Assembly: GCA_039028615.1 (NCBI GenBank)
Contig: JBCCHT010000016.1
Location: forward strand, 128,001-192,000
From: Myxococcota bacterium
Lineage (GTDB): Bacteria; Myxococcota_A; Polyangia; Nannocystales; Nannocystaceae
Length of the DNA: 64,000 bases
Direction of reading: 5' to 3'
This document shows, in pieces, positions 1 to 64,000 of the stretch. Under the pieces are notes generated by a model, which saw nothing but the letters and a program-made list of their open reading frames with translations, had not been told where the DNA came from and did not search any database. The translations under genes were made by a program, and so were the position numbers. The stretch's first letter is position 1. Each line of letters opens with the position of its first letter.

Positions 1-544
1 GCTCGGCGTCGGGAGGCGTGGGGTGGACCATCTTGATGACGTCGGCGAGCGAGGGGCTGGTGCCCACGCTGGCGCGCAGCAGGGCCGAGGCGGAGCGGTC
101 ACCAAGCCAGCGCTTGACCAGTCGCTTGGGGCGGCTACCGAGCGAGCGTCGGCCGGTCACGCCGCTGCGGAGGATCTGCACGAAGTTGCGCAGCATCTTG
201 CCGTTGTCACAGACCCGGTCGAAGGCCGGCTCGAGCCAGTCGCTGCCGCGGCTGGCCAACACGGCCAAGAGCAACGCGGGCATGTCCTTCATGTGCGCCT
301 TGGTCCGAGCGTAGATCGCCGTGCGAGCGATGAACGTATCGTCGATATCCTTGGTCAGCGCGAGCACCTCGTCGAGCTGATCGGCCTGCGAGGAGTAGTA
401 GGTGTTGCCGAAGCAGCCCGTCGCGGCGTACTGCGCCAGCGCATGCTCGCTGTCGAGCCGGTAGGCCTTGCCACCGGCCTGGTTGATGGTGTTGGCGGCG
501 GGGACTCGGCGGGCAGCGGAAGAGAACAGGTGCTTGTTGGCCAT
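1..544 (-). CDS. rsr: TROVE-domain (Ro60/Rsr-like) RNA-binding protein, N-terminal part; truncated by window edge, not in ORF track
   Basis: Manual translation from ATG at 544: MANKHLFSSAARRVPAANTINQAGGKAYRLDSEHALAQYAATGCFGNTYY...ARTAIYARTKAHMKDMPALLLAVL...DNGKMLRNFVQILRSGVTGRRSLGSRPKRLV...SLADVIKMVHP. Typical of bacterial TROVE proteins; next to rtcR/rtcB/rtcA. Confidence 0.85.
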   Translation of the reverse strand, partial: MANKHLFSSAARRVPAANTINQAGGKAYRLDSEHALAQYAATGCFGNTYYSSQADQLDEVLALTKDIDDTFIARTAIYARTKAHMKDMPALLLAVLASRGSDWLEPAFDRVCDNGKMLRNFVQILRSGVTGRRSLGSRPKRLVKRWLGDRSASALLRASVGTSPSLADVIKMVHPTPPDAE

Positions 545-594
545 GATGGGCTCCGTTTCATGCCGCCGATGGGGCGGCCGACGCAGAGTTATTG

Positions 595-610
595 AGCACG
601 CACCGGGCCA
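595..610 (-). promoter_or_regulatory. Putative sigma54 (-24/-12) promoter of the TROVE gene
   Basis: Minus strand TGGCCCGGTGCGTGCT = GG-N10-GC, 50 nt upstream of the TROVE ATG; an RtcR activator gene is adjacent. Confidence 0.7.
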
Positions 611-750
611 ACCGACGCCGAGTCTCGTCGGGTCGGGGCTATTTTCTAGTGATTACGGACCATTATGGGGTTCTGGAGAGTTCGCGTGGGCCGAGCGTTG
701 TCGGTCTATTCATATCTATCTGTATCGCTTCGTATTGAACTGGAGCGCAG

Positions 751-2364
751 CTAGTCGCGAGGTAGATCCTTCCATTTCAGGTCGTACTTCGCCAGGTACT
801 TGCGCAGCCGGTCCGCGTCGTTGACCGAAGTTCGAGCTCGACGCGACGCCGCAAAGAGGGTGCGGCCCGCCTCCGACAGGGTGCGGCTGCGTCGGCAGAC
901 CCGGAGCACTGCCGCCAGCTGTACTCGATCGAACAGGTCCAGATCATCGAACGCATCCGAGCCCAGGGCCTCGTCGATGAGCTCCCGGTCGCCGCTGTCG
1001 GCTTGCCCGCGATTCCAGCTCTTCTCGAGCCGTGCGCGCTCGGCCTCGACGACGCTGCGGTTGATTCGCCCGCCCGGCGCGAGCGTGGCCATGCGTTCCA
1101 CCGCGGCCGAAAAGTCCCGGAAGTTGCCCTTCCAGGCGGCGGCGGGCGAGGTGGCAAAGCGCAAGAAGGTCTGCCGGGCCTCCTTGTTGAAGGTGACGCG
1201 AGCGTTTTCTCGGGCGGCGTAGCGGGACAGCTCGTACTCGAGGTTGGGGGCGATGTCCTCGGGCCGCCGGGCGAGCCCCGGAAGCTCGAAGCTCCACAGG
1301 TTGATCCGTGCCAGCAGATCCTCGCGGAAGCGGCCCTTGTCCACCGCCTCGCCCAGGTCGCGGTTGGTGCCCGCGATGAGCTGGAAGTCGCTGTCGACCT
1401 CGCGATCGCTGCCCACGGGGAGGAAGCGCTTGTCCTCGATGGCTCGCAGCAGCATGGCCTGTTCATCGAGGCCGAGTTCGCCGATCTCGTCGAGAAAGAG
1501 CACGCCATCGTCGGCGCTGCGCAGCACACCCGGTCGGTCCTTCACCGCGCCCGTGAAGGCTCCCTTGGCGTGGCCGAAGAGCATCGACATGGCCTGGTCG
1601 CCCCGGAGCGTGGCGCAGTTGATCTCCACGAATTTGCCGCGAACCTGCTTGCGTTGGCTCTTGAGATCGAAAATCCGCCGCGCCAGCCGGGTCTTGCCCG
1701 CCCCCGTCGGCCCGGTGAGCAGCACGGGGGAGCGCGAGCCGATGGCCACGTGCTCGATCTGGGCGATCAGCTCGTTGAAGGCCTTGTTCTTGGTGTCGAT
1801 GCCTGCCTTGAGGAACGACAGCCCCTCGCGCTGGTCCTGGCGAAAGCGCGAGGCGATCTGGTCGTACTTGCTGAGGTCGAGGTCGATGATGCGAAAGGTG
1901 CCCGGCCCGTCGGCGTTGGTGCGCCCGCCCGGCGGCGAGCTCTGGATCAGCCGGGCCGGCAGCTCGCGCGACTCGGTGAGCAAGAACCAGCAGATCTGCG
2001 CCACGTGGGTGCCCGTGGTGATGTGCACGAGGTAGTCCTCGGAGGTGCGGAAGCGATACGCTCGGGTAAAGTCGAGCAGCGCGGCGTAGACCTCCTCGAA
2101 GTCCCAGGGGTCCTCGAACTCCAGCTGGTGGTGTCGAACCTCCGTCTCGGGCGAGATCTGGGCGATGTCCTCGGCAACGGTATCGGCCAGGCGCGTGAAC
2201 TGGGACTGACCGAGCAGCTCGAAGCGCGAGACCAACAAGTCCTCGTGGCGGCATACATCGACGGTGGGGCGCCACCGATTCCAACGCTTCGCACCACGGC
2301 CGGCATCGAGGGTAGGACCGAGCAGGCCGAGCACGACGACCGGTTTGGGGCTTCGGGACGCCAT
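751..2364 (-). CDS. rtcR: RNA repair transcriptional activator RtcR (CARF-like N-terminus, sigma54 AAA+ domain, HTH)
   Basis: N-terminal RWNRWRPTV, DPWDFEEVY, HITTGTHVAQIC; Walker A GPTGAGKT; GAFTGA; FLDEIGE; C-terminal NDADRLRKYL; divergent from rtcBA. Confidence 0.95.
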   Translation of the reverse strand: MASRSPKPVVVLGLLGPTLDAGRGAKRWNRWRPTVDVCRHEDLLVSRFELLGQSQFTRLADTVAEDIAQISPETEVRHHQLEFEDPWDFEEVYAALLDFTRAYRFRTSEDYLVHITTGTHVAQICWFLLTESRELPARLIQSSPPGGRTNADGPGTFRIIDLDLSKYDQIASRFRQDQREGLSFLKAGIDTKNKAFNELIAQIEHVAIGSRSPVLLTGPTGAGKTRLARRIFDLKSQRKQVRGKFVEINCATLRGDQAMSMLFGHAKGAFTGAVKDRPGVLRSADDGVLFLDEIGELGLDEQAMLLRAIEDKRFLPVGSDREVDSDFQLIAGTNRDLGEAVDKGRFREDLLARINLWSFELPGLARRPEDIAPNLEYELSRYAARENARVTFNKEARQTFLRFATSPAAAWKGNFRDFSAAVERMATLAPGGRINRSVVEAERARLEKSWNRGQADSGDRELIDEALGSDAFDDLDLFDRVQLAAVLRVCRRSRTLSEAGRTLFAASRRARTSVNDADRLRKYLAKYDLKWKDLPRD

Positions 2365-2373
2365 GCCCGAGTA

Positions 2374-2389
2374 TTATCCATTTCGATAA
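2374..2389. promoter_or_regulatory. Palindrome TTATC-N6-GATAA, candidate RtcR upstream activating sequence
   Basis: AT-rich inverted repeat in the rtcR-rtcB intergenic region, about 70 nt upstream of the sigma54 promoter. Function is inferred. Confidence 0.45.
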
Positions 2390-2431
2390 ATTACGGTATG
2401 GAGAGATATGGGAGGGGCTCGGGCGATTATC

Positions 2432-2444
2432 TAAGTATTTGAAA
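2432..2444. promoter_or_regulatory. IHF-like site
   Basis: Reverse complement TTTCAA-ATAC-TTA is one mismatch from WATCAA-N4-TTR; lies between the candidate UAS and the sigma54 promoter. Confidence 0.45.
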
Positions 2445-2461
2445 ATACTCGAAGGGAGGCG

Positions 2462-2477
2462 TGGCTCGGGTCCTGCT
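2462..2477 (+). promoter_or_regulatory. sigma54 (-24/-12) promoter of rtcBA
   Basis: TGGCTCGGGTCCTGCT = GG-N10-GC, about 35 nt upstream of the rtcB ATG. Confidence 0.75.
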
Positions 2478-2510
2478 CTTAGTTCGGGTGTCCCACGGAC
2501 CAAGGAACCG

Positions 2511-3761
2511 ATGATGGAGACCCAGACCAAGACCCCGACCCAGTACAAGGTGATGAGCGAGACCGGCGGTGTGCCCGTGAAGCACTGGACCCGCGGCGTG
2601 CCGGTCGAAGACGCGGCCCTGCGCCAGCTGTCGAACCTGGCCCGGCTGCCCTTCATCCACCGCTGGGTCGCCGCCATGCCGGACGTGCACGTCGGCGTCG
2701 GTGCGACCATCGGCAGCGTCGTGCCGACCAAGGGCGCGATCATTCCCGCGGCGGTCGGCGTGGATCTCGGCTGCGGCATGATGGCGGTGCGGACCTCCCT
2801 GCGGGCCGCGGACCTGCCCGACTCGCTCGGTCACGTGCGGGCGGCCATCGAGGCCGCGGTCCCGCACGGCCGTAGCGGCGACCGTCGTCGCCGGGATCGC
2901 GGTGCATGGGGGACCCCGCCCACCGCGGTCGCCAAGGCCTGGACCGACACGCTGGCGACTCGCTTCGACGCCATCACGACCAAGCACCCCAAGATCCGAC
3001 AGAGCAACAACCTCGTGCACCTGGGCACCCTCGGTACGGGCAACCACTTCATCGAGCTGTGCCTCGACCAGGCCGATCGCGTGTGGGTGATGTTGCATAG
3101 CGGCTCGCGCGGCGTCGGAAACCGCATCGGCAGCTACTTCATCTCGAAGGCCAAGGAGGACATGAAGCGATGGTTCGTGAACCTGCCCGATGCCAACCTG
3201 GCCTACTTCCCCGAGGGCACCAGCCACTTCGAGGACTACTGCGAGGCGGTGACCTGGGCGCAGGACTTCGCGCGGACCAACCGCGAGCTGATGATGGCGG
3301 CCACGCTGCAGGCGCTCCAGCAGGTGTCTTCGTTGCCCCCGTTCACGGCCGATCTCGAGGCGGTGAACTGTCACCACAACTACGTCGCGCGCGAGCGCCA
3401 CTTCGGTGCCGACGTCTGGGTGACCCGCAAGGGCGCGGTTCGGGCCGGCGAAGGCGAGCTGGGGATCATCCCCGGCAGCATGGGCACGCGCTCGTATATC
3501 GTCCGCGGTAAGGGTAACCGCGACAGCTTCTGCTCGTGCAGCCATGGTGCGGGCCGCAAGATGTCGCGGACGGAGGCCAAGCGCCGGTTCACGCTCGAGG
3601 ATCACATCGAGGCCACCAAGGACGTGGAGTGCCGCAAGGATGAGGCCGTGATCGACGAGACGCCCGGCGCGTACAAGTCCATCGACGACGTGATGAAGGC
3701 GCAGTCCGACCTCGTCGACATCGAGCATACGCTCCGCCAGGTCGTGTGCGTGAAGGGTTAG
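2511..3761 (+). CDS. rtcB: RtcB RNA ligase (3'-phosphate/5'-OH)
   Basis: MPDVHVGVGATIGSV, VGVDLGCGM, LGTLGTGNHFIE, MLHSGSRG, NCHHNY, IPGSMG, SHGAGR, DETPGAYK. AAGGA RBS before ATGATG at 2511, so the start is moved from 2439. Confidence 0.97.
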   Translation: MMETQTKTPTQYKVMSETGGVPVKHWTRGVPVEDAALRQLSNLARLPFIHRWVAAMPDVHVGVGATIGSVVPTKGAIIPAAVGVDLGCGMMAVRTSLRAADLPDSLGHVRAAIEAAVPHGRSGDRRRRDRGAWGTPPTAVAKAWTDTLATRFDAITTKHPKIRQSNNLVHLGTLGTGNHFIELCLDQADRVWVMLHSGSRGVGNRIGSYFISKAKEDMKRWFVNLPDANLAYFPEGTSHFEDYCEAVTWAQDFARTNRELMMAATLQALQQVSSLPPFTADLEAVNCHHNYVARERHFGADVWVTRKGAVRAGEGELGIIPGSMGTRSYIVRGKGNRDSFCSCSHGAGRKMSRTEAKRRFTLEDHIEATKDVECRKDEAVIDETPGAYKSIDDVMKAQSDLVDIEHTLRQVVCVKG

Positions 3762-3762
3762 G

Positions 3763-4815
3763 ATGACCACGATGAGCCAGACTGCAATCGTCGTCGACGG
3801 CTCCGAGGGGGAGGGCGGAGGGCAGATCCTCCGCTCTTCCCTCGCGTTGTCGCTCGTGACCGGGACGCCGCTTCAGATCCGCGAGATCCGGGCGCGGCGA
3901 CGCAAGCCCGGGCTGATGCGCCAGCACCTCACCGCGGTTCGAGCCGCGGCCGAGGTCGGCGGGGCCACGGTCGAGGGGGACGAGCTGCGTTCGCTTCGGC
4001 TGAGCTTTTCGCCCGGCACGGTGAAGGCCGGGGAGTATCGGTTCTCGGTCGGCACTGCGGGCAGCATCACCCTGGTGCTCCAGACGGTGCTCTGGCCGCT
4101 GCTGCTCGCCGAGGGGCGCTCGACCGTGGTGCTCGAAGGCGGCACCCACAATCCCATGGCGCCACCCTTCGACCACGTGCAGCGGAGCTTGCTCCCGCTG
4201 CTGCGGCGAATGGGGGCCAGCGTCGAGCTCGAGCTGCGGCGTCCGGGGTTCTATCCCGCAGGTGGAGGCTGCATGATCGCGACGATCGACGGTGGTCGTT
4301 CTTTGTCGCGACTCGACTGCCTCGAGCGGGGGTCGCTCCAGGGCGTTGTCGCGCGAGCCCAGGTCTCGGAGCTGCCCGTGTCCATCGCGCGACGGGAGCT
4401 CGCGGTCGTGCACGAGCGACTGGGCTGGACGCAGCGGGAGCTTCACGTCGAGCGCATCGATGCGCGGGGTCCCGGCAACGTGCTGATGCTCGAAGTGACC
4501 CACGAAGGTGGCACCACCGTGGTCTCTTCGTTCGGGGCCAAGGGCGTCACCGCGGAGCAAGTCGCCGAAAACGGCATCGCCGAGCTCGATCGCTTCCTCG
4601 CGGCGCAAGTCCCGATCGACTCCCACTTGGCCGATCAGCTGCTCATCCCCATGGCGCTCACGGGCGGAGGGAGCATGCGCAGCACCAAGCCCACCATGCA
4701 CACACGAAGCAACGCGGCGCTGATCGAGCGGTGGCTGCCGGTCTCCATCGGGTTCACCGAGCAGGCCTGCGGGGCGTGGCAGATCGAGGTGGCGCCGCGC
4801 GGCGCCACGAAGTGA
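3763..4815 (+). CDS. rtcA: RNA 3'-terminal phosphate cyclase
   Basis: DGSEGEGGGQILRSSL, PGLMRQHL, TAGSITLVLQ, GGTHNPMAP, GFYPAGGG, HLADQL; 1 nt after the rtcB stop. Confidence 0.95.
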   Translation: MTTMSQTAIVVDGSEGEGGGQILRSSLALSLVTGTPLQIREIRARRRKPGLMRQHLTAVRAAAEVGGATVEGDELRSLRLSFSPGTVKAGEYRFSVGTAGSITLVLQTVLWPLLLAEGRSTVVLEGGTHNPMAPPFDHVQRSLLPLLRRMGASVELELRRPGFYPAGGGCMIATIDGGRSLSRLDCLERGSLQGVVARAQVSELPVSIARRELAVVHERLGWTQRELHVERIDARGPGNVLMLEVTHEGGTTVVSSFGAKGVTAEQVAENGIAELDRFLAAQVPIDSHLADQLLIPMALTGGGSMRSTKPTMHTRSNAALIERWLPVSIGFTEQACGAWQIEVAPRGATK

Positions 4816-4836
4816 GCTAGGGCCCCGACCCCAGGC

Positions 4837-5649
4837 TCAGCGACACTCGGCCCGGCACGCCTTCAGAGCGGCCGGGTCGAACGGGGCATCGGCGAGCTCG
4901 ATGGTCTCGGGCACGGCGCACTGCAGATCGCAGGGCATGGTGCGTCGGCGCGGCCGAAGCTCGCGAGGGTCACCCTCGCGCCGCCCCTCGAGCACGCCGT
5001 ATTGCCCCGATTTTTTCCACTGGGCGCCGCGCTGCTGCCAGCTGCCGACCAGGCGCTCTCCATCGAGCGCGAACACGAAGCGCTTGGGCGTGCCGACGCC
5101 CGACTCGCTGCGTGCATCGAAGGACCCGGCGAAGCCGAAGGCCTGGGCGTCCTCGCCCCGCTCCAGCGGGGCCGTGCCCCGCTGCTTGCGAGCGTCGGTC
5201 AGCTCCTCCGCGCCCGTGCGTCCCACCTTGGTGAGCGAGGCCTCGGCTTTGCAAGCGTCGACCTCGATCTCGATCTCGTAGTAGCCCCGCATGCCGCGGC
5301 GCTTCTTGTTGCGGGCCCCGGTCGTCACCGTGGTGAAGACCCACTGCCCCTTCAGGGCGTCGAGCTCGGGGCACGCCGAGGACGAGCCGTCGGAGGCCTT
5401 GCCGCTGTCGGCTGTCTCGTCCGTGCTCGAGTCGGAGCTCGCGAGCATCACTCCGACGCCGATACCCGCGAGGACCAGGACCCCCGCTGCGATGCCCATC
5501 CACAACCGAGTGGCGCCTGGTTCGGCCGGCGTCGGCCCGGGCGTGGGTTCGGGCTTGGGCGGTGCGGCCTGCGGCGCCGAGCCGCATTCTCTACACGTGG
5601 TGGCTCCCGCTTCCCATCGGGCCCCGCATAGTTCGCATCGTGCGTCCAC
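4837..5649 (-). CDS. Hypothetical membrane protein with N-terminal zinc-ribbon-like motif
   Basis: CELCG...CRECG, Pro-rich linker, one TM segment, then a periplasmic domain. GTG start is uncertain. Confidence 0.65.
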   Translation of the reverse strand: MDARCELCGARWEAGATTCRECGSAPQAAPPKPEPTPGPTPAEPGATRLWMGIAAGVLVLAGIGVGVMLASSDSSTDETADSGKASDGSSSACPELDALKGQWVFTTVTTGARNKKRRGMRGYYEIEIEVDACKAEASLTKVGRTGAEELTDARKQRGTAPLERGEDAQAFGFAGSFDARSESGVGTPKRFVFALDGERLVGSWQQRGAQWKKSGQYGVLEGRREGDPRELRPRRRTMPCDLQCAVPETIELADAPFDPAALKACRAECR

Positions 5650-5750
5650 GGTGAGGGCAAGGGTAATCGACCCCGCTCGCCGACCCAAGGACTGCCGCGG
5701 TCAGGCGCCGACCCCAACTCACGGATCGGCCATTGCCATCGAGCGGCCGG

Positions 5751-6260
5751 CTACACCAAGCGGATCCCGTAGTCGGATCGCAGCTGATGCAGGGGCACGT
5801 CGAGCTTGGACTCCCACTCGTGCAGGACCCACTTGCGGGTCATCTTGCGGCCCATCCACATGGCCTTGAGCACCCGGGGGACGGAGCGGAGCGACGCCAC
5901 GAAGAGTTTCCAGTAGCCGATCTCCGCGATGAACTCCTTGAAAAACTGCTTTTGTGCGTCGCTGCGGAAGTACGACAGAAGCTCGCTCAACTTGGCGTCG
6001 GTGCCGACGAGGGTCCAGGTGTCGGCGAGGGTCTCGTCGCCCAGCGAGGTGTCGAGCCCGAACAGCACGTGGCATGCATCATGAGCGGCGAAGAAGGGGC
6101 CGAGGTCGCCGAGCTTCGCTTCGATCTCCTCTGGGTCGAACAGGTCGGGGTTTGCAGCGTGATACTCGGCCAGCCCCTCGCGCAGCGTCTGCGTCGAGCT
6201 CGGGTCTTGGTATCGGCATCGCGTGCGCAGGGCCGATGCGGGGGCATGCACCATCTCCAT
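5751..6260 (-). CDS. Coq4-like (HDxxH-x-E) hypothetical protein
   Basis: HDACHVLFGLDTSLGDE resembles the Coq4 metal-binding motif; C-terminal LHQLRSDYGI is also Coq4-like. Confidence 0.6.
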   Translation of the reverse strand: MEMVHAPASALRTRCRYQDPSSTQTLREGLAEYHAANPDLFDPEEIEAKLGDLGPFFAAHDACHVLFGLDTSLGDETLADTWTLVGTDAKLSELLSYFRSDAQKQFFKEFIAEIGYWKLFVASLRSVPRVLKAMWMGRKMTRKWVLHEWESKLDVPLHQLRSDYGIRLV

Positions 6261-6292
6261 CAAATCGTTCTCGTCTTTCTCGGCGGTGTTTC

Positions 6293-6330
6293 AGACCACC
6301 TGGTCTAATCTTAAGACCAGGCGGTCTAAT
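6293..6330. promoter_or_regulatory. Tandem TetR-type operators AGACC-N4-GGTCT (x2)
   Basis: AGACCACCTGGTCTAAT (6293-6309) and AGACCAGGCGGTCTAAT (6314-6330), 21-bp period, in an AT-rich divergent intergenic region. Confidence 0.65.
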
Positions 6331-6481
6331 TTCAACTCGTTTGAAGGCGAGAATCCATTTTGGTGTTTGATTTCAGATATTTGTGGTCAGTTTGTGAGCT
6401 GGGCCGGCGAGCGGTGACGTCGGGGTGCGCAATGTACGTCTGCAACCCCGGTTCGCAGCGGACGTCGTTGGTGTCGGACTC

Positions 6482-7942
6482 ATGAACGGCTTCGTCTATC
6501 GCTCGATTTTCGCCTCGATGTTGGCCTCGCTCGCGGTGGGCTGCGTGGACGAACCCATGCAGCCGCGCCCCGCGGACGGGCCTGCCGATGGCGAGGAGAT
6601 GACCACCGGGATCACGACGTTCTCGACCATGACCGACCCGACCAACGGTGACGTCACTGCGAGCGCGGGTGACGAGGACTCGGGCACGGACGGAGGCACG
6701 GACGAGGGCGACGACGAGTCGACCACCAGCGGGAGCGACGAGAGCGGAGACGAGGGCGACGACGAGACCGGGACGGACACCGCCGAGGTCGAGGACGACA
6801 CGATCTACGAGATCCAAGACGGCACGATCCCCTCGGGCACCGAGGTCGACGTGCGCGGCGTGATCGTCACGGGCGTGGCCAACAGCGGCTTCTTCGTGCA
6901 GGAGCCCTTTGGCGGCGAGTACGGCGGCGTCTATGTCTACACCGAGACCCCGCCGACCGTGCTCGTCGGCGACGAGGTCGACCTGCGGGGCATCGCCGCC
7001 GAGTTTGGAGAGCTGACCGAGATCGACATCAGCCGCGGCATGGTCAGCCCGACCGGTGTGCAGGACGTCATCCTCAGCCCGGCTCCGATCGCGTTGTCCG
7101 AGATCAGCGGAGGCGCGGGCGAGCCCTGGGAAGGGGTTCTGGTCCGCATCGAAGGCATGCCGCTGTCCGTGGTGGCGCTGCCCGGCTCCTCGGAGTTCGA
7201 CGTCGGCGGAGCGGGGCCGGAGACGGTGCGCATCGACAACTTCCTCTACAACGTGTTCGACGTGCCCGAGACCTACGTGGACTTCGGGGTCGACGCGGGA
7301 TTCATGGCGATCAACGGGCCGCTCAACTTCAACGGGGGCGAGTTCAAGGTCGCTCCGCGGAGCGCCGAAGACCTCGAGGGCTACGTGCCCGGCCCCGGCC
7401 TCGCGGGCACCTCGGTCGAGGACCTCGTCCCCGGCGATCTGGTGATCACCGAGCTGATGTACGACCCGGGCTGCTCCAGCGACACCTGCGAGTGGATCGA
7501 GATCTACAACGCGTCCGGCCTCGAGGTGAACCTGTTCGGGCTACGGATCCAAGACAGCGCGCTGTCCGAGGCCACCCAGGGCGTGATCATGGACGACCTG
7601 TTGCTGGCCGACGGCGAGTACGCGGTGTTGGCTCGCGGTGATGCGGCGGGGTGGCCCTACGCGGTGGCGCCCACCGCCTACTACGGATCCAACCCCGGCC
7701 TGAACAACACGGGTGACTTCGCGGTGTTGGCCAACTCGACCGAGGTTCTCGACCAGACGGCGACGTACCCCAACCTCGGCGCGGCGGACGATGGCATCTC
7801 GTGGAAGCTCGATCCCACGATGATCGACGGGGTCGCCAACGACATGGCCGCCAACTGGTGCCTGTCCACCGTCGTGTTCGACAGCCCCGGGGGCAACGAC
7901 GAGCTCGGCTCGCCGGGGGCGGCGAACGAAGCGGGCTGCTAG
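6482..7942 (+). CDS. Lipoprotein with acidic linker, OB-fold-like domains and lamin-tail domain
   Basis: Lipobox LAVGC; TIYEIQ...VRGVIVTG...GFFVQEP (nuclease-associated OB fold); LTD motif VITELMYDP...EWIEIYN. Confidence 0.75.
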   Translation: MNGFVYRSIFASMLASLAVGCVDEPMQPRPADGPADGEEMTTGITTFSTMTDPTNGDVTASAGDEDSGTDGGTDEGDDESTTSGSDESGDEGDDETGTDTAEVEDDTIYEIQDGTIPSGTEVDVRGVIVTGVANSGFFVQEPFGGEYGGVYVYTETPPTVLVGDEVDLRGIAAEFGELTEIDISRGMVSPTGVQDVILSPAPIALSEISGGAGEPWEGVLVRIEGMPLSVVALPGSSEFDVGGAGPETVRIDNFLYNVFDVPETYVDFGVDAGFMAINGPLNFNGGEFKVAPRSAEDLEGYVPGPGLAGTSVEDLVPGDLVITELMYDPGCSSDTCEWIEIYNASGLEVNLFGLRIQDSALSEATQGVIMDDLLLADGEYAVLARGDAAGWPYAVAPTAYYGSNPGLNNTGDFAVLANSTEVLDQTATYPNLGAADDGISWKLDPTMIDGVANDMAANWCLSTVVFDSPGGNDELGSPGAANEAGC

Positions 7943-7945
7943 GGC

Positions 7946-9172
7946 TCAGGCCGAAGCCGCAGCGTCGACCGGCACAGGCTTGAGCACGCCTGCGCGAAGT
8001 AGTCGGGTCACCAATACGCGCTTCGAGCCTTCGGTGACCGAGTCGGGGAGCTCGTCGACCTCGAAGCTGCCGTCCGCGTCGGCGATGAACTCGAGGGCGG
8101 CCGCCACCTGTCGTGGGGCGCGGATGGTCGCGGCTGGCTCGCTGCCGGGCCAGGCGAAGGAGACATGCTCACCCGTCGTCTCCACCACGCAGTCGATGCC
8201 TTCGCGCTTGCGGACTCGCGTACCGCCATCGACCTCGGTGTGCAGGGCGGTCTGGAGGTCGAGCTGTCCGTCCCGGAGCGGAGCGTCGGGCAGGCGCGTG
8301 CGCTGAATCAGTGCCTCGAGTGCGCTCGCATCGAGGTTCTCGGCACAGCGAGCGAACAGTCGTCGGGCGTGCTCGGCTTGATCGGCCAGATCGAGCGGCA
8401 CCGAGCGACGCAGCTCGGGGTCGGTCTGTGCCATGTCGAAGAGCATGTCCGCCATGACCTCGTGCCATTGCGGGCGGTGGATCCCGATGGTCAGGTGCAG
8501 CGACTGCTCTTGCTGGGCGCTGACGTCGTGCACGGTGCCGCGCGGGAGGTAGAGGAAGTCACCGGGGGAGAGCACCAGATCGTGGGTGGGCTCTGCCTCC
8601 CCGAGCGGCTGCTTGAACACGGCCTTGCGCGGCTTGACGGGCAGCTCTGCGCCCTCGCCGTACAGGCGCCATCGCTTGGTCCCCGCGATCTGCAGGACGA
8701 TCACGTCCATGTAGTCCCAGTGCGGGGCCAGGCCCTGGGTGCCGCCGGGGGTGAGGTAGAAGCCGATGTCGACGCGGGCGCCGAGCGTGCGGCCCAGGTT
8801 GCGGGCGAGCTTGCCCAGCGCGCGGAACTGGTTCTCGATGCGGTAGCCGACCACGGTGTCGCCGGCCAGGTGGCGATCGCGGATCCAGCTGGCGATCGTC
8901 ACTTCGCGCTGTCGGGAGCCGAAGCCCGGGAGCGCGCGGAGGTGGGGTGGAGATTGGCGTTGCCCGTCCCGAAAGACACCGAAGCGATCGTCCGACGACA
9001 AGTAGCCTCGCGTCAGGAGATCGTCGACGTCGTCGAGATCGAAGAGCCCCTCGAAGCGCCCGGTGTCCCCGCTGACATGCAGCGGCGCACGCTCGAGAAA
9101 CTCGTCGACGAAAGTCGCAGCGGTATGCGGAGCGAGGAGGTCGTCGAGATCGAGGGAGTGGGCGTGGCTCAT
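7946..9172 (-). CDS. JmjC/cupin-4 2OG-Fe(II) oxygenase (ribosomal oxygenase-like)
   Basis: YLTPGGTQGLAPHWDYMDVIVLQIAGTKRWRLY (HxD, K) and LSPGDFLYLPRGTVH (distal His); C-terminal winged-helix-like region. Confidence 0.9.
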   Translation of the reverse strand: MSHAHSLDLDDLLAPHTAATFVDEFLERAPLHVSGDTGRFEGLFDLDDVDDLLTRGYLSSDDRFGVFRDGQRQSPPHLRALPGFGSRQREVTIASWIRDRHLAGDTVVGYRIENQFRALGKLARNLGRTLGARVDIGFYLTPGGTQGLAPHWDYMDVIVLQIAGTKRWRLYGEGAELPVKPRKAVFKQPLGEAEPTHDLVLSPGDFLYLPRGTVHDVSAQQEQSLHLTIGIHRPQWHEVMADMLFDMAQTDPELRRSVPLDLADQAEHARRLFARCAENLDASALEALIQRTRLPDAPLRDGQLDLQTALHTEVDGGTRVRKREGIDCVVETTGEHVSFAWPGSEPAATIRAPRQVAAALEFIADADGSFEVDELPDSVTEGSKRVLVTRLLRAGVLKPVPVDAAASA

Positions 9173-9268
9173 CGGGATACGGTGGGGCGGTGACGGAGTC
9201 GTGGGAACGCGTTGTGGGAGAAGTACGGCGCGGTGGCGAACGAGTTGTTCACCACCGCGATCCAGGCG

Positions 9269-9448
9269 TTAGATGTGCGCCCAGTGGCCGTCCCAGTTGT
9301 GCACCGACAGGGGCTTCGGCGGGCCGATGGGGCGCGGCGAGGCGGTCGGGGTGGGGGCCCCACCCACGACGCTCTCCAGCATCTCGTCGGTCAGCTCGAA
9401 GGGCTCGGCGGCGGTGGAAGTCTTGGGGGCTTTGTCTTTGTCAGTCAT
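9269..9448 (-). CDS. 59-aa double-glycine-leader peptide, putative RiPP precursor (not in ORF track)
   Basis: MTDKDKAPKTSTAAEPFELTDEMLESVVGG-APTPTASPRPIGPPKPLSVHNWDGHWAHI*. 54 of 59 codons end in G/C. ELTDEMLESVVGG matches the ELxxxELxxVxGG leader consensus. Confidence 0.8.
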   Translation of the reverse strand: MTDKDKAPKTSTAAEPFELTDEMLESVVGGAPTPTASPRPIGPPKPLSVHNWDGHWAHI

Positions 9449-9511
9449 CGCTTGGGGTAGAGCCGCGAGTCGGCTTCTGGATCAGCGAAAAACCGAAAAA
9501 AACGACGAGGC

Positions 9512-10069
9512 CTACCAAAGCCGTAGGAGCTTGCTGCCGTGAAGCAGCGTCGCGACGACCAGGACCGCCAAGAACAGCGGTTTTCGGGTCTTGTGGCGGA
9601 GGCCGTGCCGACCGAGCCAGGCGCCCACGAAGCCGCCCAGCAGCGCGACCAGGTGGAGCGCGCGCTCGTCGACCCGGGCGCGCTTGCTTCGGCCCTGCTC
9701 GTTCGAGCCCGCCTTGGCCGCCCACTTGTCGATGGCGTAGAGCATGAAGGCGGCGACGCCCCACGCGGCAACCCAGGCGAGGTGATCGTGCCCTTGCCAC
9801 CACGGACGGGTCGCTGCGAGCAGGCTCACCGCGACGAGGGTCGTGAGCGTCAGCGAGACGGTCACGCCCAAGCCCCACCGACGGCCTCGCTTGCGATCCG
9901 CGATCAGGAACGCGACCAGGCCGAAGGGAGGCAAGAGCCACAACGCGACGACCCAGCCGAGCTTGTGCTTGGCCGGGCGTCTGGAGCGGAGCACCGACCC
10001 CGTCGCGTCGCCGATCCACCACAGGACCAGCACACCGAGGGCGACGAGGATGAGATCGGGTTCGGGCAT
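9512..10069 (-). CDS. DUF1294-family membrane protein with PLDc_N-like N-terminus
   Basis: KLGWVVALWLLPPFGLVAF; FMLYAIDKWAAK...RVDERALHLVALLGGFVGA...RHKTRK. Confidence 0.75.
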   Translation of the reverse strand: MPEPDLILVALGVLVLWWIGDATGSVLRSRRPAKHKLGWVVALWLLPPFGLVAFLIADRKRGRRWGLGVTVSLTLTTLVAVSLLAATRPWWQGHDHLAWVAAWGVAAFMLYAIDKWAAKAGSNEQGRSKRARVDERALHLVALLGGFVGAWLGRHGLRHKTRKPLFLAVLVVATLLHGSKLLRLW

Positions 10070-10103
10070 GGCGGCGAGCGCCGCCGATCATGCCATGCCG
10101 AGG

Positions 10104-10937
10104 CTATTGCTTGGACAAGGTGCGGCAGAAGATCCGCAGGCGACGGATCTTGCCGTTGCGCGTGTCGTACTTGAGCTTGAGCCCGCTCATGACGTGCTGA
10201 TCGGGGCACTGCAGCTGGGTCAACGGACCGATCCAGAAGGTGCTGCCGTGGAGTGGCGCCCACCCGGTCCAGTCGGGCGAGCTGTAGCTGCCCAGGAACC
10301 CACCGACCTGCTCGGAGACCTTCAGGATGCGGAACGACTTGATGTACGCGTCGTAGGGTCCGGCCTCGAAGAACACTCCAATGGGGTACTCGTCGGGATC
10401 GGTGATCGCGATGGTCTCGCCCGGCAGCCGATGGTTGCCGCTATAGACCTCGTCCGTCGCGGTGGTGGAGGTCTGGAGGAAGTCGCCGTCGATGTTCTCG
10501 TACTCGGTGCACGTACCCTCGAGGCGGGCGATGAAGTTGTCGAGGTTGCTCGTCGGCTCCTTGTAGGCGCGCAGATCGGTCAGCAGGAAGTTGGGTCCGT
10601 GGTCGGCGTTGCAGAACACCCGCTTCCACGACGACAGGCTCGTGGTCTTGCCCGAGTCCCACTCCTCGGTCACCGCAGTCTCGCCCAGCACCCACTCCTC
10701 CACGTCCTCGTCGTCACCCGGCCAGGGCCACGGGTGGGGGAGTGCCCCGGGGACGCCCGGGAACGGGTTGGTGGCCTCCAGCGGGTCGACTTCGAGCACG
10801 AGATCGTCGATGGGCTGATCGTCGCCCGTGGGCTCGAGCTCCATCGCATCGATCTCGAGATCGAGGTCGCTCTCGGCGACGCAGCCGAAGGACAGCAGGA
10901 TCATCAGGGGCAGGGCAGAGCGGGGGCGCGTGTGCAT
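10104..10937 (-). CDS. Hypothetical lipoprotein
   Basis: Signal with LLSFGC lipobox, acidic linker, Cys-containing beta-rich C-terminal domain. Confidence 0.7.
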   Translation of the reverse strand: MHTRPRSALPLMILLSFGCVAESDLDLEIDAMELEPTGDDQPIDDLVLEVDPLEATNPFPGVPGALPHPWPWPGDDEDVEEWVLGETAVTEEWDSGKTTSLSSWKRVFCNADHGPNFLLTDLRAYKEPTSNLDNFIARLEGTCTEYENIDGDFLQTSTTATDEVYSGNHRLPGETIAITDPDEYPIGVFFEAGPYDAYIKSFRILKVSEQVGGFLGSYSSPDWTGWAPLHGSTFWIGPLTQLQCPDQHVMSGLKLKYDTRNGKIRRLRIFCRTLSKQ

Positions 10938-11100
10938 GGCTTCGTCTTCCAACCCGCTAGAGATGCGCGCCCGGGTTTCGGATCACGAGCAACGGCGTCA
11001 CCGTAGTGAGAAACCGCGATCGGGGTTTGCCCCGGAGTAGGCCGCTCGGCCGGGGTCGTTCGTTACCCCGCCTCGGAAGGCCGGGTGGTACGGTGCGTCC

Positions 11101-12105
11101 ATGCGTCGGGTCTCGCTCGCCATCTCGCTCGTCGGAGGTCTCGTGTCGTGCAATCGGGCTCCGGTCACGAACCCGCCCGACCTCCCCGCAGAGGCTGCGA
11201 AGGACGAGACCCCCGAAGAGGCCGCCCCCGCAGAAGCGGAGAAATCACCGTCGCAGGTCCTCTCGGAGCTGCACCACACCGACGTCGAGGTCGACGATTC
11301 CATCTCGATGCCCGATGGCTTCATCGTCGCCTATACCTACGGTCGCATCGCCGCCCAGCTGGGAGAGCTTCGCGAGGACGGCATCGACCTGAAGGCCGAG
11401 ATCGACGAGGAGACCGCGCGCTGCGAGTCCGAGCGGGCCGCGATGGAGGAAGGGGAGCGAGAGTGGGTCGAGATGGAGGGGCGCACCTGCGAAGAGGAAG
11501 CGCTGGCGTCGGTCCTCGACGACGAGGGCGCCTCGATGGAGTGCGAGAGCTTCGGGCTCGCCTACTTCGATCTCCAGGGCGCGCTGCTTCACGATGAAGA
11601 AGGGCCCGATGAGTGCGTGGCCGGGGTGGTCGCGTTCGACCTCGAGACGATGCCCGGCAACGACACGCCCGTGCTGCTGGTCGTCACTTCGATCGGCAAC
11701 TATGGCCACTACACTCGAGGCGGCTGGGGCTTCGTGAAGGAGTGGGAGCAGCTCGAGATCATGCAGCCCCGGTTCGAGGACGACGGCTTCTTCCTTCCGC
11801 TGGTCGAGGCCGAACTCAATGCCGAAGAAGACGGCGGGAACTGCTCTTCGGGCGTCCACGCCGGGTACGTGTTTTCGGAAGAAGGGCACCTGGACGTCTA
11901 CCGGCAGGACTGGGACGACTGCGAGCAGGAAGAGTGCATGATGGAGCTGGAGGAGGCCTCCGAAGACGGCGACTACGACGAGGCCGAGTGCGAGCCGCCG
12001 ATCGAGGTCGAGCGCAACGAATGGGACCCGAAGGAAGCCGAGTTTCTGGGCTGGGAAGATAAGGACGAAGAAGACCCGGTCATCCCCAGCAACGTGCACA
12101 AGTAG
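11101..12105 (+). CDS. Hypothetical highly acidic lipoprotein
   Basis: MRRVSLAISLVGGLVSC lipobox; E/D-rich with paired Cys. Confidence 0.7.
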   Translation: MRRVSLAISLVGGLVSCNRAPVTNPPDLPAEAAKDETPEEAAPAEAEKSPSQVLSELHHTDVEVDDSISMPDGFIVAYTYGRIAAQLGELREDGIDLKAEIDEETARCESERAAMEEGEREWVEMEGRTCEEEALASVLDDEGASMECESFGLAYFDLQGALLHDEEGPDECVAGVVAFDLETMPGNDTPVLLVVTSIGNYGHYTRGGWGFVKEWEQLEIMQPRFEDDGFFLPLVEAELNAEEDGGNCSSGVHAGYVFSEEGHLDVYRQDWDDCEQEECMMELEEASEDGDYDEAECEPPIEVERNEWDPKEAEFLGWEDKDEEDPVIPSNVHK

Positions 12106-12117
12106 CGCCCGGCGGGC

Positions 12118-15100
12118 CTACCTGCGCGACGTCACCAGGATGAACATCGCTGGGGTCGCCACCATCGCGAAGAGCGTCCCCGCGAGCAGGCCCCCGATGA
12201 TCGCGCCCGCGAGCGGGAACCACTGCGGGTTGGACAGGGCCAGGGGCACCATGCCGACGAGGGTGGTGAGGGTGGTCGAGAGGATCGGTCGCAGGCGGCC
12301 AGCGGCTCCCACCGCGGCGGCGCTCTCGATCGAGTGACCGTCGCGCCGCAGCTCGTTCATCGACGAGATCATGACGATGGCGTTGTTCACCACGATCCCG
12401 ATCAGCGAGATGATGCCGATGAGGCCGGGGAACGAGATCGGCTCGCGGAAGACGACGAAGAACACCAGCGTGCCCGTGAGCGACAGCGGGACCACGAACA
12501 TCATGGCGAAGGGCTGGCGGAACGAGTCGAACTGGATCACCAGCACGGCGAACACGAGGAACGCGGCGAGCCCGAGCATGCGAAAGGCGGAGCCGAAGGT
12601 CTCCGCTTGGCTCTCGGCCTCGCCCGCCTGGGCGAAGGCAATGCCGGGGTGCTCCTTGGCGAGCACGTCGAGCCGCGGCTGGAGCTGCTCGAGCACCTCG
12701 CCCGCGGTCACCCCGGACACGCGCGCGGTGACGCTGACCGCTCGACGCCCGTCGTAGTGGGTGATGGCCAGCGGTGCGTTGACCAGCTTGGCCATGGCCA
12801 GTTCCCGCAGCGGCACGGGCCGCCCTTCGTTCGACATGACCGTGAGGGCGAAGGCCTCCCACTGATCGGTGGGCCCACCCGGCTTGCCCTTGCGGCTGGG
12901 CCAGGCGGTGCCGACCCGAACTTCGAGGTCGTCGCGTCCTTGCCCCAGCGGGAACTTCATGGCCTCGTCTTCCGCGAAGCCCAGGCGGACCTGAGAGGCG
13001 AAGTCGCCGATCGAGATCCCGAAGAAATCGAGGGCCTCGAGATCGGGGGCGATTTCCAGGGTGGGGCGGACCTGGCCGAGGTTGTCGTCGATGTCCACAG
13101 CGCCCGGGATCTCGGCGAGCGCCTGCCGTACCTGCCCCGCCGTCTTGCGCAGGGCATCGAGGTCATCCCCCATCACCAAGACCTCGATCGGCGAGTCGGC
13201 GCCGCCCTGGGCCTGCGGGGAGTAGGTCATCAGCGAGCCGGGGCAGGCCCGCAGCGCGGTGGCGAGCTCGGAACGCAGCGGCTCGAGGTACGCCACCGAG
13301 ATCTGGTCGCGGTCGTCCTCGGGGGTGAACTTGGCGGAGAACCCGATGATGTAGGTGTCCTCCTCCGGGCGCAGAGTCGAGGAGATTCGTGTTCGGGTGA
13401 AGGGCGACGCCCGGCCCACGAACTTGGTCACCGACTCGAGGTACGGCTTGCCGCGCAGCTGTTCGCCCACCTGGTCGGCGCAGCGCTGCGACAGCTCGAG
13501 CCCCGCGTCGGCCGGCATGATGATGCTTATGCCCAGGTTGCGACCGTCGGTGTCGGGGTACAGCTGGGAGGGCAGCGTACCCGCGGCGACCACCGAGGCG
13601 AGGAACATTCCCATGCAGCCGACGGCGACCAGCACCGCCCGCACCCGGCTCTTCACGACCACGCGGCTGATGAACTTCTCGAGCGAGTCCGAGGCGCGGC
13701 TGGTGATCTGGTCGATGCGACTCGGGGCGCGAGCGGCCGGCTTGTTGGGCAGGACGAGCTGTGAGATCGGCACGCAGATCAGCAGCGCGACGACATAGCT
13801 GAGCACCAGGCAGATGATGGCGGTCAGCGGAATGAAGCGAATGAACTTGCCGTCGCTACCGCCGATGGCCATCAGGGGCGCGAGCGCAAAGATGGTGGTG
13901 AGCTGTCCCGCCAGGGCGGGCATGGCATAGGTGCGGATCGTGGAGACGGCCGCAGTGGCGAAGCCCTCGCCGCGCTCGTAGATCGCGGCGTGCATGCCCT
14001 CCATCATCAGGATGAACACGTCGACCAGCAGGCCGAGGGCGAGGATCATGCCGATGACGATGAGGTCGTTGAGCGTGTAGCCGAAGGCCCAGATCACGCC
14101 CAGCGTGGCGAGGAAGGTGACGGGAATGGCGAGCCCCGCCACGATTGCCTCGCGCCAGGTCAGGGCGATGAGCAGCACCACGAAGACGGCGGCCATCGCT
14201 TGCAAAGCGTTGCGGAAGCCGTCACCCAGGGAGTCCTCGATGTCGACGGACTGGTCGGAGGTGATGCGGTACTGCAGACCCTGCGGCCACGAGGGGCCTT
14301 GGCGGGCCGCTTCGAGCTCGGCCTTGACCGCCTGGGCGACCGCGATGGCATCGGCCCCGGACAGGCGCGTCACCGAGACATCGACGGCGGAGGCGAAGGG
14401 TTCACCGCCCGTGCTGATGAAGGCCCGGGAGCGCTCGCGCTCGAGACCGAACTCGATGTCGGCGACCTCCGAGAGTCGGACGACCCGGCCGGTGCCCATG
14501 CGCGCGACCGGAGTCTGGCGCAGCGCTTCGAGGGTCCGCATACGCCCGCGCATGACCAGCACGATCGAACCGGTAGTGGCCTCGTAGCGATCCCAGGGTT
14601 GGTCGCGGTTGGCATCGACCAGGCGCGAGCGCACCGTGCTGCCCGACAGGCCCAGGGCAGCCAGTCGCGATGGCAGCAAGCGCACCCGCACGACCTCGTC
14701 GCGCTGGCCCGAGATGGAGACCTCGTTGACGCCCTTGATGTTCTCGAGTCGGCGCTCGAGAGCGTCTAGGGCCTGACCGCGGGCGATCTCGTCGACCTCA
14801 CCGTAGAGCGACAGCGAGATGATCGGCGCGTTGTTGACCGAGATTTCGCTGATGCGTGGTTTCTCGACGTCGCTGGGGAGGTCCGCCTCGGCCGCGGACA
14901 CCCGCGCGCGCAGGCGGGCCATGGCCGACGCGATGTCCTCGTCGGCCTCGAACTCCACGGCGATGACGCAGAAGGAGTCGAAGGACGCACTCTGCATCTT
15001 GCGGAGGCCTTCCATGGCCTTGAGCTCCGTCTCGAGCTCCGCCGCGACCTGGTTTTCGATGGTCTCCGGGTCGGCCCCCGGCCACTCGACGACGACGGTG

Positions 15101-15249
15101 GCCTGCGGAATCTCGAGGTCGGGCGTCGACTCTCGAACCAAGGAGCCATAGCCGAGCCAGCCGGCCATGACGAACGCGCAGAGCAACAGGATCGCGAAGG
15201 TCGGGCGCAGCAGCAGGAACGAGGTCATGCGGGAGGGAGGCGCCGTCAT
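12118..15249 (-). CDS. RND efflux permease (AcrB/AcrD/AcrF family)
   Basis: 1043 aa; WPGADPETIENQV, GIVVNNAIV, RLRPILSTTLTTLVGMVPL; two TM bundles. Confidence 0.93.
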   Translation of the reverse strand: MTAPPSRMTSFLLLRPTFAILLLCAFVMAGWLGYGSLVRESTPDLEIPQATVVVEWPGADPETIENQVAAELETELKAMEGLRKMQSASFDSFCVIAVEFEADEDIASAMARLRARVSAAEADLPSDVEKPRISEISVNNAPIISLSLYGEVDEIARGQALDALERRLENIKGVNEVSISGQRDEVVRVRLLPSRLAALGLSGSTVRSRLVDANRDQPWDRYEATTGSIVLVMRGRMRTLEALRQTPVARMGTGRVVRLSEVADIEFGLERERSRAFISTGGEPFASAVDVSVTRLSGADAIAVAQAVKAELEAARQGPSWPQGLQYRITSDQSVDIEDSLGDGFRNALQAMAAVFVVLLIALTWREAIVAGLAIPVTFLATLGVIWAFGYTLNDLIVIGMILALGLLVDVFILMMEGMHAAIYERGEGFATAAVSTIRTYAMPALAGQLTTIFALAPLMAIGGSDGKFIRFIPLTAIICLVLSYVVALLICVPISQLVLPNKPAARAPSRIDQITSRASDSLEKFISRVVVKSRVRAVLVAVGCMGMFLASVVAAGTLPSQLYPDTDGRNLGISIIMPADAGLELSQRCADQVGEQLRGKPYLESVTKFVGRASPFTRTRISSTLRPEEDTYIIGFSAKFTPEDDRDQISVAYLEPLRSELATALRACPGSLMTYSPQAQGGADSPIEVLVMGDDLDALRKTAGQVRQALAEIPGAVDIDDNLGQVRPTLEIAPDLEALDFFGISIGDFASQVRLGFAEDEAMKFPLGQGRDDLEVRVGTAWPSRKGKPGGPTDQWEAFALTVMSNEGRPVPLRELAMAKLVNAPLAITHYDGRRAVSVTARVSGVTAGEVLEQLQPRLDVLAKEHPGIAFAQAGEAESQAETFGSAFRMLGLAAFLVFAVLVIQFDSFRQPFAMMFVVPLSLTGTLVFFVVFREPISFPGLIGIISLIGIVVNNAIVMISSMNELRRDGHSIESAAAVGAAGRLRPILSTTLTTLVGMVPLALSNPQWFPLAGAIIGGLLAGTLFAMVATPAMFILVTSRR

Positions 15250-16577
15250 TCCTTGGCCTCCGGTTGGGGCGGCGGCGCGTCGGGGACGATGTCTTCGTCG
15301 CCGATGCGCGCCACGTCGACGCGGCTGCCATCACCCAGGCTCCGACGGCCTCGGGTCACGACCAGCTCTCCCTTGGCCAGGCCGCGGACGATCTCCGCGC
15401 GGTCGACCCCGGAGAGACCCAGCGTCAGCTCGCGTCGCTCGGCTTTGTCGCCGCCCTCGGGCACGACGAACGCGAACGAGTGTTCGTCCTCGCGGATGAA
15501 CGCGTTGAAGGGGACCGCGATGGCATCCTCGGAGGACTCGGTGAGGATGAAGCAGCTGGCGAACTCGCCGTCGCGCAGACGCTCGGGCCGTTGGTGGACC
15601 CTCACCTTGACCAGGATGGAGCGGGCGCTGGGGTCGACCGAGGGGCTGACGGCAAACACGGAGCCCCGAGTCACCAGTGCTTCGGGGCGGACCGCAGGGT
15701 CGTTGGCTTGGGACAAGGTGGCCACGTCCTGCCCGGTGAGCACGAACGCGGGCTGGCCCACGCGAACCTGAGCTGCTTCGTAGGCGGGCAGCTCCACCTC
15801 GATCTCGAACTGCGAGGGATCGATGACCACCACCGGGGCGGTGCGCAACTGCTGGCCGGGATCCGGGCTGACCTGCGCGCCGAAGTTGTAGTCGCCTTCC
15901 TTGATGTTGATGGCGGCCACGACCCCGTCGAAGGGCGCGAAGATCCCCGCGCGCTCTTGGGCGATCTCGGAGCGCTTGACCTGGGCCTTTTGTGCTTTGG
16001 CCCCCGACTTGGCCGAGCGGAGGCCCGACTTGGCCGAGTCCACCGCACTACGGGCGGTGGAGACCCGCGTCTGGGCGTTGTCGACCTCGTTCTGCGTGCC
16101 CGTGCCCGACTTCAGCAGCGACTGGGCGGTGGCGAGGTCTCGCTCGGCCGCCTCGAGCTCGGCCCGGGCCGTCTTGAGCTGAGCCTCCGACGAGAGCCAC
16201 TGCCCCTGCGTGCGCTGCAGCTCGGCGCGGTTGGCTTCCACGTTGGCGAGCACGTCGCGATCGTCGACCTTCGCGATGAGCTGACCGAGCAACTCGTCGG
16301 GCGCGGGGCCTTCGACCGGGTCGCCCGGGCGCAGCTCCCCGCCGTTGGGTCCGCGCGCGACGTAGCTGACCTTGCCCTCGAGCTGGAAGTACAGCGCCTT
16401 GCGGCGCACGGCGACCGCGGTGCCTTGCCCGAAGACCCACGAGTACACCGTTCGTTTCTCGGCCCGCACCGCATGGACCACGGTGGCTGCTCCCGCGGCG
16501 GGTGGAGGCGGGGGCTCGGCTTCACCACACGCTGCGAGCAGCAGGAGGGTCGTCCATGCGACTTTCAGGCGACGCAT
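15246..16577 (-). CDS. RND periplasmic adaptor (MFP) lipoprotein
   Basis: Lipobox LLAAC, coiled-coil hairpin, IFAPFDGVVAAINIKEG, GLAKGELVVTRG; ATGA overlap with the permease. Confidence 0.9.
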   Translation of the reverse strand: MRRLKVAWTTLLLLAACGEAEPPPPPAAGAATVVHAVRAEKRTVYSWVFGQGTAVAVRRKALYFQLEGKVSYVARGPNGGELRPGDPVEGPAPDELLGQLIAKVDDRDVLANVEANRAELQRTQGQWLSSEAQLKTARAELEAAERDLATAQSLLKSGTGTQNEVDNAQTRVSTARSAVDSAKSGLRSAKSGAKAQKAQVKRSEIAQERAGIFAPFDGVVAAINIKEGDYNFGAQVSPDPGQQLRTAPVVVIDPSQFEIEVELPAYEAAQVRVGQPAFVLTGQDVATLSQANDPAVRPEALVTRGSVFAVSPSVDPSARSILVKVRVHQRPERLRDGEFASCFILTESSEDAIAVPFNAFIREDEHSFAFVVPEGGDKAERRELTLGLSGVDRAEIVRGLAKGELVVTRGRRSLGDGSRVDVARIGDEDIVPDAPPPQPEAKE

Positions 16578-16677
16578 GGGCAGCACAGTACCGCGGAACG
16601 CCCCCTTCGCTCCGTCCCGCGGCAACGATGTTCGACTGCAAGTTTCGCCGCCCGCGCGGCATACTGGGCCGAGGTCG

Positions 16678-17769
16678 ATGAACCGGGCGAGGACGGCGGT
16701 CAAATTCGCGAGCGGCGTCGCGGCAGCGGGCCTGCTCGCGTGCGCGGGTTCGCCGGCGACTTCGCCTCCGCCCTCGTCTCGAGCACGGGTCGAGATCGAT
16801 CTGGCGGCCGAGCCCGACGATCGACGAGCGTGCGGGCGGTGCCACGCGGAGATCATGGCCGAGTGGCAGGCCTCGGAGCATCGCAGCGCGTGGAGTGACC
16901 CGGTGTTCCAGTCGGGGTACGCGGTCGATCGGCAGCCGGAGTGTCGTCAATGCCATGCGCCGTTGAACGCCGAACCCCGAGACCCACTGCCCTCGTCGGT
17001 GGCGGCTCGCAACGGGGTGTCGTGCCGCTCGTGTCATGCCGCGCAGGGGCACATCGCGGGACCCGGCTCGGGTCGAGCCCACGGGGGACCCGTCGCGGCG
17101 GAGTGGGGGACGAGCACCGCCTGCCGGGGCTGCCATGAGTTCGACTTTCCCCGGCCGACGCCGGAGCGCCGCGCCGTCTTCGACCCGCGCGAGCCGATGC
17201 AGCGGACCGTGTCGGAGTGGGCGCAGTCGGGTACGGACTCCACCTGTCAGGACTGCCACATGCCCTGGCGGATCGGCGAGGACGGAGGTCGCTACCGTAG
17301 CCATCGCATGCGAGGCATCGATGACGCGGAGTTCATGGCCTCGGCGGTGCAGGTGCAGCTGCGGGCGAAGATCGTCGGTGATGAAACGGTGGTCGAGGCC
17401 GAAGTCCACGCCGAGACCCTCGGTCATGCCTTTCCGACCGGCGACATGTTTCGGGTGGCCGAGCTCGCGGTGTGGCCCGTCGGGCAGTCGGAGCAGGCGA
17501 AGGGGCTCGAGATGCGCCGCGAGTTCGGGACCGTGGCGCGGCTCGACGACGAGGGCGTGATGCAGGCGTGGGGGGCCGAGGTTCGGGACACGCGGCCCCG
17601 GCCGGGCCGCCCCGTGCGACGGACGTTGCGTTTTGCCGGGGCGCACCCCGAGCTGTCGTGGAGCCTGGTGCATCGACGCATGCCGACCGAGCAGGCTCGA
17701 AGCCAAGGCTTGGTCGAGGTCAACGAGCGGGCGATCGCCCATGGGCGCGTGTCGGCGACCTCCGAGTGA
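16678..17769 (+). CDS. Multiheme c-type cytochrome lipoprotein (5 CxxCH)
   Basis: CGRCH, CRQCH, CRSCH, CRGCH, CQDCH; GHAFPTG; lipobox LLAC. Confidence 0.85.
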   Translation: MNRARTAVKFASGVAAAGLLACAGSPATSPPPSSRARVEIDLAAEPDDRRACGRCHAEIMAEWQASEHRSAWSDPVFQSGYAVDRQPECRQCHAPLNAEPRDPLPSSVAARNGVSCRSCHAAQGHIAGPGSGRAHGGPVAAEWGTSTACRGCHEFDFPRPTPERRAVFDPREPMQRTVSEWAQSGTDSTCQDCHMPWRIGEDGGRYRSHRMRGIDDAEFMASAVQVQLRAKIVGDETVVEAEVHAETLGHAFPTGDMFRVAELAVWPVGQSEQAKGLEMRREFGTVARLDDEGVMQAWGAEVRDTRPRPGRPVRRTLRFAGAHPELSWSLVHRRMPTEQARSQGLVEVNERAIAHGRVSATSE

Positions 17770-17801
17770 CGACCCGCCTCGAACGCGTTATACGAGAGCG
17801 G

Positions 17802-18434
17802 ATGGACGCCGCCGCGAACGCATCGATCGAAGAGATCCTCGAGTACTGGTTCGGCACGCTCGAAGGCCCCGCCGACCTGAACGCCGAGAAGAACTCGCTG
17901 TGGTGGGCCGGGGGCGAGCACGTCGACGCCGAGGTTCGCGAGCGCTTCGGCGCGCTCGTCGAGCAGGCCTGCGGCGGGCAGCTCGATCACTGGCAAGACA
18001 CGGCCCGAGGCACGCTCGCGCTGGTGATCCTGCTCGATCAGTTCACGCGCAACCTTCGGCGCGGCACGGCCAAGGCCTTCGAGAGCGACGGCAAGGCCCA
18101 AGGCATCGTGCTCGCCGCGCTCGACCGCGGCGCCGATACGGAGCTGAAGGTCATCGAGCAGAGCTTCTTGTGCATGCCGCTGATGCACGCCGAGGATCGA
18201 GATCTGGCGCGGCGGTGCCTCGAGCAGTTCGAGTGCATCGCCGAGCGAAGGGCAGAGCTGGGGCGCGAGGACTATCCCAACTTCATGCCCTCGGCGAAGA
18301 CCCACGCCGACATCGTGCTCCGCTTCGGTCGCTATCCGCACCGCAACGAGATCATCGGGCGCGACTCGACCCCCGAGGAGATCGAGTTTCTCGCCGACGG
18401 CGGGCCCTCCTTCGGACAGAAGAAGAAGAGCTAG
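17802..18434 (+). CDS. DUF924 family protein
   Basis: ILEYWFG, LALVILLDQFTRN, MPLMHAED, RFGRYPHRN. Confidence 0.9.
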   Translation: MDAAANASIEEILEYWFGTLEGPADLNAEKNSLWWAGGEHVDAEVRERFGALVEQACGGQLDHWQDTARGTLALVILLDQFTRNLRRGTAKAFESDGKAQGIVLAALDRGADTELKVIEQSFLCMPLMHAEDRDLARRCLEQFECIAERRAELGREDYPNFMPSAKTHADIVLRFGRYPHRNEIIGRDSTPEEIEFLADGGPSFGQKKKS

Positions 18435-18443
18435 TGTGGTGAA

Positions 18444-20000
18444 TCAGTACAGGTAGACGGCCCCGGCATACTGGGCGCCATTGTCGGCCTGATCGCCGTT
18501 GATGCCCGTGGCCGCGCTCGACTCGCCGGTTGCACCGATGGCGCGGACGCTCCCGTCTCCACTCAACCCGACGCTGAACCCGAACACGTCCCCGAGCGGG
18601 ATGTCCGTGCCCGTATTCGACGCCTTGATGTAGTGCTGCTGCTCCCAGCCCGCGGCCGTGCGCAGAAACCAGTACGCGGCACCGGCCGCCCCGGTGTCGT
18701 CGTTCTGGTCGCCATCGAGCGCGGTGGCGGCGCTCGCCTCGAATGGTGCGCCGACCAGCAGTCGATCGCCCGCGTCGTCGAAGGCCGCGCTGAACCCGAA
18801 GTTGTCCTCGGCTCCCGGGTTGGATGCCTTGACAAAGGCTTGCTGCGTCCAACCGCCCACGCCATCGAACTCGAAGACGTACAACGCACCCGCGCCGGGC
18901 ATCGAGTCGTCGGAGGGGTCACCCCCGGCGCTCTGTTCCCGCGCCGCCCCGACCGCGATCGTGCTCATGTCGGCGCTGGCGGCTAGCCCGAAGCCGAACT
19001 CATCGCCTGCGCCGGCATTGGATGCCTTGAGATAGGCGACCTCGGACCAGTCTCCGCCCGCGCCTCTCTCGAAGACATAGGCGGCACCCGCATCGGGGGC
19101 GGAGTCGTCGGCGGGGTCGAAGCCAGCCGTCGCGCTCGCTTCTCCCGGCGCACCGACGAGCAACCGGGTCCCGCTGCCATCGAGGAGCACCTCCTCGCCG
19201 AGCCGATCGTCGGCATCCGAGTTCGACGTCTTGAGGTAGGCCACTTGCTGCCATCCACCGATGACCTGGTTGTCGAACACGTAGACCGCCCCCGAAGATT
19301 CGGCGTCGTTGTTGCCCTGGTCGCCGTTGATCTCGGTCGCGTTGCTGGCCTCGTTGATCGCTCCCACCGCCAACCGAGCACCGTCGTCACTGAGCGACAC
19401 GCTGCTCCCGAAGAAGTCACCGGGCTCGGCATTCGAAGCCTTGATGTACTCGGTCTGCGTCCACGTGCCGCTCGCATCCCGCTCGAAGATGTAGACCGCG
19501 CCGACGAGGGTCCCCGAGTCGTCCAGCATGTCACCCCCGACGCCGGCCGCCGTGCTGCGCTCGCCCGCGGCCCCCACCGCGAGGGTGTCTCCATCGCTGC
19601 TCAGCGCCACGCCCACGCCAAAGAAGTCGCCAGTGCCGGCGTTGCTGGCCTTGAGGAACGCTTGCTCGGTCCAGCCCTGGTCGACGGTCCAGGAGTAGAC
19701 GTAGACGGCGCCCGAGTTTCCGCTCGGTCCGGCACCGCTGCCGGGGTTACCCAGCGCATCGCTGTTCTCGGAGAACGCCCCGACGGCGAGCGTTCGGCCG
19801 TCGTCGCTGAACACGACCCTCGTTCCGAACAACGAGTCTGCTGTCGTATTCGAGGCTTTGACATAGACCGGAGTCTCCGCGAGTTCCTCGGTGCCTGGTA
19901 CTTCGGTGCCCGTGTCGGGCTCGTCGGGATCGGGGAAATCGCATCCGCCCGGGGCGAGAAATAGCAGTAGAGTGAAGGCCGATAGAACGCGCGGGAACAC
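18444..20000 (-). CDS. FG-GAP (integrin-alpha-like) repeat lipoprotein
   Basis: Repeated YxKASN...GDxFG...LAVGA...GAVYVF units; start uncertain. Confidence 0.88.
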   Translation of the reverse strand: MFPRVLSAFTLLLFLAPGGCDFPDPDEPDTGTEVPGTEELAETPVYVKASNTTADSLFGTRVVFSDDGRTLAVGAFSENSDALGNPGSGAGPSGNSGAVYVYSWTVDQGWTEQAFLKASNAGTGDFFGVGVALSSDGDTLAVGAAGERSTAAGVGGDMLDDSGTLVGAVYIFERDASGTWTQTEYIKASNAEPGDFFGSSVSLSDDGARLAVGAINEASNATEINGDQGNNDAESSGAVYVFDNQVIGGWQQVAYLKTSNSDADDRLGEEVLLDGSGTRLLVGAPGEASATAGFDPADDSAPDAGAAYVFERGAGGDWSEVAYLKASNAGAGDEFGFGLAASADMSTIAVGAAREQSAGGDPSDDSMPGAGALYVFEFDGVGGWTQQAFVKASNPGAEDNFGFSAAFDDAGDRLLVGAPFEASAATALDGDQNDDTGAAGAAYWFLRTAAGWEQQHYIKASNTGTDIPLGDVFGFSVGLSGDGSVRAIGATGESSAATGINGDQADNGAQYAGAVYLY

Positions 20001-20332
20001 GGCCGGCCGATAGCAAGGTGCTCGAGCCATTGTCAACGAAACCCCTCGTCGAGTGCATTGAGTGCGCATTTCTGCGCAACCGACCAACGATCAAGACGCT
20101 TCATCTACACAATGGTGGTCTCTTTCGCATGACCCATTGATGCCAGGGCGACGTTGGTACTTGCCGTAATGTGGCTATATTGAAGTCGGATACATCGATG
20201 ATGTGCCGAGTGTTCCTGCTGTCGATTGTGTCAGTTTGCCCATCGCGCGGTTGATGGTCGAACTATGCGTCTCACCAATGGAGCTTGATTGTTGATGCTC
20301 GGACTCGAGATGTAGCGAGTCTACGGGTCACC

Positions 20333-23218
20333 CTAGTTCCCCGGCGCGGGCCAGGGGTGCTCGGCCCGCCAGGCCTTCAGTCGCTGCAGGTCGCGGGCGT
20401 AGCCCCCGGAGACGTCTTCGAACTTGGTGAGCGCTTGCGAGACCAACTCCTGGGCCTGCGCGACGTCCTGCCCGGCGGCGACCATGCACATGCCGGCTTC
20501 GAGGCGGACCTGGGCGAGGGTGACCTCGGCGGAGTCGGCTTCGACGGCCTGCTTCAGGGCGCGTTCCATGGTCTCGACCGACGCGCCGGTCTCACCGAGT
20601 TCCCGCTGCGCCCAGGCCAGGGCACGGAGGGCATCGAAGAGGGGCTTGGTGGTCGACTTGCGCGCTTCCTGTAGCTCGATGGTACGCAGGGCTTCGGCCT
20701 TGGCTTCGGAGTAGCGCCCCGCCTCGGCCATCATGATCGCCGCGGACGCACCGTTGATCGCGTGTTCGGGATGGTCGGGCGCCAGCCGACGAGTGGCGAT
20801 CTCCTTGGCCTCGAGCACCAGCCCGAGCGCTTCCTCGAAGCGTTTTTGGTCGCGGATGGCATGGGCCAGGTTGCGCTTGGACTCGGCGATGGAAGGGTGG
20901 TCGGGGCCGAGCAGCTCGCGACGAGTCTCGAGCGCCTGACGGTGCAGTCGCTCGGATTCCCCGGGGCGGCCGAGGTTGCGCTGAGCCACGGCCATGCTGG
21001 CGATGCTGCGCGCATACTCGACGCTGCGCTCACCCAGCACGGTGCGCTGGAGCGCGAGGGTTTTCTCGAGGCTCTTCTCCGCCTCTTCGTAGCGCCCGCG
21101 CATGAGCGCCACCATGGCGAGGTTGGCCCACAGTCGGGTCATGCGGGGGTGCTGCGGTCCGAGGATCCGCTCGGTGTGCGCGGCCGCCTTCTCGATGTTC
21201 TCGGTGGCCTTGTCGAAGTCGCGACGCCCGGCGTAGTAGCTGCCCAGGTTCATCAAGCCGACGGAGAGGTTGGGACTGTCGGGGTCGTCCTCGCGCTGCT
21301 TGGCGAGCATCTGCTCGAAGTACTCCCGGGCCTCGTCGTAGTGGGCTTGAGAGGACGCAATGACCGCCTGCGCGTTGAGGATGCCGATGAGGATGTCGTC
21401 GGCGCCGCCCTGCCGCTCGACCAGCGAGTGGGCGATGGCGGCCCACTCGAGACCCTGCCCGTGCAGCTGCTCTTCGTAGCCGAGCTGGTAGGCGAGATCG
21501 GTGGCCGCCATGGCGGCGAGTCGATCGTCGCCGGCCGCCAGTGCATCGTTGAGAGCACGGCGCAGCGTGGCGGGCCCCTCTGGCTCGTCGAGCGCGAGCT
21601 GGGCTCCCGACAACGCATGCATGACCCGCGCGATGATCGGCCGGTACCCGGTGGCCTCGGCTCGCGCCACGAGCTTTTTCAGCTGCACGAGCTGCTCTCG
21701 GTAGCGGGCGGCGGCACTCAGCGCCTCGGCTCGGGTCAGCGCTTCATCGATGGCATCGACCTCGGTCCGGACTTCCTCGTCGTCCGGGGGAGGGACCGCC
21801 GAAAGCAGCGTGACGATATCGCTGCATCCGTCGAGGTCGGGCAGGGCTCGGCTGCTCCGCACGGCCCCGTCGACCACCGCGGGGTTGGGATCGGCGATGA
21901 CCTCCACGAAGGCATCCAGCTTCAGCAAGCGCTCGTTGAGACAGCGCCGCCGCGCATCGAGGACGTCGCTCGATTGCTGATGCGTGACGTGGGTGGCCTT
22001 GCAGGCCTCCACGGCCTGGCTCGACCACGCCTCGGCGTAGGGGTCGAGGTGTTGCTTCACGCGAGACCAGGTGTCGTCCGCGTACGCCAGCTCGGTGTCG
22101 TGGAAGGCCTTGGCGATGGCCTCCGCCCGTTGCTCGTTCCAGACCTCCTGGATGTCGGCACCGGCCGCCTTGCAGGGCGAGGCCCCACGAGCCCCGGATC
22201 GATAGGCGAGGGCGGCCACGAGCACGCCGCCGGCCACGACCCCTGCCGCCATCCCGATTCGACGGCGACGCTGGCCCGGGTCGTGTCGCAGCTGCTGGAG
22301 CAGCGCGTGCATCGAAGGGTGGCGCTTGCTCGGCTCGTTCCGCAGGCCTCGCATGACCACCTGGCGGAGCCGGCTCGGGACCTTGCGATCGGCGGGGGGG
22401 TCTCGGACCTCGCCCTGCAGCACCGCGGTGGCCAGCGATTCGAAGGTGTCGCTGGCAAAGGGGCGCTCGCCGTAGAGCGCTTCGTACAGCGCGACGCAGA
22501 ATGCGAACTGGTCGGAGGCGGCCGTGGCCACCTGTCCCCCCAGCTGCTCGGGGGACATATACGCGGGCGTGCCCATCACCGCGCCGGCCTCGGTCAGCGC
22601 CAGGTCGAGGTTGGAGCTCATCAGCTGCTCGGCGGGGCCGAGGGAGTCGTCGCTGCCGCGACCGCGGGCGAGGCCGAAGTCGAGGACGCGCACGCGACCA
22701 TCGTGGCCCCGCAGGGCGTTGTCGGGCTTGAAGTCGCGGTGGACCAGCTCGGCCGCATGGGCGGCGGCCAGGCCCTCGCCCGCCTGAATGAACACGGCCA
22801 GGATCTCGGGAATGGACCGGGGCTCGGCCGCGAGCCACTGGCTCAGGGTTTGCCCCTCGACCAGCTCCATGGCGACGAACACCGAGCCCGAGATCTCCCC
22901 GACGTCGTGCACGGCCACCACGTTGGGGTGCGAGATTCGAGCGATGGCCTGGGCCTCGCGAATTAGTCGCGTTCGTCCGTCGCGGACCAGGTCATCGTGC
23001 AGGATCTTGATCGCGACGCGTCGGTCGAGCTCGGGGTCGTACGCGACATAGACCACCCCCATGCCCCCGGAACCCAGTTCGTCGACGATGACGTAGCGAT
23101 CGACGGCCGCGCCCCGAGCGAGGCGTTGCGGATCGTGGTCCCGTCGCCGCGTGCCCACGCTGTCTTCTGCGAGCAGCGTCGCGTCCCCATCATCGATGGG
23201 GCCGGTGGGGAGGTTCAT
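20333..23218 (-). CDS. Ser/Thr protein kinase with TM segment and C-terminal TPR repeats
   Basis: LGSGGMGVVY, VAIK, HRDFKPDN, DFGLA, GTPAYMSPE; TPR-like repeats (LGPDHP). Confidence 0.93.
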   Translation of the reverse strand: MNLPTGPIDDGDATLLAEDSVGTRRRDHDPQRLARGAAVDRYVIVDELGSGGMGVVYVAYDPELDRRVAIKILHDDLVRDGRTRLIREAQAIARISHPNVVAVHDVGEISGSVFVAMELVEGQTLSQWLAAEPRSIPEILAVFIQAGEGLAAAHAAELVHRDFKPDNALRGHDGRVRVLDFGLARGRGSDDSLGPAEQLMSSNLDLALTEAGAVMGTPAYMSPEQLGGQVATAASDQFAFCVALYEALYGERPFASDTFESLATAVLQGEVRDPPADRKVPSRLRQVVMRGLRNEPSKRHPSMHALLQQLRHDPGQRRRRIGMAAGVVAGGVLVAALAYRSGARGASPCKAAGADIQEVWNEQRAEAIAKAFHDTELAYADDTWSRVKQHLDPYAEAWSSQAVEACKATHVTHQQSSDVLDARRRCLNERLLKLDAFVEVIADPNPAVVDGAVRSSRALPDLDGCSDIVTLLSAVPPPDDEEVRTEVDAIDEALTRAEALSAAARYREQLVQLKKLVARAEATGYRPIIARVMHALSGAQLALDEPEGPATLRRALNDALAAGDDRLAAMAATDLAYQLGYEEQLHGQGLEWAAIAHSLVERQGGADDILIGILNAQAVIASSQAHYDEAREYFEQMLAKQREDDPDSPNLSVGLMNLGSYYAGRRDFDKATENIEKAAAHTERILGPQHPRMTRLWANLAMVALMRGRYEEAEKSLEKTLALQRTVLGERSVEYARSIASMAVAQRNLGRPGESERLHRQALETRRELLGPDHPSIAESKRNLAHAIRDQKRFEEALGLVLEAKEIATRRLAPDHPEHAINGASAAIMMAEAGRYSEAKAEALRTIELQEARKSTTKPLFDALRALAWAQRELGETGASVETMERALKQAVEADSAEVTLAQVRLEAGMCMVAAGQDVAQAQELVSQALTKFEDVSGGYARDLQRLKAWRAEHPWPAPGN

Positions 23219-23360
23219 GGGTCGACGATTCACCGCTGCCCCGAGCATGCCGTGCGCGGAGCCGATGCGCTACGGCTCACGGACGGTTGCTTGCACGCGG
23301 CGCCGAGTGTGAGAGACTCCGCTCGTGCTGGCTCGGCTCGAGGCTCGTGGTCGTCGATTC

Positions 23361-24080
23361 ATGGTGCTTCTCGGCCTTTGTTGGGCCGGGGCCTCGTGCT
23401 CCCGCGCGGGCAGCGAGCCCACCGAGGCGCCCGCCGTGGCCCCTGCGCCTGCGTCGGAGCCGGAGTCCGATGCGGGACCCGACCTCGAGCAGAACACCTT
23501 CGTTTCGACCTCCTTCAACGAGGACGACGCCAAGGACGAGCCGACGCAGGACGTGCCCAAGGCCAAGGGGAACGACCTCAGTGAGCTGGCGACGGTCACC
23601 ACCGCCGAGGACGCCCGGCAACGGGCCGAAGCCGCCATCGCCGACCAGCTCGACCCGAACCGCAGCTACAAGATGTCGCCCATCCTGCCCGCGCAGTGGC
23701 CGATCAAGGACCGCGCCGCGGTGGTGTTCTTCTACCCGATGGCCCCGAACCCGCCGAGCCTCACCGAGTTTCGGGTGTTCTCGGCCGCGTTTCGGGTGAC
23801 GGTGATGCTCGAGGACGGCGCGACCGAGGTGAAGACGATCAGTAAGCGCCGCAAGCTCGGGACCATCAAGGAAACCCGGGTGACCTCGCTCGAGCGACGC
23901 GAGCTCGAGATGGCCGAGGCCGCCATGATTCGGCAGCTGCTGGGCTTCGAGATCAAGGCGGGCGCCAAGCCCTACTGGGGCTACCTCAAGTACGTGCACG
24001 AGCACCCCAAGGTGGGCCGCGACCTCGAGCGTCGGTCGTCCGCCTTCTACGGGTGGCTGCGGCGCAAGCACGGCAAGTGA
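23361..24080 (+). CDS. Hypothetical secreted protein or lipoprotein
   Basis: Signal ending AGASC, Pro/acidic linker, high GC3. Confidence 0.65.
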   Translation: MVLLGLCWAGASCSRAGSEPTEAPAVAPAPASEPESDAGPDLEQNTFVSTSFNEDDAKDEPTQDVPKAKGNDLSELATVTTAEDARQRAEAAIADQLDPNRSYKMSPILPAQWPIKDRAAVVFFYPMAPNPPSLTEFRVFSAAFRVTVMLEDGATEVKTISKRRKLGTIKETRVTSLERRELEMAEAAMIRQLLGFEIKAGAKPYWGYLKYVHEHPKVGRDLERRSSAFYGWLRRKHGK

Positions 24081-24107
24081 TGCCGACCGACGAACACGAG
24101 TAGAGCG

Positions 24108-24857
24108 ATGGAACTCAACGAGCTGAAGATCATCGTCACCGGGGGCGGTGGCGGCATGGGAGCGCACTTTGCCCGTCGTCTCGCCGAGGCCGGGGCCCAG
24201 GTCGCGGTGGGGGATGTCGACGAAGCGGGCCTCGCTCAGCTGCCCGAGTCCATTCACACTCGTCGTCTCGACGTGTCCAGCGACACCGACTGCGAGGCCT
24301 TCGTGGCCTGGGCGCGCGAGACCCTGGGCGGGCTGAACGGGCTCATCAACAACGCGGGCATCCTGCGCGACGGTCTGCTGGTGCGTTGCGATCGCAAGAC
24401 CGGCGAGGTCACCACGATGTCCAACGAGCAGTGGCGACAGAGCCTGGGCGTCAACCTCGACGGTCCCACGTTCATGACCCGGGCGATGGCTCGGACGATG
24501 CTGGAGGCCAAGGCCGGCCCCGGGGTGATCGTCAACATCTCGAGCATCGCGCGGCACGGCAACCGCGGTCAGTCGAACTATGTCGCGGCCAAGGCGGCTC
24601 TGGCCGCCAACACCGTGACCTGGTCGCACGAGCTGTCGCCGCACGGGATCCGGGTCGGCGCGGTCGCGCCCGGGATGATCGAGACCCCCATGACCCGCGG
24701 CATGAAGCCGAAGGTCCGCGACGCGCTGGTGGGCATGATTCCCATCGGGCGCATCGGCGAGCCCGAGGACATCTGGCGAGCCGTTCGCTTCGTGATCGAG
24801 TGCGACTACTTCACCGGTCGCACGATCGACGTGGACGGCGGCGCCAGCCTGGGCTGA
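24108..24857 (+). CDS. SDR family oxidoreductase (FabG-like)
   Basis: TGGGGGMG, NNAGILRDG, NISS, YVAAK, APGMIETPM. Confidence 0.92.
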   Translation: MELNELKIIVTGGGGGMGAHFARRLAEAGAQVAVGDVDEAGLAQLPESIHTRRLDVSSDTDCEAFVAWARETLGGLNGLINNAGILRDGLLVRCDRKTGEVTTMSNEQWRQSLGVNLDGPTFMTRAMARTMLEAKAGPGVIVNISSIARHGNRGQSNYVAAKAALAANTVTWSHELSPHGIRVGAVAPGMIETPMTRGMKPKVRDALVGMIPIGRIGEPEDIWRAVRFVIECDYFTGRTIDVDGGASLG

Positions 24858-24873
24858 GCCGAGCGGGTCGTGG

Positions 24874-25761
24874 CTACCGGAGGTACCGGTAGCCGGACCA
24901 CGCCACGTACAGCTCGCACTGCTCGTCCATGATCGCCATGTGATTGGTGACGGTGAAGATCGTCCCCGTGCCGAGGTCGACGTCTTCGGTCGCGGCGACG
25001 TGGACCTCGGTGTCGTCGTTGAAGACCAGGAAGTGCAGGCCGATGAGGCCGCCATTGCACTGGGACTCGATCGCACACTCCTTCATCGGGGTGGCCTTGG
25101 CATCGGCGGGGGGCCAGTACGCCACGAGCCGGTCGTTGGTGCCCACCAGCCGCGGCTCGGGGTCGTCCTCGTCCCAGGCCGTCACGCCCTGCCAGCCGCA
25201 ATCTCCATTGGCCGAGTAGCCCGACCAGAAATCGACGCTGCCGCAGCCCTCGAAGTCGGGAGGGATGACCGCCGCGTCGCCGAAGTAGACGGTGTTGGAG
25301 GGCTGGGCCTGGCACATCTGATCGCAGCCGCCGGGGCAGGGCCGGACCTCGAGCGAGCCATCGGGGCCGGCGCTGTAGCGCCCGAGTAGCGATGCGCTGG
25401 TGCTGCAGGTGGCGAGATCGGGGTGGGACTCGAGGCCCTGTGCGGTGATGATCGTCAGCTCCAGCGGGCCGAACTCGGGCTCGCACTCGAGCGGGTCACC
25501 CGTGTCTTCGGCGGGAGGCCCATCGGTGTCCGGTGGTTGTCCCGTGTCCGGGCTGCCCGTGTCCACGCCGCCCGTGACGTCGCTTGCGGTGTCGTCAACG
25601 CCCGATGTGCTCGTGCCCGGCACGACGCCGCCCGATTGGCTGTCCGCGTCGGTGTCGGGGCTCGACTCGGTCTCGGCATCCTCCTCGGGATCGAAATTGA
25701 TGTTGATGGCCGTGCACGCCAGTGGGCCAGCCAGCGCGAGCAGGAGCCACTGCGGCTTCAT
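24874..25761 (-). CDS. Hypothetical Cys-rich lipoprotein (paralog B)
   Basis: MKPQWLLLALAGPLAC lipobox; C-terminal domain similar to the upstream gene; ATGA overlap. Confidence 0.75.
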   Translation of the reverse strand: MKPQWLLLALAGPLACTAININFDPEEDAETESSPDTDADSQSGGVVPGTSTSGVDDTASDVTGGVDTGSPDTGQPPDTDGPPAEDTGDPLECEPEFGPLELTIITAQGLESHPDLATCSTSASLLGRYSAGPDGSLEVRPCPGGCDQMCQAQPSNTVYFGDAAVIPPDFEGCGSVDFWSGYSANGDCGWQGVTAWDEDDPEPRLVGTNDRLVAYWPPADAKATPMKECAIESQCNGGLIGLHFLVFNDDTEVHVAATEDVDLGTGTIFTVTNHMAIMDEQCELYVAWSGYRYLR

Positions 25762-26624
25762 TGGTGCGCCATCCATGAGATACGCGTGCGGCACTGGTCG
25801 TCGACGTTGGACATGCGATTGGTGAACGCGAAGTTCGAACCCGATCCCATGGGGAACTCCGCGGTGACACCGGCCGGGACGACGTAGTCGTTGTTGACCA
25901 CGACGTCCTGGACGCCCGTGGGCTGCGATCCGCACATCGGAGGATCGAGCTCACAGCCTTCCACGGCGGCGATCTTGATGTCGTTGTCCGGCCACGGCGG
26001 GACCTGGGACGTGTTGCTGCCCACGAAGACCGGGTCGGGCCCGAACTCGCCATCGAAGATCGCGAGCCCCTGCCAGCGACAGTCGCCGTTGAGGTCGGTG
26101 CCGGGCCAAAACTCGATGTCCCCGCACGCGGTGAAACCCGCGGGGAGGTTCAGCGAGGTCCCGAAGTCAACGATGTAGTCCACTTCCACGGAGCAGGCCT
26201 TGCAGTCGGGGCAGTAGACGAGCTCGAGTCCGTGGTCGACGGCGACGACTCGGCCAAACCACGGGAACAGAGCGCCGCAGACGTTGTCCGGGTTCACCGG
26301 GTCGCCGTTCCAGCTGTAGATGCTGATGTCGATGGGCCGTTCGGCTTGATCGCAGTCGAGGACGTCGCCCGAAGAGCCGCCCTCCTCGCCGCCGGTATCG
26401 AGATCGACGTCGGTCGTGGCCATGCCCGTGCCCGAGGTGACGACGCCGTCGTCGTCCGGAGCAGGCGCGGTCGTGGCCGAAGAGGTCGGCGAAGGTTCAT
26501 CCGTCGTCGCGGGGGCGGTGGCGGTGGCTTCGACTTCGGTGTCTTCGTACGCGGGGTTGATTGCCGAGCAGGCGCCGAGCCAGAGCGGCATCATCAATCC
26601 CAACCCGAGCGACCGATAGACCAT
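25758..26624 (-). CDS. Hypothetical Cys-rich lipoprotein (paralog A)
   Basis: LWLGAC lipobox, T/S/D linker, CGDIEFW...GDCRWQG motif shared with the downstream gene. Confidence 0.75.
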   Translation of the reverse strand: MVYRSLGLGLMMPLWLGACSAINPAYEDTEVEATATAPATTDEPSPTSSATTAPAPDDDGVVTSGTGMATTDVDLDTGGEEGGSSGDVLDCDQAERPIDISIYSWNGDPVNPDNVCGALFPWFGRVVAVDHGLELVYCPDCKACSVEVDYIVDFGTSLNLPAGFTACGDIEFWPGTDLNGDCRWQGLAIFDGEFGPDPVFVGSNTSQVPPWPDNDIKIAAVEGCELDPPMCGSQPTGVQDVVVNNDYVVPAGVTAEFPMGSGSNFAFTNRMSNVDDQCRTRISWMAHQ

Positions 26625-26701
26625 GCCTCCATGGTCTCATCTTCCGGGGGCGGCCCCACGGCCCGACCCCCGGACGATGTTCGGACTCCTCTACGCCGTT
26701 G

Positions 26702-28411
26702 TCAGCGGGTCTCGGGAGTCATCGGACCTTCACCACCGTGCGTGTCGCGAATGTCCTGAGGCAAGTCGCGAGCAGCCACGATCTGCGTGAGCACATCGAC
26801 TCCCATCGTGGCCGTGCGTGCGTAGTCGCCTTCGTAGTCGACCGTGTACAGGCCGAAGCGAGGCTCGTAGCCCTCGGCCCACTCGTAGTTGTCGTACAGG
26901 CTCCAGTGGTAGTAGCCGCGGACGTCGGCGCCCTCGGAGCGCGCCCGCTCGATCGACTCGAGGGCGCGTACGATCGCCTCCGAGCGGCGCTGTCCTACCG
27001 CGGTGGCGATGCCGGACTCGGTCACCGTCATCGGCAGGTCGGGCCAGCGCGACGAGAAGTCGACCAGCCGCAGGTACAGCCCCTGCGGGTAGTGCTCGTA
27101 GTTCATCATCGGCACGTGATAGGTGGGGTCGAGCTCGGGCACGCACGCGCCTACGTCGATGCCGTTGAAGCACGGCGTCACGTTGATCAAGGGCAGCAGC
27201 CCGCTCGCCCCCGTGACCCCGGCGCGGAGGTAGTACTGCACGCCGAGCCAGTCGAGCGTGCCCGCCCACTCGGGGTGCGGCTCCTCGAGCTCGCCGTCGA
27301 GCCCGGGATCGAAGGCACCCTGGCGCAGGGACTCGATGAACAGCGAGTGATAGGCAAAGTCGACGCGCTCGACCGCGGCCAGGTCGTCGGGATCGTCGCT
27401 CAGCTGGTTGCCGCGTCCCGGCACCCACTCGATGGCGCCCTTGGTCAGGCCGACCACCGCGGCCATGCCATCACCGTCCGCGTCGATGGTGTCCCCCGCC
27501 TGCAGCGCGTTGTAGACCTCCACGTGCCCGGCGATGAAGTTGCGCGCGGCGGCGATGAAGGTGCCCTCCACGTCGGTGAGCAGCCCCTGCTTGCCCGGCG
27601 GGAACACGCCGAGCCCGTAGCCAGCGAGCAGGTAGTTGATGGGCTCGTTGAGCGTGACCCACTCGTCGACCCGGTCGCCGTAGCGCTCGGCCAGCAGGGC
27701 GGCGTGCTCCCCCAGCTCCTCGACCACCATCGGGCCGCCCTCGGTGTGGTTCCAGCCGCAGAGGTTCGCGTCGGTCGGTCCCGCCTCGCAGTCGGGGTCG
27801 CTGGGGTCGTCCACCCAGATCGGGTTGGAGAAGTGGTGCACCGTGACCATCGGGCGAATACCGGCCGCGAGCAGGGCGTCGATGAACGCGTCGTAGTGCG
27901 CGAGCGCGTCCTCGTCGATCATGTCGCGCTGCGGCTCGATGCGGGCCCACTCGATGCTGAAGCGATAGGCGTCCAGCCCCATCTCGCTCAGCAGCTCGAC
28001 GTCCTGCTGCGCCATGCTGAAGCCGCGCGACGCGTCGGCGATGAACTCCCCGTTGCCCAGGCCGCCCTCGGCGACGGGCAGGCTCCACAGGTACCAATCG
28101 ACCGACTCGTTCTGGTCTTCGATCTGGGTGGCCGCACTGGCGGCGCCGAAGCGGAAGCTGTTCTCGCCGTCGGGGCCGATCAGCGGGCCGAGCTCGCCGA
28201 AGCCCTCCATCGGCTCGCCGGAGCTGCTGCCTTGGGTCTCGTCGGCCACCGCGGTCTCGCTGCCCGCCGTGCCGTCGGTCTCGGCCACCGTCGTCGTCGC
28301 GTTGGTGGTGCTGCCCGCGTCCGAAGTCGTCGTCGCCGAGCCGTCGTCACCACACCCCAGGGTGCTCATCCCCATGAGCACCGAACCCAATGCTGCGCAA
28401 AATCGCTTCAT
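26702..28411 (-). CDS. Glycoside hydrolase family 1 lipoprotein
   Basis: FGAASAATQIE, YRFSIEWARIEP, TLNEP (acid/base), VTESG (nucleophile), WSLYDNYEWAEGY. Confidence 0.92.
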   Translation of the reverse strand: MKRFCAALGSVLMGMSTLGCGDDGSATTTSDAGSTTNATTTVAETDGTAGSETAVADETQGSSSGEPMEGFGELGPLIGPDGENSFRFGAASAATQIEDQNESVDWYLWSLPVAEGGLGNGEFIADASRGFSMAQQDVELLSEMGLDAYRFSIEWARIEPQRDMIDEDALAHYDAFIDALLAAGIRPMVTVHHFSNPIWVDDPSDPDCEAGPTDANLCGWNHTEGGPMVVEELGEHAALLAERYGDRVDEWVTLNEPINYLLAGYGLGVFPPGKQGLLTDVEGTFIAAARNFIAGHVEVYNALQAGDTIDADGDGMAAVVGLTKGAIEWVPGRGNQLSDDPDDLAAVERVDFAYHSLFIESLRQGAFDPGLDGELEEPHPEWAGTLDWLGVQYYLRAGVTGASGLLPLINVTPCFNGIDVGACVPELDPTYHVPMMNYEHYPQGLYLRLVDFSSRWPDLPMTVTESGIATAVGQRRSEAIVRALESIERARSEGADVRGYYHWSLYDNYEWAEGYEPRFGLYTVDYEGDYARTATMGVDVLTQIVAARDLPQDIRDTHGGEGPMTPETR

Positions 28412-28603
28412 CGTGCTGTCTTCCGTGCGGCGGAGCATTCCACGGAGGCATATCGAACGGGGAGGGGACGGTGAGAGGAACCGCTCGGGTGCGCGACGGG
28501 CGATGGGGGTGTTCGTTGTTCGGCGCGGCGTGACGCAGAGTCGAGGGATGGCGCACGAACGAGGGGCCCTCGGCGATGGCCCCCGAACCAGCGATCATAG
28601 CGT

Positions 28604-31099
28604 TCAATGACCGGTGGGCCAGGGCTCGAACGCTCCGCCACATGCCGCGGGGGTACCGATGGGGCTGCCTGGCGGAGGTTCGGGAGGCTCGACGATGGTG
28701 GGCGCGGGGTAGTGAGGCCGCGCGAGCCAACGCTCGCTACGCTCGGCCAACGCCGACGCGGCCGCTCGGGCGCGCGCCGAACCCGGTGTCCGTCGAGCCT
28801 CCCGGACGAGCTTGCGCAGGGCATCTTCGGCCAGCGCCCGCACCCGGGGGCTGGCCCCTGCATCGGCGCCGAGCTTCATCAGGTGATCGGCGAGTCCCCG
28901 CTGGACCATCTCTCGTCGCCGTCGATCCGCGGTGCTCGACCCCGCGGGCGAGGCGAAGGCCTGGTCGTGCACCTCGGCCAGCAACTCGGCGAACCCCAGC
29001 GTGGCCGGGTCTCGCTCGTGCGTCAGCTCGAGGCGATGGGCCCGGTGGCGCTCGAGCAGGACGTCCAGGCTCATGTCGATGGCCGCGGCCGCGAGCGCAT
29101 CGGGGTCGAAGGCCGCGCCCGCGTGGCTCGGCAGGGCATCGATATGCGACTGCGGGGTGGGGCGCATGAAGCCGAGAATTCGATCGGGCACGTGCAGGTT
29201 CTTGGGCTCGAGCGTCCGCAGCACGGCCTCGAGGGCACGGCGTTGGTCGGCATCCGGCACGGAGACCACGGGGGCGCTCGGGTCCGCCACCATCGAGTGT
29301 CGCTGGCCGCCGATGAGTTTGGCCGTCGCGGCCAGCTGATACCGATGGAAGAAGTACAGCGGCGCGAGCGTCAGCTCCAGCGCCTCGGGGGCCGCCCCGG
29401 GGGCCGAGCGGTCGGGGGCAAAGCGCTCGAGGGCGATCGTTCGTACCGCCAGCACCTCGAGCAGGGCATCGACCGAGTCCGAGCCGTTGTCCCAGACATT
29501 GGCCTCGGGATGCGCCGCTCCGGCGGCGTGGGTCTGGGCGTCGCTCAGGTGCAGCAGACCCTCGGCTTCGGCCTTCGTGCGCAGCGCCTGCAACCCCGTT
29601 TGCTCGGCGTTGGGGTCGTCCCACTCGCGGTACAGGTACTCGAAGGCCAGCCGGTCCCACGCACCCAGGCCGACGCCATAGGCCTCGGAGAGATCGAGCT
29701 TCGCGTCGCGGCCTTCGCCGACCACGTGCACCAGCGGCGCGGGGTAGTCCATCACCGAGGCGCGTCCGTAGGTGCTGGCGGCGAAGTTGTGCTCGAAGCC
29801 CAGCGTGTGGCCGACCTCGTGGGCCGCGAGCTGCCGGACCCGGGCCAGGGCGAGCTCGACCGGATCCTCGGAGCCTCCTCGGCCGCTGCCTGCGGCGCCC
29901 ACCAGGCTCTCGAAGATTCGCCGATCTTGGCGTACCCGCTGCGAGCCGAGGATGACGCTGCCGCGCACGATCTCGCCGGTACGCGGGTCGATGATCGGGT
30001 GCCCGAAGGACCACCCTCGCGTGGAGCGGTGCACCCAGTGGATCACGTTGTAGCGCACGTCCATCGGGTCGGCGCCCTCGGGGAGCAGCTCGACGTGGAA
30101 GCCATCGGGGAAGCCCGCCGCTGCGAAAGCCTCGCTCCACCAGGAGGCGCCTTCGATCAACGCGCTGCGCAGCGGCTCGGGCGTGCCGCGATCGACGTAG
30201 TAGACCAGCGGCTGCCCCGGGACCAAGCGGTGCCGCTTCGCCAGCCGACGCTCGAGCGGCTCGTGCAGGGCGCTCGAGAAGTCGAGCATGCCCAGGCTCA
30301 TGTGGCCCATGCGGGCGTGCGCCTCGCGGGGTCGAAAGCCGTCGTCGGGCAGTCGGACGATCGAGTGGTGCTGTCGCAGGGTGAGCACCTCGTCCTGCGG
30401 CGGCGTCGAGCTGGCCCAGCGCCCCGTCTCGTCGGCGTCGAAGGTCAGCGTGGCCTCGAGCTCGATGTTGTCCGGGTAGACGCCGAGCGCGTCCAGCTCG
30501 ACCACGCTGCGATCTGCCTGGAAGCTCCACTGACCTTCGTCGCCGTCGGCCAGGCTCCGCGCGACTCCGTGGGCATCCGAGACGATCAGGGCGGTGATGT
30601 CGACGAGCACCTGCGGCGAGCCGGGATCGCGGGCGACCACCGGTCCCGCCCAGACGAGCGAGGTGGGGAACGCATCGTCGGTGGACCGCGCTTCGTCGGC
30701 ATCACCCGATCCGGCGACGAAGTGGGGATTGAGGAACTCGAACACCGCCTTTTCGCCCACGACCCGAAGGCGGGCGAGCTTGGTCGAGCCGGTCTCCGAG
30801 CGGTCGAGCCCGGCCGGGTTCGCGCCCAGCCCACTGGCGAGCCCTTCCACGTAGAGGCAGTCGAAGGGCGCGGAGGCGTCGAGCTGCACGTAGACCCGGG
30901 CGGTCTGCTCGTCGACCCACACGGGCAGCAGCCCGGAGTGCTCGACCATGCCTTCGGTCGTCTCCGTCAGCGTGGGGAGCTCGTCCTCGTCGTCCGCGGT
31001 CGCACCGGGCAGCGGTGCTTCGAGCGGCTGGCGGCCTCGTTTCGCACAGGCGGCCAGGCTCAGCGCGAGCGCGGTGATGTAGAGCGAGCGACGGAGCAC
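28604..31099 (-). CDS. Metzincin zinc metalloprotease lipoprotein (EcxA/DUF4953-like)
   Basis: HEVGHTLGFEHNF plus Met-turn SVMDYP; DPRTGEI; lipobox LAAC after a GTG start at about 31099. Confidence 0.88.
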   Translation of the reverse strand: MLRRSLYITALALSLAACAKRGRQPLEAPLPGATADDEDELPTLTETTEGMVEHSGLLPVWVDEQTARVYVQLDASAPFDCLYVEGLASGLGANPAGLDRSETGSTKLARLRVVGEKAVFEFLNPHFVAGSGDADEARSTDDAFPTSLVWAGPVVARDPGSPQVLVDITALIVSDAHGVARSLADGDEGQWSFQADRSVVELDALGVYPDNIELEATLTFDADETGRWASSTPPQDEVLTLRQHHSIVRLPDDGFRPREAHARMGHMSLGMLDFSSALHEPLERRLAKRHRLVPGQPLVYYVDRGTPEPLRSALIEGASWWSEAFAAAGFPDGFHVELLPEGADPMDVRYNVIHWVHRSTRGWSFGHPIIDPRTGEIVRGSVILGSQRVRQDRRIFESLVGAAGSGRGGSEDPVELALARVRQLAAHEVGHTLGFEHNFAASTYGRASVMDYPAPLVHVVGEGRDAKLDLSEAYGVGLGAWDRLAFEYLYREWDDPNAEQTGLQALRTKAEAEGLLHLSDAQTHAAGAAHPEANVWDNGSDSVDALLEVLAVRTIALERFAPDRSAPGAAPEALELTLAPLYFFHRYQLAATAKLIGGQRHSMVADPSAPVVSVPDADQRRALEAVLRTLEPKNLHVPDRILGFMRPTPQSHIDALPSHAGAAFDPDALAAAAIDMSLDVLLERHRAHRLELTHERDPATLGFAELLAEVHDQAFASPAGSSTADRRRREMVQRGLADHLMKLGADAGASPRVRALAEDALRKLVREARRTPGSARARAAASALAERSERWLARPHYPAPTIVEPPEPPPGSPIGTPAACGGAFEPWPTGH

Positions 31100-31179
31100 G
31101 GGCAGAAGCGTAGTACCCGAGTCCCGCGCATTAGAAGGGACACGACCAGCGAAAGTCCCTGCGCAGTCGAGCGCGGGGC

Positions 31180-31644
31180 TTAGCCTTCGACCCAGCCGTC
31201 GTCGGCCAAGGCCTTGCGGGCTCGCTCGAGCGCGGCGGAGGCGGCCGCGTCGTCGGAGAAACGCTCGGCGACCTCGGTCTTGAGCACGCCCCCGTCGACG
31301 CTCAGTCGAGCCTCGATAGTGCGGCCTCCGGCCGTGAATTTCATCGCTGCGGCGGTCGTCAGCTCGGCGTCGGGCACGACCGACAGCGCGGGAGCAGCGG
31401 GCGCCGAGCTGGCCGCCACGGCATCGCCGGCGTCGTCGTAGCCCTTGCGGCGCTTGGACCCGGAGACCTTGTCGAGCTCTTTGCGGGCCTTGGCCTCGCT
31501 GCCGAGCTCCTTGACCTGGGTCTGGCCGTTGGTGCCGATGCGGCCGTAGTTGACGTACAGCGTGCCGCCCTCGATCCGCGCGCGCCAGAACTTGCGCGAG
31601 CTTCCGTCGACGAGCTGAAGGCTGACTTCCCAGGATTCGCTCAT
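31180..31644 (-). CDS. Stand-alone WGR-domain protein, translationally coupled to the retron RT
   Basis: DGSSRKFWRARIEGGTLYVNYGRIGTNGQTQVK...KRRKGY is a WGR domain; its ATG overlaps the RT TGA (ATGA). Confidence 0.88.
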   Translation of the reverse strand: MSESWEVSLQLVDGSSRKFWRARIEGGTLYVNYGRIGTNGQTQVKELGSEAKARKELDKVSGSKRRKGYDDAGDAVAASSAPAAPALSVVPDAELTTAAAMKFTAGGRTIEARLSVDGGVLKTEVAERFSDDAAASAALERARKALADDGWVEG

Positions 31645-32975
31645 TGTGGCCCCCCGCCATCGGCGGCATCGCGAAGCGCGGCCGCTCGTTCGAGCAGGGC
31701 ACGACCCTGCGCGTGATCGGTCATGTGCACGTAGGCCGCAAAGCCTTGCAGTCGGTCGAGGGAATCGGGGCCGGCCTTGCCCTTGCTGCGGTTGTGCAGG
31801 GCCGCTCGCAAGATTCGCCGCAGCTTGCGGGGCACCCGAGCGGCGGCGATGGTCGTCTCGGTACCCTTGGTGGGCGCGTTGACGACCAGGCCCGTGACCT
31901 TCTGGCGACGCCCCGAACGCATGACGCGAGTCTTGGCGGGGTGCACCTTGAAGCCCTCGTTGGTGACGATGCTGCGCACCCGATGGAGCAGCTTGCCCAC
32001 GGGCGCTTCACCTTCGCCGTGCCAGGAGAAGGTCAGGTCGTCGGCGTAGCGCGAGTACTTGAAGCCGAACTTGTTGGCCAAGCCCTGCATGCGCCGGTCG
32101 AGGCGAAGGCACAGAGCGTTGGTGATGGAGGGGCTGGTCGGGGCCCCCTGGGGCAGCGAGCGCGGGCCGATGGCCACGTGGTGCGGCTTGCCGCGGATCT
32201 CGATTTGCTCGCGCGGGGACTCGGTGCACAGCAGGGCCAGGATGGTGGCCACTTGCTCGCCGTAGCCCGCCTTGCGCATCAGGCCCTTGACCCGAGCCAG
32301 CGTGATGGTGGGGTAGAAGTCTTCGAGATCGAGCTTGATGATCACCGCGCCGCCGGCATGGACCGCGGCGTTGGTGACCGTGCTGCGGCCGGCGACGAAG
32401 CCGTGGGCCGAGCCGTGCACGGGAAGGTGCTCGGTGATGTTGCGGGCGATCCACCGCTGCGCCGCCTTGAGCTGGGGCTTGGGCGCGCTGATGAGCCGCA
32501 TGCCCCCGCTGCGCTTGGGCACGTGCCAGCGGTGATAGTGCGTGCCGGAGTCGACCTCGCGGTGGTAGACGAGCCAGCGCAGGCGCGGCATCGGCATCTC
32601 GAGCGCGGCGGCCAGCTCGGTGGCGTTGGCCAGCTTGGGCAGCGCGTTGTCTTGGCGCCGGCTGTCGATGTCGGCGATGTCGTGGCGATCGACGTCGGGC
32701 GTGTCGTGATAGAAGACGCCCGCGCCGACGTGCACGAGGTTGTTGCGACGGTACTCGGCCCAGGCGTGGCGACGCAGGACCTTGCGGACGCGGCGTTCTT
32801 CCTCGCGACGGGCCTTGTATTTCTTACGCTCGCGGTCGCTGAGCGTGGTGGTGTCGACGCCCTCCTCCCACAGTCCGCGGGCCTGAAGCTCGGCCACCAC
32901 CCAGGCATCGATGCCGCCGGCTTCGGCGATTTCGGCCCAGGGAGGGAGCGCTCGTTCGGAGGTCGCGTCGGACAT
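31641..32975 (-). CDS. ret: Retron reverse transcriptase, Mx162-like
   Basis: Region X NAAVH, KLDLEDFYP, LPQGAPTSP, YSRYADDLTFS, region Y QKVTGLVVN; myxobacterial N-terminal extension WAEIAEAGGIDAWV...HVGAGVFY; msr/msd upstream. Confidence 0.95.
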   Translation of the reverse strand: MSDATSERALPPWAEIAEAGGIDAWVVAELQARGLWEEGVDTTTLSDRERKKYKARREEERRVRKVLRRHAWAEYRRNNLVHVGAGVFYHDTPDVDRHDIADIDSRRQDNALPKLANATELAAALEMPMPRLRWLVYHREVDSGTHYHRWHVPKRSGGMRLISAPKPQLKAAQRWIARNITEHLPVHGSAHGFVAGRSTVTNAAVHAGGAVIIKLDLEDFYPTITLARVKGLMRKAGYGEQVATILALLCTESPREQIEIRGKPHHVAIGPRSLPQGAPTSPSITNALCLRLDRRMQGLANKFGFKYSRYADDLTFSWHGEGEAPVGKLLHRVRSIVTNEGFKVHPAKTRVMRSGRRQKVTGLVVNAPTKGTETTIAAARVPRKLRRILRAALHNRSKGKAGPDSLDRLQGFAAYVHMTDHAQGRALLERAAALRDAADGGGPQ

Positions 32976-33014
32976 GGAAGGGGAGCGAAGAAAGGAGAGA
33001 GTCGGGGAGCGTCA

Positions 33015-33045
33015 CCGCCGGTCGGGATGAATCCCGAGCCGGCGG
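33015..33045. other. GC-rich hairpin between the retron inverted-repeat arm and the RT start
   Basis: CCGCCGG-TCGGGAT-GA-ATCCCGA-G-CCGGCGG. Confidence 0.7.
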
Positions 33046-33318
33046 GGAAAGGGAACCGAGACGCTACTTCTTGACATGGGACACGGTAGGCTCACCGGTT
33101 TGTGGTACGGAGGGGGTCCTAGCGACTGGGTTGAACGACGGTTGCGTGGTTGATCCAGATAACCCGGTCGCTAGGACCCCCTCCGTACCTGACAAACCAC
33201 GAACAGCCTACCTTGTGGAGTAATGCTCTGATGTTAGACCGGGGCGGCGCAGCGCCGCCCGTGTGCAAGCACGTGGCTAACGAACTCGGTTCCCTCTCCT
33301 CGCGACTCGAAAAGTCGT
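33046..33318 (-). ncRNA. msr-msd: Retron msr-msd non-coding RNA
   Basis: a1/a2 arms 33046-33060 / 33285-33299 (11 perfect bp, extending to 15 with a G-U) plus CGUUA/UAGCG pairing; candidate branching G at 33277 in UAGC; msr hairpin GGGCGGCGC-A-GCGCCGCCC 33242-33260; msd stems 33085-33092/33205-33212, 33097-33103/33192-33198 and 33104-33132/33161-33189. Confidence 0.92.
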
Positions 33319-33324
33319 GGCGCT

Positions 33325-33353
33325 ACGCTAGCGATCCTGTGCGGTGGTGTCAA
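33325..33353 (-). promoter_or_regulatory. sigma70/sigmaA-type promoter of the retron ncRNA-RT-WGR unit
   Basis: Minus strand TTGACA (33353-33348), 17-nt spacer, TAGCGT (33330-33325); predicted +1 at about 33318. Confidence 0.75.
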
Positions 33354-33387
33354 CGCGATCGCAGGGGTGCATGGCGACAAATTCGGT

Positions 33388-33456
33388 AGAAAAAACGGGG
33401 GGCTTCGGCGGGCCGCGAACGCACGTAGACACGCGTCGCCCCACGGCCCGAAGGCC
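33388..33456 (-). terminator. Possible terminator after the three large upstream genes
   Basis: Long imperfect GC hairpin (33401-33456) followed on the minus strand by CCCCGTTTTTTCT; the spacing is atypical. Confidence 0.4.
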
Positions 33457-33510
33457 GCGAACAAGGGGTGACCACGCGAACAGTTCGCTCGGTTTTGGTG
33501 GGTCGAAAGG

Positions 33511-35328
33511 CTAGGGGCTCTCGGCTGCGCTGGCGTCGATGAAGCCCTTGGACGACAGCGCGTGCAGGCGACCGAAGTACTCGGTGCTCGCCTCTTCGGG
33601 GGTGGAAAAGAGCAGCCTCTGCATGCGCAGAGTGTCCGGGCGTGGGCCCCATCGGACGGTGACCTGGCGGTGGTCGAGGCTGACGCGATAGGTGACCGAG
33701 CCCTTCCGATCGCGGCGGACGAAGGTGCGGGTCTCGGCTCGGATGAGTCGGCGCCCCTCTTCGGTGTTTCGGGCGCGCTCGAGCTCAGCTCGCTGCCGGG
33801 CGTAGAGCAGGCGCAGGGCGATCATGGGGACGGTGGGTCCCTCTCGTAGACCGCTGCGACGGAACTGCGGGCTGGTGCACGAGGCATCGACGGTTCGGCC
33901 CTCGCGGTCGAGGGTGAACGAAGTCTTGTAGCTACGGTGCGCCTGCGGGTCCTCGATCTCGCCTTCGATCTTGGTGCCTTCGGAGCCTAGGTCGTGGACG
34001 CGCGTGAGCTTCACGGCCCCCTCGGTGTCGAGCAGACGATGCGCCTCGGCCTCGCGGGCGTCCCGGAAGCGCAGGGCCTCGGGATCGGGCGGGGTGGCGA
34101 GCAAGGGGCGATGCACGAAGCGGCGCTGGGCGACGTCGTGCAGCACCAACCCCAGCTGCATGTGGTGCAGCAGGGCGGGGCGCACCTCGGTATTCGATCG
34201 TCCCGTCGCCTCGGCCAGCTCGGCCATGGTCTTGGGGCCTTCTTTCAGCAGCTCGATCACCTTGCGGTTGAGCAGCTCGTCGGGCTCGCCCGCGTCGAGC
34301 AGGTCGAAGGTGGCGATGCCGGCCCAGCCCGCGTCGGTCCACCCGGAAAGCGCGAGGGTCAGCTCGGCGTCGCCGAGGTCGAGCACGTAGAAGGCGGGCA
34401 GCCCCGGGCCCACGAGGTGGATCTTAACGGAGCGAGCGTGCGGCAGCAGGCGGGCGAGCACCGACAGGCGCTTGCGACCCCAGGTGCGCACGACCATCGG
34501 CATCGAGCCCTCGTAGACCTCGCCCGTGGACTCGATGACCTGCTCCCAGGGCTCGAGCACGAGGCGGGGGCGCTCGCCCGGGACCAGCTCGTAGCGCAGC
34601 GCCCGAGGGGACTTGCGAGCCCGACGCTGCCGCAGGGTCAGCAGCAGGTTGTACAGGTCGACGGGCGCGAGCTCGAAGCTCCGCAGGGGCAGGGTCGATG
34701 CGGACTGCACCTGACCGAAGGCCCGGATCCATCGCAGTGGGACGACGAAGCGTTGCTCGTCGCTCTCGTCTTGGGCGCTGGGCGTGAACTCGAGGGTCGA
34801 GTTTCGGTACGAGCGCAGCCGGCCGAGCGCGGCGAGAAGCTGGGGCCCCAGGCGCAGGTGCGAAGTGCCGGCCTCCATCGTGCCCGCCTCGTAGGCGCCG
34901 CCCGACTTGAGCCACAGCCGGGCGTAGGCGGACTCGTCCGCGGAGAACACCTCGAGGCTCAGGCCTCGCTCGTCCACGCTCAGCACGGGATCGAGGGGCG
35001 CTTCTTCTTGGGCGGCCTCGCCGTACTTGGCGGCGAGGAAATCACGCTGCGCGTTCCAGACCTCCTGGGTGACCCGCTTGCCCTGGGCGAGCAGGTAGGC
35101 GAGGTAGTCGGCGCGGCTGCGGGGGCGGAAGCGAAGATCGCTGGTGAGGATCTCGCCCATGGTGAGCAGGGCGTCGCGGACGACCCCCGGGCGCTCGAGC
35201 TTCGCCACCAGGCGGCAATCGGCGCGGATGCCATCGGTGGGGATGCGTAGGCGGAAGCTGTCGCCCTCGGCCACCGGATCGGTGGCGGGGGCATAACGGA
35301 CGCGGACCTCGGCGGTTTGGCTCGTCAT
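33511..35328 (-). CDS. Retron-associated winged-helix / degenerate SWIM / WGR-like protein
   Basis: LDPVLSV...EVFSADESAYARL, WIRAFGQVQSA and LALSGWT resemble SWIM-family proteins found with ARM-repeat genes; wHTH-like GPKTMAELAEATG; SWIM-position CTSPQF...GPTVPM; C-terminal VTVRWG...LSSKGF. AAGGA RBS before ATG 35328. Confidence 0.75.
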   Translation of the reverse strand: MTSQTAEVRVRYAPATDPVAEGDSFRLRIPTDGIRADCRLVAKLERPGVVRDALLTMGEILTSDLRFRPRSRADYLAYLLAQGKRVTQEVWNAQRDFLAAKYGEAAQEEAPLDPVLSVDERGLSLEVFSADESAYARLWLKSGGAYEAGTMEAGTSHLRLGPQLLAALGRLRSYRNSTLEFTPSAQDESDEQRFVVPLRWIRAFGQVQSASTLPLRSFELAPVDLYNLLLTLRQRRARKSPRALRYELVPGERPRLVLEPWEQVIESTGEVYEGSMPMVVRTWGRKRLSVLARLLPHARSVKIHLVGPGLPAFYVLDLGDAELTLALSGWTDAGWAGIATFDLLDAGEPDELLNRKVIELLKEGPKTMAELAEATGRSNTEVRPALLHHMQLGLVLHDVAQRRFVHRPLLATPPDPEALRFRDAREAEAHRLLDTEGAVKLTRVHDLGSEGTKIEGEIEDPQAHRSYKTSFTLDREGRTVDASCTSPQFRRSGLREGPTVPMIALRLLYARQRAELERARNTEEGRRLIRAETRTFVRRDRKGSVTYRVSLDHRQVTVRWGPRPDTLRMQRLLFSTPEEASTEYFGRLHALSSKGFIDASAAESP

Positions 35329-35345
35329 CGTCGGGTGTCCTTGAA

Positions 35346-38300
35346 TCAAGCGGAGGCGAAGCTCTCGGCGCGCGCGTGTTGACGTTGAAGACGACGCAGG
35401 GCCCGGTAGGCGGCCTTGCGTACGGGTTCGGGCTCACTGCTCTGCGCCAGGATCCCCTCGAGGGTCTTGCGGGCGTCGTCACCACCGAGGCGGCCGAGGC
35501 TGCCGATGGCGGTGAGGCGTCCCGCGCCCTTGCCCGAGGTCTGGGCCAGCGTGGTGAGCGACTCGACCTTGCGATCGCCGAGCACGGTCGGCAGCAGCAC
35601 CGAGCGCGAAGCATCCGAGGCGAGTAGCTTGTCGGCGTCGCGCTCCAGCGCGGCCGCGGCCACCGGAGCGATGGCGGCGGCATCGGCCACGGTCTGCGCC
35701 CCGAGGACCTTGGGGGTCTTGTCGGGGGCGCGGGTCGAGACCAGCTGGGCCGCGGCCCGTCGCACTCCGGCATCGGGGTCGCTCAGCAGGTCCTGGGCGG
35801 CTTTGACGTCGGAGTCCTTGCCGTGCGTGGTGAGCAGGCGGAGCGCTTCGCGTCGAACGAAGGGCGGGGCCTCGGCTTGGGCCACGGCGATGCGAGCCGC
35901 GTCTTGTCCGACTTCGCCGAGCCGACGCGAGGCCCACAGACTCGCTCGCCAGGCTGCGGCATGCGAGGCCAGCGTGGCGCGAGACTGGGCGTCGTCACCG
36001 AGGGCGGCGCCGTGGGCCTTCACCCAGGCATCGGCCGCTCGCTTGGCCGCGGTGGCCACGTCCTTCGCGAGGGCATCGTGGCCGCTGGCTCCCGCGATCC
36101 AGGCGGCGTCGGCCCGGGCGGTGTCGGAATCGCCGGTCAGCAGGGCGCGGACCGAATCGTCCGGGCACTCGCCGCGCCGGACCAACCCGCGACGCAGGCG
36201 GCGACGGACGTCCGCGTTGTCGATCTCGCCCATGCGCGCGACCAGGGTGACCGAGTCGCCGTGCCGCGCGAGGAAGGTGGCGGCCGGAGCCGAGATGTCG
36301 GCGTGGCGGCTGCGAAGCGCGAGCAGGTTGGTGCGCGTACGCTCGGTGCTGAAGAGGCGACCGAGCGCCTTGGCGGCGGCTTGGCGGACCTGACGGTTGT
36401 CGTCGTCCAGGGCCTCGGCCAGCACCGACTCGGAGGCGGTCTCGCCGAGCTCGCCGAGCTCGCGGACCGAATGCAAGCGGACCGAGGCGTCTTCGAAGCG
36501 ATCGGCCAGCGCCGCCTCGAGCACGCTGCGGCTGCGCTCGTCCCCGGCGTAGCGCAGCCCGGTCAGCGCCCGGGTGCGCAGTCGCGAGGAGCCTTCGCGG
36601 GCGGTTTGCTCGACCAAGTCGCGGATCCGCTGGTGTTCGTCTTGCTCGCCGAGGTGCGGGAGCATGCGTCCCAGCGACTCGATGGCCGCGGGGGCCAGCG
36701 CCCGATCCTCGTCGGTGATCTCGGCGTCCGGATCGAGCAGTGGCTCGATGTCTTCGAGTGCTCGGCGGTCGCCCAGCGTGCCCAGGGCCAGCAGAGCGCG
36801 TTCACGCTCGGGTTGCTCGGCGGCCTTGAGCACCAGCAGCAGCGCCTGGAAGGCCTCGGGGCGGCGCCGTCCGGCCAGGCCGGCGGCGGCGGGCAGCACC
36901 AGCTCGCGTCGACCCTCGCGCAGGGCGATGGCCAACGCTTCGAGCGAAGCGCCTTCGACGTGCTCGGCTCGGAACGCGAGCGCCTCGCAAGCCGCGACCC
37001 GAATCTCGGGCGAGCGATCCTCCAGCAGCCGGGCCAGCAGCGGCTCGGCCCCCGCATCGTCGACGTCGCGAAGGACGGTGACGGTGCGATTGCGAAGGTC
37101 TTCGTCGGAGCTGAGGGCGGAGCGCTCGAGGTAGGCCAGGGCCTGCGCATCGTCGTAGCGCAGTCGCTTGCCCCCGGTCGCCAGCTTGCGCGGCCCCTCG
37201 GTGGGGTGCGTGGCCAAGGTCATCAGGGCATTGAAGGCCCGCAGGCGAATCGCGGAGTCGTCGTCGGTCAGGAGCGAAAGCAGTACGCCTTCGCCGGCCT
37301 TGCTCCCGATGCGGGCGAGCGCATCGATGAGCCCGCCGCGGTTGGCCGTCTTGTCCGGGTCGTCCTCGATGCGAGCCGCCACCGCTCGGGCCGCGGCGTC
37401 GCGGGCCTTGTCGGCGTTGGGCTCATCGGGGCGGGCATGCGCCAGGGCGACCAGCGACTGCAGGGCCCGACGAGCGATGCGCTCCTCTTCGCGGCGCAGG
37501 AACGCCGAGAGCACATCGACGGTGCGGGCCTCTCCGCGGGAGGCGAGGGCCTCGGCCGCGCGCAGGCGCAGATCTTCGTGGTCGCTCTCGAGGGCGCGAC
37601 GCAGCGCCTCGTCGACCCGGGGGTCGCTCGAGTCCACCAGGCGATCGACGACCGACAGGCGCACGTCGGTGTGCCGGCTGCCCAGCGCGACCAGCCACGG
37701 CTCGAGGCTGCCGCTCTCGAACAGACGCTGGATCACGGTGACCGCATGGCGGCGGACCTCGGCGGCGGGAGCATCGACGGCCCGCAGCGCCAGCGCATGG
37801 GCCTCTTTGTGCCCGCCCAGCGCGAGGCCGACCAGCTCGTCCACCGCACCGCGGCCGACGTCGGAGGCCTGCGACTGCAGAGCCAGACCCAGGGGCACGG
37901 TGTCGCCGTCACTGTACAGCCCACGCAAGGTGGTCAGGGCGGCCTTGCGGACGAGGTGATGCGGATCGGAGAGGGCGCGGCGCAGCACGGGAAGCACCGC
38001 GGGGCGTCCGACCTCGGGGCGCTTGGCCAGCACGCCGAGGCGAGCGAGGGCATCGCGGCGGACGCGGTGGGTCTCGTCCGACTCGCCGCGGGTGGGCGCC
38101 TGTCGAACCAGGCCGACGTAGGTGCCGAAGACCAGCTGCACGATCGCGGCGCGGTCGATGGGAGCATCGGACGCGGGCGGAGCGGCCTGGGGCCGCGGCC
38201 CGCCGACGAAGCGCAGGACCTCGAGCACGCGCTCGGTGAGCGTGCCCGCACCGTCGTCACGGACTTGCTCGAGCAGTCGCCGGACCCAGCCACGCTTGCG

Positions 38301-41300
38301 GGGTTGCCGGTCCTCGGTCTCCCAGTTGGTCGCGGGGGCATCGGGCTTGGTGGCCTCGGTGGGCGCACGCAGTCGCTTGAGCTCGCGCCAGAAGCTCTCC
38401 GGCTGCGGTCGCAGGGACAGCACCCGGGCGGCGGCGTAGCGCTGGGCCGGATCGTCGCTGGCCAGCACGGCGACCAGCACGTTGAGCAGGGCGTCGCGCT
38501 CCTTTTCTTCGGGCCACTTCTTGAGCTCGGAGGCGCGGTCCGGCTTGGGCGGCCCGACCAGCTCCTGCGCCAAGGGCCCCAGGGTCTGGGCCGAGTCGCG
38601 GGCTTCGAGGGCCCGGGCGGCGACCAGGCGAATCTCGGGATGCGAGGACGCGATCGCGGCGAGCAACAAATCGGGCGGCAGATCGACGCGGGCCAGCGCC
38701 AGGTCTCGGGCGACCACGACCGCGAACACCAGGTCTTGGATCTGGCGGTCGTCGTCCTCGAGGCCCTGCAGGATGCCGCGGATGCCATCGGCCCCCAGGG
38801 CGACGAAACTGAGGATCGCGCCGAGGCGGATGGGGTGATGGTGATGCCGCAGGGTACCGGCCAGTACGGGCACGGCCCGGGCATCGCCCATGCGCGCGAG
38901 GCCCTCGGCGACCCAGCTGCGCACGGGCAGATCCGGGTGCGACAGCGCGGTGACCAGCGGGCGCTCCTGGCCGGGCACGACCGCGCCGGCCAAGCCACGG
39001 GCCCCCATCTCGCGAACCACTCCGTCGGCGTCGTCGAGCAGGGTCACGTAGTCGGCGATGGCATCCACCGCGCCCACGTCGGCCATGGCCCGAGCGCCTT
39101 GCTGCCGCAGCGTGTCGGAGGGGCGATTGATGTCGCCTTCGGGGATGGCCAGCAGCGCTCGCATCGGCGCGATGGCTCGGTCGTCGCGACGCTTGCCGCA
39201 CAGCTCACCCGCCCGCACGCGCAGCCCCCAGAACTTGCTGGAGAAGGCGGTATTGAAGGCGGCCTGATCCTTGGGCGCGAGCTTGTCGATCGCCTCGATC
39301 GCGGCCAGGTGCACGGCGGGCGCCTCGTCCTCGAGCAGCTCGACCAGGCGACTGCGGAGTTTGTCGGCGCTGCCCTTCTTGGCGCCCTTGCAGCCCGCCG
39401 CACGCACGGCCGGCCGCGGCGAGCCCAGGGCGAGCAGGTGCACGGCATCGTCGGCGGCAAAGGCCTTCTTGCGGGTCTTGCTCTTGCCGTCGATCAGCGC
39501 CTTGTAGGCCGCCAGACCCACGTCGGCCACGGCATCGGAGATCAGCTCGCGCAGCAGCGTGTCGGCCCAGTCTCCCTTTTGACGATCGAGCTCGTCGGCC
39601 ACCCGCTCGCGGATGTCGGCGTGTCGCGACTGAGCGGCGCGGCGCAGGACGGTCTCGGGCGACTTGCCGTGCCACGCCCACAGGGTGCGGAAGGCTTCGC
39701 TGCGCACCGAGTCGTCTTCGTCGTCGAGCGCATGGCCGAGCAGGACGTCGGCTTGTTCGCGAGTCCGCCCGCCTTGTCCCGGGCCGAGTTTGACCAGGAT
39801 CTGCAGGGCTCGACGTCGGATGTCGGCGTGCCCACCACCGAGCGCGGTCGCGGCCAGAGACACGGCGCCACGCTCCCCGTCGGGCTCGGCGAGGGTCTGT
39901 AGCGCTTCGTAGGCCGCCGAGCGCACGGAATCGTCGGTGTCGTCGAGCAGCCAACGCAAGCGAGTGCGCAGGCGCTCGTCGCCGGCCATCACGGTGGCGG
40001 TGGCCACCAGGGCGCCCACCACTTCGCGACGGACGGAGGAATCGGCCTCGCGCGACAGCTGGAGCAGGGCACCCGTGGAGCGAGCGTCCCCCAGTACGCC
40101 GAGGCCCCGAGCGCCGCGCAGCGCGGTGTCGGCATTGCGGCAGACCAGCGCGGCGAACAGCGGCGCGAGATCGTCTTCGTCGGGCGTGCCCTCGAGCGCG
40201 GGGTTGGGCCCGAGCGCGCCCTCCTTCTCGAGCTTGACCATCGAGGCGTGCAGCCGCGTGTCGACCCGTCGCAGGGCGCCAGCCAGCGTGGGCCGCCCGG
40301 CAATGGCGACCAGGAAGGCCACCCGACGCACCTCGGAGTCTTCGTCGTCCAGCGCCTCTTCGACCAGCGCATAGCCTTCGCCGTCGCGGGCCAGCCCGCG
40401 CGAGCCGAGGCGGCGCAGGGTGGTGGCTCGCACGTCGGCGGGGCCTCGGGCCAGCGCCGTACGGGCGGGCTCGAGCGAGGTCTCGGGCTCGAGGCTCTCG
40501 AGGGCTTCGAGCGCGGCGTGGCGGACCTTGGCTTCGCCGTCCTGCAGGCGGTCGGCGATCATCGCCGGGACCATCGGGGAGACGTCGCGCAGCTTGGGCA
40601 GCCGCCGCAGGGCCTCGATCCGAATGCCGGCGAAGCGAGAGCCGAGCGCGGCTCGGGCCGGAGCGAGGGGCTCGTCGGCTTCGAGCTTGGTCAGCGCCTC
40701 GAGGGCGACCTTGCGGACGTCCTTTTGCTTGTCGTTGAGCGCCTCACGCAGGGTGGGCCGGCTACGACGTCGACCCGAGCGCCCGATGATCTTGGCGGCC
40801 AGCGACCGCACCTCGGGCTTGTCGTCCTTGCGCAGCGCCTTGTCGAGCATGCGCCGCGCGTCGTCCTCGGGCAGCGACCCGAGGGCTTCGAGCGCGGCCT
40901 GCCGGGCCTTGGGGCTGCGGGCCTTGAGCTCGTCGCGAAGCTGCGCGAAGCGGCCGTCGACGCGATCGAAGTCTTCGTCGATCTCGCTGTTCGCGTTGGC
41001 GGTGAGCACCGTCAGGCGGCGCTTCTTGTCGGCGACCACGAGCAGGCCGCCCTGCTTCTCCGGCTTGGCGCGGGAGCCGGGGGGCAGCCAGGTCAGCGCA
41101 CCCAGCCCGGACTTGCCGATCTCGAGGCTCTTGGGCTTGCGCCGCGTATCGAGCTGCCACGACTTGAGGCTGCCGTCGTCGCTGATCGAAAAGATTCGCT
41201 GCGGTCGCTCTTGCCCGTGGTCGTCGCGCAGCCGCGGCCCCAGCACCAAGCCACGAACGGCGCCGTCGTGCCCGGCGTCTCCGGAGCGGTTCTCCTCGTC

Positions 41301-41972
41301 GACCGCGCCGTCCAGGTAGTAAAGACGCACGGAACCATCGCCCGCGCCCGCGACGACTCGCCCGTCATCGGTGGCGACCAAGCTGTAGACCCCGCCTTCG
41401 GCCCCCGGCATGTCGCGGAGCGTGCCGCCCTCGACGTCGTCCATGGGCAGCGCCCGGAGCACGCTGTCGTCGCCCGAGACGATGAGCCGTCGTCCGTTGG
41501 GCTCGATGGCCGCGCACTGCAGGGGTCGCGCGCTGACCTGCCGCGAGCCCTTGGCCTTCAGCGCGGGCGTGGCCGACTCGACGGTCAGCTCGAACACGTG
41601 CACGCGACCGTCCTGGGTGGTGACCACCAGGTGTTTGCCCGTGGTGTCGCGCGCGAACGCGGTGACCGGGCTGCCGAGCTTGGGCTCGGAGAAGCGCAGG
41701 TCTACCGACTCTTTGCCGACCTCGATCCCGTACAGCGTGCCGTCGATGCCGCCCGCGACGAGTAGATCGTCGGCGAGGAAGCTCAGCGCGGCGATGGCCG
41801 AGCCGACCTCGACCGCGGCCTGCTCGGTGAGCTTGGTCGAGGACAGGATGTGAACGCTGGAACTCGAGACGGCGTCCGTGTCACGGGCCCCGGCGTACGC
41901 GAATAGACGGCCGGATAGCGAGCCCGTCACGGCTCGTACCCGCTCTACGTGGGAAGCGAATTTGCGAGTCAT
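35346..41972 (-). CDS. Giant WD40 + HEAT/ARM-repeat protein (2208 aa)
   Basis: First ~335 aa WD40-like (SGDDSVLR, GAGDGSVRLY, GHDGAVRGL, SISDDGSLKSW); the rest is many LxDxxxxVRxxA HEAT repeats. Confidence 0.88.
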   Translation of the reverse strand: MTRKFASHVERVRAVTGSLSGRLFAYAGARDTDAVSSSSVHILSSTKLTEQAAVEVGSAIAALSFLADDLLVAGGIDGTLYGIEVGKESVDLRFSEPKLGSPVTAFARDTTGKHLVVTTQDGRVHVFELTVESATPALKAKGSRQVSARPLQCAAIEPNGRRLIVSGDDSVLRALPMDDVEGGTLRDMPGAEGGVYSLVATDDGRVVAGAGDGSVRLYYLDGAVDEENRSGDAGHDGAVRGLVLGPRLRDDHGQERPQRIFSISDDGSLKSWQLDTRRKPKSLEIGKSGLGALTWLPPGSRAKPEKQGGLLVVADKKRRLTVLTANANSEIDEDFDRVDGRFAQLRDELKARSPKARQAALEALGSLPEDDARRMLDKALRKDDKPEVRSLAAKIIGRSGRRRSRPTLREALNDKQKDVRKVALEALTKLEADEPLAPARAALGSRFAGIRIEALRRLPKLRDVSPMVPAMIADRLQDGEAKVRHAALEALESLEPETSLEPARTALARGPADVRATTLRRLGSRGLARDGEGYALVEEALDDEDSEVRRVAFLVAIAGRPTLAGALRRVDTRLHASMVKLEKEGALGPNPALEGTPDEDDLAPLFAALVCRNADTALRGARGLGVLGDARSTGALLQLSREADSSVRREVVGALVATATVMAGDERLRTRLRWLLDDTDDSVRSAAYEALQTLAEPDGERGAVSLAATALGGGHADIRRRALQILVKLGPGQGGRTREQADVLLGHALDDEDDSVRSEAFRTLWAWHGKSPETVLRRAAQSRHADIRERVADELDRQKGDWADTLLRELISDAVADVGLAAYKALIDGKSKTRKKAFAADDAVHLLALGSPRPAVRAAGCKGAKKGSADKLRSRLVELLEDEAPAVHLAAIEAIDKLAPKDQAAFNTAFSSKFWGLRVRAGELCGKRRDDRAIAPMRALLAIPEGDINRPSDTLRQQGARAMADVGAVDAIADYVTLLDDADGVVREMGARGLAGAVVPGQERPLVTALSHPDLPVRSWVAEGLARMGDARAVPVLAGTLRHHHHPIRLGAILSFVALGADGIRGILQGLEDDDRQIQDLVFAVVVARDLALARVDLPPDLLLAAIASSHPEIRLVAARALEARDSAQTLGPLAQELVGPPKPDRASELKKWPEEKERDALLNVLVAVLASDDPAQRYAAARVLSLRPQPESFWRELKRLRAPTEATKPDAPATNWETEDRQPRKRGWVRRLLEQVRDDGAGTLTERVLEVLRFVGGPRPQAAPPASDAPIDRAAIVQLVFGTYVGLVRQAPTRGESDETHRVRRDALARLGVLAKRPEVGRPAVLPVLRRALSDPHHLVRKAALTTLRGLYSDGDTVPLGLALQSQASDVGRGAVDELVGLALGGHKEAHALALRAVDAPAAEVRRHAVTVIQRLFESGSLEPWLVALGSRHTDVRLSVVDRLVDSSDPRVDEALRRALESDHEDLRLRAAEALASRGEARTVDVLSAFLRREEERIARRALQSLVALAHARPDEPNADKARDAAARAVAARIEDDPDKTANRGGLIDALARIGSKAGEGVLLSLLTDDDSAIRLRAFNALMTLATHPTEGPRKLATGGKRLRYDDAQALAYLERSALSSDEDLRNRTVTVLRDVDDAGAEPLLARLLEDRSPEIRVAACEALAFRAEHVEGASLEALAIALREGRRELVLPAAAGLAGRRRPEAFQALLLVLKAAEQPERERALLALGTLGDRRALEDIEPLLDPDAEITDEDRALAPAAIESLGRMLPHLGEQDEHQRIRDLVEQTAREGSSRLRTRALTGLRYAGDERSRSVLEAALADRFEDASVRLHSVRELGELGETASESVLAEALDDDNRQVRQAAAKALGRLFSTERTRTNLLALRSRHADISAPAATFLARHGDSVTLVARMGEIDNADVRRRLRRGLVRRGECPDDSVRALLTGDSDTARADAAWIAGASGHDALAKDVATAAKRAADAWVKAHGAALGDDAQSRATLASHAAAWRASLWASRRLGEVGQDAARIAVAQAEAPPFVRREALRLLTTHGKDSDVKAAQDLLSDPDAGVRRAAAQLVSTRAPDKTPKVLGAQTVADAAAIAPVAAAALERDADKLLASDASRSVLLPTVLGDRKVESLTTLAQTSGKGAGRLTAIGSLGRLGGDDARKTLEGILAQSSEPEPVRKAAYRALRRLQRQHARAESFASA

Positions 41973-41981
41973 GGGCGAATG

Positions 41982-44777
41982 TCAGGAGGCGGCGAGGGAA
42001 CCGAAGCGGCGGCGGGAGGAGGTACGAACCGGAGTCGTGCTCGGCGACAGGCTCGTGCCGAAATCGGGGTGGGCGCGGCGGATGCTGGCCAGCGCGGCGA
42101 TGCAGCCGTTGCGCTCGCCCTTGCCCTCGGAGTGGGCGAAGGCCTCGAGCACGGGCAGGGCGAGGTCGGCGAAACCCCGGTCCTCGATGCCGAAGTCGCG
42201 GATCACCTCGATGAGCCGGGCCTTGGCGACCGAAGAGGGCAGCGGGCGATCGGGCAGCGAGTCCCCGCCCTGGTGCTCGCGTCGCTCCATGCGTCCGGGC
42301 GGCAACCCGAACAAGACCGTCCGCAGGAACTCGCGCAGGGCCTCGGTGGTGTCGAAGCGTCGCTCGGCGGGATCGGGCGCGGGCGTGTCGTCGGCCGGGG
42401 TCACGTAGGCGTTGGGCCGGTGCTTTTCCCACAAGAGGCGCACGGCAAAGAGCCGGACCTCGCGGTCGGGGCTCTCCATGAGCCAGGCCAGGCGCTCGGC
42501 CCCGCCGACCTGCTGATAGGCGCGACGGATGAGGGTCAGGCCGATCTCCCGCGTCGACTTGATGGAGCTCTCCGCCAGCATGAAGACCTGGTCGGGCAGC
42601 AGCCACTGTGCGGGCGGGGCGTCCTCGGGCGCGTCGGGCTGAGCCAGGCGCAGCAGCACTCGGCCGGCAGCGGCCCGTGGCTCGCGGTGGCGGCTATGCG
42701 CCAGCCGGTAGGGCAGGGTCTCGTCGCCCCAGCGGACCATCTCGTGGCGGGCGATGTCCTGGGCGAGGCGGCGCACATCGGAGCGGCCGTCGTCGAACAG
42801 CGGTCGCACCCGGCCGATGGCGTAGTCGGCGTGCTTGAGCCGCGGCTTGATGCCGTAGTCCTTGGCCTCCTGCATCGTGGGGCCCGCGATGGGGTGATGC
42901 ACCCGCAGGTAGGTCCCCGCGAAGGCTCGCACCGTCTCCGGCTCGGACGAGCCCGAGGCCAGCGACCACAGCTTGTCGAGCCCGGTCTGCTCACCCGTGG
43001 CGCCGAAGTCCTTGGGCGAGAAGTGCTCGAGCATGTAGCGGTGGGCGAAGCCGTTGAGGCTCTCGTCGGCCTGCCGCACCATGGTCAGCAGCCAGGGCAG
43101 GCCGACCTTGGCCGGCTTGACGAACTTGGGGTTGCCGAGCACGTCCAGGGCCATCGCGCGCAGTCGCGGTCGCATGACTAGGCCCTTCATCCACTCCACG
43201 TCGAGGGCATCGCCCTTGAGCATCCCGCCTCGCAGCCAGCGGCTGACCCAGTCGGTGTACTTGTGGTTGAGCAGGGCCTCCTTGATCCACTCGATCCCGA
43301 TCTGCGAGCCGGGGTAGCGGCCGAGGCTTCGCAGCACCTCGCTCTGCTTCCAGCGGGACAGTCGCTTGTCCTCGAGCAGGGCAAGCCAGTGCTTGGCGGG
43401 GATCTTCTTCTTGGCCTCGTCGTAGAGCTTGGTGACGAAGCGCTGCTGCTCGCGGTTGCCCGTCCACAGCACGATGAACGACTCGGCATCGATGTCGTCG
43501 GGGCCGAAGGTGGCCTTGATCTTCTTGGCGGCCATCTTGGCCGTCTCGCTGCCGCCGAGCAGCCGCACCAGGGCGGGCAGGCCCAGCTCGCGGGCGTCGC
43601 GGGAGCCGAGGCGCTCGGCGGCGAGCTTGCGCACCTCGGACGCACCCTCGGTGGCCAAGCTGACCAGCATCTCCACCGACAGGTCGGGGGCATGGTTGCG
43701 GGCGTACTCGATGGCGAACTTGCGGGCGTCGCTGCTCTCGGACCGCAGCAAGGAGACGGCCAGGTCGTGCAGGCCGAGCCCGGCGAGCTTCGAGGGGTGG
43801 AAGCGCGGGTCGTCCTTGAGCACCTTGGCCACGAAGTCGTGCACCGAGGCCAGGGGCTTGGCGCCGAGGCGGGCCAGCCAGGCCGGCTCCACTTCGCGCA
43901 GGGTCTTGGGAAAATCGCCGGTCAGGCAGCGGATCGCGAATTGGCAGACCTCGTTGTTGTCCGCGTCCTCGAGCAAGCGCAGCACGGGATCGGGCGAGAG
44001 CTTCCAGGCCTTGGGGTAGGCGCGCTTCTTGAGGTCGGTGGGCGGGCGGCCCAAGCCGCCGCGGCCCTGGCCGCGCAAAATCTCGTGGCCCCAGATCTGG
44101 CTGGCCACCCACGAGGCCCAGAAGTTGAAGCGACGCGGGTAGCGACGCAGCACCTGCACGGCGAACTGCGGGTAGGCCTCGGGCACCGCGTTGCCGAGCT
44201 GACGCAGGTATCGCCACGCCCGACGCTGCATATAAAGGAAGGTGCCGGGGCTGACCTCACCGGACTTGGTGGGCGTCTGGCCCATCGAGTCGAGGCGCCA
44301 GGCGATGACGCCGAACATCTCCGCGTCGTGGCGCTCTTCAGCGAGCTTGTAGACCTGCTTGAGCCCCTGCCATAGGCCCCAGCCCACGCGAGCGCGGGTG
44401 AAGATTTCCTCGAGCGCAGCGCGGGCGGGCTCGTCTCCGGCTTCGTACAGCTCGACGAGCAGCGGTCCCAGGCGCAGGCGTGGCGGGGGATGAGGGGCGG
44501 CGAGCAACGAGTCCCACGCCGACTTGCGGATCGATCGCTGCTCGTCCGCGGGCTTGTAGGTCAGCCTCCCGCCGCCGACCGTGCTGCGCAGACGCTTGAG
44601 CGTCCATGCATCCCGCGACAACGCGGGGACCGACGCACTGGGGTCGGCCGTCTCGTCTCGATCTTCGGGAGGGTCGGCCTGATCCATGTAGCGGATCACC
44701 AGCTCGGCGAGCTGGGGATCGCGCTGTTGTGCCGCGCCCTCGATATCCGTCCAGGTGACCTCACGCTCGCTCGCCAT
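41982..44777 (-). CDS. Large helical-repeat (ARM/HEAT-like) hypothetical protein, first gene of the retron-linked block
   Basis: 931 aa; TFLYMQRRAWRYLRQLG, DVRRLA, ESPDREVRLFA; 9 nt from the downstream HEAT gene. Confidence 0.75.
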   Translation of the reverse strand: MASEREVTWTDIEGAAQQRDPQLAELVIRYMDQADPPEDRDETADPSASVPALSRDAWTLKRLRSTVGGGRLTYKPADEQRSIRKSAWDSLLAAPHPPPRLRLGPLLVELYEAGDEPARAALEEIFTRARVGWGLWQGLKQVYKLAEERHDAEMFGVIAWRLDSMGQTPTKSGEVSPGTFLYMQRRAWRYLRQLGNAVPEAYPQFAVQVLRRYPRRFNFWASWVASQIWGHEILRGQGRGGLGRPPTDLKKRAYPKAWKLSPDPVLRLLEDADNNEVCQFAIRCLTGDFPKTLREVEPAWLARLGAKPLASVHDFVAKVLKDDPRFHPSKLAGLGLHDLAVSLLRSESSDARKFAIEYARNHAPDLSVEMLVSLATEGASEVRKLAAERLGSRDARELGLPALVRLLGGSETAKMAAKKIKATFGPDDIDAESFIVLWTGNREQQRFVTKLYDEAKKKIPAKHWLALLEDKRLSRWKQSEVLRSLGRYPGSQIGIEWIKEALLNHKYTDWVSRWLRGGMLKGDALDVEWMKGLVMRPRLRAMALDVLGNPKFVKPAKVGLPWLLTMVRQADESLNGFAHRYMLEHFSPKDFGATGEQTGLDKLWSLASGSSEPETVRAFAGTYLRVHHPIAGPTMQEAKDYGIKPRLKHADYAIGRVRPLFDDGRSDVRRLAQDIARHEMVRWGDETLPYRLAHSRHREPRAAAGRVLLRLAQPDAPEDAPPAQWLLPDQVFMLAESSIKSTREIGLTLIRRAYQQVGGAERLAWLMESPDREVRLFAVRLLWEKHRPNAYVTPADDTPAPDPAERRFDTTEALREFLRTVLFGLPPGRMERREHQGGDSLPDRPLPSSVAKARLIEVIRDFGIEDRGFADLALPVLEAFAHSEGKGERNGCIAALASIRRAHPDFGTSLSPSTTPVRTSSRRRFGSLAAS

Positions 44778-45052
44778 TTAGCCTCGCGTTGCCCGAAAAT
44801 GGGGAGCGCAGATCGTCGGGGAGTGGCGCGTAGATCGCAACCACAAAGATCGAGGAATGTCCGAAAACCGGTCTGTGAGCCGGTCGAGCGAAGTCGACCC
44901 TCCGGGGTCCGTTCGAAGCGATGGCCCAGAAAAGGCACGGCCGTCTTCGAGAACACATTCGAAACTTCGTAATCAGCCTTCGACATCGCCCTCCTTTTTT
45001 GGTGGGGCTCGGGAAGGGTCGCGGCGGGGCCCGTCTTGTAGACTTCTTCGCG

Positions 45053-45517
45053 ATGGCCAAGGCAGTCGTGGGTGAGGGAGGGGTCGACGTTCGGGGGCAG
45101 TGTTACTGCGGTGCGATCAAGTATCGGGTGAAGATCCCCGAGGGCGGGTCGTCGATCTTCACCGCGTATTGTCACTGCGACAGCTGTCGCCGGGCCCACT
45201 CCGCTGCGCTCTACCAGATCGCGGCCGTCGACGAGGACCACCACGAGTTCACCGAGGGCGCCGAGAACCTGCAGGAGTTCCACAAGCCCGGGGCCAAGGT
45301 GACGCGCGCCTTCTGCCGCGTCTGCGGTTCGAAGATGCTCAATCGTTTCCCTGGGTGGAAGCCCGGCGGGAAGGTGCCCGTGGGGATCTTCCCCAGCACG
45401 CTCGAAGAATCGGCCCAGCACGCGCTGCCCGAGGTTCTGCAGGCGCAGCACCACAACTGCCGCGAAGAGACCGTGCTGTCCACAGCGATGCTCCAGGACT
45501 TCATCGCCCACGGCTGA
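45053..45517 (+). CDS. GFA/CENP-V family protein
   Basis: GQCYCGAIKY, CHCDSCRRAH, RAFCRVCGS. Confidence 0.88.
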   Translation: MAKAVVGEGGVDVRGQCYCGAIKYRVKIPEGGSSIFTAYCHCDSCRRAHSAALYQIAAVDEDHHEFTEGAENLQEFHKPGAKVTRAFCRVCGSKMLNRFPGWKPGGKVPVGIFPSTLEESAQHALPEVLQAQHHNCREETVLSTAMLQDFIAHG

Positions 45518-45585
45518 GCGCCGCGGGGGCGCCCGCTTGCCCGGGCGGGGTCCTTGGGGCATAGATCCGCCCCAGGACCTTCGAG

Positions 45586-45993
45586 ATGAGCACTCCCGAC
45601 CACGATGCCGTGCTGGCCATGAATGCGTGCTTCTACGCCGCGTTCGACGACAAAGACCTGAACGCGATGGGCACGGTGTGGTCGAGCGAAGCGGAGGTGA
45701 CCTGCGTGCACCCGGGCTGGCCGCCCATCCGGGGGCAGGAGGCGGTGATGGCCAGCTGGAAGGCGATCTTCAAGGGCGACGGCGATGCGCCGACCTGCGA
45801 CGGACCGAGCTGCCACGTGCACGGCGACTCGGCCTACGTGCTGTGTCGCGAGCGGCTCGGTGGCGCGGTGCTCATCGCCACCAACGTGTTCGCCCGCGAA
45901 AACGGGGCGTGGGTGCTGGTGCACCACCACGCGTCCCCGCTGGCCCGGGTCCCGGCCACGCCCGACATGGACCCCGAGTTCCTGCCGAACTGA
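45586..45993 (+). CDS. SnoaL/NTF2-like protein
   Basis: FYAAFDDKDLNAM, CVHPGWPPIRG, ATNVF, WVLVHHHAS. Confidence 0.88.
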   Translation: MSTPDHDAVLAMNACFYAAFDDKDLNAMGTVWSSEAEVTCVHPGWPPIRGQEAVMASWKAIFKGDGDAPTCDGPSCHVHGDSAYVLCRERLGGAVLIATNVFARENGAWVLVHHHASPLARVPATPDMDPEFLPN

Positions 45994-46002
45994 AGGCCGG
46001 GC

Positions 46003-47418
46003 TCAGGTGCCCGCGCCGGCCTCGTGGGCCTTGCGGGCGCGGCGTTCGATCTCGCGGAGCCGCAGCTTCTCTCGCTCTTGTTCTTCTTTCCACTGCGCTT
46101 CCATCCGCGCCTGCTCGGCTTCGAGGTCGGCCAGGACGGTGACGTCCTCGAGCAGCTGGTCGATGTTGGCGATTCGGTCGCGGGCATCGGCGGCTTCGAC
46201 CGGGTAGCGATCGCCCGCTTCGGCGGCAAAGCGACGGAAGTACTGCTGAGCGTCGCGGAAGGGCGTGCCGTCGAACTCGGTCTCGCCTTCGTCCCCACCT
46301 TTTTTGGGCACCTGCGACCGCAAGGGGGCGATGTGCTCGTGGTAGAGGATGCCCAGGTTGTACAGCGCGCGAGGGTCGGTGGTGTCGAGCTTCTGCGCGG
46401 TGAGCAGGGTCTGCTCGGCGCCGTCGAAATCCCGTAGCCCGCGTTGCGCCACGCCCAGACCGAGCAGCGCGACGACGTCCTCGCGGTGGCGCTCGTTGTC
46501 GAGGGCTTGCCGTAGGCTGGTCTCCGCGGTGGCGTAATCGCGGAACCGCAACGCGATCATGGCGATGTTGAGGTGGGCCTCGGGGTGCTCGGCGTCGACG
46601 CGAGTGGCCTGCTGAAACGCCCGCAGGGCGCGGATTTGGTCGCCGTCTTCCATGAGCAGCAACCCGCGCAGGTTGTGCAGCTCGGCGCTGGCCTGGTCTT
46701 GCTCTTGGAGGATGCGCGTGCCTTGGGTGATGACCAGATCGGCGAGCAGGAGGTACGAGCGCTCACCCTCGCGGCCACGGTCGTAGTAGAGCCGCGCGAG
46801 GTTTTCGTAGGCGAGCCGATTGTCGGTGTCGAGCGCCAGCGCGGTGCGGAGGGTCTTCTCGGCCCGCTGGAAGTCGGTGGCGTCGCCGCCGTGCCGGTAG
46901 CGATGACGCAACGCGGCGGCGAGGTTGTTGCGGGGCTCGGTGGCCTTGGGATCGAGCCGGATCGCCCGGTTGAAGGCATCGACGGCGTCGTCGACCCGTT
47001 GCGCCTGCCAGTGCAGGACCCCGAGGTTGTTGTAGGCGGCGAAGTACTTCGGGGCCTTGGCGATGACCTCCTCGTACATCTTCACCGCGTCGTCGCGCAT
47101 GTGGCAGAGGTCGAGCACGACGGCGGCGTTGAAGATGCCGAAGACGGAGGCTGGTACCGCGCTGTGGTAGGCGTCGCGGAAGGCCTGGCTGACCGCGGTG
47201 CACTCCGATGGCGTGAGCTGACCGTCGGCTTCGGCCCGTGCCAGCGCCTCGGCGGCGGCATCGAGCTTCTCGCGGACGTGCACCTGCTGAATGGGAACGG
47301 GATGGGGCCCTTGGTCGTCGATGGGAGGCGTGGGCGTGGTGGAGGGGCGGCACGCGGCCAGGGCCAGGGGGGCGCCCAGGGCCAGCGCGAGCGCGGCGTT
47401 GCGAATGGAAGGGAACAT
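46003..47418 (-). CDS. TPR lipoprotein (possibly GltE/AglT-like)
   Basis: Lipobox LAAC; many TPRs (AYNNLGVL, ALYNLGILY). The gliding-motility assignment is tentative. Confidence 0.75.
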   Translation of the reverse strand: MFPSIRNAALALALGAPLALAACRPSTTPTPPIDDQGPHPVPIQQVHVREKLDAAAEALARAEADGQLTPSECTAVSQAFRDAYHSAVPASVFGIFNAAVVLDLCHMRDDAVKMYEEVIAKAPKYFAAYNNLGVLHWQAQRVDDAVDAFNRAIRLDPKATEPRNNLAAALRHRYRHGGDATDFQRAEKTLRTALALDTDNRLAYENLARLYYDRGREGERSYLLLADLVITQGTRILQEQDQASAELHNLRGLLLMEDGDQIRALRAFQQATRVDAEHPEAHLNIAMIALRFRDYATAETSLRQALDNERHREDVVALLGLGVAQRGLRDFDGAEQTLLTAQKLDTTDPRALYNLGILYHEHIAPLRSQVPKKGGDEGETEFDGTPFRDAQQYFRRFAAEAGDRYPVEAADARDRIANIDQLLEDVTVLADLEAEQARMEAQWKEEQEREKLRLREIERRARKAHEAGAGT

Positions 47419-47621
47419 CGTAGGGCTCCAGTGCCCCACGAAACGACGAAGCCGACCCGGAACGGACAGGTCGGTCTTCGTCGTCCGCGGGAGTGGATCG
47501 AGGAAGGACGGCCGATTACACGGGAGGCGGCGGCCGTGGGTTCCCGGGAGAAGTTCGACAAAGTGATGATCCGATGGACGGCGGCCGGCTCTACCCAGCC
47601 ACGATGTCTCGTTTTTGTGCG

Positions 47622-48320
47622 ATGAAGGTTGGTGACGCCCTGACGACCCTGGCGACGGGAGCGGTGTCGGCGTTGGTCGTGGGTTGCCTGGCTTCGGGGG
47701 AGGAGCCGGACGAATCGTGGCGCGGCAGCGAGTCGGAGGTCTGCATCGCGCAGTCGCAGGTGAACCTGGCCGCGGCGCTGCATGTCGAGCTCGAGCAGGG
47801 GCTCGGGGGCGAGGCGGTCGATGCCCTGGCCGAGGCCGAGACCCCGGCCGAGCTGGCGCGCTTCGTGGCCGAGGTGTCGCAGCGCTGTGATGCCTGCGAG
47901 GTCGCGCAGTATCTCGCAGCCGCGATGGACCCGCCCGATCGGCAGCCGATGCTCGGTTCCCACCGCGTGCTCGGGCTCGACATCCTGGAGGTCTCGCAGG
48001 AGTTCCGCGCGGCGCGACCGGCTGCTCCGGCCCCGGGCCTCGACGATCACGGAGACTCGCTGACGAACCTGACCAACGCGATCGACGACCACGGGGACTC
48101 GCTGACGAACCTGACCAACGCCATCGACGACCACGGAGACTCGCTCACCACGCTCGGCGGCGACGGGGGAGGCGGGGGCATTCGCTGCCGCTCGCCCTTC
48201 GCGGGGCTGGGGCTTTGGGGCGTGCCCATCGGCAGCTGCCTCGAGGACGACGGCGGCCTGCCCGTGCCGCCAGCCGACGCCCTCGCGTGGCCCGTGCCAT
48301 CCTGCGACGAGGACCTCTAG
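47622..48320 (+). CDS. Hypothetical lipoprotein with 14-aa tandem repeat
   Basis: ALVVGC lipobox; DDHGDSLTNLTNAI repeats; start uncertain. Confidence 0.6.
   Translation: MKVGDALTTLATGAVSALVVGCLASGEEPDESWRGSESEVCIAQSQVNLAAALHVELEQGLGGEAVDALAEAETPAELARFVAEVSQRCDACEVAQYLAAAMDPPDRQPMLGSHRVLGLDILEVSQEFRAARPAAPAPGLDDHGDSLTNLTNAIDDHGDSLTNLTNAIDDHGDSLTTLGGDGGGGGIRCRSPFAGLGLWGVPIGSCLEDDGGLPVPPADALAWPVPSCDEDL
48040..48155 (+). repeat. 42-bp coding tandem repeat, about 2.8 copies
   Basis: Units start at 48040, 48082 and 48124: TCGACGAYCACGGRGACTCGCTGACGAACCTGACCAACGCSA. Confidence 0.9.
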
Positions 48321-48321
48321 C

Positions 48322-51195
48322 TCACGGCGGGTTCGCGGCCAGCCAGGCGTCGATGCGGGCGACCTCGTCGGTGAGTTCGTCGGCGACCAGGCGAGTACGT
48401 GCTCGCCGGGCCAGGCTCACCGCTCGAGTGCGCTCGGTTTCGGGGAGGCACTGAGCCAGCCCGAAGCGCGCCTGGGCGAGCTCGCGTTGGTTGCCGTTGC
48501 GGCGGACGTGAATGTCCACGACGCGTTCGAAGCCCGCCGCGGCGGCCGACATGGCGCCGACCTGTAGATCGAGCCGAGCGAGCCAGAGCAGTATTCCGGC
48601 CAGCTGCGGGTGGTCGGAGCCATAGCCCTTCTCGAGCTTGGTCTTCGCTTCGTTGAACGAAGCCCGGGCCTCGTCGAGCTGTCCTGCGACCATCGCTACG
48701 GCGCCCTGCTCGAAGATCAGAAAGCCCAGGTCGTGGTGGTCGGGGCCGAGGGCCGCGACGCCGGCCTTCATCGCCTTGTCGGCGGCCTCGCGCGCGGCCT
48801 GGAGGTTGCCCGAGTCCCGCTCGATGGCGGCCAGGTTGGCCCAGGTCACCAGGTTCGAGGGATGCCCCTTGCCGAACAGCCGCTCCGAGATCGCCAGCGC
48901 CTCCTCGATGCTGGCGCGGGCCTCTTTGTCGCGACCGAGCTGGTGGAGCACGTGGGTCTGGTTGACCACCATCCCCATCACCCGGGGACCGCCTTCGGGC
49001 TCGGCCGCACGCGCGATGGACAGCGCGGTCTCGAGGTGCCCGTAGGCGGTATGGAAGTCGCCCTGGTACGCGGCCACGCTGGAGAGGTTCTGGTAAATCT
49101 CGCCGATCTGCGGGTGCCCGGGTCGAGTGATGCCCCGGCGTAGCTCGAGCGACTGTTCGTAGAGTCCCCGCGCGGCGTCGTAGTCCCCGCCGTTCATGCG
49201 CAGCACGGCGAGGTTGTTGATGAGGACCGCCCGCTGCAGCGAAGAGCCATCGTCGTCACCGAGGTGCCGCAGGGCTTCTTCGTAGTGTTTGCGGGCCTTG
49301 GTGTTGTCGCCCTGGCGGAACGCGGTGGTGCCCAGGCCTTGCTCGTAGAGGGCGACGAGGCGGTCGGGTCGATCGATGCGCGCGAGGGCGGCCCGGGCAA
49401 TGGCCGAGCCCAGCTCCGCCGCCTGGGCGTTGGCCTGCTGGTAGCCGAGCAAGTGCGGCATGTGGACCCAGATCCTCGCCAGGAGCTGATCGTCGTGCCC
49501 CTCGGCGGCATCGCGGGCGGCCAGCTCGAACAGCAGCGCCGCTCGGTCCCAGTGCCCCAAGTCGATGTGGACCTCGGCGGCCAGGAGTCGGGCTTCCCCC
49601 GCGAGCGGGGCGTAGTCCAGCTCGGCCGCTCGGGTCACGAGGGCTTCGGCTTCGTCCACGATCTCCGCATCGCGACCCGCGATCGATTGCACTCGCAGCG
49701 ACTCGATCTGGGAGCGGAGGATCTCGGCTCGCTTCGCCCGATCGGGATCGTCGGGAGGGGGCACCGTCTGACGCAGGCGCTCGGTGTCCTCGCAGACGTC
49801 GATCGGGGTCAGCGAGCCCGCGAGCGCGAAGCTGTGGTCGAGGATGGACGAGTCGGCGGTCTCCAGCAGATCGAGGCGGGCGTGGAGTTCGTCGAGGCGT
49901 CGGCCCAGGCACTCGCGGCGCAGGTCGAACATCAGGTCTGACTGCTCGCCGCGGACGCGGGTGGCCTCGCAGGCATCGCGCGCGGACCGACGCCAGCGCT
50001 CCTCGTAGTCGCCGATGATCGCGGCACTCCGGGACCACAGCGCGGGGGCGTGGGGCTCACCGGTGGTCGCGAAGGCGCGCGCGATGGCATCGTCGCGGTC
50101 GGCCGACCAGATCGCGTCCATCTCCGCGTCGGCGCCTTCGCAGGGGGGTGCAGGCGCGGCGGGCTCGGGCCGCGGGCGTACGGCGAGGGCCACGATCCCG
50201 CCCAGTGCGAGGACGCCGGCCGTGCCGAGAATCCATCGGAGGCGCCGCTTGGCGGGGTCGACGAGCAAGGCATCGAGCAGAGTCTCCATGCTCGGCCAAC
50301 GCAGCATTGGGTCGCGCTCGAGGCCTCGCATCACCACGCGACGGACCGCGCTCGGGACATCGTTGCGCGCGGGCGGGTCCTTGCGTGCGCCGCGGGTCAC
50401 CGCGCTGACCAGCTCGGGCAGCGACTCGCCGCCGAAGGGGTGCTCGCCGTAGAGCGCTCGATACAAGGACACGCAGAACCCGAACTGATCGGTGCGCGCG
50501 TCCACGTCCTCCCGGGCGTGCTGCTCGGGGGCCATGAACGCGGGCGTGCCGATCATCGCCGCCCCGTCGGTCAGCGAGTTGATCGTCTGAGGCTCGGCCC
50601 CGGAGATCGGGTCGGTGGGGATCTCGAGGGGGCCGCCGTGGGTGCGCACGAGGCCGAAGTCGGTGACCTTGGCTCGTCCCTTGCGATCGATGAGCACGTT
50701 GGCGGGCTTGAAGTCACGGTGCACCATGCCCGCCGCGTGGGCCGCTGCCAGTCCGCGGCCCGCCTGGGCGAAGACCTTGACGATCTCGGGCACGGTCCGC
50801 GTGCGGGCGCGCAGCCAGCCGTCGAGATCGGTGCCGTCGACGAACTCCATCGCCACGAAGACCTCGTCGTCGACCGTGCCCACGTCGTGCACCGCGACGA
50901 CGTTGGGGTGCGAGAGCTTGGCCATGGCCTGCGCTTCGCGGACCAGTCGCTGCCGAGCGATGGTGGCCTTGGATCTTCGCTGCTCGCCGCGCAAGACCTT
51001 GACCGCGACGCGGCGGTCGAGCTCTGGATCGTAGGCGCCATAGACCAGGCCCATGCCGCCCTTGCCCAGCAGCTGGAGCACGGTGTAGCGGCCGATCCGT
51101 TCGCCTTCGCGCCGGAGCGTGCGACGCTCGCCCCGGTCGCGGGGAGCCGACTCCGGGTCGTCTCCGGCAATGGTGGGCTCGCCCGCGGTCTCCAC
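48322..51195 (-). CDS. Ser/Thr protein kinase with TM segment and TPR repeats
   Basis: LGKGGMGLVY, HRDFKPAN, DFGL, GTPAFMAPE; paralog of 20333-23218. Confidence 0.93.
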   Translation of the reverse strand: METAGEPTIAGDDPESAPRDRGERRTLRREGERIGRYTVLQLLGKGGMGLVYGAYDPELDRRVAVKVLRGEQRRSKATIARQRLVREAQAMAKLSHPNVVAVHDVGTVDDEVFVAMEFVDGTDLDGWLRARTRTVPEIVKVFAQAGRGLAAAHAAGMVHRDFKPANVLIDRKGRAKVTDFGLVRTHGGPLEIPTDPISGAEPQTINSLTDGAAMIGTPAFMAPEQHAREDVDARTDQFGFCVSLYRALYGEHPFGGESLPELVSAVTRGARKDPPARNDVPSAVRRVVMRGLERDPMLRWPSMETLLDALLVDPAKRRLRWILGTAGVLALGGIVALAVRPRPEPAAPAPPCEGADAEMDAIWSADRDDAIARAFATTGEPHAPALWSRSAAIIGDYEERWRRSARDACEATRVRGEQSDLMFDLRRECLGRRLDELHARLDLLETADSSILDHSFALAGSLTPIDVCEDTERLRQTVPPPDDPDRAKRAEILRSQIESLRVQSIAGRDAEIVDEAEALVTRAAELDYAPLAGEARLLAAEVHIDLGHWDRAALLFELAARDAAEGHDDQLLARIWVHMPHLLGYQQANAQAAELGSAIARAALARIDRPDRLVALYEQGLGTTAFRQGDNTKARKHYEEALRHLGDDDGSSLQRAVLINNLAVLRMNGGDYDAARGLYEQSLELRRGITRPGHPQIGEIYQNLSSVAAYQGDFHTAYGHLETALSIARAAEPEGGPRVMGMVVNQTHVLHQLGRDKEARASIEEALAISERLFGKGHPSNLVTWANLAAIERDSGNLQAAREAADKAMKAGVAALGPDHHDLGFLIFEQGAVAMVAGQLDEARASFNEAKTKLEKGYGSDHPQLAGILLWLARLDLQVGAMSAAAAGFERVVDIHVRRNGNQRELAQARFGLAQCLPETERTRAVSLARRARTRLVADELTDEVARIDAWLAANPP

Positions 51196-51252
51196 GGGCC
51201 GATTGTATGCGCCGCTCGGCGCGCGTGCTGGGCTCCGCTATGGTCCGCGGCG

Positions 51253-52434
51253 GTGCCCAAGGACACGTTGTTCTCTCGTGCGTTCGGATTGGCCTTTGGC
51301 GCCAATTTCCTGCACAGCCTGGCGTTTTTTGGCTACCTGCACCTACCGGGTTATTTGTCGCGGCTCGGCGCGGACGAGCTGATGATCGGGATCGTCGTGG
51401 GGGCGATGGCGGCCTCGGCGATTGCGTCTCGACCCGCGCTGGGCTGGCTGATGGACCGCCGCGGGCGGCACCTCGTGGCGCAGATCGGCTCCGTGATCCA
51501 CCTGGTGATCGCGCTGTGCTACCTGCTGATCGACTCGGTCGGCCCGCTGCTGTTCATCATTCGAGTGGTGCACGGCATCGCCGAGGCGATGCTCTTTTCC
51601 TCGTTGTTCACCATCGCGGCGGACGTCGCTCCCGCGTCGCGGCGCACCGAGGGCATCGCGTGGTTCGGGATCTCCGGGCTCATCCCCATGGCCTTGAGCG
51701 GCCTGTTGGGAGACTTGATCCTGAAGCACGCCGACTATCCCGAGCTGTTCATCGCGTGCGCATCGGTGGCGGCGTTGGGGGGCCTGTGCGCCTGGGGACT
51801 CACCGACTCGCGCCCGAAGGTGGAAGAAGGCGCGGCCGTCCAGCGCTCGTTCTTCGCGGCGGTGATGCAACCCCGCCTGCGCCCTTTGTGGCTGATGGGC
51901 TTCGCCTTCGCGCTGGCCATCGCGTCCTACTTCACGTTCCTCAAGACCTTCATCGAGGAAGCCGGGGTCGGCTCGATGGGGTTGTTCTATTCGGTCTACT
52001 CGGTGGCGGCGGTGCTGCTCCGCCTCGCGCTGGGCTGGGTCCCCGACCGCATCGGGCCGCGGCTGACCCTGGGACCCGCCATGGTCTCGGTGATCGTGGG
52101 GCTGGCGACCCTGGCCCTGGCGACCGGCGACCTCGGGGTCGCCATCGCCGGCCTACTGTGCGGCACCGGGCACGCGTTCGTGTTCCCGATCTTGTCGTCG
52201 TTGGTGGTGAGCCGGGCCGCGGCCCATGAGCGCGGCGCGGCCCTGGCCATGTTCACCGCGTTGTTCGACTTCGGGATGTTGGTGGGTTCACCCTTACTCG
52301 GGGCCGTGCTCGAGGCCACCGACTACACATCGATGTTTGGTACGGCGGGCTCGATCGCCGTGGTCGGTTCGGTGGTCTACGCGTTCTGGGATCGGGCCGT
52401 GGTTCCACCCGAACGCGCCGCGCAAGAGGCCTGA
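51253..52434 (+). CDS. MFS transporter
   Basis: 12 hydrophobic segments; motif A-like GWLMDRRGR and GWVPDRIGPR; GTG start at about 51253. Confidence 0.9.
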   Translation: MPKDTLFSRAFGLAFGANFLHSLAFFGYLHLPGYLSRLGADELMIGIVVGAMAASAIASRPALGWLMDRRGRHLVAQIGSVIHLVIALCYLLIDSVGPLLFIIRVVHGIAEAMLFSSLFTIAADVAPASRRTEGIAWFGISGLIPMALSGLLGDLILKHADYPELFIACASVAALGGLCAWGLTDSRPKVEEGAAVQRSFFAAVMQPRLRPLWLMGFAFALAIASYFTFLKTFIEEAGVGSMGLFYSVYSVAAVLLRLALGWVPDRIGPRLTLGPAMVSVIVGLATLALATGDLGVAIAGLLCGTGHAFVFPILSSLVVSRAAAHERGAALAMFTALFDFGMLVGSPLLGAVLEATDYTSMFGTAGSIAVVGSVVYAFWDRAVVPPERAAQEA

Positions 52435-52753
52435 GGCGGGCTTCGGCAGGCGACAACGCTCACGGCGTTCACCCGGATTCAACGCACGTCGCATGGCGTG
52501 GCGCGGGTTTTTGCGCTCTTCATTCAATACGGCGGCGTCGCGCGGGGACATCGATGAGTCGCGCGCCGGACCGTGCGAACTGGCCGCGGTCGCATTCGTT
52601 CAATGCTGGACCTCCCACTATTTCGCGCGCGAACGATGCGGTGCGGGCCGTTCGTACGTCGGCGTCACACGTCGGGTCGGCTGTACTTTTCGTCGATATC
52701 GCCTACATAGCCCCCCGACGCGGGTACCCGGATCTTGGGGTATCCCCTGGTGA

Positions 52754-53326
52754 ATGGAGACTTTGAACATGTCCTACTCGGGATTCAATTCCGCCCTCTT
52801 GTTCGCTGCGGCCCTCGGCTTGGCTGGATGCCCGGGAGACGACTCTGGCGACACCTCGACCACCGACGCGGCGACCACGGAAGCCACCACCGCGAGCAAC
52901 GACGAGACGGGTGACGACGCCACGACCGACGCGGCCACGACCGAAGAGGCGACGACCGACGAGGCCACCTCCGACGAGTCGGGCACCGCGGGCGAGTCCG
53001 GTGACGCCGAGCTCGGCCGCATCGAGGTCACGGTGAACTACGAAGGGGCCGGGACCGGCACCCTCAACGTCGTGCTGCTGACGAGCTTCCCTCCCGCCGG
53101 CCCCCCCGTGGCCATCAACGCGGAGATGGACGCGACCTTCCCGTGGACCGGGACCTTGAGCGAGATCGACCCGGGCGACTACTTCGTGTTCGCGACCCTC
53201 GACATCGGCAACGACAACCCCACCATCCCCGGTGACGAGGACGCGCAGGCGATGGAAGCCGCCATGGTGACCGTCGTCGGCGGAGAGATGGTCACCGCCG
53301 ATCTCACCCTGGTCGACCCGCGATAG
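52754..53326 (+). CDS. Hypothetical lipoprotein
   Basis: LGLAGC lipobox, T/D/E linker, beta-sandwich-like C-terminus. Confidence 0.7.
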   Translation: METLNMSYSGFNSALLFAAALGLAGCPGDDSGDTSTTDAATTEATTASNDETGDDATTDAATTEEATTDEATSDESGTAGESGDAELGRIEVTVNYEGAGTGTLNVVLLTSFPPAGPPVAINAEMDATFPWTGTLSEIDPGDYFVFATLDIGNDNPTIPGDEDAQAMEAAMVTVVGGEMVTADLTLVDPR

Positions 53327-53364
53327 CGACGTCGCCTCGAGTGCCGAGCCCGAGTAGAGCAGCC

Positions 53365-53982
53365 ATGCGATCGATGCATGAACGAATGATTGTGGTCGCG
53401 TTGGTCGCCTCGTTGGGCACGGCGTGTGGTTCCGAGCCGGCCGAGGGCACTCCCTCGGCCGGGACGACGACCGGGGCGGGCTCGAGCTCGTCGACGCCCG
53501 ACTCCTCGGGAGGCCCGGCCTCGTCGAGCGGCGAGGCCGAGCCCACCACGGAGATCGTGCCCGGTGTCGGCATCGGCGATCTGACCATCGGTGCGCGCGG
53601 TGATGCCCTCGCCGACTTGGCCGGGGAGCCCGATTCCTCGCTGCGCTTCGGCAACCTCGTGTTGCTCACCTTCGAGAACGAGGGCCTCGAGGTCCTGTTG
53701 GTGGCTCCGATCGGCGAAGAGCTGACCGCGACGGCCAAGGTGCTGTCCATCGCGGCGCTGTCTTCGGACATCGCGTTCAGCGGCCCCGCCCTGCCCGGCG
53801 AGGAGCGTGAGGACGTGCTCATGCGCTCCGGGACCCCCAGCGAGTCGGTCGGCGACGCGGACTTCTACGAGGCGGGCTGGTCGGTGGTCTATCGCGCCAG
53901 CGGCAAGGCCAAGAGCGTCACCGTCTTTACCCCCTACACCATCGCCATCGAGCCCCCTCCGATGACCCCGATTGGCGGATGA
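53365..53982 (+). CDS. Hypothetical lipoprotein
   Basis: LGTAC lipobox, S/T linker, IVPGVGIG motif; stop overlaps the next ATG. Confidence 0.7.
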   Translation: MRSMHERMIVVALVASLGTACGSEPAEGTPSAGTTTGAGSSSSTPDSSGGPASSSGEAEPTTEIVPGVGIGDLTIGARGDALADLAGEPDSSLRFGNLVLLTFENEGLEVLLVAPIGEELTATAKVLSIAALSSDIAFSGPALPGEEREDVLMRSGTPSESVGDADFYEAGWSVVYRASGKAKSVTVFTPYTIAIEPPPMTPIGG

Positions 53983-55079
53983 CCATGAGCATGACCCACA
54001 AAACCCTCCACGCTCTGGCCGCGTGCACCCTGGCCGCCGGGCTCGTGTCGGCTCCGGCCCAGGCTTCCATCGAGGTCAACGGCCAGCCGCTGCAAGTCGT
54101 GGACATGCACCTGCACTCCGGGCAGTTCGGCACGATGAACCCCGAGGGCAAGGCCTTCATCCTGGGCGCGGTGCCGCCGTTCCTGCTCGGTCACGCGCCC
54201 GCCTTGCTGTCCGCTGGCTTGGACCCCTACGAGGAGCACGCGGGCATCCAGGCCGAGACCCGCTTCGCCGGGGCCGACCACGCGGTGGTCCTGGCCGTCT
54301 ACACCGCGCGCACGACGGGCTACTACACCAACCACGAGCTGCTCGAGGTGCTCGAGGACCCGCGCAACGACGGATGGGCGTGGGGGCTCGCGAGCATCAA
54401 CCTCACCGATGTCGAAGACGATCCCGAGCTGCTCGACTCGCGGCTCGACGCCATGCGCTCGTTCCTGACCGAGCGACCGGACCTGTTCATCGGGATCAAG
54501 CTGGCGCACACCCATCAGGCGGTGACCCTCGACGACGAGGCCTCGTTCCGCATCTACGAGCTCGCGGGCGAGGTGGGCGTGCCCGTCTTGCTGCACACCG
54601 GGTTCTCGCCCTTCCCCAACACGATCGGGGAGCCCGAGTACTACGACCCCGGCTACCTCACCGACATCGTCACGCTCTTCGACGGCAACAACGGGCCGCG
54701 GGTCGACTTCGTGTTCTCCCATGTGGGGCAGGGCGACGCCCGGGCGGTGGAGGCCGCGATGACCCTGGCCGAGTCCTCGGACAACGTCTGGCTCGAGATC
54801 AGCGCCCTGCGAGGACCCCTTCGCATCGACGAAAACGGCGAAGAGACCGACTCGAAGGAACCCCAGTATCCCTACGTCCTCGAGCAGATCCTGGCCCGAG
54901 ACTTGGTGGATCGCACCATCTTCGCCAGCGATGGCGCGCAGCTGTCCGGCTTCGTGAAGAGCTACCTGGGCGACATCGTCGACGGCATGATCGACGCGGG
55001 CTACAGCACCGAAGACATGGCCCGCGTACTGGCGGGCAGCTTCTTCGAGGCCTACACGCGCGCCGATCCAGGGGCGTGA
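53979..55079 (+). CDS. Secreted amidohydrolase-family (amidohydro_2) protein
   Basis: Signal peptide; VDMHLH, LLHTG, FSHVG, IFASDG. Confidence 0.85.
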   Translation: MTMSMTHKTLHALAACTLAAGLVSAPAQASIEVNGQPLQVVDMHLHSGQFGTMNPEGKAFILGAVPPFLLGHAPALLSAGLDPYEEHAGIQAETRFAGADHAVVLAVYTARTTGYYTNHELLEVLEDPRNDGWAWGLASINLTDVEDDPELLDSRLDAMRSFLTERPDLFIGIKLAHTHQAVTLDDEASFRIYELAGEVGVPVLLHTGFSPFPNTIGEPEYYDPGYLTDIVTLFDGNNGPRVDFVFSHVGQGDARAVEAAMTLAESSDNVWLEISALRGPLRIDENGEETDSKEPQYPYVLEQILARDLVDRTIFASDGAQLSGFVKSYLGDIVDGMIDAGYSTEDMARVLAGSFFEAYTRADPGA

Positions 55080-55111
55080 GCAGCCGGGCCCGTCGGGGCC
55101 CAGCCGTCGCC

Positions 55112-56446
55112 TCAGCAGCCGGGCGGGGTCGTGGTCCAGTGGGCGCTGGCCCGGGGCACGACCTGCACCGCGCGCCCGCGGTCGTCCATCGGGTACGACA
55201 CGACGGCCCAGCTCTGCGACTTCACGAACACGCCCATCTCCCGGCCGCATTCCACGGTGCCGACGGCCGAGACGTCGGAGTCCTCGAGGTTGCGCTTGCC
55301 GTACACGACGCAGGTCGGCGCGGCGCAGTAGCGGCTCTCGATGCGCAGGTCTTCTTCCGGGTGCGGGCCGTGGTCGGCGAAGCCTCCGTTGCGGAAGCCA
55401 TCGGTGCGGTCGATGACCTGGACCATGCGATCGCGGTCGGCCATGGGGTAGGAGACGACCATGCGGTCTCCGCTCTGCACGAACACGCCCATCTTGGTGT
55501 TTCGCGGCACGGTGCCCAGCGGCTGCCAGACGCCGTCGATCTCCTTGGTCATGGAGACGGGGCACTCGTCGCGGTCGCAGATGACCCACGAGTAGTCGCC
55601 GATGTCCCAGTCGTACGAGTCGAGAATCTCGCGGGAGCGGCGGTCGATCCACGCCTTGATGGGATCGAGCCGAGCGTACGAGCCGCCCCGGGACACGATG
55701 CCGAAGATCACCGGGACGGTCGCGCCGCCCTGCCCATCGTTGGGTTCACCCGCACGCTCGAGGAACAGCGGTCCGCCCGAGTCGCCCGGGTTGATGGGCG
55801 AGTCCTCGGTGTCCAGCAGCTGGAAGGGGTAGCGGGCATCCGTGGGCAGCAGGGGCTCGAGGGTGGTCGAGCGCCGCATGATGCCGCCGCTGTCGACTCC
55901 GTCGTCCATGCGACCGTTGATCCACATCGTGGAGCCGTCCTCGGGCCGGCTGGAGCCGATCCGGGCGTGGACGGGCGCGGAGTCGGTGGGCAGCTCCATG
56001 CTGGAGTTCAGTCCCACCAGGGCCACGTCGTACATCTCGCCGGGCCCGGTCTCGTTGAGGTGGTAGTGGGAGTCGTAGGTCCAGATCCGGGCGAGATCGA
56101 TGGTGGCGGAGTCGAGGTCGTTGCTGACGAACCCGTCCTTCAGGGTGATCGCCGGACCCACGCAGTGCGCCGCGGTCAGTACGGTGACCTCGTTGAGCAG
56201 AACGCCGGTACAGCTGCTTTGGTTGGTGTTGAAGCGGACGGTCTGCATGAGCCCGCCCGGCTGACCTCCCTGGATCGGCACGGCGGGCAGGGTTCCGTCG
56301 TCGGCATCGCCTCCGCTCGCCTCGCCCTCGTCCCCACCGTCGGCCCAGGCTTCGGGATCGCGGGCCGAGTCGTCGTCGCAGGCGGTCAGGGCGAGAGAGC
56401 ACGCCAGCAGGCAATGAACGGGGAGGAGAGGGCGGGGGGAGGACAT
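55112..56446 (-). CDS. Trypsin-like (S1) serine protease lipoprotein with duplicated C-terminal domain
   Basis: LTAAHCV, YDVAL, GDSGGPL; lipobox ALTAC. Confidence 0.88.
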   Translation of the reverse strand: MSSPRPLLPVHCLLACSLALTACDDDSARDPEAWADGGDEGEASGGDADDGTLPAVPIQGGQPGGLMQTVRFNTNQSSCTGVLLNEVTVLTAAHCVGPAITLKDGFVSNDLDSATIDLARIWTYDSHYHLNETGPGEMYDVALVGLNSSMELPTDSAPVHARIGSSRPEDGSTMWINGRMDDGVDSGGIMRRSTTLEPLLPTDARYPFQLLDTEDSPINPGDSGGPLFLERAGEPNDGQGGATVPVIFGIVSRGGSYARLDPIKAWIDRRSREILDSYDWDIGDYSWVICDRDECPVSMTKEIDGVWQPLGTVPRNTKMGVFVQSGDRMVVSYPMADRDRMVQVIDRTDGFRNGGFADHGPHPEEDLRIESRYCAAPTCVVYGKRNLEDSDVSAVGTVECGREMGVFVKSQSWAVVSYPMDDRGRAVQVVPRASAHWTTTPPGC

Positions 56447-56529
56447 CACGCCAGTGGATGCCGACACCCCCGGTCTGGTTCAGTCCAAACCCGAAAAAAG
56501 TTCGCTTGCGTCGATGGAGGGGGAATCCC

Positions 56530-57570
56530 TTAGGCGCTCTTCGACATGGCAGCGCGGATTCGCCCCAGGGCTTCGTCGATGACGGCCGGGTCGTGGTGAC
56601 GGTTGGTCACGAGGCGAACCTGGTGCGGCGGGCGCCCGCTGGCGATGACTCCACCGTCGCGCAGGCGGGCCAGCACGGCGTCGGTACTCAGGCCGCTGTC
56701 GCGATGATCGACGTAGACCATGTTGGTGTCGACGGCGTCGAGGTCGACCGCGAGCCCCGGAATCTCCGCGATGCCGGCCGCCAGGCGCTTCGCATGCGCG
56801 TGGTCGTCGGCGAGTCGGTCGACCATCTGCTCGAGCGCGACGATCCCGGGAGCGGCGATGATGCCTGCTTGCCGCATGCCTCCGCCGAGGCGGCGGCGAA
56901 CCTCGTCGGCCTTGGTGATGAACTCTCGGCTCCCGGCCAGCACCGAGCCCAGAGGGCAGCTGAGACCCTTGGTCAGGCACAGCATCACCGAGTCGACGTG
57001 GCGGGTGTAGTCGCCGACCTCGACGCCGGCCGCGATCGCAGCGTTGAAGATCCGTGCTCCGTCCAAGTGAACGGATAAACCCTTGTCGCGGGCGACGTCG
57101 CACAGCGCGGTGTGTCGATCCAGCGGGACCACCCGGCCGCCGCTGCGGTTGTGGGTGTTCTCGAGGCAGAGCAGGCGTGCGCGGGGATAGTGAATGTCGC
57201 GCTCGCGGATGGCCGCCGACAGCTCGTCGGGATCGAGGCAGCCCGCCGTCGAGCGCAGCGGCCAGGGGATGAGCCCGGCCACGTTCGAGAGCGAGCCGCC
57301 CTCGTAGTAGTAGATGTGGCTGTCGTGATCGACGAACACCTCGTCGCCGGGGGAGGCGTGCACCATCAATGCGATGAGGTTGCCCATGTGTCCGCTCGGC
57401 ACGAGCATGGCGGCCTCTTTGCCGAGCCGCTGTGCCGCGAGCGACTCGAAGCGAGCCACCGTGGGATCTTCGTCATAGGTATCGTCGCCCAGCGGCGCGG
57501 TGGCGATGGCCTCCAGCATCGCCGGGGTGGGCAGGGTTTGGGTGTCGCTCCGCAGGTTGATGGGCGTCAT
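56530..57570 (-). CDS. ltaE: Low-specificity L-threonine aldolase
   Basis: NLRSDTQT, GDDTYDEDPTV, LENTHN, HLDGARIFNA, CLTKGL, GGGMRQAG. Confidence 0.9.
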   Translation of the reverse strand: MTPINLRSDTQTLPTPAMLEAIATAPLGDDTYDEDPTVARFESLAAQRLGKEAAMLVPSGHMGNLIALMVHASPGDEVFVDHDSHIYYYEGGSLSNVAGLIPWPLRSTAGCLDPDELSAAIRERDIHYPRARLLCLENTHNRSGGRVVPLDRHTALCDVARDKGLSVHLDGARIFNAAIAAGVEVGDYTRHVDSVMLCLTKGLSCPLGSVLAGSREFITKADEVRRRLGGGMRQAGIIAAPGIVALEQMVDRLADDHAHAKRLAAGIAEIPGLAVDLDAVDTNMVYVDHRDSGLSTDAVLARLRDGGVIASGRPPHQVRLVTNRHHDPAVIDEALGRIRAAMSKSA

Positions 57571-57805
57571 GACTCGATGCCTCTTTCATGCCGTGGGGCA
57601 CTGGTCCCGGCCTCACGGGCCGTTTGGCCGATGCACTCGGGCTGGGGCATCGTGCCACGCGGCTCGAGACCAGCCCCGCGTGGCGTCCGCCCCGTCCTTG
57701 CCCGTGAGGCCCCTTTTCATGGAAAGCGTCGCGAGTTTTCGATGGCGGAGCAAGCCCTGGCAATCGAGCGAGGACGTCACGCGGCGTCCGTGCCACAGTG
57801 TGCCC

Positions 57806-60628
57806 ATGTGCTCCTCTGCACGCGCCGTCGCGGCTGCTTCGATCCTCGCTTCTCTGGGCCTGGGCGTGGGCTGCCGGGCTACACCGACGACCGAGACCCC
57901 CGACGGCATTCCTCCGGCGGCCGCGTCGCAGGGGCAGGGGCAGGGGCAGGGCGCCGAGGCCCGGCGTAGCGCCCCGCCGCGCAGGCTCCACGAGGTCGAG
58001 GGCATCACCGAGTACACGCTCGACAACGGGCTGCGGGTGCTGCTCTTCCCCGACCCGTCTCGGGCCCGGGTCACGGTGAACGTCACGTATCTCGTGGGAT
58101 CGCGCCACGAGGGATACGGCGAGACGGGCATGGCTCATCTGCTCGAGCACATGCTGTTCAAGGGCAGCGCCGCCTATCCCGAGCCCTGGCGGACGCTGGA
58201 AGACCACGGCGCCGACTACAACGGCACGACCTGGTACGACCGCACCAACTACTTCGAGACGATGCCCGCGACGCCCGAGAACTTGGACTGGGCGCTGCAC
58301 TTCGAAGCGGATCGGATGACCGAGTGCCACATCGATCCGGCAGAGCTGGCCAAGGAGTTCTCGGTGGTGCGCAACGAGTTCGAGATGGACGAGAACTACG
58401 CGCCGGGGGTGCTCGACGAGCGCGTCTTGTCGACGGCGTTTTTGTGGCACAACTACGGCAAGTCCACGATCGGAGCGCGGAGCGACATCGAGAACGTGCC
58501 GGTGAGCAAGCTGCGGCGCTTCTACGAGAAGTACTACCAGCCCGACAACGCGGTGTTGGTGATCGCGGGGGCCTTCGAGCCCGAGCAGGCGCTCGAGCGA
58601 GTCCACGAGTACTTCGGCGCCATCCCCCGGCCCGAGCGAGCGCTCGACGCCACGTACACGGTCGAGCCGATCCAAGACGGCGAGCGCACGGTGAGCCTCG
58701 AGCGGGTCGGTGACGTGGGGGTGGTGAACGTGCTCTTCCACGGGGTGGCAGGCGCCGATCCGGACTACGTGGCCGGTGAGGCGCTGGCGCACCTGCTCAC
58801 CGACGAGCCCTCGGGGCGGCTGTACCAGGCGCTGGTCGAGACGGGCCTGGCCGCGTCGGTCTACGGGGACTCGCCGTCGCTGCACGATCCGGGGTGGGTG
58901 CAGGTCACGGCCGAGGTGCCGGCCGGGCTCCCGCTCGAGCCGGTCCGCGACCGCATCTTCGAGGTGCTCGACGAGGTACGTGAGGGCGTCGACGAGGTCG
59001 AGGTCGCCCGCTTTCGCAACCGCCGGCTCAAGCAGCTCGGCCTGGCGATGACCGACAGCACCGAGATCGCCATCGAGCTCAGCGAGTGGGCGGCGCTCGG
59101 CGACTGGCGCATGTTCTTCGTGTATCGCGATCGGCTCGAGACGGTGCAGCCCGAGCAGGTTCGGGACTTTGCGCAGCGATTCGTCGTCCCGTCCAACCGC
59201 ACCGTGGGCCTATTCGTGCCCGCGAAGGCGCCCGTGCGTGCGCCGCTCGTCGAAGCGCCCGACGTCGACGCCGTCGTTCGTGGGTATCAGGGGCGCGCCG
59301 AGGTTCGGGCGGGGGAGCACTTCGTCGCGACGATCGACAACATCGAAGCGCATACCGAGCGCGCGAAGACCTCGGGCGGCATCTCGCTGGCGATGCTGCC
59401 CAAGAAGACCCGCGGCGGGGCGGTGACCTTGCGGCTGCGCCTGCGCGCGGGGAGCCTCGAGGCGCTGCGCGGCAAGGCCACCGCGGCCGAGATGGTGGGA
59501 GACATGGTGCTACGCGGCACGACCGAGCACTCCCGACAGCAGCTGCGCGACGAGTTCGATCGCCTGCGGGCCGACGTTTGGGTCGGCGGAACAACGGCCG
59601 GGGCGTGGGTCGAGGTCACCACCGTGCACGACAGCGTCCCCGAGGTGGTGGCGCTGCTGGCCGAGGTGTTGCGCTCGCCGAGCTTCCCCGCGGGGGAACT
59701 CGACGTGCTGCGCCGCGAGTCGCTGGCCGGGCTCCAGGCCTCGCGCAGCGATCCCACGACGCGGGCCTACGAACGCCTGTGGCAGGTCCTGAGCCCCTAT
59801 GCGCCCGACGATCCCCGCTACGCCCCGACGGTCGACGAACAGATCGCGCGGCTGAAGAAGGTGCGTCGGCGGGACCTCGTCCGGCTTCATCGCGACACCT
59901 GGGGGGCGGGGAACTTCCAGATCACGGCCGTCGGCGACTTCGATCCCGCGGCGCTGCGCCAGGCCGTCGAGCAGCACCTCGAGGGCTGGGCCGCCGAGCA
60001 GCCCTACCAGCGGCTTGCGTTCCCCCACCACGACGTCCCCGGGCGCGCGCCCATCGTCATCGACACGCCCGACAAGGAGATGGCCGTCGTGGTGATGGGG
60101 CAGACCTTCGAGCTGCGGGACGACGACCCCGACTATCCCGCGTTGCTGCTGGCCAACTTCGTGCTCGGGGGGGCCAGTGACTCGCGGCTGGTGACCCGCC
60201 TGCGTGAGCGCGAAGGGTGGTCGTACAGCGCATACGCCAGCCTCGACGTCGGGGCCATCGATCGCGGGTCGACCTTCACCGCCTCGGCCCAGTGCGCGCC
60301 GCAGAACCTCGACAAAGTGCACGCGGCGATGCTCGAGGAGATCGAGCGCATGCTGACCGAGGGAATCGCGGAGGCGGAGCTCACCGCGGCCAAGGAGAGC
60401 TATCGCGCCAGCTTCGAAACGCAGCTCACCAGCGACGGGGTGGTGGCGGACCGGCACCTCTCCGACCTCTTCCTCGATCGGACCCTCGCGTTCACCCAGG
60501 CCGAGAACGAGGCCATCGAGGCGGTCACGCCCCAGCAGCTCCGCGACGCACTGCAGCGTCACCTGAAGATGGACGGCTTCGTCACCGTGCTCGCGGGTGA
60601 CATGACCCGCGCGAAGCAGGCGGGCTGA
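57806..60628 (+). CDS. M16 family zinc protease (fused two-half, pitrilysin-like) lipoprotein
   Basis: GMAHLLEHMLFKGS (HxxEH), NGTTWYDRTNYF, YYQPDNA, LREREGWSY. Confidence 0.92.
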   Translation: MCSSARAVAAASILASLGLGVGCRATPTTETPDGIPPAAASQGQGQGQGAEARRSAPPRRLHEVEGITEYTLDNGLRVLLFPDPSRARVTVNVTYLVGSRHEGYGETGMAHLLEHMLFKGSAAYPEPWRTLEDHGADYNGTTWYDRTNYFETMPATPENLDWALHFEADRMTECHIDPAELAKEFSVVRNEFEMDENYAPGVLDERVLSTAFLWHNYGKSTIGARSDIENVPVSKLRRFYEKYYQPDNAVLVIAGAFEPEQALERVHEYFGAIPRPERALDATYTVEPIQDGERTVSLERVGDVGVVNVLFHGVAGADPDYVAGEALAHLLTDEPSGRLYQALVETGLAASVYGDSPSLHDPGWVQVTAEVPAGLPLEPVRDRIFEVLDEVREGVDEVEVARFRNRRLKQLGLAMTDSTEIAIELSEWAALGDWRMFFVYRDRLETVQPEQVRDFAQRFVVPSNRTVGLFVPAKAPVRAPLVEAPDVDAVVRGYQGRAEVRAGEHFVATIDNIEAHTERAKTSGGISLAMLPKKTRGGAVTLRLRLRAGSLEALRGKATAAEMVGDMVLRGTTEHSRQQLRDEFDRLRADVWVGGTTAGAWVEVTTVHDSVPEVVALLAEVLRSPSFPAGELDVLRRESLAGLQASRSDPTTRAYERLWQVLSPYAPDDPRYAPTVDEQIARLKKVRRRDLVRLHRDTWGAGNFQITAVGDFDPAALRQAVEQHLEGWAAEQPYQRLAFPHHDVPGRAPIVIDTPDKEMAVVVMGQTFELRDDDPDYPALLLANFVLGGASDSRLVTRLREREGWSYSAYASLDVGAIDRGSTFTASAQCAPQNLDKVHAAMLEEIERMLTEGIAEAELTAAKESYRASFETQLTSDGVVADRHLSDLFLDRTLAFTQAENEAIEAVTPQQLRDALQRHLKMDGFVTVLAGDMTRAKQAG

Positions 60629-60818
60629 AGCGCACGCGTTGTCCGACGGTCAGTATTTTCGCGGTCCCCGGGCTACGGGCTTGGGGGAGCGACACCACGG
60701 CCTGACTCTCGTCGAAGGGAGGACCCGACGGCTGGGCCGCCTCGACACGCGGATTCGATCGAGCCGCGCACTCGAATTACATGCGGCGCGCGAGGGCTTC
60801 TCTTGCGAGGCTTCGTGC

Positions 60819-61865
60819 ATGCATGGGTGGCAATGGATGGGCGCACTGATTCCCGTGGCCTTGGTGTTGGGCTGCGGCTCGGGCACGGGTGAAGGCGCCG
60901 ACGACGAGGCGGCCAGCGGCGACACGACGATGGCGACGGGCAGCGACTCGAGCCCGACCGTCGACGATGACGATGACGATGACGGCGGCTCGGATGCCAC
61001 CGGGTCCATGGACACGGGCAACGCCACGTCTTCGGCCGACGAAACCGGAGACACCACGGGCGGAGACGACAGCGGCAGCACAGGCGAAGAACCGCCCGAG
61101 TTCTTTCATACCTGCGGTCGCGGCGGCCCGACCGGCGACTGGTTCACCCGGGAGGTGCCCTATCCCGAAGGCACGAGCCTCTACGACGGCACGCCGGTCA
61201 CCACCGCTCGCTACGATGTCTTCGCACCTCCACCCGGCGACACGCCGCTGCCATTGGTCATCGCGCTGCACGGTGACAACGGCAACCCCGGGGCGACCAA
61301 GAGCGACTGGAACTACCTGCTGGAGCTGGAGGAGTTCATCCTGGTGACCCCGCAAGAGCCTCACCAAGAGGTCGACGGAGGCGAGGCGGACAACGGCTGG
61401 GACAACTACCCGGCCCAGACGCGGGGCTTCCTGTTCGAGATCCTATTCGACGTCGCCGCGGTCTACGACATCGACATCGACCGGCTCTACGCGACCGGAG
61501 CTTCGGCGGGGGGATGGTCGGGAGGGCAGAACTTCTTCGTCATGCAGGACGTGTTCGCGGCGGTGCAGCTGAGCTGCGGCTCGTCCAACAGCCCCGCGTA
61601 CCAGCTCCCCGAAGACCCGAGCTGCCTGACGCCCGCGCGCTTCGAGATTGCACCCTCCGATTTCCTCTACTCCGCGTCCGTCAACGCCTCGGAGTTCCTG
61701 ATGGAGCAGGGCAACGAGGTCGTGTTCCACGAGACGGAGTGCGAAGGGCACTGCTGCGGCCAGCAGGAAGACTACGGCGGCGCGGCCTGGGACTTCTTCT
61801 CGGCGCGGAGCTACTGCGGCACGGTGTCGCCGCCGGGCTGTGGCCCCATCGCCGTCCTGCCCTGA
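60819..61865 (+). CDS. Alpha/beta-hydrolase (PHB depolymerase/esterase-like) lipoprotein
   Basis: PLVIALHG, IDIDRLYATGASAGG (GxSxG), C-terminal GH; lipobox LVLGC. Confidence 0.8.
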   Translation: MHGWQWMGALIPVALVLGCGSGTGEGADDEAASGDTTMATGSDSSPTVDDDDDDDGGSDATGSMDTGNATSSADETGDTTGGDDSGSTGEEPPEFFHTCGRGGPTGDWFTREVPYPEGTSLYDGTPVTTARYDVFAPPPGDTPLPLVIALHGDNGNPGATKSDWNYLLELEEFILVTPQEPHQEVDGGEADNGWDNYPAQTRGFLFEILFDVAAVYDIDIDRLYATGASAGGWSGGQNFFVMQDVFAAVQLSCGSSNSPAYQLPEDPSCLTPARFEIAPSDFLYSASVNASEFLMEQGNEVVFHETECEGHCCGQQEDYGGAAWDFFSARSYCGTVSPPGCGPIAVLP

Positions 61866-61876
61866 GGGCTCCGTCG

Positions 61877-63118
61877 CTACGGGTTGCTGAGCACCAGCGT
61901 CAGCGAGTCGTCTTCGAAGGTCGCGGTGACCAGGTCGTCGATGCCGTCGTTGTTGAGGTTGGTGGCGTGGATGCGGATGGCGGTGGAGGGCAGGACCACG
62001 CGCTCGTAATCGCTGAGCTCGCCGCTGCCGTCGCCGAAGGTCCACACCAGGAACTCGTGCTGGTCGCTCACCGAGATCACGTCCAGGTGCCCGTCGCCGT
62101 TCACGTCGCCCACCGTGGTGTCGTAGGGCGTGTAGGTGTCGAGCCCGGTGGGGGTGGTGGGTATGAAGCCGCCGGTCCAGTTGGCGCGTAGCACCTGGAT
62201 CGAGGAATCGTCGTAGCTCGACACGATGAGATCGGTGAGCCCGTCGTCGTCGAGGTCGCCCGAGCGCACCGACCAGGGGGAGACATCGACCCCTTGCTCG
62301 CGCGGGAACGCGAAGTGGGCGGGGGCGGTGCCCATCATGGTGGTCACGTCGTAGTCGCGATCGACCAGCGCCACGTCGATCAGGCCATCGTGGTCGAAGT
62401 GCCCCGTGGTCATTCCGTTGGGGTTGAAGTTGCTCCAGTCGGGGTTGCCGATCTCGGAGCTCTCGACCGCCCACACCCCGTGCCCGCCGTTGCCGAGGGT
62501 GACGTCGATGAAGGCGGAGTCGGGCACGCGCAAGGAGATGAGGTCGCCGTCGCCGTCGCCCTCGAAATCGACCACCGCGCTGCTGCGGATGGCGGTGGAC
62601 TCGAAGGTCGGCCAGGCGCTCCAGGGCTGCAGGGTGCCGTCCGGCTGCGCCTCGAACACGGCCAGGTCGTTGGCGCACCCGCGGGTGATGACGTCGGTAC
62701 GGCCGTCTCCGGTCAGGTCGCCGACGACGGGGAAGGCACTGCAGCCGGAAAACCCGGGCGAGAAGCCATCGCCGAAGCCACCCATGCCGTCGCCCAGGAA
62801 CGCGACCGCGGTCACGCCGACGCCCGACTCCACGCCGGCCACGAACAGGTCGATGTTGCCGTCGCCGTCGAAGTCTCCGACCTCGAGGGCCATCGGCGTC
62901 AGGGCGGCGTCGATGTTGATGGACGTGACGGTGGGCGCCGAGACGTTGCCGATGGGCGCGACGAAATCGAGATCGTCGTTTCGCTCCAGCCCGGCCGGGT
63001 CACCTCCGTCGGTGCAGCCGGCCACCGTGGCCACGAGCCCCGCACCAATCCACCCCAGCTTCGTCCACCGTGCACGTTTCACGTCCTCAATCATGGCCGC
63101 TGGGGTCCGTTTCGTCAT
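61877..63118 (-). CDS. FG-GAP/VCBS repeat lipoprotein
   Basis: Repeated GDFDGDGNIDL / GDLDDDGLTDL motifs; start uncertain. Confidence 0.85.
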   Translation of the reverse strand: MTKRTPAAMIEDVKRARWTKLGWIGAGLVATVAGCTDGGDPAGLERNDDLDFVAPIGNVSAPTVTSINIDAALTPMALEVGDFDGDGNIDLFVAGVESGVGVTAVAFLGDGMGGFGDGFSPGFSGCSAFPVVGDLTGDGRTDVITRGCANDLAVFEAQPDGTLQPWSAWPTFESTAIRSSAVVDFEGDGDGDLISLRVPDSAFIDVTLGNGGHGVWAVESSEIGNPDWSNFNPNGMTTGHFDHDGLIDVALVDRDYDVTTMMGTAPAHFAFPREQGVDVSPWSVRSGDLDDDGLTDLIVSSYDDSSIQVLRANWTGGFIPTTPTGLDTYTPYDTTVGDVNGDGHLDVISVSDQHEFLVWTFGDGSGELSDYERVVLPSTAIRIHATNLNNDGIDDLVTATFEDDSLTLVLSNP

Positions 63119-63382
63119 CCCAACCCGCACAATTCGCGTACAGAAACGATTATTGAGGGAAGAAATGTAAGTCTGGGCCACAAACGCCGGACACCATCTC
63201 TGCCACCATGTCAGGGATTCACTTCTTCGAGAATTGGCAGCCCCATGTCCGATCGTTCCCATCACGTCGGCGCTTCACGCGGCAGCGGCCGCCGAGTTGC
63301 CTGCCCCCGGTCTACGGAAAATGGCGCGAAGGTGAACGGATTTGCCGTCGGTGGGTACTCCCCCAATCGCGAGGCGTAGGCG

Positions 63383-63772
63383 ATGTTCGAGATTCAATCT
63401 TCCGAGGTGCAGACCCTTCGTCCGTATTCGTCGCAGACCGTCGATCGGTTGATGGTCGAGCTGCGGATTCGCTTCCCGCAGTGGTGCGCGGAGCAGACCG
63501 ACGAGCAGCTCCGGGGCTTCATCCTCTGCGGCTGTGAAGACGCGGTCATGTACGGCTTCAACCGCGAGGAGGACGTCGTCCGCATGGTGACCATATTCGC
63601 GGTGTTCGGCCTCGACTTCGTCCTCGACCGCCGCATGAAGTGGGCGACGCGCTTCCTCAACCCCAAGTCGCCCATGCCCGCGCCGATGCGCATTCAGCTG
63701 CTGCACGAGCGGGTGATGCGGATGGTGGGGCTGCCGGTCACGCTGGACTTCGAGCATCGCGCGACGGCCTGA
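63383..63772 (+). CDS. Hypothetical small protein
   Basis: 129 aa, high GC3; YGFNREEDVVRMVTIFAVFGLDF. Confidence 0.65.
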   Translation: MFEIQSSEVQTLRPYSSQTVDRLMVELRIRFPQWCAEQTDEQLRGFILCGCEDAVMYGFNREEDVVRMVTIFAVFGLDFVLDRRMKWATRFLNPKSPMPAPMRIQLLHERVMRMVGLPVTLDFEHRATA

Positions 63773-63848
63773 GCGGGTCCACGATCCGAGTCGACGCAGC
63801 GTGATCCGGGTCCCGCTTTCGTGACCCCGCCGGCCCAGCCGACGTCGT

Positions 63849-64000
63849 ATGGTCGACGGGCCAATGCGTACGTACTGCCGGATCTGCGAAGCGGCCTGTG
63901 GTCTTCGGGTCGAGCGCGACGGGGGCGGTGCGGTGATCGGGCTCAAGCCGGATCGCGAGCATCCGGTCAGTCGCGGGCATGTCTGCGCCAAGGGCACGCG
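63849..64000 (+). CDS. Molybdopterin oxidoreductase, N-terminal 4Fe-4S domain; partial, not in ORF track
   Basis: Manual translation MVDGPMRTYCRICEAACGLRVERDGGGAVIGLKPDREHPVSRGHVCAKGT (CxxCxxxC...CxKG). Confidence 0.85.
   Translation, partial: MVDGPMRTYCRICEAACGLRVERDGGGAVIGLKPDREHPVSRGHVCAKGT

Follow-up and report, generated by a model that had tools for sequence, protein, structure and literature searches.

An intact type XIII (Mx162-like) retron in a Nannocystaceae genome, with a small WGR gene and a predicted clamp fold in its partner protein

The window analysed here is a 64,000-nt stretch from the genome of a Myxococcota bacterium (12.3 Mb, 96.7% complete), in which a sequence-only reading had recognised five co-oriented genes as a retron system. 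Examination of the open reading frames confirmed all five on the minus strand with host-like GC at the codon positions, together with the 9-nt gap, the 17-nt gap and the ATGA overlap at their junctions. The first gene encodes a HEAT/ARM helical-repeat protein of 931 aa (41982..44777) and the second a protein of 2208 aa that joins a WD40 propeller to long HEAT repeats (35346..41972), both being type XIII accessory proteins. They are followed by the type XIII primary partner of 605 aa (33511..35328), a retron reverse transcriptase (RT) of 444 aa with an N-terminal extension (31641..32975) and a small WGR protein of 154 aa (31180..31644), whose start overlaps the RT stop. An msr-msd ncRNA occupies 33043..33302 on the same strand. 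GC content is level across the locus and host-like, and all five genes are under purifying selection (dN/dS 0.13-0.36 against same-genus orthologues), the WH-SWIM partner gene having the lowest value. The nearest named proteins are those of Paraliomyxa miuraensis (86%) and Enhygromyxa (65%). No tRNA was detected in the window. An apparent RNA-repair gene cluster lies 26 kb from the retron (751-4815), and its translations look like RtcR, RtcB and RtcA. A further minus-strand gene just 3' of the WGR gene (~28400-31000), co-oriented with the retron, carries an HEVGH zinc-protease-like motif; it was left out of the system because blastn did not find it beside the loci of relatives.

PADLOC models span four of the proteins nearly end to end, in agreement with the type XIII (Mx162-like) class named in the sequence-only reading. 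By profile score, which is the basis of the assignment, RT_XIII reached 520 bits on the RT against 310 for the next model. The 931-aa protein matches HEAT-ARM_XIII PDLC02921 (E 1.7e-264, residues 6-905 on model positions 2-865 of 869) and Pfam HEAT_2, and its residues 107-408 also match WGR_XIII PDLC02973 (9.5e-41). The 2208-aa protein matches PDLC02919 with 1434 bits over residues 1-2203, and Pfam finds HEAT_2 17 times along with WD40 and propeller families, the propeller covering residues ~1-280. The partner, which starts at the ATG at 35328 and has the same 605-aa length as the database protein P0007, matches SWIM_XIII (E 1.1e-146, model 2-505 of 509). In the main text of Mestre et al. 2020 (PMC7736814), type XIII is defined by RT clade 10 and a WH-SWIM protein for which a DEDE motif is proposed; it has one HEAT gene, sometimes two, and the layout with two (clusters 259_1 and 1688_1) is already described. 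An RT of the type XIII clade, a homologue of cluster 114_1 (WH-SWIM) and upstream HEAT/ARM genes are all present here, and, judged from sequence, the locus is almost certainly an intact type XIII retron. The proposal that two repeat scaffolds make it an expanded version of the class went too far, since that layout is in the same paper and HEAT-ARM_XIII models match both proteins. The five-gene composition had also been thought uncharacterised, which appears to stand for the small fifth gene; the other four genes and their order are known because the PADLOC models match them and the paper describes the layout. Set against the PADLOC models and that main text, the small WGR gene looks to be the only uncatalogued member. 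The available text of a SPIRE survey (PMC13712802) lists 143 type XIII candidates as an expansion of a known type. What is new here is the fifth gene together with degenerate motifs, within a real and catalogued system class.

The RT retains NAAVH (202; region X), YADD (310) and VTG (360; region Y), the motifs of a retron RT. The 154-aa protein consists of a WGR domain (residues 1-75), a flexible linker and a second, weakly WGR-like module (95-154), and it matches PADLOC WGR_XIII at only E 0.009. Gene neighbourhoods were compared at 20 of the 28 RT matches outside the genome itself. The WH-SWIM gene adjoins the RT in 19 of these 20 loci, as the claim of conservation beside homologous RTs had implied. 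The full five-gene order is found at L002, L003, L004, L006 and L030, and four genes without the WGR gene at L007, L009-L012, L014 and L032-L037; L001, L005 and L008 are incomplete loci that end early. Full-length WGR orthologues occur in 8 of 73 genomes of the order, each directly after a close RT orthologue. Two motif scans covered overlapping sets of related, motif-selected loci. The GTDB scan returned 46 loci, reduced to 35 by dropping 8 without the RT end and 3 duplicates; directly after the RT lies the WGR gene in 21, an ncRNA copy in 11, neither in 3 and both in none. By the same criteria 7 of 25 metagenome loci were dropped, and among the remaining 18 the WGR gene follows the RT in 11 (12 with L152, which has a one-base overlap), three carry arrays and one is too short. 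On a quick maximum-likelihood tree of 55 rows, built with a less thorough search and with labels for L113 and L115 that carry no data, carriers of the WGR gene are spread across a clade of 36 rows (SH-aLRT 97), and an Enhygromyxa/Plesiocystis clade of 11 rows (SH-aLRT 100) lacks it. Because of this distribution and the purifying selection, we consider the fifth gene a real but optional member of the system. In a second type XIII-like RT clade (L015-L017, L019), the RTs terminate in a KK-x-WW/FW-K-L/I-F-like tail that is joined on by a long Pro-rich linker, and at L019 a 476-aa WGR protein follows the RT.

The intact ncRNA claimed for the 535-nt gap before the RT was confirmed by folding and covariation. 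Its predicted fold has a z-score of -11.6, none of 200 shuffles being equally stable, and compensatory changes occur in 31 of 81 predicted pairs across nine aligned loci; Rfam returned no match for it. On the minus strand, the a2 arm (33299-33285) is followed by the branch G within TTAGC (33277), the msr stem-loop (33260-33242), the msd rod, whose arms (33189-33160 and 33133-33104) enclose a 26-nt loop, and the a1 arm (33060-33046). The a1/a2 repeats and a branch G in (T/C)AGC are thus both present, and TTAGC or TCAGC was found in 72 of 74 copies. With copies pooled from all loci and a pattern permitting 60-130 nt, the distance between two conserved boxes is 94-95 nt in 67 of 69 distinct copies, the others having 93 and a masked 66. 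In 66 scored copies, 96% of the pairing in the 30-bp stem is Watson-Crick, with an identity of 0.44 for the arms and 0.87 for the loop. Comparison of these sequences shows that rod length and pairing are fixed and the rod sequence is free, while the loop and the base are conserved. Thirty base pairs correspond to about three helical turns. The msDNA is estimated from sequence at ~160 nt, its 3' end being approximate; the msDNA of Mx162 is 162 nt in the available text of PMC6868368.

Upstream of the ncRNA lies a predicted sigma-70-like site, TTGACA-17-TAGCGT (33325..33353, minus strand), which a stricter promoter scan missed. The pattern TTGACA-16/18-TAnnnT stands before 28 of 60 non-tandem copies but before none of 14 tandem ones, compared with 0.5% in shuffles. 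Since a promoter-like site is conserved before the ncRNA, a single transcript for all five genes is not required, and the ncRNA, RT and WGR gene probably form a separate transcription unit. One 272-nt marine metatranscriptome contig, of a kind that gives neither strand nor ends, lies wholly on 33032-33302 with two differences and could possibly stem from DNA carry-over. The 16-nt ncRNA motif also recurs exactly at G000:C4:30170-30185, where ncRNA context is lacking and the match is probably due to chance.

Relatives carry this element in multiple copies. Two to four msr-msd units occur in Enhygromyxa salina SWB005, SWB007 and DSM 15201, in Nannocystaceae ST9 and on several metagenome contigs, mostly 3' of the RT at ~300-nt spacing. 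These arrays, with one RT each (L080:2501-3600, L081, L095, L110, L114, L138, L149 and L156), belong to the Enhygromyxa/Plesiocystis clade and occupy the place of the WGR gene; some of the loci have lost the ncRNA copy before the RT. The arms are particular to each unit and the 30-bp rods differ from unit to unit, whereas loop and base are the same. Among 25 units from eight arrays, 23 have a 5' flank whose best pairing partner is the 3' flank of the same unit, in a few cases only narrowly, as separately usable templates would be expected to show. Natural msr-msd arrays were not found in a literature search that reached few subscription journals. In one genome of a clade apart from Enhygromyxa (L113 and L079), the ncRNA motif follows both the SWIM gene and the RT, possibly an independent duplication. 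Two solo msr-msd copies (L086:2501 and L099:2501) lie 62 kb apart on one Polyangiales chromosome, and neither an RT nor a SWIM gene occurs within 2.5 kb of them. A second array unit (L076:2794) is chimeric, with unpaired rod arms from different copies, and reflects either recombination or misassembly.

The partner protein was modelled with AlphaFold2 at high confidence (pLDDT 91.2, pTM 0.91). Its N-terminal half is predicted to adopt a PCNA-like sliding-clamp fold, and a winged helix, a zinc-less SWIM-like domain and a WGR-like domain are predicted to follow. The predicted structure and fold searches place the two clamp domains known from PCNA and beta clamps at residues 39-336 (34321..35214), with a helical insert at ~63-110. 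Conserved arginines occur on all four predicted helices whose counterparts in known clamps are turned towards DNA. Taken as a whole, the clamp region is close to neutral (39 K+R, 36 D+E), and extra N-terminal strands in the model (residues 5-31) could cap a ring-forming edge of the fold. Alignment with hhalign gave probabilities below 3% against clamps, the positive controls also being low (3.3% for DnaN-PCNA and 0.1% for DnaN-gp45). Our literature search found no report of a clamp fold in a retron partner, and none of the five genes resembles a clamp loader. Weak helix-turn-helix matches fall at residues 350-400. The SWIM domain claimed earlier persists as a SWIM-like fold (residues 421-515; 33784..34068) but not as a zinc-binding finger (CxCx12CxH), since C484-S486-T499-P501 replaces C-C-C-H and retains one ligand of four. 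This weakens the label of a SWIM zinc finger and leaves the assignment to cluster 114_1 intact. The WGR-like domain covers residues 525-605 (33514..33756).

The accessible text of Mestre 2020 (PMC7736814) proposes for the partner the role of a DEDE (IS256/Mutator-like) nuclease effector. The DEDE pattern of cluster 114_1 (Dx7[D]x4Ex30-32Dx37E) does not match the present protein, whose acidic motif reads D113-R121-E126-R159-E191. D113 and E126 are near invariant among homologues, and outer clades keep D-D-E-D-E together with C-C-C-H. That both have been lost together may point to an ancestral metal function in which they had a common part. Against a nuclease stand R121 and R159 in the present copy and the position of four of the five motif residues inside the predicted clamp fold, and we regard this reading as very improbable. 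The partner is probably a binder rather than an enzyme, because the zinc ligands and two acidic residues have been lost in this lineage. For the proposed DEDE/zinc activity, the lineage offers a naturally occurring catalytic-dead control. A 12-row sister clade (L009-L014, L032-L037) retains the RT, both HEAT genes and the partner, with zinc ligands and acidic motif intact and the SWIM gene abutting an intact RT. No ncRNA of the kind described here and no long hairpin were found in the nearby DNA examined, and the partner can therefore persist without an adjacent rod.

The two HEAT proteins carry invariant polar residue clusters, for instance at residues 134-192 and 814-903 of the 931-aa protein. 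In a classical toxin-antitoxin arrangement, one of the HEAT/WD40 proteins would hide a toxin that RT-msDNA neutralises, with the clamp fold as adaptor. This would follow the general retron logic in published accounts available to us, and the polar clusters lie in proteins that could hide a further domain. PADLOC and Pfam find repeats only, however, and these proteins also occur in the 12-row sister clade, where no adjacent ncRNA was found. No nuclease or NADase family was detected by Pfam or PADLOC profiles, the HEAT proteins being covered by sequence profiles only, and no transmembrane segment is present (maximum 19-residue hydropathy 1.62), which upholds the earlier view that no such toxin domain is recognisable. 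Type XIII includes the classical Myxococcus msDNA, known since 1984, and the Mx162 family is the first retron ever found. To our knowledge, M. xanthus mutants without msDNA are viable and show no clear phenotype, although the accessible literature mentions a lack of phenotypes in general terms only; if so, a simple toxin-antitoxin pair would become less likely. This arrangement appears unlikely. Alternatively, the partner might mainly serve the RT as a processivity or maturation factor, in the way that herpesvirus UL42 and UL44 serve the viral polymerase, and aid its passage through the GC-rich 30-bp hairpin. Such a role would leave the fixed rod length, the conserved loop and 3100 aa of scaffold unaccounted for, and in the accessible reports on other retrons RT and ncRNA suffice; we consider it distinctly improbable.

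The distribution of the system bears on its role. Whole genera are fixed for the RT (5/5, 5/5, 7/7, 11/11 and 11/11), mostly in larger genomes, an upstream neighbour is shared in two of seven loci tested, and no viral contig carries the ncRNA motif. Genus-wide fixation, the shared neighbour and the lack of viral copies are unlike typical mobile defence genes, and the fixation speaks more strongly for domestication here than in other retrons. The clamp-fold, WGR, SWIM-like and HEAT proteins might act as a domesticated DNA-maintenance machine at DNA breaks or stalled forks of large myxobacterial genomes, for which msDNA would be a rheostat or a dock for storage. All modules that could be recognised are of kinds known from DNA repair (PCNA/9-1-1, PARP-type WGR, SWIM), GC is host-like, vertical inheritance is described in the accessible literature, and PADLOC and Pfam found no effector domain. 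On the other hand, 10 of the 17 genera of the family have no match at E 1e-40, the distribution in the phylum is broad and scattered in the available text of PMC13712802, and paralogues and turnover of accessory genes are seen. Given the fixation, the shared neighbour and the absence of a viral motif, maintenance ranks close behind the decoy mechanism set out below, although it too is on balance doubtful.

The reading that we tentatively prefer, while still giving it less than even chances, is that msDNA acts as a decoy duplex on which a clamp mimic is held, the whole forming an anti-phage tripwire. The RT of this vertically kept type XIII retron, with its intact motifs and an msr-msd downstream of a conserved promoter-like site, would likely produce an msDNA of ~160 nt bearing a 30-bp rod. 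Comparison among copies shows a rod fixed in length and pairing and free in sequence, with a conserved loop and base. The partner, with conserved arginines on the putative DNA-facing helices of its predicted PCNA-like fold and with predicted winged-helix and WGR modules, may sit on this rod. The WGR modules, including the small fifth protein as an optional accessory, might grip the loop or ends, and the HEAT/WD40 proteins might provide the scaffold. In the weakest step, a phage replication protein or nuclease would take the assembly for clamp-loaded DNA and disturb it, and the freed clamp mimic would block DNA replication. Since no domain with a toxic or catalytic output came to light, this step is a guess. 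The neutral clamp region, the absence of a clamp loader, the possible capping strands at residues 5-31, the ncRNA-less 12-row clade and a fixation unlike mobile defence genes all speak against the decoy mechanism. A more elaborate replisome decoy for the Mx162 family is rather unlikely: the RT would write a three-turn dummy duplex, the HEAT/WD40 scaffolds would load a bacterial PCNA-like ring, the WGR modules would read the ends, engaging phage replication proteins would trigger the response, and the Enhygromyxa/Plesiocystis clade would multiply decoys through msr-msd arrays with one RT. In line with the earlier statement that no mechanism is established, neither a mechanism nor a phage phenotype for type XIII was found in the accessible literature, most subscription journals lying outside the search. 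With a predicted clamp fold and a rod of fixed length and free sequence, the type XIII mechanism becomes directly testable. For retron engineering, the sequence freedom of the 30-bp rod and the ncRNA arrays that occur naturally in relatives are relevant. The interest of the locus lies in testable leads on a decades-old question and not in its novelty.

Compared with the WGR domains of PARP1/3 and Bacteroides 2ra8, those of the present locus come without an ADP-ribosyltransferase or ligase domain. The partner shares 7-17% identity with PCNA, 9-1-1, beta clamps and viral processivity factors, from which it differs by its helical insert, its extra N-terminal strands, its fused WH, SWIM-like and WGR domains and the lack of a loader in the locus. 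Like the anti-phage retrons Eco2, Eco7, Eco8 and those of types I-A, III-A3 and IX, as described in the accessible reports, the locus combines RT, ncRNA and dedicated partners. In those characterised systems msDNA is both scaffold and sensor, and, in contrast to the present locus, where no effector is recognisable, they have an enzymatic or toxic effector and a patchy distribution. With type XIII, whose named members are Retron-Mxa1 (Mx162), Mxa2 (Mx65), Sau1 (Sa163) and Nex2 (Ne144), it shares the RT N-terminal extension, the WH-SWIM partner (cluster 114_1), two upstream HEAT genes (259_1 and 1688_1), an estimated msDNA of about the published Mx162 size and, in the available text, vertical inheritance. 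It differs from the published type XIII description in a tandem-WGR gene coupled to the RT stop, in SWIM ligands C-S-T-P and an acidic D-R-E-R-E, in a partner fold predicted to be clamp-like rather than transposase-like, and in a clade of relatives with msr-msd arrays.
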